Source of the DNA: Nemertoderma westbladi
Lineage: Eukaryota; Animalia; Xenacoelomorpha
Direction: 5' to 3'
NCBI GenBank assembly: GCA_032718475.1
Contig: JAUCBJ010002644.1
Span: 1 to 38,801, forward strand
Length of the DNA: 38,801 nt
Of the stretch, positions 1 to 38,801 are shown one piece after another. Made by a program: the position numbers and the translations under genes. The notes beneath the pieces were generated by a model that was not told the origin of the DNA, did no database searches, and was given only the letters and a program-made list of their open reading frames with translations. Numbering within the stretch: the first letter of the stretch is position 1; each line of letters starts with the position of its first letter.

Positions 1-118
1 TTACAATATAAATAACATTCACCTATGGTGGCTGATGGATTAATGGTACATCTTTACTTTGACTTATAAAAAAGAGTTGTATCTCATTTGATTCATAGGA
101 TATTGTAAATATAGTGCC

Positions 119-1905
119 CGTTACGGACTCACATGCAAATGGACAAAGAAAAATTACCCAATTGTATTTTGACAAATTCTCTTGAAATGTTTAACGCCAT
201 ACGTTATAACTTTCACAATGCGAGGTAGATACATCAAATTTTGTAAATTTGTAAGTTAATAGCAGAAACATATGGTGGTAAACCTCATTTATAGAGAAAT
301 TGTTCGTTACGGACTCACAGAAAAAATTGTTACGGACTCACACTTGAAATCGTTATGCACTCGTTATTTTGTTTAGAAAAAAAAGAGCAACGACCAATGA
401 CTGTTTATGGTATTTATTCAATAAATATATTTATTGCTTATATACCTTTCGCTTTCACAATGTACCTTAAGTATCACTATTAGATATATCTTTAGTAGTG
501 TTCATATTTTGAGTAGGCATATTTGGTGTGTGTATAGTAGTGTATATTTAATATCCTATAAGTTCATATGACCATAATTTGTTAAAATGACCAATTTCTA
601 ATTCTTTAACAACATAAATACCACGTTCACGGAAAATTTTTTATACTGGAAAATAAATTTTGAACAGTATTTCGTTGTATTTATGTTTTACGATCACTAC
701 TATCACAGTACTTAAGTTATTCCACCTTGGCGTAGTTGGTTAAATCGGTGGCATTGAAATCACATCTCTCCTTGGGTCGTGGGTTCGATCCCATCATGAG
801 GGCTAGGGTAGTTTTCGTTTCGGCACGAATACTTTAAAGACCATAAAGGGACTTATTAGCCAGGGCGCATCTCTTCCTTCCGTAAATGGTAGCTAAATGA
901 GAACTGGAGTTTCCTCTGGGGAATATAGGAGGGGACCGCACTGGAAATATACACTTTATTATTGAGACTTTGTGCGTAATCCCTGGCCTAACTGACGATA
1001 TGTTTTGTATCTCAATCCATCATTCGCTCACTCGTTTCATGAAATCTTGGCGAACTTCGAGTGTATCATACTATACCATCTTGGTCAGTAACTTCTGTCA
1101 TCCGTGATATATGCCGTTTGGCCCTTTCGGCCCAGAAATGTGAGTATTAGACGTAAGAGACAGGATTAAACGGGCGCAATGAAGAATGTCGTACATTAGG
1201 ATGATGTATGAATGAATACGTTCGAATGTACTGTCGATGGACAATTGTCAGACTAAAAGGAGCTGAATACTTTCAGTTTACATAGTGAATAATGTATACA
1301 AAGCAGAATGATTCTTACCTAACCTACCGCCTGGTGAGTCCGTAACGGAAAATTTGTGAGTCCGTAACGCTATTCTTAAACAGTTCAGCTGCAATACAGA
1401 CCATAGAGACCTAATGGATGGTTTTGATTGGTTGTAAACCCAAAGGAAAATGATTGTCAGTGCAATACACATGCGGGGTGTACTCCAAATTAAAACTTTA
1501 AGTACTTTTCGTTACGGACTCACATAATTCTGTAGGCCAAATCTAAAATTTTTGAAACATTGAATACACAATGCTATTCTGTCAATATTCAAATTTTTAT
1601 CATCAATAAGCTTCTAATAAATGTTGAATTTTCGGTTGGTGTAATTACCTGTCTTAATCAGACAATTTCAATGGTAGTAAGATTATGTCAAAAATGACAT
1701 GTAATAATTTCTGCAAATTTGAAAATACGTAAAAAAAATTTACCATATTTAATAATGAAAAACCAGTTGTTACCCTCAAAAAAATTAAGAATCCGTCACT
1801 TTTATTAAAAATGTAATTCTTTCTCGTCATTTTGATGCCAAAATTATGCTGATTAGATGACTTTTTATTTTCGACATAAGTGTTACATCAATGGTGGAAT
1901 TGCCC
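119..1905. mobile_element. Probable non-autonomous DNA transposon remnant with repeated subterminal motif CGTTACGGACTCAC; left end not seen; interrupted by a SINE
   Basis: The 14-mer (C)GTTACGGACTCAC is at 119-132, 305-318, 329-341 and 1510-1523, and inverted at 1334-1347 and 1356-1369. A TIR-like end GGTGGAATTGCCC at 1893-1905 is followed by TAA. Superfamily cannot be determined. Confidence 0.45.
721..1000 (+). mobile_element. tRNA-derived SINE (family 1)
   Basis: Pol III box A TGGCGTAGTTGG at 728-739 and box B GGTTCGATCCC at 782-792. There is no pairing acceptor stem, and a ~200-bp non-tRNA body follows. The 3' end is approximate. Confidence 0.75.
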
Positions 1906-2339
1906 TAATTACTATTATGTGAATTGTGAGGTGTGAGATTGTTACTGTTGTTGCTGATAGGGAAATAATTAATTATCCTAAGATAATCTCCAGCGCAATC
2001 AATTGTTGCACTGGAGTTCCGATGCTGATCCAGGTATATATAAAACTAAACTAATGAGTCGAGATATGAAATACATAAAATATAAAATATTGGATGGAAA
2101 AGGTTATGGAAAATTGGTAAGATCTATGTTTTATTGATTGTTTACAGTGTACTTTAATTTAATATTTTAGAAGGTGACCTATTTCGAAAAGGGTACTGTA
2201 TTTTAGATTTTTTATGTTTTACGTCAGCAGAGGAATCAGAGTTCCATATCGTTGGCCCTGAAAAATATTTATTACTGTTTGGAAATTATTGGAAAACTAA
2301 TGGATCTTTGAGATGAGCAATGACCATATCCTTGCCTTA

Positions 2340-2712
2340 AGGCCTGTTTACACGTGGCAACATTTAGAGCAACTTTCTCGGCAACTTATAGAGCAAACCA
2401 GGTTGCCGATCAAGTTGCTCCGTGTAAACACGTAAAAAAGTTGCCGTAAAAGTTGCTCAACTTTTAAGGAACTTGAAGGAATTTGCGTTGGCGAATAAAG
2501 CGGGATAATCAGATTTAATTATCAAACTAGCTAGTAAATAAAATGACCCACTATTTTACAGTTAAACTCGCTCTAAAAGTTGCTCTAAAAGTTGCCGGCC
2601 ATGTTGCTGGTAAAGTTGCCACGTGTAAACAGCGATTAAATTAAGTTGCTCCAAGAAACGTTGCTAGTTGCCGAGAAAGTTGATCTAAAAGTTGCCACGT
2701 GTAAACAGACCT
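2340..2712. mobile_element. MITE, PIF/Harbinger-like
   Basis: Long imperfect TIRs: AGGCCTGTTTACACGTGGCAAC...AACTTTCTCGGCAACT on the left and AGTTGCCGAGAAAGTT...GTTGCCACGTGTAAACAGACCT on the right. TTA flanks both sides (2337-2339, 2713-2715). Internal AGTTGC repeats and no ORF. Confidence 0.85.
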
Positions 2713-3015
2713 TTAGGGGTAGAATAGCTTACGTTGATAGTTAGACGTAAAGGATAATATATTATCTGTTGAATAAGTTAAATTTGTATAAGTTACTGTA
2801 TAATGTACAATGCTCTATATGTATATTACATGTTCTCATACTGTATAATATTAATATTGATGTTTCAATATTTACAAAGTATAATAATTCTAATAAAAAT
2901 ATGTATGGTAGAAAAATACTTTATTGCGTTTTTCCTTTCTCTCTGCGTTTTTCCTCCCTCTCTGGTCATTTTTCCGCGTAATTCTTTTCCCCCCTTGTTT
3001 ACAGTCTGTTTTACC

Positions 3016-3259
3016 CCAGCCCTAGCTCAGTTGGTTGAGCGCCGGGCCTGCAATCTATTGGTTGTAGGTTCAGCCCCGCCAGGGTCCACTCAGCCTTTCA
3101 TCCACTGGGGTCGATAAAATGAGTACCAGTTAAATAACTGGGAGCAAATCTTGGGATAGGAGTAGCGCCCACCCCTACCCTCGGGTAGCAGCTATCGAAA
3201 GAGGAGCCTTCGGGTCGCCTCCGGCTTCGGCCGACTGTTTGCTTGCTTTGCTTGCTTAC
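3016..3259 (+). mobile_element. tRNA-derived SINE (family 2) with conserved-type central domain and structured 3' end
   Basis: Box A TAGCTCAGTTGG at 3023-3034 and degenerate box B GGTTCAGCCCC at 3067-3077. The central ACTCAGCCTTTCATCC...GGGGTCGATAAAATGAGTACCAG (3088-3129) resembles, from recall, the core of Sauria/MetaSINE-type elements. It ends in a (TTGC)n-like tail at 3236-3259. Confidence 0.82.
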
Positions 3260-3531
3260 GCTAATTATTAGGCTACGCTAACTACTTGACTATGCTAACT
3301 ATTTGGCTATGCTAACTATTTGGCTACGCTAACTATTTGGCAACGCGAATTATTTGGCTACGCTAACTATTTAGCTATGCTAACTATTTGGCTACGCTAA
3401 CTATTTGGCAACGCTAATTATTTAGCCCTGCTAACTATTTGGTTATGCTAACTATTTGGCAACGCTAACTATTTGGCTACGCTAACTATTTAGCCATGCT
3501 AACTATTTGGTTATGTTAACTATTTCGCTAT
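3258..3531. repeat. 17-bp minisatellite (GCTAACTATTTGGCTAT)n, block 1
   Basis: About 16 diverged tandem copies read directly from the sequence. Confidence 0.95.
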
Positions 3532-3559
3532 TTTAAATATTCTTAGTGTTCAACTTCAG

Positions 3560-3656
3560 GAATTCGGCTTATGATGAGATACCATGCACCACTCTGAATA
3601 GGGAGGCGTTATTAGTAACGTTATTTATACTTGTTGTTATAATTCAATGTCTCTGA
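3560..3656 (+). CDS. Candidate terminal coding exon, copy 1 (NSAYDEIPCTTLNREALLVTLFILVVIIQCL*), with a C-terminal hydrophobic/GPI-like tail
   Basis: TTCAG acceptor at 3555-3559, then 31 open codons ending in TGA at 3654-3656. The frame is preserved in the duplicate at 5946-6042. No upstream exon or homologue was recognised. Confidence 0.3.
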
Positions 3657-3754
3657 AGCATTGTGTTCTACAACGCTTTTTTGTAAGTTGTTTGTGTTTT
3701 CCACTTACAATTTTCTTTAAAAATGTTTGATATTGTATATAATAGTGAAAAATT

Positions 3755-3852
3755 AATCGAAAATCATTTCAAATGAAAAAAAATTTCGATCGATTATTAT
3801 CGACAAGATTTTCGATCGATTATCGATTTTCAATCAATTTTGGACAACCCTA
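3755..3852. mobile_element. DNA transposon/MITE terminal fragment (hAT-like ...CAACCCTA end with ATCGAT subterminal repeats)
   Basis: A cluster of (A)TCGAT motifs ends in ACAACCCTA at 3844-3852. No partner end was seen. Confidence 0.45.
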
Positions 3853-4177
3853 TCAACTCCTGATGCTGCCTTACTCAATGTTAAATGAATTAGTGTTCTC
3901 GAATATTTATTACGTAACTAGAGAGCCGCTTAACTACATAAACCAATATTGGATATTGAGTTCCATTTTGGAGTTCGCCTTACAGATACTAAAGTTGCTA
4001 TAACTTTTGAGTGTGTGAATGGATTTTACTGAAATTACGTGCAAACCTTTTTTACTTCGATGTTCTTTCTACACATGTAATAAAACTTCAGAAGTTCCAA
4101 AAAAAATACTTTATTTGACTTTTTCGCCAGGAAAAAATTAACATCAATGCAATCCTATGGATTACTTTTTCTCCAGG

Positions 4178-4261
4178 GAAACAGTACCGGTACTCCTATT
4201 TCTCCCGATACAGTACCGCTACTCCTATTTCTCCCGAAACAGTACCGGTACTCCTATTTCT
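4178..4261. repeat. 29-bp tandem repeat x3 (ACAGTACCGGTACTCCTATTTCTCCCGAA)
   Basis: Copies start at 4181, 4210 and 4239. Confidence 0.9.
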
Positions 4262-4265
4262 ACTT

Positions 4266-5436
4266 CTATTTGGCTATGCGAACTATTTGGCTAGGCTAAC
4301 TATTTATTTGACTATGCTAATTATTTGGCTATGCTAACTATTTGACTATGCTATCTATTTGGCTATGCTAAGTATTTGGCTATGCTAATTATTTGGCTAT
4401 GCTAACTATTTGGCTATGCTAACTATTTGACTATGCTAAATATTTGGCTATGCTAACTATTTGGCTATGCTAACTATTTGGCTGCGCAAACTATTTGGCT
4501 ATGCTAACTACTTGGCTAAGTTAACTATTTGGCTATGCTAACTATTTGGCTATGCTAACTATTTGGCTATGCTAACTATTTGGCTATGCTATCTATTTGG
4601 TTACGCTTACTACTTGACTACGCTAACTATTTGGCTATGCTAACTATTTGGCCATGTTAACTATTTGGCTATGCTAACTATTTGGCTATGCTAAGTATTT
4701 GGCTACGCTTACTACTTGACTACGCTAACTATTTGGCTACGCTAACTATTTGGCTATGCTAACTATTTGGCTATGCTAACTATTTGGCTATGCGAACTAT
4801 TTGGCTAGGCTAACTATTTATTTGACTATGCTAATTATTTGGCTATGCTAACTATTTGACTATGCTATCTATTTGGCTATGCTAAGTATTTGGCTATGCT
4901 AATTATTTGGCTATGCTAACTATTTGGCTATGCTAACTATTTGACTATGCTAAATATTTGGCTATGCTAACTATTTGGCTATGCTAACTATTTGGCTGCG
5001 CAAACTATTTGGCTATGCTAACTACTTGGCTAAGTTAACTATTTGGCTATGCTAACTATTTGGCTATGCTAACTATTTGGCTATGCTAACTATTTGGCTA
5101 TGCTATCTATTTGGTTACGCTTACTACTTGACTACGCTAACTATTTGGCTATGCTAACTATTTGGCCATGTTAACTATTTGGCTATGCTAACTATTTGGC
5201 TATGCTAAGTATTTGGCTACGCTTACTACTTGACTACGCTAACTATTTGGCTACGCTAACTATTTGGCTATGCTAACTATTTGGCTATGCTAACTATTTG
5301 GCTATGCTAACTATTTGGCTATGCTAATTATTTGGCTACGTTAATTATTTGGCTACGTTAATTATTTGGCTACGCTAACTATTTGGCTATGCTAACTATT
5401 TGGCTATGCTAACTATTTGACTATGCTAACTATTTG
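4266..5436. repeat. 17-bp minisatellite (GCTAACTATTTGGCTAT)n, block 2, with an internal 514-bp higher-order duplication
   Basis: About 68 copies. The same series of variant units restarts at an offset of 514 (GCGAAC variant at 4278 and 4792). Confidence 0.97.
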
Positions 5437-5663
5437 TCATAATGTCTCTCACTTCTATGTATACAAATGTTTGTGTTCCAATCCAATTCCGGTAGGTCGC
5501 GGTACCCGATGAACATCATATGTTCCTATTCGATCGCTAATGATGATATTTTCATTCTGATATCGCATAGTAACGCGGTATGTTGACCAATCAAATAAAC
5601 TCAGTCTCTGAAGCGCTTAGATTCGATATGTTAAAAAATACCCACTATTTAAACTAATGTAAA

Positions 5664-5915
5664 CTAACTATTTGGCTACGCTAACTATTTGGCTACGCTA
5701 ACTATTTGGCTATGCTAACTATTTGACTACGCTAACTATTTGGCTACGCTAACTACTTGACTATGCTAACTATTTGGCTATGCTAACTATTTGGCTATGC
5801 TAACTATTTGGCTATGTTAACTATTTGGCTATGCTAACTATTTGGCTACGCTAACTATTTGGCTACGCTAACTATTTAGCCATGCTAACTATTTGGTTAT
5901 GCTAACTATTTCGCT
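5664..5915. repeat. 17-bp minisatellite, block 3
   Basis: About 15 tandem copies, ending with the same variant units as block 1. Confidence 0.95.
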
Positions 5916-5945
5916 ATTTTAAATATTCTTAGTGTTCAACTTCAG

Positions 5946-6042
5946 GAATTCGGCTTATGATGAGATACCATGCACCACTCTGAATAGAGAGGCGTTATTA
6001 GTAACGTTATTTATATTTGCTGTTATAATTCAATGTCTCTGA
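5946..6042 (+). CDS. Candidate terminal coding exon, copy 2 (NSAYDEIPCTTLNREALLVTLFIFAVIIQCL*)
   Basis: Duplicate of 3560-3656 at an offset of 2386. The differences are AGG/AGA (synonymous), L/F and V/A. Acceptor and stop are retained. Confidence 0.3.
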
Positions 6043-6934
6043 AGCATTTTGTTCTACAACGCTTTTTTGAATTGTTTTCTGTTTGTGTCAGTGAGTGACT
6101 AATGCCAATTAATGAAGATAACCCTGCATTATTAGTACGGTATGTGGAACAGCATACTGGTATATATATATACCAGTATACATACATATTTATGCTATAC
6201 ATATACTAATAACTTTAAGCAAATCCCATCTTGGCGAATTAATGTCCCGCCTCAATGTTTAATTCTCAATTTAGGGAAAGGAGCAGGTAACACTTGCACG
6301 TTATTTCAACCAAAACAATAAACTAAACAATAGTATTCGTATACAATTCACAACCGCCTAAAATTTACATCTTGTTAAACATTTTGTCGCTTTGAAGCGA
6401 TTTTTTATGAAATGCATTAGGCCCATAAGTAGTTTTGAGATTTTGTCTGAGTCCGTATGTGAAAAGTATAGCTCCCGTACTCCATTGGTAAAAGTCAAAA
6501 CTCATTTGTTAAAATATATAAGATGCGTCTCACATTTACTAAATATTTCTACTCAAAGTAACCAATCACAGGCCTTCAGCATGCCATAAGTCATGAGTTG
6601 ATTATTGTAGATGGAATTATTATTATTATTTCAGATAGGGGGGAAAATTGGATGCAATAAAAATTAATCCCTCTCCAGGAGAAATTCGACGCAAATAACA
6701 TCTGATTACTCTCAAAAATGAATTCGATGTCGTTTAAGGCCGAAGTATGGGGGTACTTCCCGTCCCATAAAAGGCCATAACGGACAAGGCCGCTCTCCAC
6801 TCCACCCACTTTAATTGCCCCTAGGTGCTGATTGATCTCTAGTAAACTTGGCTTTAGAAATAAAAAAATTCATTTATTTCACAAAAAAATATAAAGTTTC
6901 ATGGGTCATTTAGTGTATTTCACTAATTATACAA

Positions 6935-7035
6935 AATTCCGGTTCCGGCCGGAATTCCGGCCGGAATATTCCGGCATGTTGAATTCCGGTTCCGGTTCCG
7001 ACCGGAATCAAAATATCGATTCCGGGACATCCCTA
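6935..7035. mobile_element. MITE terminal fragment (hAT-like ...CATCCCTA end with TTCCGG subterminal repeats)
   Basis: A dense TTCCGG/CCGGAA cluster ends in GGACATCCCTA at 7025-7035. Confidence 0.55.
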
Positions 7036-7049
7036 ATTTAATTTATACT

Positions 7050-7148
7050 TTGGGATCCCGTTCCAAAACGGCGTGATCGGGATTGCATTTTTCGCGGGGA
7101 TCCCGGTTTTTCGGGATCGGGATCCCGTTTAATTTAGTTACCTCACTG
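7050..7148. mobile_element. MITE terminal fragment (hAT-like ...CACTG end with GGGATCCCG repeats)
   Basis: Three GGGATCCCG palindromes plus ATCGGGAT motifs, ending in CACTG at 7144-7148. Confidence 0.45.
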
Positions 7149-7681
7149 CGTATATTTTTATTTTCCAAATTAAGAAAAAACATGAAATTAAACCATAGCA
7201 TTTTAAAAAAACAAATAAACAATGTGACAACAAAGTATAAAAAGATAATCAGGCAACAAGACCTGCCCCAACACCCATCTCGATAATAATAAATAATTAA
7301 ATACTAAATAAAGTATATGGTACCGTAACATATGCACTACTCTATAACAACCAGGTGTATAGTAATGATAAACGTCCGCCAACTGCGCTCTCCCTATAAA
7401 GTGGCTCGCCATTGTTTTTATTTTAAATATATAAACAGTTTACACTAATAATAGTATTCTAAGTTGGTAAAGTTTTATCTAATGATGAGAAATTATATAT
7501 ATTTTTGATTTTAAGACGTTTATATGACGTCATCCTATGATATTTGTACACATGATCTCTGAAGCAGATTGTAACATAATCTATTATCTAAGGATGGGTG
7601 TTATTATATACATATATTTATATTAGCCATATTGCCATATAATGTAAATTTATAATATGAAGATAACCATTTTTTCCTAAG

Positions 7682-10600
7682 AGTTAGCTAAGAAACGAAC
7701 CTTGTTTTCTTACAGTTAGCTAAGAAGCGAACCTTGTTTTCTTACAGTTAGCTAAGAAGCGAACCTTGTTTTCTTACAGTTAGCTAAGAAACGAACCTTG
7801 TTTTCTTACAGTTAGCTAAGAAACGAACCTTGTTTTCTTACAGTTAGCTAAGAAACGAACCTTGTTTTCTTACAGTTAGCTAAGAAGCGAACCTTGTTTT
7901 CTTACAGTTAGCTAAGAAACGAACCTTGTTTTCTTACAGTTAGCTAAGAAACGAACCTTGTTTTCTTACAGTTAGCTAAGAAGCGAACCTTGTTTTCTTA
8001 CAGTTAGCTAAGAAACGAACCTTGTTTTCTTACAGTTAGCTAAGAAACGAACCTTGTTTTCTTACAGTTAGCTAAGAAGTGAACCTTGTTTTCTTACAGT
8101 TATCTCAGAACGGAACCTTTTGTTCTTACAGTTAGCTAAGAAACGAACCTTGTTTTCTTAAAGTTATCTCAGAACGGAACCTTTTGTTCTTACAGTTAGC
8201 TAAGAAACGAACCTTGTTTTTTTACAGTTATCTCAGAACGGAACCTTTTGTTCTTACAGTTAGCTAAGAAACGAACCTTGTTTTCTTAAAGTTATCTCAG
8301 AACGGAACCTTTTGTTCTTACAGTTAGCTAAGAAACGAACCTTGTTTTCTTACAGTTATCTCAGAACGGAACCTTTTGTTCTTACAGTCAGCTAAGATGC
8401 GAACCTTGTTTTCTTACAGTTAGCTAAGAAGCGAACCTTGTTTTCTTACAGTTAGCTAAGAAACGAACCTTGTTTTCTTACAGTTATCTCAGAACGGAAC
8501 CTTTTGTTCTTACAGTTAGCTAAGAAACGAACCTTGTTTTCTTAAAGTTATCTCAGAACGGAACCTTTTGTTCTTACAGTTAGCTAAGAAACGAACCTTG
8601 TTTTTTTACAGTTATCTCAGAACGGAACCTTTTGTTCTTACAGTTAGCTAAGATGCGAACCTTGTTTTCTTACAGTTAGCTAAGAAGCGAACCTTGTTTT
8701 CTTACAGTTAGCTAAGAACCGAACCTTGTTTTCTTCCAGTTAGCTAAGAAACGAACCTTGTTTTCTTACAGTTAGCTAAGAAGCGAACCTTGTTTTCTTA
8801 CAGTTAGCTAAGAAACGAACCTTGTTTTCTTACAGTTAGCTAAGAAACGAACCTTGTTTTCTTACAGTTAACTAAGATGCGAACCTTGTTTTCTTACAGT
8901 TAGCTAAGAAGCGAACCTTGTTATATTACAGTTAGCTAAGAAACGAACATTATTTTCTTACAGTTAGCTAAGAAACGAACCTTGTTTTCTTACAGTTAGC
9001 TAAGAAACGAACCTTGTTTTCTTACAGTTAGCTAAGAAACGAACCTTGTTTTCTTACAGTTAGCTAAGATGCGAACCTTGTTTTCTTACAGTTATCTCAG
9101 AACGGAACCTTTTGTTCTTACAGTTAGCTAAGAAGCGAACCTTGTTTTCTTACAGTTAGCTAAGAAGCGAACCTTGTTTTCTTACAGTTAGGTAAGATGC
9201 GAACATTGTTTTTTTACTGTTATCTCAGAACGGAACCTTTTGTTCTTACAGTTAGCTAAGAAGCGAACCTTGTTTTCTTACAGTTATCTCAGAACGGAAC
9301 CTTTTGTTCTTACAGTTAGCTAAGAAGCGAACCTTGTTTTCTTACAGTTATCTCAGAACGGAAGCTTTGGTTCTTACAGTTAGCTAAGAAGCGAACCTTG
9401 TTTTTTACAGTTATTTCAGAGCGGAACCTTTTGTTCTTACAGTTAGCTAAGATGCGAACATTGTTTTCTTACAGTTATCTCAGAACGGAACCTTTTGTTC
9501 TTACAGTTAGCTAAGATGCAAACATTGTTTTCTCACAGTTATCTCAAAACGGAACCTTTTGTTCTTACAGTTAGCTAAGAAGCGAACCTTGTTTTCTTAC
9601 AGTTAGCTAAGATGCGAACATTGTTTTTTTACTGTTATCTCAGAACAGAACCTTTTGTTCTTACAGTTAGCTAAGAAGCGAACCTTGTTTTCTTACAGTT
9701 AGCTAAGAAACGAACCTTGTTTTCTTCCAGTTAGCTAAGAAACGAACCTTGTTTTCTTACAGTTAGCTAAGAAGCGAACCTTGTTTTCTTACAGTTAGCT
9801 AAGAAACAAACCTTGTTTTCTTACAGTTAGCTAAGAAACGAACCTTGTTTTCTTACAGTTAGCTAAGATGCGAACCTTGTTTTCTTACAGTTAGCTAAGA
9901 AGCGAACCTTGTTTTATTACAGTTAGCTAAGAAACGAACATTGTTTCTTACAGTTAGCTAAGAAACGAACCTTGTTTTCTTACAGTTAGCTAAGAAACGA
10001 ACCTTGTTTTCTTACAGTTAGCTAAGAAACGAACCTTGTTTTCTTACAGTTAGCTAAGATGCGAACCTTGTTTTCTTACAGTTATCTCAGAACGGAACCT
10101 TTTGTTCTTACAGTTAGCTAAGATGCGAACATTGTTTTCTTACAGTTATCTCAAAACGGAACCTTTTGCTCTTACAGTTAGCTAAGAAGCGAACCTTGTT
10201 TTCTTACAGTTAGCTAAGAAACGAACCTTGTTTTCTTACAGTTAGCTAAGATGCGAACATTGTTTTTTTACTGTTATCTCAGAACGGAACCTTTTGTTCT
10301 TACAGTTAGCTAAGAAGCGAACCTTGTTTTCTTACAGTTATCTCAGAACGGAACCTTTTGTTCTTACAGTTAGCAAAGAAGCGAACCTTGTTTTCTTACA
10401 GTTATCTCAGAACGGAAGCTTTGGTTCTTACAGTTAGCTAAGAAGCGAACCTTGTTTTTTACAGTTATCTCAGAACGGAACCTTTTGTTCTTACAGTTAG
10501 CTAAGATGCGAACATTGTTTTCTTACAGTTATCTCAGAACGGAACCTTTTGTTCTTACAGTTAGCTAAGATGCAAACATTGTTTTCTTACAGTTATCTCA

Positions 10601-13600
10601 AAACGGAACCTTTTGTTCTTACAGTTAGCTAAGAAGCGAACCTTGTTTTCTTACAGTTAGCTAAGATGCGAACATTGTTTTTTTACTGTTATCTCAGAAC
10701 GGAAGCTTTGGTTCTTACAGTTAGCTAAGAAGCGAACCTTGTTTTCTGACAGTTATCTCAGAACGGAACCTTTTGTTCTTACAGTTAGCTAAGATGCGAA
10801 CATTGTTTTCTTACAGTTATCTCAGAACGGAACCTTTTTTTCTTACAGTTAGCTAAGATGCGAACCTTGTTTTCTTACAGTTATCTCAGAACGGAACCTT
10901 TTGTTCTTACAGTTAGCTAAGATGTGAACATTGTTTTCTTACAGTTACCTCAGAACGGAACCTTTTGTTCTTACAGATAGCTAAGAAGCTCACATTGTTT
11001 TTTCAGAACGGAACCTTTTGTTCTTACAGTTAGCTAAGAAGCAACCTTGTTTTCTTACAGTTATCTCAGAACGGAACCTTTTGTTCTTAACAGTTAGCTA
11101 AGAAGCGAACCTTGTTTTCTTACAGTTATCTTAGAATTGAACCTTTTGCTCTTACAGTTAGCTAAGAAGCAACCTTGTTTTCTTACAGTCATCTCAGAAC
11201 GGAATCTGTTGTTCTTACAGTTAGCTAAGAAGCGAACCTTGTTTTCTTACAGTTATCTCAGAACGGAACCTGTTGTTCTTACAGTTAACTGAGAAGCAAC
11301 CTTGTTTTCTTACAGTTATCTCAGAACGGAACCTTTTGTTCTTACAGTTAGCAAAGAAGCGAACCTTGTTTTCTTACAGTTATCTTAGAACGGAACCTTT
11401 TGTTATAACAGTTAGCTAAGAAGCAACCTTGTTTTCTTACAGTTATCTCAGAACGGAACCTGTCGTTCTTACAGTTAGCTAAGAAGCAACCTTGTTTTCT
11501 TACAGTTATCTCAGAACGGAACCTTTTGTTCTTACAGTTAGCTAAGAAGCGAACCTTGTTTTCTTACAGTTATCTCAGAACGGAACCTTTTGTTCTTACA
11601 GTTAGCTAAGAAGCAACCTTGTTTTCTTACAGTTATCTCCGAACGGAACCTGTTGTTTTTACAGTTAGCTAAGAAGCGAACCTTGTTTTCTTACAGTTAT
11701 CTCAGAACGGAACCTTTTGTTCTTACAGTTAGCTAAGAAGCAACCTTGTTTTCTTACAGATATCTCAGAACGGAACCTTTTGTTCTTACAGTTAGCTAAG
11801 AAGCGAACCTTGTTTTCTTACAGTTATCTTAGAACGGAACCTTTTGTTCTTACAGTTAGCTAAGAAGCAACCTTGTTTTCTTACAGTTATCTCAGAACGG
11901 AACCTGTTGTTCTTACAGTTAGCTAAGAAGCGAACCTTGTTTTCTTACAGTTATCTCAGAACGGAACCTGTTGTTCTTACAGATAGCTAAGAAGCGAACA
12001 TTGTTTTTTTTCAGAACGGAACCTTTTGTTCCTACAGTTAGCTAAGAAGCAACCTTGTTTTCTTACAGTTATCTCAGAACGGAACCTTTTGTTCTTACAG
12101 TTAGCTAAGAAGCGAACCTTGTTTTCTTACAGTTATCTTAGAACGGAACCTTTTGTTCTTACAGTTAGCTAAGACTTGTTTTCTTACAGTTATCTCAGAA
12201 CGGAACCTGTTGTTCTTACAGTTAGCTAAGAAGCGAACCTTGTTTTCTTACAGTTATCTCAGAACTGAACCTGTTGTTCTTACAGATAGCTAAGAAGCGA
12301 ACCTTGTTTTTTCAGAACGGAACCTTTTGTTCTTACAGTTAGCTAAGAAACAACCTTGTTTTCTTACAGTTAGCTAAGATGCGAACCTTGTTTTCTTACA
12401 GTTATCTCAGAACGGAACCTTTTGTTCTTACAGTTGGCTAAGATGCGAACATTGTTTTCTTATAGTTATCTCAGAACGGAACCTTTTGTTCTTACAGTTA
12501 TCTAAGAAGCGAGCCTTGTTTTCTTACAGTTATCTTAGAACGGAACCTTTTGTTCTTACAGTTAGCTAAGAAGCAACCTTGTTTTCTTACAGTTCTCTCA
12601 GAACGGAACCTGTTGTTCTTACAGTTAGCTAAGAAGCAACCTTGTTTTCTTACAGTTATCTCAAAACGGAACCTTTTGTTCTTACAGTTAGCTAAGAAGC
12701 GAACCTTGTTTTCTTACAGTTCTCTTAGAACGGAACCTTGTGTTCTTACAGTTAGCTAAGAAGCAACCTTGTTTTCTTACAGTTATCTCAGAACGGAACC
12801 TTTTGTTCTTACAGTTAGCTAAGAAGCGAACCTTGTTTTCTTACAGTTATCTCAGAACGGAACCTTTTGTTCTTACAGTTAGCTAAGAAGCAACCTTGTT
12901 TTCTTACAGTTATCTCAGAACGGAACCTTTTGTTCTTACAGTTAGCTAAAAAGCGAACCTTGTTTTCTTACAGTTATCTCAGAACGGAACCTTTTGTTCT
13001 TACAGTTAGCTACGAAGCGAACCTTGTTTTCTTACAGTTATCTCAGAACGGAACCTTTTGTTCTTACAGTTAGCTAAGAAGCGAACCTTGTTTTCTTACA
13101 GTTAAATTAGAACGGAACCTTTTGTTCTTACAGTTAGCTAAGAAGCAACCTTGTTTTCTTACATTTATCTCAGAACGGAACCTGTTGTTCTTACAGTTAG
13201 TTAAGAAGCGATCCTTGTTTTCTTACAGTTATCTCAGAACGGAACCTGTTGTTCTTACAGTTAGCTAAGAAGCAACCTTGTTTTCTTACAGTTATCTCAG
13301 AACGGAACCTTTTGTTCTTACAGTTAGCTAAGAAGCGAACCTTGTTTTCTTACAGTTATCTTAGAACGGAACCTTTTGTTCTTACAGTTAGCTAAGACTT
13401 GTTTTCTTACAGTTATCTCAGAACGGAACCTGTCGTTCTTACAGTTAGCTAAGAAGCAACCTTGTTTTCTTACAGTTATCTCAGAACGGAACCTTTTGTT
13501 CTTACAGTTAGCTAAGAAGCGAACCTTGTTTTCTTACAGTTATCTCAGAACGGAACCTTTTGTTCTTACAGTTAGCTAAGAAGCAACCTTGTTTTCTTAC

Positions 13601-16600
13601 AGTTATCTCCGAACGGAACCTGTTGTTTTTACAGTTAGCTAAGAAGCGAACCTTGTTTTCTTACAGTTATCTCAGAACGGAACCTTTTGTTCTTACAGTT
13701 AGCTAAGAAGCAACCTTGTTTTCTTACAGATATCTCAGAACGGAACCTTTTGTTCTTACAGTTAGCTAAGAAGCGAACCTTGTTTTCTTACAGTTATCTT
13801 AGAACGGAACCTTTTGTTCTTACAGTTAGCTAAGAAGCAACCTTGTTTTCTTACAGTTATCTCAGAACGGAACCTGTTGTTCTTACAGTTAGCTAAGAAG
13901 CGAACCTTGTTTTCTTACAGTTATCTCAGAACGGAACCTGTTGTTCTTACAGATAGCTAAGAAGCGAACATTGTTTTTTTTCAGAACGGAACCTTTTGTT
14001 CCTACAGTTAGCTAAGAAGCAACCTTGTTTTCTTACAGTTATCTCAGAACGGAACCTTTTGTTCTTACAGTTAGCTAAGAAGCGAACCTTGTTTTCTTAC
14101 AGTTATCTTAGAACGGAACCTTTTGTTCTTAGAGTTAGCTAAGACTTGTTTTCTTACAGTTATCTCAGAACGGAACCTGTTGTTCTTACAGTTAGCTAAG
14201 AAGCGAACCTTGTTTTCTTACAGTTATCTCAGAACTGAACCTGTTGTTCTTACAGATAGCTAAGAAGCGAACCTTGTTTTTTCAGAACGGAACCTTTTGT
14301 TCTTACAGTTAGCTAAGAAACAACCTTGTTTTCTTACAGTTAGCTAAGATGCGAACCTTGTTTTCTTACAGTTATCTCAGAACGGAACCTTTTGTTCTTA
14401 CAGTTAGCTAAGATGCGAACATTGTTTTCTTATAGTTATCTCAGAACGGAACCTTTTGTTCTTACAGTTATCTAAGAAGCGAGCCTTGTTTTCTTACAGT
14501 TATCTTAGAACGGAACCTTTTGTTCTTACAGTTAGCTAAGAAGCAACCTTGTTTTCTTACAGTTCTCTCAGAACGGAACCTGTTGTTCTTACAGTTAGCT
14601 AAGAAGCAACCTTGTTTTCTTACAGTTATCTCAAAACGGAACCTTTTGTTCTTACAGTTAGCTAAGAAGCGAACCTTGTTTTCTTACAGTTCTCTTAGAA
14701 CGGAACCTTGTGTTCTTACAGTTAGCTAAGAAGCAACCTTGTTTTCTTACAGTTATCTCAGAACGGAACCTTTTGTTCTTACAGTTAGCTAAGAAGCGAA
14801 CCTTGTTTTCTTACAGTTATCTCAGAACGGAACCTTTTGTTCTTACAGTTAGCTAAGAAGCAACCTTGTTTTCTTACAGTTATCTCAGAACGGAACCTTT
14901 TGTTCTTACAGTTAGCTAAAAAGCGAACCTTGTTTTCTTACAGTTATCTCAGAACGGAACCTTTTGTTCTTACAGTTAGCTACGAAGCGAACCTTGTTTT
15001 CTTACAGTTATCTCAGAACGGAACCTTTTGTTCTTACAGTTAGCTAAGAAGCGAACCTTGTTTTCTTACAGTTAAATTAGAACGGAACCTTTTGTTCTTA
15101 CAGTTAGCTAAGAAGCAACCTTGTTTTCTTACATTTATCTCAGAACGGAACCTGTTGTTCTTACAGTTAGTTAAGAAGCGATCCTTGTTTTCTTACAGTT
15201 ATCTCAGAACGGAACCTGTTGTTCTTACAGTTAGCTAAGAAGCAACCTTGTTTTCTTACAGTTATCTCAGAACGGAACCTTTTGTTCTTACAGTTAGCTA
15301 AGAAGCGAACCTTGTTTTCTTACAGTTATCTTAGAACGGAACCTTTTGTTCTTACAGTTAGCTAAGACTTGTTTTCTTACAGTTATCTCAGAACGGAACC
15401 TGTTGTTCTTACAGTTAGCTAAGAAGCGAACCTTGTTTTCTTACAGTTATCTCAGAACTGAACCTGTTGTTCTTACAGATAGCTAAGAAGCGAACATTGT
15501 TTTTTCAGAACGGAACCTTTTGTTCTTACAGTTAGCTAAGAAGCAACCTTGTTTTCTTACAGTTATCTCAGAACGGAACCTTTTGTTCTTACAGTTATCT
15601 AAGAAGCGAGCCTTGTTTTCTTACAGTTATCTTAGAACGGAACCTTTTGTTCTTACAGTTAGCTAAGAAGCAACCTTGTTTTCTTACAGTTCTCTCAGAA
15701 CGGAACCTGTTGTTCTTACAGTTAGCTAAGAAGCAACCTTGTTTTCTTACAGTTATCTCAAAACGGAACCTTTTGTTCTTACAGTTAGCTAAGAAGCGAA
15801 CCTTGTTTTCTTACAGTTCTCTTAGAACGGAACCTTGTGTTCTTACAGTTAGCTAAGAAGCAACCTTGTTTTCTTACAGTTATCTCAGAACGGAACCTTT
15901 TGTTCTTACAGTTAGCTAAGAAGCGAACCTTGTTTTCTTACAGTTATCTCAGAACGGAACCTTTTGTTCTTACAGTTAGCTAAGAAGCAACCTTGTTTTC
16001 TTACAGTTATCTCAGAACGGAACCTTTTGTTCTTACAGTTTGCTAAGAAGCGAACCCTGTTTTCTTACAGTTATCTCAGAACGGAACCTTTTGTTCTTAC
16101 AGTTAGCTAAGAAGCGAACCTTGTTTTCTTACAGTTATCTCAGAACGGAAGCTTTGGTTCTTACAGTTAGCTAAGAAGCGAACCTTGTTTTTACAGTTAT
16201 CTCAGAACTGAACCTTTTGTTCTTACAGTTAGCTAAGATGCGAACATTGTTTTCTTACAGTTATCTCAGAACGGAACCTTTTGTTCTTACAGTTAGCTAA
16301 GATGCAAACATTGTTTTCTTACAGTTATCTCAAAACGGAACCTTTTGTTCTTACAGTTAGCTAAGAAGCGAACCTTGTTTTCTTACAGTTAGCTAAGATG
16401 CGAACATTGTTTTTTTACTGTTATCTCAGAACAGAACCTTTTGTTTTTACAGTTAGCTAAGAAGCGAACCTTGTTTTCTTACAGTTATCTCAGAACGGAA
16501 CCTTTTGTTCTTACAGTTAGCTAAGAAGCTAACCTTGTTTTCTTACAGTTATCTCAGAACGGAAGCTTTGGTTCTTACAGTTAGCTAAGAAGCGAACCTT

Positions 16601-19600
16601 GTTTTCTGACAGTTATCTCAGAACGGAACCTTTTGTTCTTACAGTTAGCTAAGATGCGAACATTGTTTTCTTACAGTTATCTCAGAACGGAACCTTTTGT
16701 TCTTACAGTTAGCTAAGATGCGAACCTTGTTTTCTTACAGTTATCTCAGAACGGAACCTTTTGTTCTTACAGTTAGCTAAGATGTGAACATTGTTTTCTT
16801 ACAGTTACTTCAGAACGGAACCTTTTGTTCTTACAGATAGCTAAGAAGCGAACATTGTTTTTTCAGAACGGAACCTTTTGTTCTTACAGTTAGCTAAGAA
16901 GCAACCTTGTTTTCTTACAGTTATCTCAGAACGGAACCTTTTGTTCTTACCAGTTAGCTAAGAAGCGAACCTTGTTTTCTTACAGTTATCTCAGAACGGA
17001 AGCTTTGGTTCTTACAGTTAGCTAAGAAGCGAACCTTGTTTTTTACAGTTATTTCAGAGCGGAACCTTTTGTTCTTACAGTTAGCTAAGATGCGAACATT
17101 GTTTTCTTACAGTTATCTCAGAACGGAACCTTTTGTTCTTACAGTTATCTAAGAAGCGAGCCTTGTTTTCTTACAGTTATCTTAGAACGGAACCTTTTGT
17201 TCTTACAGTTAGCTAAGAAGCAACCTTGTTTTCTTACAGTTCTCTCAGAACGGAACCTGTTGTTCTTACAGTTAGCTAAGAAGCAACCTTGTTTTCTTAC
17301 AGTTATCTCAAAACGGAACCTTTTGTTCTTACAGTTAGCTAAGAAGCGAACCTTGTTTTCTTACAGTTCTCTTAGAACGGAACCTTGTGTTCTTACAGTT
17401 AGCTAAGAAGCAACCTTGTTTTCTTACAGTTATCTCAGAACGGAACCTTTTGTTCTTACAGTTAGCTAAGAAGCGAACCTTGTTTTCTTACAGTTATCTC
17501 AGAACGGAACCTTTTGTTCTTACAGTTAGCTAAGAAGCAACCTTGTTTTCTTACAGTTATCTCAGAACGGAACCTGTTGTTCTTACAGTTAACTGAGAAG
17601 CAACCTTGTTTTCTTACAGTTATCTCAGAACGGAACCTTTTGTTCTTACAGTTAGCAAAGAAGCGAACCTTGTTTTCTTACAGTTATCTTAGAACGGAAC
17701 CTTTTGTTATAACAGTTAGCTAAGAAGCAACCTTGTTTTCTTACAGTTATCTCAGAACGGAACCTGTCGTTCTTACAGTTAGCTAAGAAGCAACCTTGTT
17801 TTCTTACAGTTATCTCAGAACGGAACCTTTTGTTCTTACAGTTAGCTAAGAAGCGAACCTTGTTTTCTTACAGTTATCTCAGAACGGAACCTTTTGTTCT
17901 TACAGTTAGCTAAGAAGCAACCTTGTTTTCTTACAGTTATCTCCGAACGGAACCTGTTGTTTTTACAGTTAGCTAAGAAGCGAACCTTGTTTTCTTACAG
18001 TTATCTCAGAACGGAACCTTTTGTTCTTACAGTTAGCTAAGAAGCAACCTTGTTTTCTTACAGTTATCTCAGAACGGAACCTTTTGTTCTTACAGTTAGC
18101 TAAGAAGCAACCTTGTTTTCTTACAGTTATCTCAGAACGGAACCTGTTGTTCTTACAGTTAGCTAAGAAGCGAACCTTGTTTTCTTACAGTTATCTCAGA
18201 ACGGAACCTGTTGTTCTTACAGATAGCTAAGAAGCGAACATTGTTTTTTTTCAGAACGGAACCTTTTGTTCCTACAGTTAGCTAAGAAGCAACCTTGTTT
18301 TCTTACAGTTATCTCAGAACGGAACCTTTTGTTCTTACAGTTAGCTAAGAAGCGAACCTTGTTTTCTTACAGTTATCTTAGAACAGAACCTTTTGTTCTT
18401 ACAGTTAGCTAAGACTTGTTTTCTTACAGTTATCTCAGAACGGAACCTGTTGTTCTTACAGTTAGCTAAGAAGCGAACCTTGTTTTCTTACAGTTATCTC
18501 AGAACTGAACCTGTTGTTCTTACAGATAGCTAAGAAGCGAACATTGTTTTTTCAGAACGGAACCTTTTGTTCTTACAGTTAGCTAAGAAACAACCTTGTT
18601 TTCTTACAGTTAGCTAAGATGCGAACCTTGTTTTCTTACAGTTATCTCAGAACGGAACCTTTTGTTCTTACAGTTAGCTAAGATGCGAACATTGTTTTCA
18701 TACAGTTATCTCAGAACGGAACCTTTTGTTCTTACAGTTATCTAAGAAGCGAGCCTTGTTTTCTTACAGTTATCTTAGAACGGAACCTTTTGTTCTTACA
18801 GTTAGCTAAGAAGCAACCTTGTTTTCTTACAGTTCTCTCAGAACGGAACCTGTTGTTCTTACAGTTAGCTAAGAAGCAACCTTGTTTTCTTACAGTTATC
18901 TCAAAACGGAACCTTTTGTTCTTACAGTTAGCTAAGAAGCGAACCTTGTTTTCTTACAGTTCTCTTAGAACGGAACCTTGTGTTCTTACAGTTAGCTAAG
19001 AAGCAACCTTGTTTTCTTACAGTTATCTCAGAACGGAACCTTTTGTTCTTACAGTTAGCTAAGAAGCGAACCTTGTTTTCTTACAGTTATCTCAGAACGG
19101 AACCTTTTGTTCTTACAGTTAGCTAAGAAGCAACCTTGTTTTCTTACAGTTATCTCAGAACGGAACCTTTTGTTCTTACAGTTAGCTAAAAAGCGAACCT
19201 TGTTTTCTTACAGTTATCTCAGAACGGAACCTTTTGTTCTTACAGTTAGCTACGAAGCGAACCTTGTTTTCTTACAGTTATCTCAGAACGGAACCTTTTG
19301 TTCTTACAGTTAGCTAAGAAGCGAACCTTGTTTTCTTACAGTTAAATTAGAACGGAACCTTTTGTTCTTACAGTTAGCTAAGAAGCAACCTTGTTTTCTT
19401 ACATTTATCTCAGAACGGAACCTGTTGTTCTTACAGTTAGTTAAGAAGCGATCCTTGTTTTCTTACAGTTATCTCAGAACGGAACCTGTTGTTCTTACAG
19501 TTAGCTAAGAAGCAACCTTGTTTTCTTACAGTTAAATTAGAACGGAACCTTTTGTTCTTACAGTTAGCTAAGAAGCAACCTTGTTTTCTTACATTTATCT

Positions 19601-22600
19601 CAGAACGGAACCTGTTGTTCTTACAGTTAGTTAAGAAGCGATCCTTGTTTTCTTACAGTTATCTCAGAACGGAACCTGTTGTTCTTACAGTTAGCTAAGA
19701 AGCAACCTTGTTTTCTTACAGTTATCTCAGAACGGAACCTTTTGTTCTTACAGTTAGCTAAGAAGCGAACCTTGTTTTCTTACAGTTATCTTAGAACGGA
19801 ACCTTTTGTTCTTACAGTTAGCTAAGACTTGTTTTCTTACAGTTATCTCAGAACGGAACCTGTTGTTCTTACAGTTAGCTAAGAAGCGAACCTTGTTTTC
19901 TTACAGTTATCTCAGAACTGAACCTGTTGTTCTTACAGATAGCTAAGAAGCGAACATTGTTTTTTCAGAACGGAACCTTTTGTTCTTACAGTTAGCTAAG
20001 AAGCAACCTTGTTTTCTTACAGTTATCTCAGAACGGAACCTTTTGTTCTTACAGTTATCTAAGAAGCGAGCCTTGTTTTCTTACAGTTATCTTAGAACGG
20101 AACCTTTTGTTCTTACAGTTAGCTAAGAAGCAACCTTGTTTTCTTACAGTTCTCTCAGAACGGAACCTGTTGTTCTTACAGTTAGCTAAGAAGCAACCTT
20201 GTTTTCTTACAGTTATCTCAAAACGGAACCTTTTGTTCTTACAGTTAGCTAAGAAGCGAACCTTGTTTTCTTACAGTTCTCTTAGAACGGAACCTTGTGT
20301 TCTTACAGTTAGCTAAGAAGCAACCTTGTTTTCTTACAGTTATCTCAGAACGGAACCTTTTGTTCTTACAGTTAGCTAAGAAGCGAACCTTGTTTTCTTA
20401 CAGTTATCTCAGAACGGAACCTTTTGTTCTTACAGTTAGCTAAGAAGCAACCTTGTTTTCTTACAGTTATCTCAGAACGGAACCTTTTGTTCTTACAGTT
20501 AGCTAAGAAGCGAACCCTGTTTTCTTACAGTTATCTCAGAACGGAACCTTTTGTTCTTACAGTTAGCTAAGAAGCGAACCTTGTTTTCTTACAGTTATCT
20601 CAGAACGGAAGCTTTGGTTCTTACAGTTAGCTAAGAAGCGAACCTTGTTTTTACAGTTATCTCAGAACTGAACCTTTTGTTCTTACAGTTAGCTAAGATG
20701 CGAACATTGTTTTCTTACAGTTATCTCAGAACGGAACCTTTTGTTCTTACAGTTAGCTAAGATGCAAACATTGTTTTCTTACAGTTATCTCAAAACGGAA
20801 CCTTTTGTTCTTACAGTTAGCTAAGAAGCGAACCTTGTTTTCTTACAGTTAGCTAAGATGCGAACATTGTTTTTTTACTGTTATCTCAGAACAGAACCTT
20901 TTGTTCTTACAGTTAGCTAAGAAGCGAACCTTGTTTTCTTACAGTTATCTCAGAACGGAACCTTTTGTTCTTACAGTTAGCTAAGAAGCTAACCTTGTTT
21001 TCTTACAGTTATCTCAGAACGGAAGCTTTGGTTCTTACAGTTAGCTAAGAAGCGAACCTTGTTTTCTGACAGTTATCTCAGAACGGAACCTTTTGTTCTT
21101 ACAGTTAGCTAAGATGCGAACATTGTTTTCTTACAGTTATCTCAGAACGGAACCTTTTGTTCTTACAGTTAGCTAAGATGCGAACCTTGTTTTCTTACAG
21201 TTATCTCAGAACGGAACCTTTTGTTCTTACAGTTAGCTAAGATGTGAACATTGTTTTCTTACAGTTACTTCAGAACGGAACCTTTTGTTCTTACAGATAG
21301 CTAAGAAGCGAACATTGTTTTTTCAGAACGGAACCTTTTGTTCTTACAGTTAGCTAAGAAGCAACCTTGTTTTCTTACAGTTATCTCAGAACGGAACCTT
21401 TTGTTCTTACCAGTTAGCTAAGAAGCGAACCTTGTTTTCTTACAGTTATCTCAGAACGGAAGCTTTGGTTCTTACAGTTAGCTAAGAAGCGAACCTTGTT
21501 TTTTACAGTTATTTCAGAGCGGAACCTTTTGTTCTTACAGTTAGCTAAGATGCGAACATTGTTTTCTTACAGTTATCTCAGAACGGAACCTTTTGTTCTT
21601 ACAGTTATCTAAGAAGCGAGCCTTGTTTTCTTACAGTTATCTTAGAACGGAACCTTTTGTTCTTACAGTTAGCTAAGAAGCAACCTTGTTTTCTTACAGT
21701 TCTCTCAGAACGGAACCTGTTGTTCTTACAGTTAGCTAAGAAGCAACCTTGTTTTCTTACAGTTATCTCAAAACGGAACCTTTTGTTCTTACAGTTAGCT
21801 AAGAAGCGAACCTTGTTTTCTTACAGTTCTCTTAGAACGGAACCTTGTGTTCTTACAGTTAGCTAAGAAGCAACCTTGTTTTCTTACAGTTATCTCAGAA
21901 CGGAACCTTTTGTTCTTACAGTTAGCTAAGAAGCGAACCTTGTTTTCTTACAGTTATCTCAGAACGGAACCTTTTGTTCTTACAGTTAGCTAAGAAGCAA
22001 CCTTGTTTTCTTACAGTTATCTCAGAACGGAACCTTTTGTTCTTACAGTTAGCTAAGAAGCGAACCTTGTTTTCTTACAGTTATCTCAGAACGGAACCTT
22101 TTGTTCTTACAGTTAGCTAAGAAGCGAACCTTGTTTTCTTACAGTTATCTCAGAACGGAACCTTTTGTTCTTACAGTTAGCTAAGAAGCAACCTTGTTTT
22201 CTTACAGTTATCTCAGAACGGAACCTTTTGTTCTTACAGTTAGCTAAAAAGCGAACCTTGTTTTCTTACAGTTATCTCAGAACGGAACCTTTTGTTCTTA
22301 CAGTTAGCTACGAAGCGAACCTTGTTTTCTTACAGTTATCTCAGAACGGAACCTTTTGTTCTTACAGTTAGCTAAGAAGCGAACCTTGTTTTCTTACAGT
22401 TAAATTAGAACGGAACCTTTTGTTCTTACAGTTAGCTAAGAAGCAACCTTGTTTTCTTACATTTATCTCAGAACGGAACCTGTTGTTCTTACAGTTAGTT
22501 AAGAAGCGATCCTTGTTTTCTTACAGTTATCTCAGAACGGAACCTGTTGTTCTTACAGTTAGCTAAGAAGCAACCTTGTTTTCTTACAGTTAAATTAGAA

Positions 22601-25600
22601 CGGAACCTTTTGTTCTTACAGTTAGCTAAGAAGCAACCTTGTTTTCTTACATTTATCTCAGAACGGAACCTGTTGTTCTTACAGTTAGTTAAGAAGCGAT
22701 CCTTGTTTTCTTACAGTTATCTCAGAACGGAACCTGTTGTTCTTACAGTTAGCTAAGAAGCAACCTTGTTTTCTTACAGTTATCTCAGAACGGAACCTTT
22801 TGTTCTTACAGTTAGCTAAGAAGCGAACCTTGTTTTCTTACAGTTATCTTAGAACGGAACCTTTTGTTCTTACAGTTAGCTAAGACTTGTTTTCTTACAG
22901 TTATCTCAGAACGGAACCTGTTGTTCTTACAGTTAGCTAAGAAGCGAACCTTGTTTTCTTACAGTTATCTCAGAACTGAACCTGTTGTTCTTACAGATAG
23001 CTAAGAAGCGAACATTGTTTTTTCAGAACGGAACCTTTTGTTCTTACAGTTAGCTAAGAAGCAACCTTGTTTTCTTACAGTTATCTCAGAACGGAACCTT
23101 TTGTTCTTACAGTTATCTAAGAAGCGAGCCTTGTTTTCTTACAGTTATCTTAGAACGGAACCTTTTGTTCTTACAGTTAGCTAAGAAGCAACCTTGTTTT
23201 CTTACAGTTCTCTCAGAACGGAACCTGTTGTTCTTACAGTTAGCTAAGAAGCAACCTTGTTTTCTTACAGTTATCTCAAAACGGAACCTTTTGTTCTTAC
23301 AGTTAGCTAAGAAGCGAACCTTGTTTTCTTACAGTTCTCTTAGAACGGAACCTTGTGTTCTTACAGTTAGCTAAGAAGCAACCTTGTTTTCTTACAGTTA
23401 TCTCAGAACGGAACCTTTTGTTCTTACAGTTAGCTAAGAAGCGAACCTTGTTTTCTTACAGTTATCTCAGAACGGAACCTTTTGTTCTTACAGTTAGCTA
23501 AGAAGCAACCTTGTTTTCTTACAGTTATCTCAGAACGGAACCTTTTGTTCTTACAGTTAGCTAAGAAGCGAACCCTGTTTTCTTACAGTTATCTCAGAAC
23601 GGAACCTTTTGTACTTACAGTTAGCTAAGAAGCGAACCTTGTTTTCTTACAGTTATCTCAGAACGGAAGCTTTGGTTCTTACAGTTAGCTAAGAAGCGAA
23701 CCTTGTTTTTACAGTTATCTCAGAACTGAACCTTTTGTTCTTACAGTTAGCTAAGATGCGAACATTGTTTTCTTACAGTTATCTCAGAACGGAACCTTTT
23801 GTTCTTACAGTTAGCTAAGATGCAAACATTGTTTTCTTACAGTTATCTCAAAACGGAACCTTTTGTTCTTACAGTTAGCTAAGAAGCGAACCTTGTTTTC
23901 TTACAGTTAGCTAAGATGCGAACATTGTTTTTTTACTGTTATCTCAGAACAGAACCTTTTGTTCTTACAGTTAGCTAAGAAGCGAACCTTGTTTTCTTAC
24001 AGTTATCTCAGAACGGAACCTTTTGTTCTTACAGTTAGCTAAGAAGCTAACCTTGTTTTCTTACAGTTATCTCAGAACGGAAGCTTTGGTTCTTACAGTT
24101 AGCTAAGAAGCGAACCTTGTTTTCTGACAGTTATCTCAGAACGGAACCTTTTGTTCTTACAGTTAGCTAAGATGCGAACATTGTTTTCTTACAGTTATCT
24201 CAGAACGGAACCTTTTGTTCTTACAGTTAGCTAAGATGCGAACCTTGTTTTCTTACAGTTATCTCAGAACGGAACCTTTTGTTCTTACAGTTAGCTAAGA
24301 TGTGAACATTGTTTTCTTACAGTTACTTCAGAACGGAACCTTTTGTTCTTACAGATAGCTAAGAAGCGAACATTGTTTTTTCAGAACGGAACCTTTTGTT
24401 CTTACAGTTAGCTAAGAAGCAACCTTGTTTTCTTACAGTTATCTCAGAACGGAACCTTTTGTTCTTACCAGTTAGCTAAGAAGCGAACCTTGTTTTCTTA
24501 CAGTTATCTCAGAACGGAAGCTTTGGTTCTTACAGTTAGCTAAGAAGCGAACCTTGTTTTTTACAGTTATTTCAGAGCGGAACCTTTTGTTCTTACAGTT
24601 AGCTAAGATGCGAACATTGTTTTCTTACAGTTATCTCAGAACGGAACCTTTTGTTCTTACAGTTATCTAAGAAGCGAGCCTTGTTTTCTTACAGTTATCT
24701 TAGAACGGAACCTTTTGTTCTTACAGTTAGCTAAGAAGCAACCTTGTTTTCTTACAGTTCTCTCAGAACGGAACCTGTTGTTCTTACAGTTAGCTAAGAA
24801 GCAACCTTGTTTTCTTACAGTTATCTCAAAACGGAACCTTTTGTTCTTACAGTTAGCTAAGAAGCGAACCTTGTTTTCTTACAGTTCTCTTAGAACGGAA
24901 CCTTGTGTTCTTACAGTTAGCTAAGAAGCAACCTTGTTTTCTTACAGTTATCTCAGAACGGAACCTTTTGTTCTTACAGTTAGCTAAGAAGCGAACCTTG
25001 TTTTCTTACAGTTATCTCAGAACGGAACCTTTTGTTCTTACAGTTAGCTAAGAAGCAACCTTGTTTTCTTACAGTTATCTCAGAACGGAACCTTTTGTTC
25101 TTACAGTTAGCTAAGAAGCGAACCTTGTTTTCTTACAGTTATCTCAGAACGGAACCTTTTGTTCTTACAGTTAGCTACGAAGCGAACCTTGTTTTCTTAC
25201 AGTTATCTCAGAACGGAACCTTTTGTTCTTACAGTTAGCTAAGAAGCGAACCTTGTTTTCTTACAGTTAAATTAGAACGGAACCTTTTGTTCTTACAGTT
25301 AGCTAAGAAGCAACCTTGTTTTCTTACAGTTATCTCAGAACGGAACCTGTCGTTCTTACAGTTAGCTAAGAAGCAACCTTGTTTTCTTACAGTTATCTCA
25401 GAACGGAACCTTTTGTTCTTACAGTTAGCTAAGAAGCGAACCTTGTTTTCTTACAGTTATCTCAGAACGGAACCTTTTGTTCTTACAGTTAGCTAAGAAG
25501 CAACCTTGTTTTCTTACAGTTATCTCCGAACGGAACCTGTTGTTTTTACAGTTAGCTAAGAAGCGAACCTTGTTTTCTTACAGTTATCTCAGAACGGAAC

Positions 25601-28600
25601 CTTTTGTTCTTACAGTTAGCTAAGAAGCAACCTTGTTTTCTTACAGTTATCTCAGAACGGAACCTTTTGTTCTTACAGTTAGCTAAGAAGCAACCTTGTT
25701 TTCTTACAGTTATCTCAGAACGGAACCTGTTGTTCTTACAGTTAGCTAAGAAGCGAACCTTGTTTTCTTACAGTTATCTCAGAACGGAACCTGTTGTTCT
25801 TACAGATAGCTAAGAAGCGAACATTGTTTTTTTTCAGAACGGAACCTTTTGTTCCTACAGTTAGCTAAGAAGCAACCTTGTTTTCTTACAGTTATCTCAG
25901 AACGGAACCTTTTGTTCTTACAGTTAGCTAAGAAGCGAACCTTGTTTTCTTACAGTTATCTTAGAACGGAACCTTTTGTTCTTACAGTTAGCTAAGACTT
26001 GTTTTCTTACAGTTATCTCAGAACGGAACCTGTTGTTCTTACAGTTAGCTAAGAAGCGAACCTTGTTTTCTTACAGTTATCTCAGAACTGAACCTGTTGT
26101 TCTTACAGATAGCTAAGAAGCGAACATTGTTTTTTCAGAACGGAACCTTTTGTTCTTACAGTTAGCTAAGAAACAACCTTGTTTTCTTACAGTTAGCTAA
26201 GATGCGAACCTTGTTTTCTTACAGTTATCTCAGAACGGAACCTTTTGTTCTTACAGTTAGCTAAGATGCGAACATTGTTTTCATACAGTTATCTCAGAAC
26301 GGAACCTTTTGTTCTTACAGTTATCTAAGAAGCGAGCCTTGTTTTCTTACAGTTATCTTAGAACGGAACCTTTTGTTCTTACAGTTAGCTAAGAAGCAAC
26401 CTTGTTTTCTTACAGTTCTCTCAGAACGGAACCTGTTGTTCTTACAGTTAGCTAAGGAGCAACCTTGTTTTCTTACAGTTATCTCAAAACGGAACCTTTT
26501 GTTCTTACAGTTAGCTAAGAAGCGAACCTTGTTTTCTTACAGTTCTCTTAGAACGGAACCTTGTGTTCTTACAGTTAGCTAAGAAGCAACCTTGTTTTCT
26601 TACAGTTATCTCAGAACGGAACCTTTTGTTCTTACAGTTAGCTAAGAAGCGAACCTTGTTTTCTTACAGTTATCTCAGAACGGAACCTTTTGTTCTTACA
26701 GTTAGCTAAGAAGCAACCTTGTTTTCTTACAGTTATCTCAGAACGGAACCTTTTGTTCTTACAGTTAGCTAAAAAGCGAACCTTGTTTTCTTACAGTTAT
26801 CTCAGAACGGAACCTTTTGTTCTTACAGTTAGCTACGAAGCGAACCTTGTTTTCTTACAGTTATCTCAGAACGGAACCTTTTGTTCTTACAGTTAGCTAA
26901 GAAGCGAACCTTGTTTTCTTACAGTTAAATTAGAACGGAACCTTTTGTTCTTACAGTTAGCTAAGAAGCAACCTTGTTTTCTTACATTTATCTCAGAACG
27001 GAACCTGTTGTTCTTACAGTTAGTTAAGAAGCGATCCTTGTTTTCTTACAGTTATCTCAGAACGGAACCTGTTGTTCTTACAGTTAGCTAAGAAGCAACC
27101 TTGTTTTCTTACAGTTAAATTAGAACGGAACCTTTTGTTCTTACAGTTAGCTAAGAAGCAACCTTGTTTTCTTACATTTATCTCAGAACGGAACCTGTTG
27201 TTCTTACAGTTAGTTAAGAAGCGATCCTTGTTTTCTTACAGTTATCTCAGAACGGAACCTGTTGTTCTTACAGTTAGCTAAGAAGCAACCTTGTTTTCTT
27301 ACAGTTATCTCAGAACGGAACCTTTTGTTCTTACAGTTAGCTAAGAAGCGAACCTTGTTTTCTTACAGTTATCTTAGAACGGAACCTTTTGTTCTTACAG
27401 TTAGCTAAGACTTGTTTTCTTACAGTTATCTCAGAACGGAACCTGTTGTTCTTACAGTTAGCTAAGAAGCGAACCTTGTTTTCTTACAGTTATCTCAGAA
27501 CTGAACCTGTTGTTCTTACAGATAGCTAAGAAGCGAACATTGTTTTTTCAGAACGGAACCTTTTGTTCTTACAGTTAGCTAAGAAGCAACCTTGTTTTCT
27601 TACAGTTATCTCAGAACGGAACCTTTTGTTCTTACAGTTATCTAAGAAGCGAGCCTTGTTTTCTTACAGTTATCTTAGAACGGAACCTTTTGTTCTTACA
27701 GTTAGCTAAGAAGCAACCTTGTTTTCTTACAGTTCTCTCAGAACGGAACCTGTTGTTCTTACAGTTAGCTAAGAAGCAACCTTGTTTTCTTACAGTTATC
27801 TCAAAACGGAACCTTTTGTTCTTACAGTTAGCTAAGAAGCGAACCTTGTTTTCTTACAGTTCTCTTAGAACGGAACCTTGTGTTCTTACAGTTAGCTAAG
27901 AAGCAACCTTGTTTTCTTACAGTTATCTCAGAACGGAACCTTTTGTTCTTACAGTTAGCTAAGAAGCGAACCTTGTTTTCTTACAGTTATCTCAGAACGG
28001 AACCTTTTGTTCTTACAGTTAGCTAAGAAGCAACCTTGTTTTCTTACAGTTATCTCAGAACGGAACCTTTTGTTCTTACAGTTAGCTAAGAAGCGAACCC
28101 TGTTTTCTTACAGTTATCTCAGAACGGAACCTTTTGTTCTTACAGTTAGCTAAGAAGCGAACCTTGTTTTCTTACAGTTATCTCAGAACGGAAGCTTTGG
28201 TTCTTACAGTTAGCTAAGAAGCGAACCTTGTTTTTACAGTTATCTCAGAACTGAACCTTTTGTTCTTACAGTTAGCTAAGATGCGAACATTGTTTTCTTA
28301 CAGTTATCTCAGAACGGAACCTTTTGTTCTTACAGTTAGCTAAGATGCAAACATTGTTTTCTTACAGTTATCTCAAAACGGAACCTTTTGTTCTTACAGT
28401 TAGCTAAGAAGCGAACCTTGTTTTCTTACAGTTAGCTAAGATGCGAACATTGTTTTTTTACTGTTATCTCAGAACAGAACCTTTTGTTCTTACAGTTAGC
28501 TAAGAAGCGAACCTTGTTTTCTTACAGTTATCTCAGAACGGAACCTTTTGTTCTTACAGTTAGCTAAGAAGCTAACCTTGTTTTCTTACAGTTATCTCAG

Positions 28601-31600
28601 AACGGAAGCTTTGGTTCTTACAGTTAGCTAAGAAGCGAACCTTGTTTTCTGACAGTTATCTCAGAACGGAACCTTTTGTTCTTACAGTTAGCTAAGATGC
28701 GAACATTGTTTTCTTACAGTTATCTCAGAACGGAACCTTTTGTTCTTACAGTTAGCTAAGATGCGAACCTTGTTTTCTTACAGTTATCTCAGAACGGAAC
28801 CTTTTGTTCTTACAGTTAGCTAAGATGTGAACATTGTTTTCTTACAGTTACTTCAGAACGGAACCTTTTGTTCTTACAGATAGCTAAGAAGCGAACATTG
28901 TTTTTTCAGAACGGAACCTTTTGTTCTTACAGTTAGCTAAGAAGCAACCTTGTTTTCTTACAGTTATCTCAGAACGGAACCTTTTGTTCTTACCAGTTAG
29001 CTAAGAAGCGAACCTTGTTTTCTTACAGTTATCTCAGAACGGAAGCTTTGGTTCTTACAGTTAGCTAAGAAGCGAACCTTGTTTTTTACAGTTATTTCAG
29101 AGCGGAACCTTTTGTTCTTACAGTTAGCTAAGATGCGAACATTGTTTTCTTACAGTTATCTCAGAACGGAACCTTTTGTTCTTACAGTTATCTAAGAAGC
29201 GAGCCTTGTTTTCTTACAGTTATCTTAGAACGGAACCTTTTGTTCTTACAGTTAGCTAAGAAGCAACCTTGTTTTCTTACAGTTCTCTCAGAACGGAACC
29301 TGTTGTTCTTACAGTTAGCTAAGAAGCAACCTTGTTTTCTTACAGTTATCTCAAAACGGAACCTTTTGTTCTTACAGTTAGCTAAGAAGCGAACCTTGTT
29401 TTCTTACAGTTCTCTTAGAACGGAACCTTGTGTTCTTACAGTTAGCTAAGAAGCAACCTTGTTTTCTTACAGTTATCTCAGAACGGAACCTTTTGTTCTT
29501 ACAGTTAGCTAAGAAGCGAACCTTGTTTTCTTACAGTTATCTCAGAACGGAACCTTTTGTTCTTACAGTTAGCTAAGAAGCAACCTTGTTTTCTTACAGT
29601 TATCTCAGAACGGAACCTTTTGTTCTTACAGTTAGCTAAGAAGCGAACCTTGTTTTCTTACAGTTATCTCAGAACGGAACCTTTTGTTCTTACAGTTAGC
29701 TACGAAGCGAACCTTGTTTTCTTACAGTTATCTCAGAACGGAACCTTTTGTTCTTACAGTTAGCTAAGAAGCGAACCTTGTTTTCTTACAGTTAAATTAG
29801 AACGGAACCTTTTGTTCTTACAGTTAGCTAAGAAGCAACCTTGTTTTCTTACAGTTATCTCAGAACGGAACCTGTTGTTCTTACAGTTAGTTAAGAAGCG
29901 ATCCTTGTTTTCTTACAGTTATCTCAGAACGGAACCTGTTGTTCTTACAGTTAGCTAAGAAGCAACCTTGTTTTCTTACAGTTATCTCAGAACGGAACCT
30001 TTTGTTTTTACAGTTAGCTAAGAAGCGAACCTTGTTTTCTTACAGTTCTCTTAGAACGGAACCTTTTGTTCTTACAGTTAGCTAAGAAGCAACCTTGTTT
30101 TCTTACATTTATCTCAGAACGGAACCTGTTGTTCTTACAGTTAGCTAAGAAGCGAACCTTGTTTTCTTACAGTTATCTCAGAACGGAACCTTTTGTTCTT
30201 ACAGTTAGCTAAGAAGCAACCTTATTTTCTTACAGTTATCTCAGAACGGAACCTGTTGTTCTTACAGTTAGCTAAGAAGCGAACCTTGTTTTCTTACAGT
30301 TACTTCAGAACGGAACCTTTTGTTCTTACAGATAGCTAAGAAGCGAACATTGTTTTTTCAGAACGGAACCTTTTGTTCTTACAGTTAGCTAAGAAGCAAC
30401 CTTGTTTTCTTACAGTTATCTCAGAACGGAACCTTTTGTTATTACCAGTTAGCTAAGAAGCGAACCTTGTTTTCTTACAGTTATCTCAGAACGGAAGCTT
30501 TGGTTCTTACAGTTAGCTAAGAAGCGAACCTTGTTTTTTACAGTTATTTCAGAGCGGAACCTTTTGTTCTTACAGTTAGCTAAGATGCGAACATTGTTTT
30601 CTTACAGTTATCTCAGAACGGAACCTTTTGTTCTTACAGTTATCTAAGAAGCGAGCCTTGTTTTCTTACAGTTATCTTAGAACGGAACCTTTTGTTCTTA
30701 CAGTTAGCTAAGAAGCAACCTTGTTTTCTTACAGTTCTCTCAGAACGGAACCTGTTGTTCTTACAGTTAGCTAAGAAGCAACCTTGTTTTCTTACAGTTA
30801 TCTCAAAACGGAACCTTTTGTTCTTACAGTTAGCTAAGAAGCGAACCTTGTTTTCTTACAGTTCTCTTAGAACGGAACCTTGTGTTCTTACAGTTAGCTA
30901 AGAAGCAACCTTGTTTTCTTACAGTTATCTCAGAACGGAACCTTTTGTTCTTACAGTTAGCTAAGAAGCGAACCTTGTTTTCTTACAGTTATCTCAGAAC
31001 GGAACCTTTTGTTCTTACAGTTATCTAAGAAGCAACCTTGTTTTCTTACAGTTATCTCAGAACGGAACCTTTTGTTCTTACAGTTAGCTAAGAAGCGAAC
31101 CTTGTTTTCTTACAGTTATCTCAGAACGGAACCTTTTGTTCTTACAGTTAGCTACGAAGCGAACCTTGTTTTCTTACAGTTATCTCAGAACGGAACCTTT
31201 TGTTCTTACAGTTAGCTAAGAAGCGAACCTTGTTTTCTTACAGTTAAATTAGAACGGAACCTTTTGTTCTTACAGTTAGCTAAGAAGCAACCTTGTTTTC
31301 TTACAGTTATCTCAGAACGGAACCTGTTGTTCTTACAGTTAGTTAAGAAGCGATCCTTGTTTTCTTACAGTTATCTCAGAACGGAACCTGTTGTTCTTAC
31401 AGTTAGCTAAGAAGCAACCTTGTTTTCTTACAGTTATCTCAGAACGGAACCTTTTGTTTTTACAGTTAGCTAAGAAGCGAACCTTGTTTTCTTACAGTTC
31501 TCTTAGAACGGAACCTTTTGTTCTTACAGTTAGCTAAGAAGCAACCTTGTTTTCTTACATTTATCTCAGAACGGAACCTGTTGTTCTTACAGTTAGCTAA

Positions 31601-33143
31601 GAAGCGAACCTTGTTTTCTTACAGTTATCTCAGAACGGAACCTTTTGTTCTTACAGTTAGCTAAGAAGCAACCTTATTTTCTTACAGTTATCTCAGAACG
31701 GAACCTGTTGTTCTTACAGTTAGCTAAGAAGCGAACCTTGTTTTCTTACAGTTATCTCAGAACGGAACCTTTTGTTCTTACAGTTAGCTAAGAAGCAACC
31801 TTGTTTTCTTACAGTTATCTCAGAACGGAACCTTTTGTTCTTACAGTTAGCTAAGAAGCGAACCTTGTTGTCTTACAGTTATCTCAGAACGGAACCTTTT
31901 GTTCTTACAGTTAGCTAAGAAGCGAACCTTGTTTTCTTACAGTTATCTCAGAACGGAACCTTTTGTTCTTACAGTTAGCTAAGAAGCAACCTTGTTTTCT
32001 TACAGTTATCTCAGAACGGAACCTTTTGTTCTTACAGTTAGCTAAGAAGCAACCTTGTTTTCTTACAGTTATCTCAGAACGGAACCTTTTGTTCTTACAG
32101 TTAGCTAAGAAGCGAACCTTGTTTTCTTACAGTTATCTCAGAACGGAACCTTTTGTTCTTACAATTAGCTAAGAAGCGAACCTTGTTTTCTTACAGTTAC
32201 CTCAGAACTAGGCTCTCGGGGCAAATACCACACCCTGGTTTGCCATTCCACAGGGTGGGTGTCGCAATGGAGTCAGATATGAGGCCCATCACCCATATCT
32301 ACTCTGGCGTACATGACCCACCATTGGCTGTTGCAGCTCATCTGCTGGGTCATGCTCTGTACCCTTGCTGCCAGGTGCAGGTCGCAGTGAAGTGCCCTCA
32401 GAGTGGACATGAGAACACTCTACTCCTAACCAGCCATTGGTAGATCACCATCTGCCTGGTCAGGCCATATACCCCTGCAGCCAAGTATATGGGTCCTTAA
32501 TCCAGGACCAAGGGCGTCCTTATCCCAGAACGAAGGGGGTCCTAGTTACAGGACCAGATTTGCCCTAGTAAGAGGGTCTATGCAGCTACAGGTGGCACCT
32601 CCTTTATGCTGCATGGAGGTGGCAAGTTTTCTTGATCAATGACCTAGAATACCTGACCTGACCTTCGGATCAGAACGGAACCTTTTGTTCTTACAGTTAG
32701 CTAAGAAGCGAACCTTGTTTTCTTACAGTTATCTCAGAACGGAACCTTTTGTTCTTACAGTTAGCTAAGAAGCGAACCTTGTTTTCTTACAGTTATCTCA
32801 GAACGGAACCATTAATTCTTACAGTTAGCTAAGAGGCGAACCTTGTTTTCTTACAGTTACCTCAGAACGGAACCATTTGTTCTTACAGTTAGCTAAGAGG
32901 CGAACCTTGTTTTCTTACAGTTATCTCAGAACGGAACCTTTTGTTCTTACAGTTAGCTAAGAATCGAACCTTGTTTTCTTACAGTTTTCTCAGAACGGAA
33001 CCTGTTGTTCTTACAGTTAGCTAAGAAGCGAACCTTGTTTTCTTACAGTTATCTCAGAACGGAACCTTTTGTTCTTACAGTTAGCTAAGAAGCAACCTTG
33101 TTTTCTTACAGTTACCTCAGAACGGAACCTTTTGTTCTTACAG
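7682..33143 (+). repeat. ~25.5-kb intronic satellite of 31-32 bp units: A = TTAGCTAAGAA(G/A)C(G)AACCTTGTTTTCTTACAG, B = TTATCTCAGAACGGAACCTTTTGTTCTTACAG, mostly as a 63/64-bp AB dimer with nested higher-order repeats
   Basis: Continuous tandem units without spacers, about 790 estimated from length divided by unit size. Interrupted once at 32209-32669. The last unit ends at the CAG acceptor (33141-33143) of a coding exon. Confidence 0.98.
32209..32669. mobile_element. 461-bp GC-richer insertion, probable short or truncated non-LTR retroposon
   Basis: It splits a B unit and is flanked by the 7-bp direct repeat TCAGAAC (32202-32208 and 32670-32676). An ACCTG tandem lies near the right end (32651-32664). 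No TIRs and no credible ORF. Confidence 0.75.
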
Positions 33144-33386
33144 TTAGCTAGGGACGGAACCTCAGCCTGGACCTACGAACCTACGAGGCAGTTATGGTAT
33201 TACCATAGCAACCCCGGCATGGCACCCCAGCTCAACTTTAACAACGCCAACGTCTCCCAAGCGGTTCTGGACGCCCTTGTCTACTGGGTTAACGAAGTCG
33301 GGGTCGATGGAGTGGTTATACCCAACGCTGATTACCTCACCGTGGACACCAGCTTCAAGGATGAACCTGGGAACAACGGTACAGGG
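33144..33386 (+). CDS. Internal exon of a GH13 alpha-glucosidase/SLC3 (rBAT/4F2hc) heavy-chain-like gene: LARDGTSAWTY...DEPGNNGTG
   Basis: TTCTTACAG acceptor and GTAGGT donor at 33387; 243 nt, phase 0/0. The translation matches maltase/rBAT motifs G.SAW.Y...RQ.WYYH, P.LNF.N..V, W...GVDG and DEP. Confidence 0.9.
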
Positions 33387-33413
33387 GTAGGTAGATATTA
33401 CTTATTTTTTAGT

Positions 33414-33474
33414 TTGGTAACCGGGCGCACTTAGCTTGGAACCCGGGCGCACTTAGCTTGGTACCCGGGCGCAC
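33414..33474. repeat. 22-bp tandem repeat x~2.7 (CCGGGCGCACTTAGCTTGG[A/T]AC)
   Basis: CCGGGCGCAC starts at 33421, 33443 and 33465. Confidence 0.9.
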
Positions 33475-33720
33475 ACTAAATTATTCTGAACTAAAATGAA
33501 TATTCTAATGTATATGTGTCTAGCGCCTGCGAATATTCGTTTGCGAAACTTTTCGGCCACTTTTTGTGAGTTTGGGCCAATAAATAATATAGCTAAAAAT
33601 TATTTAAGGAAAAAATAATAAATAATATAATTAAATATGATTATAGGGAAACAATGCTTTTCCATAGTTCAATAAATACCTATTCCCGCTGTGGTGACTC
33701 AGTATCTTAATTTTAATTAG

Positions 33721-33999
33721 TACGATGGGTTGAGTCATGATTACACCACAGACCAAAACTCTACTCTGGAACTACTAAAGAAATGGAAGGATGCTCTCGC
33801 TAAGTACTCGGTGCTGGAAGCCACAAAGAGTCTCATAGCGGACACACGTCATCAACGAGTTGTCGCTCACATCTCTGACGTCACAGACAGCGTCATCAAC
33901 CAAGCCCTCATCTACGAAGCTGAGGACGATATCACTGTGGAACTACTTAATGAGATATTCTTGAAGAATATTACCTTGGATACACACGAATTCTGGGAG
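33721..33999 (+). CDS. Next exon of the GH13/SLC3-like gene: YDGLSHDYTTDQNSTLELLKKWKDAL...THEFWE
   Basis: TTTTAATTAG acceptor ending at 33720 and GTCAGT donor at 34000; 279 nt, phase 0/0. It matches the Y..L.H.YT.DQ..T..L...W segment of animal maltases/rBAT. Confidence 0.88.
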
Positions 34000-34307
34000 G
34001 TCAGTAAAACCCATTGAGTCACTGTCTTTTAGAGAACTGGTCGTTACTGTTTCCAAAGATGTGATTAATAAATAGACCCCGATCGGGGGTGTATATTTAA
34101 AATCAATTTATATATATATTTATTTTCATTTATTACTATATTTGATATGTTGTTACTCAATATAATGTTACACTCGACATAGCAACAGTAACTACGGCAT
34201 CACAGAAGTTATTGTGTTTTCACTAATTTTTTTATTTGAATTAGTTTTTTTTTATTTAATTGTGTCTCTTATTATGATATTAACTATCGATTTTTTTCCC
34301 CTCCCAG

Positions 34308-34719
34308 TTGAGTACGGCCAACTCGGACCGTTTCTACTCCCGCTTCGACTCTTCCTCTCTCCCCGTCTCTCTCTCGTTGATTAGCACCCTCGTCAAGGGA
34401 ACCGCCGTCGTCTACCAGGGCGACGAGCTGCATCTGGAGGTCGGGGTTCCGGTGTCCCCGTTCCCGTGGAACGCAACCGCCCCCAACTACGGATTCACGG
34501 AGTCGGATGTGACCCCGTGGGTCGAGTCGCCGGTCTACCCGGCGTCGGCCAACGTGGTCTCCATGGAGGCCAACAACGGGTCTGTGTTGCACGCGCATCG
34601 CGCGGTCAACAGACTGCGGGTGGAGGAACCGGCGTTGTACAACGGCGGGATGATGGCCGCCAAATCGGATAAACCCGAGTCGGTGTTCGCGTTCTGTCGA
34701 CATCTATACGGCTGGCCGA
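34308..34719 (+). CDS. Next exon of the GH13/SLC3-like gene: LSTANSDRFYSRF...GTAVVYQGDEL...PFPW...LRVEEPAL...VFAFCRHLYGWP
   Basis: TTTTTTTCCCCTCCCAG acceptor ending at 34307 and GTGAGT donor at 34720; phase 0/1. GH13 motifs PGT...YYGEE, TPFQW, GF, LR..EPAL and VFAF.R are recognisable. The final exon(s) were not identified in the window. Confidence 0.9.
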
Positions 34720-35283
34720 GTGAGTATAAAGCAAAGTAGGACGTAAAATAGTAAAGTATTGCGTGTTGTAAACTACAATAATAGTCGTATAAAGTTGTTT
34801 TGTGCCGTGGAGCACTGTGTTGTGTTTAGTATGGTAGTGATAGTACCTTGTCGTCGGATACGAACACATCTTTAATGATTGATACGAATGTGATTTTTAG
34901 GAAATGCATGAAAAATCAAAGATACTAAATTTATCGTATCGTATTTTACCCTAATTAATAATTTATTGTAGTTTCTGCTCTAATAAATCAGAAATATTAG
35001 TTCAGCGATATATTTGGTTTAGCAATTTGGTTATTCCTGAATTCTAATAATGTATTTATTTAATTAATTTTTAATGATACATCTCGAGCAACTCATTATA
35101 ATAATGTTCCTATAGTTTGCTGCGGTTACTGGTTCAAGTTATTTTAATAATAATATTATATACGGATACGCCCCCAGTCGGGGAAATAGTCACACAGGTT
35201 ACTTTAATTTATTGTAAACTAATATTATTTAAATTATTAAATTTTGAGTTTAAAAAGATAATAAAAAAACGGGTGTAAACGTT

Positions 35284-35550
35284 AAGCAGACACTGGTGCA
35301 ACAGTGGTGCAGACAGTGGTGCAGACACCTGGTGCAAACAGTGGTGCAGACACCTGGTGCAAACAGTGGTGCAGATAGTGGTGCAGACACCTGGTGCAAA
35401 CAGTGGTGCAGATAGTGGTGCAGACAGTGGTGCAGACACCTGGTGCAGACAGTGGTGCAGACAGTGATGCAGACAGTGATGCAGACAGTGATGCAGACAG
35501 TGGTGCAGACAATGGTGCAGACAGTGGTGCAGACACCTGGTGTAGACAGT
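35284..35550. repeat. 12-bp tandem (GCAGACAGTGGT)n, left arm of the foldback element
   Basis: About 21 copies, with occasional 13-bp GCAGACACCTGGT variants. Confidence 0.95.
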
Positions 35551-35612
35551 AAAGGAGCAGGTTAGTAAAGGAGCAGGTTTCAGAGGAGTATTGGGGGAAC
35601 CAAAACAATAAA

Positions 35613-37574
35613 TGACCAAACAAATGACCTTCATAAGGCGCAGAAAGAGTCCCGACTCAAACAGACTACAGCGGCCAAGAATGCAGTTAAGGCTGCATCT
35701 AGGTCCCTGAACAGGCAGTACTCTGTTAATCTACAGGAGCTAATAAACCAACAGGTTGATGCCATCAATGATGCCGACGACAGCAGGCAATCATCCCAGG
35801 CATGGAAATCGATCAATTTGCTTACTCGGCGGAAAAGCCAACCAACCACCAAGGTTAAGGCTGAATCACCAGCCGATCGCCTCAATGGTTGGAAAGCCCA
35901 CTTTGAAAAGCTCCTCATTATTGACAGGGTATTGCCTGATAACTTTATAGAAGTAAAAGTGTCTGAGTCTGTACTCCCAGATATTCCCATTGGCGATATC
36001 TCCTTTGCAGAAGTGAAGGCTGCTGCAAAGAGCATTAAGACCAATCGTGCCAGTGGAGTAGATGGTGTTCCCCCTGAGGTCTTTAAAATACCTGAGTGTT
36101 TAAAGCTCCCCATCATAGTAGACATGTACAGAACAACAAGAGACCCACAAGAAATGAAAACAAATAAGTTGGTGCCAGTTCCCAAGAAGGGCAACCTAAC
36201 ACTCTATGGTTCTTTTCGGGGAATCTCATTGATCTCGATTGCTGCAAAGCTATACAATAGAATTATATTAAATCGCATCAGGGATCCCATTGAGAGACTG
36301 CACCGTGGAAATCAGAATGGGTTCCGTAAAAGTCGTGGGACCATGGAGCCCATTTTGGCACTTAGGATAATTGAAGAATTATCAAAAAAGAAACACAGGC
36401 ATCTGGCTGTTATCTTTGTTGACTTCTTCAAGGCCTTTGATTCAGTCTCCCGCTCACGTATGTTCAGCATACTTTCATTGTATGGGATTCCTGATGAAAT
36501 TATTGCAGCAATAAGATCAGTATACGATGGTTCGACAACATTTGTGTCTACTGTTGACGGTGACACAGAACCATTTGAAGTGTTATGGGGAGTCCTCCAG
36601 GGAGACACACTTGCACCATTCTTGTTCATAATTGTGGTTGACTATGTTCTACGCATGTCCTTAGATCATCATAATGATGATGGAAACTCCACCTACTGGC
36701 TCCAGAAGTCCCAGAAGTCTAGGAAATCCTGCCAAGTTCCTAACTGATCTAGACTTTGCTGATGACTTAGGAGTACTCTCAGAATCATTAGAGGGAGCCC
36801 AACGGCTCCTCAGCTCATTAGAACATGCTGCTTCTAGTGTTGGTCTTTTTATTAACTCCAGAAAGACCACAATTTTGACAGTTAACTTTGAAAGTCCTCA
36901 GCAAGTCTCTGATCGGATGAGCATAAGCTCAAAGGATGGTATGCTTGAGCATGTGGATGACTTCTGTTACCTGGGATCATGGATCCGGAAGTCAGGTGAG
37001 GACCTTCGAATACGTAAGGGAAAGGCATGGGCGCCTTGAATAGGCTTTCCATGATTTGGAAGTCACCGAGAATTAATCGGAAACTTAAGAGTCCGATTAT
37101 TTAGAGCAGCAGTAGTTCCAGTACTCCTCTATGGGAGTCCATCCTGGGCTCTAACTGCTGAGGACACCAAATCTCTGGATGGCACATTCACAAGAATGCT
37201 ACGCCGGGTTCATTGTGTCAAGTACAATGCACACATCTCCAACCAGACACTATATAACATTGGAGGTGTCTCATTGGTTCCCCCTAGCTTGACACTAGAA
37301 CAAAATCGCCTCCGCTTTGCAGGACATTGCTTTCGCCGTGCAGGACCAGCCAGTGCATAATCTTGTACTTTAGCAGCCTCATATGGAGTGAATAAGCATG
37401 GTGGACAGCCCATGACTTTCTTGAGACGCATCTTAAAGGACGCTGGCCTTGAAGATGCGGATGATCTAGCAAATGTCATGGGTGATAGGGAGTTGTGGCG
37501 GCGCCATTTTGTCGACAAGCCGGCACAGCATTCTTAAAAATGCACCTGCAATGCAGCATGCCGATCCTAGTAGT
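35613..37574 (+). mobile_element. 5'-truncated, inactivated RTE-like non-LTR retrotransposon (LINE)
   Basis: RT motifs are present, there is a (TAG)3 tail at 37568-37576, and an exact 38-bp direct repeat flanks it (35575-35612 and 37575-37612). Confidence 0.92.
35632..37520 (+). pseudogene. Reverse transcriptase ORF remnant of the LINE (no endonuclease domain; frameshifts and stops)
   Basis: PVPKKG, FRGISL, QNGFR, FVDFFKAFDSV and GVLQGDTLAPFLF lie in one frame. DLDFADD and FCYLGS follow a frameshift near 36690, and PVLLYG follows further shifts near 37030-37100. Confidence 0.92.
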
Positions 37575-37624
37575 AGGTTTCAGAGGAGTATTGGGGGAAC
37601 CAAAACAATAAACGTTATTGTTTT

Positions 37625-37709
37625 GCGGGCTAAGAATAAATACCCAAGGGCCAAGAATACTCGCGGGCTAAGAATACTCGTGGGCTAAGAATACTCGCGG
37701 GCTAAGAAT
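37625..37709. repeat. 17-bp tandem (GCGGGCTAAGAATACTC) x~4
   Basis: Tandem copies at 37647-37709 plus a partial copy at 37625. Confidence 0.85.
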
Positions 37710-38112
37710 TCCTGAGACCTTACTGTAGTTATTGAATGTACATCCCCAGCATGAGACAATATCTTAATGAGCTCGTTTTATTATACAGTAATAAGCAGTG
37801 GCTCCAGTAAAGGTAAACAAATTAAACATACTCTGTATAAAGTAGGTCATGTAAAAACAATCAAACACTGTCGCTTAAACCTCATTCCTTGGAGACATTG
37901 CTGCTTACAATTTATAGACATTATTGTTTATATGAAAACGGGAATACCGATTGATTACTTTCGTACACACCACTACATACCTCCTCCCTACTTCATGTAG
38001 AACCTTTCAGTAGTTACTCGTATATTTGTAGATAATAAAGTCTATGATAAAATATAATATAATAGTGTCTTGTGGTATTGTGTTTTGTGGTACTCTGGTA
38101 TTTCAGTATTTT

Positions 38113-38307
38113 CACCAGGTGTCTGCACCAGTGTCTGCACCAGTGTCTGCACCATTGTCTGCACCACTGTCTGCACCATGTCTGCACCAGTGTCTGCACC
38201 AGTGTCTGCACCATTGTCTGCACCACTGTCTGCATCACTGTCTGCACCACTGTCTGCACCACTGTCTGCACCAGTGTCTGCACCACTGTCTGCACCAGTG
38301 TCTGCTT
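38113..38307. repeat. 12-bp tandem (ACCACTGTCTGC)n, right arm of the foldback element
   Basis: About 16 copies; reverse complement of the 35284-35550 array. Confidence 0.95.
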
Positions 38308-38801
38308 AACGTTTACACCCATAAAATAACATGTATGCTCTGCTCATACAAAGCAATTGATATGAACCAGAATCTCTAATTTACCCCCAATGCCCTTGTA
38401 ACCTCTTGTGATACAAATAACAATCAGTTAGGTGCAATCGTTAATAATTCCGCGATTTCTCCATTTATCATAACAAAATATTTAAATAAGTTAATCGGCA
38501 ATTATTATATACAAATTATTGTTATATATATTATTTGTAATCAATCAATTCAGTCATTTGGTACATCCAAAGTCAGGCCAGTTAGTGTATTGTATACTAT
38601 ACAGCCATGTGTGAATCAGGTCAGATAACTAACTATGATTCTACACATGTCGGCCAGGATGTTACTTAGGTTAAAAGCGCCTTTCTGTGATCAGCAAAAA
38701 CAGAACAATGAGCTTACGTTAGAAATCATGACTTCATGGCGGATTGCTTACCAACTTCCAATAAAAAGCCACTGTGCGTCATTGTTTACGTTGTAACATA
38801 G

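Follow-up and report, generated by a model that had tools for sequence, protein, structure and literature searches.

Minisatellites that repeat a splice junction have been described in amphioxus under the name of mirages. Canestro 2002 is reportedly the reference cited for them, and somatic instability is said to have been reported for the mirage of Adh3. Mirages are listed for Adh3, for the globins BflGb6 and BflGb9, for troponin C and for PGBD5, and the acceptor-side example in BflGb6 has 6 and 3 units on two haplotypes with normal splicing (PMC3087553, PMC3902484). Human donor minisatellites are given for F7 IVS7, CBS IVS13, the interferon-inducible gene 6-16, lamin B2 and PDGF (PMC1557585). 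The 25-bp VNTR in intron 18 of human ABCA7 has alleles from 315 to at least 9711 bp and an effect of length on splicing (PMC5954066). Tandem repeats that alter human gene structure are also covered in PMC2812944.

The stretch analysed here (the window) comprises 38,801 nucleotides of a Nemertoderma westbladi contig. An earlier note on it, made from the letters alone, had described a 25-kb satellite of about 790 units derived from the acceptor junction of a gene, and had left it undecided whether such arrays were known. The array was recovered by unit parsing (793 units), and its kind is already on record, as mirages (PMC3087553, PMC3902484) and as human splice-site minisatellites (PMC1557585, PMC5954066). 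It is likely to be an unusually large case of the known mirage type rather than a new system, with its size and its likely length polymorphism standing out. Like amphioxus mirages, it has tandem copies of an intron 3' end joined to an exon 5' start (as in BflGb6), intact splice signals and edge units that lie outside homogenisation. Amphioxus mirages combine normal splicing with allelic length variation; here a normal joint was seen in one run only (X4), and length variation is likely. Unlike BflGb6, with its 3-6 units of 150-160 bp, the present array counts about 790 units, each of 32 bp, across 25 kb; its A and B units form dimers, it contains higher-order repeats at the kilobase scale, and an element has inserted into it. 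The ABCA7 VNTR likewise carries a splice site in each unit, and its alleles run from hundreds of bases to many kilobases; however, that repeat lies on the donor side, reaches about 390 units at the longest cited allele and has a measured splicing effect, whereas the present one lies on the acceptor side with roughly twice the unit count. The human F7/CBS-type minisatellites also have a first unit that spans the exon boundary and an authentic site that is used, sometimes together with the nearest one or two pseudo-sites. Theirs are donor-side arrays of 5-25 units, and transcription reaches the authentic site before its copies; here the order is reversed, and 25 kb of copies precede the authentic site. 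In the part of the literature that was searched, no array on the acceptor side reached several hundred units.

The 793 units of about 32 nt occupy positions 7684-33143, and TRF called the array as 7682-32208 and 32670-33162 (Table 1). Each unit corresponds to positions -14 to +18 of the acceptor, with 14 intron bases followed by a 14/18 match to the first 18 nt of the exon. Two unit types, A and B, alternate strictly for the most part after an A-rich first 2.5 kb (to about 10.2 kb), and the units of each type are about 97% identical to their own consensus. The B unit contains an exact copy of the real 14-nt acceptor, and A and B each agree with the start of the exon at 14 of its first 18 bases. 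The A unit quoted in the earlier note does have this 14/18 match, but it is not the typical A: it occurs only 28 times, always within 7684-10210, and the commonest A, also at 14/18, differs from it at one base. Among the 586 parsed 32-nt units, 174 are only 4 bases away from the junction. Up to 8 mismatches to the 32-nt junction were found at 736 array positions, and the best non-array match in the window has 12-13 mismatches in 32, which excludes chance resemblance. On the left, the array ends in a degenerate unit; the three blocks beyond this edge unit scored at chance level for the unit. The array had been taken as unbroken, but a 461-bp insertion interrupts it, and duplications at the kilobase scale had also been overlooked. 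The insertion is likely a mobile element; a second copy in the window and a match in Rfam were looked for, and neither was found. Only 14 repeat AGs remain between it and the real acceptor AG, directly upstream of the latter.

Table 1. Features of the acceptor-junction array and its host gene (positions in the window)
Feature	Position	Strand	Evidence and remarks
Degenerate A-like edge unit, left array boundary	7650-7683	+	score 11 vs shuffle mean 3.2; 0/1000 shuffles reach the score
Distal array, about 778 units of 32 nt	7684-32208	+	TRF, unit parsing
Sole donor-like site of the distal array, GT at 9192	9189-9197	+	7/9 to consensus; candidate pseudo-exon end with 8 upstream decoys
461-bp non-repeat insertion inside a B unit, 7-bp target-site duplication	32209-32669	.	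sequence; 6 weak donor-like GTs
Proximal array, 15 acceptor AGs, the last (33142-33143) being the real acceptor	32670-33143	+	TRF, parsing; X4 joint for the real one
Coding exon, 81 aa, GH13, SLC3/rBAT-like	33144-33386	+	PF00128, E 1.3e-8; donor GT at 33387; exonic half of the unit = first 18 nt of this exon
Next coding exon	33721-33999	+	GT..AG joints at both ends in run X4
Third coding exon, 137 aa plus one base	34308-34719	+	PF00128, E 1e-5; acceptor joint in X4; donor from sequence only

The window's part of the host gene consists of three exons and a portion of one intron of more than 33 kb, whose upstream exon end lies outside the window. The donor GT, the frame LARDGTSAW and the GH13 homology proposed earlier all agree with the Pfam match and with a joint from 33386 to 33721 in run X4. 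The first exon matched solved rBAT chains at E about 1e-5 and is 44% identical to an amphioxus rBAT-like protein, P0043. The GH13 catalytic motif is degenerate, with VVIPNA in place of the enzymes' FRIDA, and, since the catalytic aspartate motif is missing, the gene likely encodes an SLC3 heavy chain, a subunit of amino-acid transporters. The N-terminal transmembrane SLC3A2_N domain is present in the homologues P0043 and P0102; the upstream exons of the host gene fall outside the window. A close orthologue was not found by HMMER (119 weak matches, none below 1e-10), word-based protein searches gave nothing at E<=0.001 among 368 and 106 candidates, and the Atlas matches were bacterial alpha-amylase clusters only.

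Run X4, labelled 'DNA?', was treated as RNA on account of its joints. Its sequence is 99% identical to the window, its depth on the exons is 1,350-6,200, and GT..AG joints span both downstream introns. A 981-nt X4 contig departs from the window at 33143 into sequence coding for ...EPPNNW. The last AG (33143) is thus the real acceptor, and a normal joint is made there in X4, as had been predicted from the PPNNW|LARDG reading. X4 comes from another sample, so that this joint speaks for its own array allele and not for the 790-unit one, and contigs drop rare forms. Blanks in coverage (X4 over 33050-33108 and X5 over the left units) were not counted against decoy use. The array adjoins the splice site that is used, and the exon contigs of the three DNA runs X1-X3 end inside the last unit. 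Separately, contigs of X2 and X3, both from sample S2, cover 33318-33374 plus 33720-33955 as a diverged, intron-less exon copy with 28 differences in 235 nt, a joint from 33374 to 33720 and an apparent internal deletion; it is likely a processed pseudogene or a paralogue.

Of the 770 acceptor-like sites, defined as YAG with at least 8 pyrimidines in 10, 767 are repeat decoys, 2 lie within the insertion and one is the real acceptor. The real 14-nt acceptor recurs identically in 244 upstream copies. In 203 upstream copies, all transcribed before the true site, the identity extends from -23 to +7; neither first-come scanning nor proximity on the intron side can therefore pick the true site, whereas exon definition can. 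By a crude consensus match, 1 of the 1604 GTs in the distal array scored at least 5.5/9 as a donor, and a donor within 300 nt was lacking for 750 of the 770 acceptor-like sites. The true AG lies 243 nt from the donor at 33387, and the next AG upstream lies 275 nt from it. A stop is reached from 768 of the 769 upstream sites, within 30 codons for 614 of them. The view of about 790 equivalent rival sites therefore probably does not hold, since nearly all lack a donor-like partner in reach, and this same scarcity makes exon definition, suggested earlier as the chooser, likely.

Because the intron exceeds 33 kb, exon definition should apply. The exon would be recognised across its own length, so that only the last AG pairs with the strong donor at 33387, and the real rivals for this donor would be the true AG and the next one or two. 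Mis-spliced products, nearly all with early stops, would be removed by nonsense-mediated decay. Given the two counts above, of sites that lack a donor and of sites that lead to stops, the decoys are likely neutralised by exon definition plus decay. For human data, PMC9225289 describes a proximity rule centred on the exon, together with a preference for smaller exons. Two other schemes were rejected. RNA structure does not set the real site apart as the main chooser would: its local unpairedness was 0.36, against 0.32 +/- 0.07 in 150 sampled decoys of the 767, 23 of which were more open. An array of recursive-splicing ratchet points does not fit units that read AG|TT and a distal array with one donor-like site.

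Selection against decoy AGs was looked for in the parsed units and none was seen. The AG is unchanged in 247 of 247 A units and in nearly all of 339 B units, counts from a parser that favours intact tails, and such a lack of erosion is expected if the decoys cost little. Intact decoys could also serve a length-dependent cis-regulator, in which long alleles would lower or shift expression through the nearest decoys, through pseudo-exons that use the donor at 9192 or those of the insertion, through U2AF loading or through added transcription time. The second decoy upstream, at 33080, is in frame in the window's allele because one unit is 31 nt, and its use would add 63 nt and 21 aa without a stop; array length apparently differs between samples, and the length of the ABCA7 VNTR alters splicing (PMC5954066). 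Against such a role, the only mRNA-like contig at the junction takes the true AG, most decoys have no donor, the in-frame 31-nt unit was not seen in S2 contigs, and published mirages are reported not to disturb splicing (PMC3087553, PMC3902484). We therefore consider regulation by array length unlikely, and an array tolerated without function remains our preferred reading.

The length of the array was assessed by read depth. The left-flank contig of X1 ends at 7711 and the exon contigs of X1-X3 start at 33121-33123; a graph simulated from the window stops at 7711 and 33121, where the X1 contigs also end (7711 and 33123). Two X1 repeat contigs with unique assignment gave 21.5 (1995.5 depth over 92.6 expected copies) and 22.9 (192.4 over 8.4) per copy. 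These are the clean cases of six listed; three are ambiguous, each with a candidate at 21-25 per copy, and one is a misfit (12.2 depth for 8.3 expected copies). The X1 flank contigs, identical to the window, have a depth of 37-49, which we read as two haplotypes. X1 thus holds the assembled array at roughly the dose of one haplotype, and this depth per copy argues both against inflation in assembly and against a genome-wide satellite. The local occurrence expected earlier is in this way supported as far as read depth shows. An exact 26-nt unit pattern was looked for in metagenome contigs and had 0 matches there, although such contigs test an animal sequence only weakly. X1 is identical to the window along the left flank and could be the individual that was assembled, so it checks the assembly and is not an independent allele.

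The distal array contains higher-order duplications at offsets of 1452, 1550, 1970, 3058, 4460, 4525 and 7583. Exact duplications of 0.5-3.2 kb span 18,614 of the 25,460 array bases, and they imply either very recent block amplification or assembly error. It is quite improbable that the array is real but its 25-kb length was inflated by false duplications or fused haplotypes. The extent of copying would suit such an error, with 13,726 of the 25,460 bases forming exact copies, at least 500 nt long, of an earlier stretch and a longest exact internal pair of 3245 nt. However, a 59-nt word that occurs 8 times only by way of the duplications has an X1 depth of 192, or about 8-10 haplotype depths. 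The offsets are also nested, none being half of the array, although two half-length alleles fused in assembly, or equal sharing between two haplotypes, would also fit. On the reading of a genuine long allele, growth would have proceeded by unequal exchange of blocks of 1.4-7.6 kb, plus one mobile-element insertion.

Samples appear to differ in array length. Summed repeat depth was 17,000-19,500 in X1, 350-415 in X2 and 1,300-1,480 in X3, with an exon-contig depth of 16-21 throughout, but such sums do not measure copy number: when the same array was simulated, the ratio came out at 139-3101 according to the minimum length set, and X2 and X3 differ about 3-fold although both are of sample S2. 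In S2 the repeat adjoins the left flank, where an X2 contig runs to 7715, and in X2 and X3 it adjoins the exon; the 31-nt A variant common in the window was not seen in the contigs of this sample. These data suggest, as a rough estimate and only a hint, that the S2 array has tens of units, far fewer than the window. Array length likely varies greatly among alleles. Two neighbouring features differ as well. A 22-bp tandem repeat just past the donor (33409-33474) has 3 copies in the window and one fewer in S2. The stretch 6220-7036 has very high-copy element ends (summed depth >250,000), and about 816 bp is skipped in S2 contigs; it is likely a polymorphic insertion.

Elsewhere in the array's intron, a 17-bp satellite occupies 3257-3530 (16 copies) and 4266-5917 (97 copies), and the stretches after both blocks are near duplicates by eye. 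Its unit holds CTAAC on the sense strand, which resembles a branch point; this likeness is probably due to chance. At 3019-3230, a tRNA-like head is followed by a SINE-like body, for which no Rfam match was found. A broken non-LTR retroelement (35270-38320; RVT_1, E 8.7e-20) lies between 38-nt direct repeats 2000 nt apart and, by eye, sits inside another element that has inverted ends and subterminal repeats of 12 bp.

The position of the intron bears on the origin of the array. Residue 5 of the exon aligns to residue 260 of a 685-aa rBAT chain, so that residue 1 corresponds to 256, the chain numbering being assumed to be that of the full human protein. The human SLC3A1 variant c.766-2A>G is named in PMC10345071. 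An acceptor at the first base of codon 256 (c.766) would place the human intron at the same position, and a shared position makes it likely that the junction predates the array. The W-to-W spacing and G5/W9 are kept in all 6 proteins of the alignment, with a single gap column as the exception. The host intron is thus likely to be ancient, judged by alignment, and the repeat would most likely derive from the junction rather than the junction from the repeat, so that the proposed amplification of the gene's own acceptor is supported by intron position and residue spacing. It is highly improbable that a satellite or transposon repeat that already existed inserted into the intron and provided the acceptor together with the first six codons, as the identity of the acceptor to the B-unit tail might suggest, for the intron position is held in common with human SLC3A1, the residue spacing is conserved and the read depth does not allow for many further copies at other sites. 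In the amplification that we favour, a short duplication over the acceptor would have diverged into A and B units, and the edge copies would have escaped homogenisation.

Collectively, the locus is most probably a tandem array of about 790 copies of 32 nt, likely amplified from the acceptor junction of an SLC3/rBAT-like gene as a mirage minisatellite and likely tolerated without function. It offers an extreme natural test of 3' splice-site choice. The depth data hint that long and short alleles may occur together in heterozygotes; if they do, the cost of hundreds of unpaired acceptors could be tested directly. A more tentative, rather doubtful possibility is that the largest acceptor-side junction repeat so far segregates as tens versus about 790 units within one species, and that the long allele measurably changes the splicing or expression of a highly expressed gene. 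If true, this would provide a natural dose series on how the spliceosome passes over 25 kb of perfect acceptors that are made ahead of the true one during transcription.
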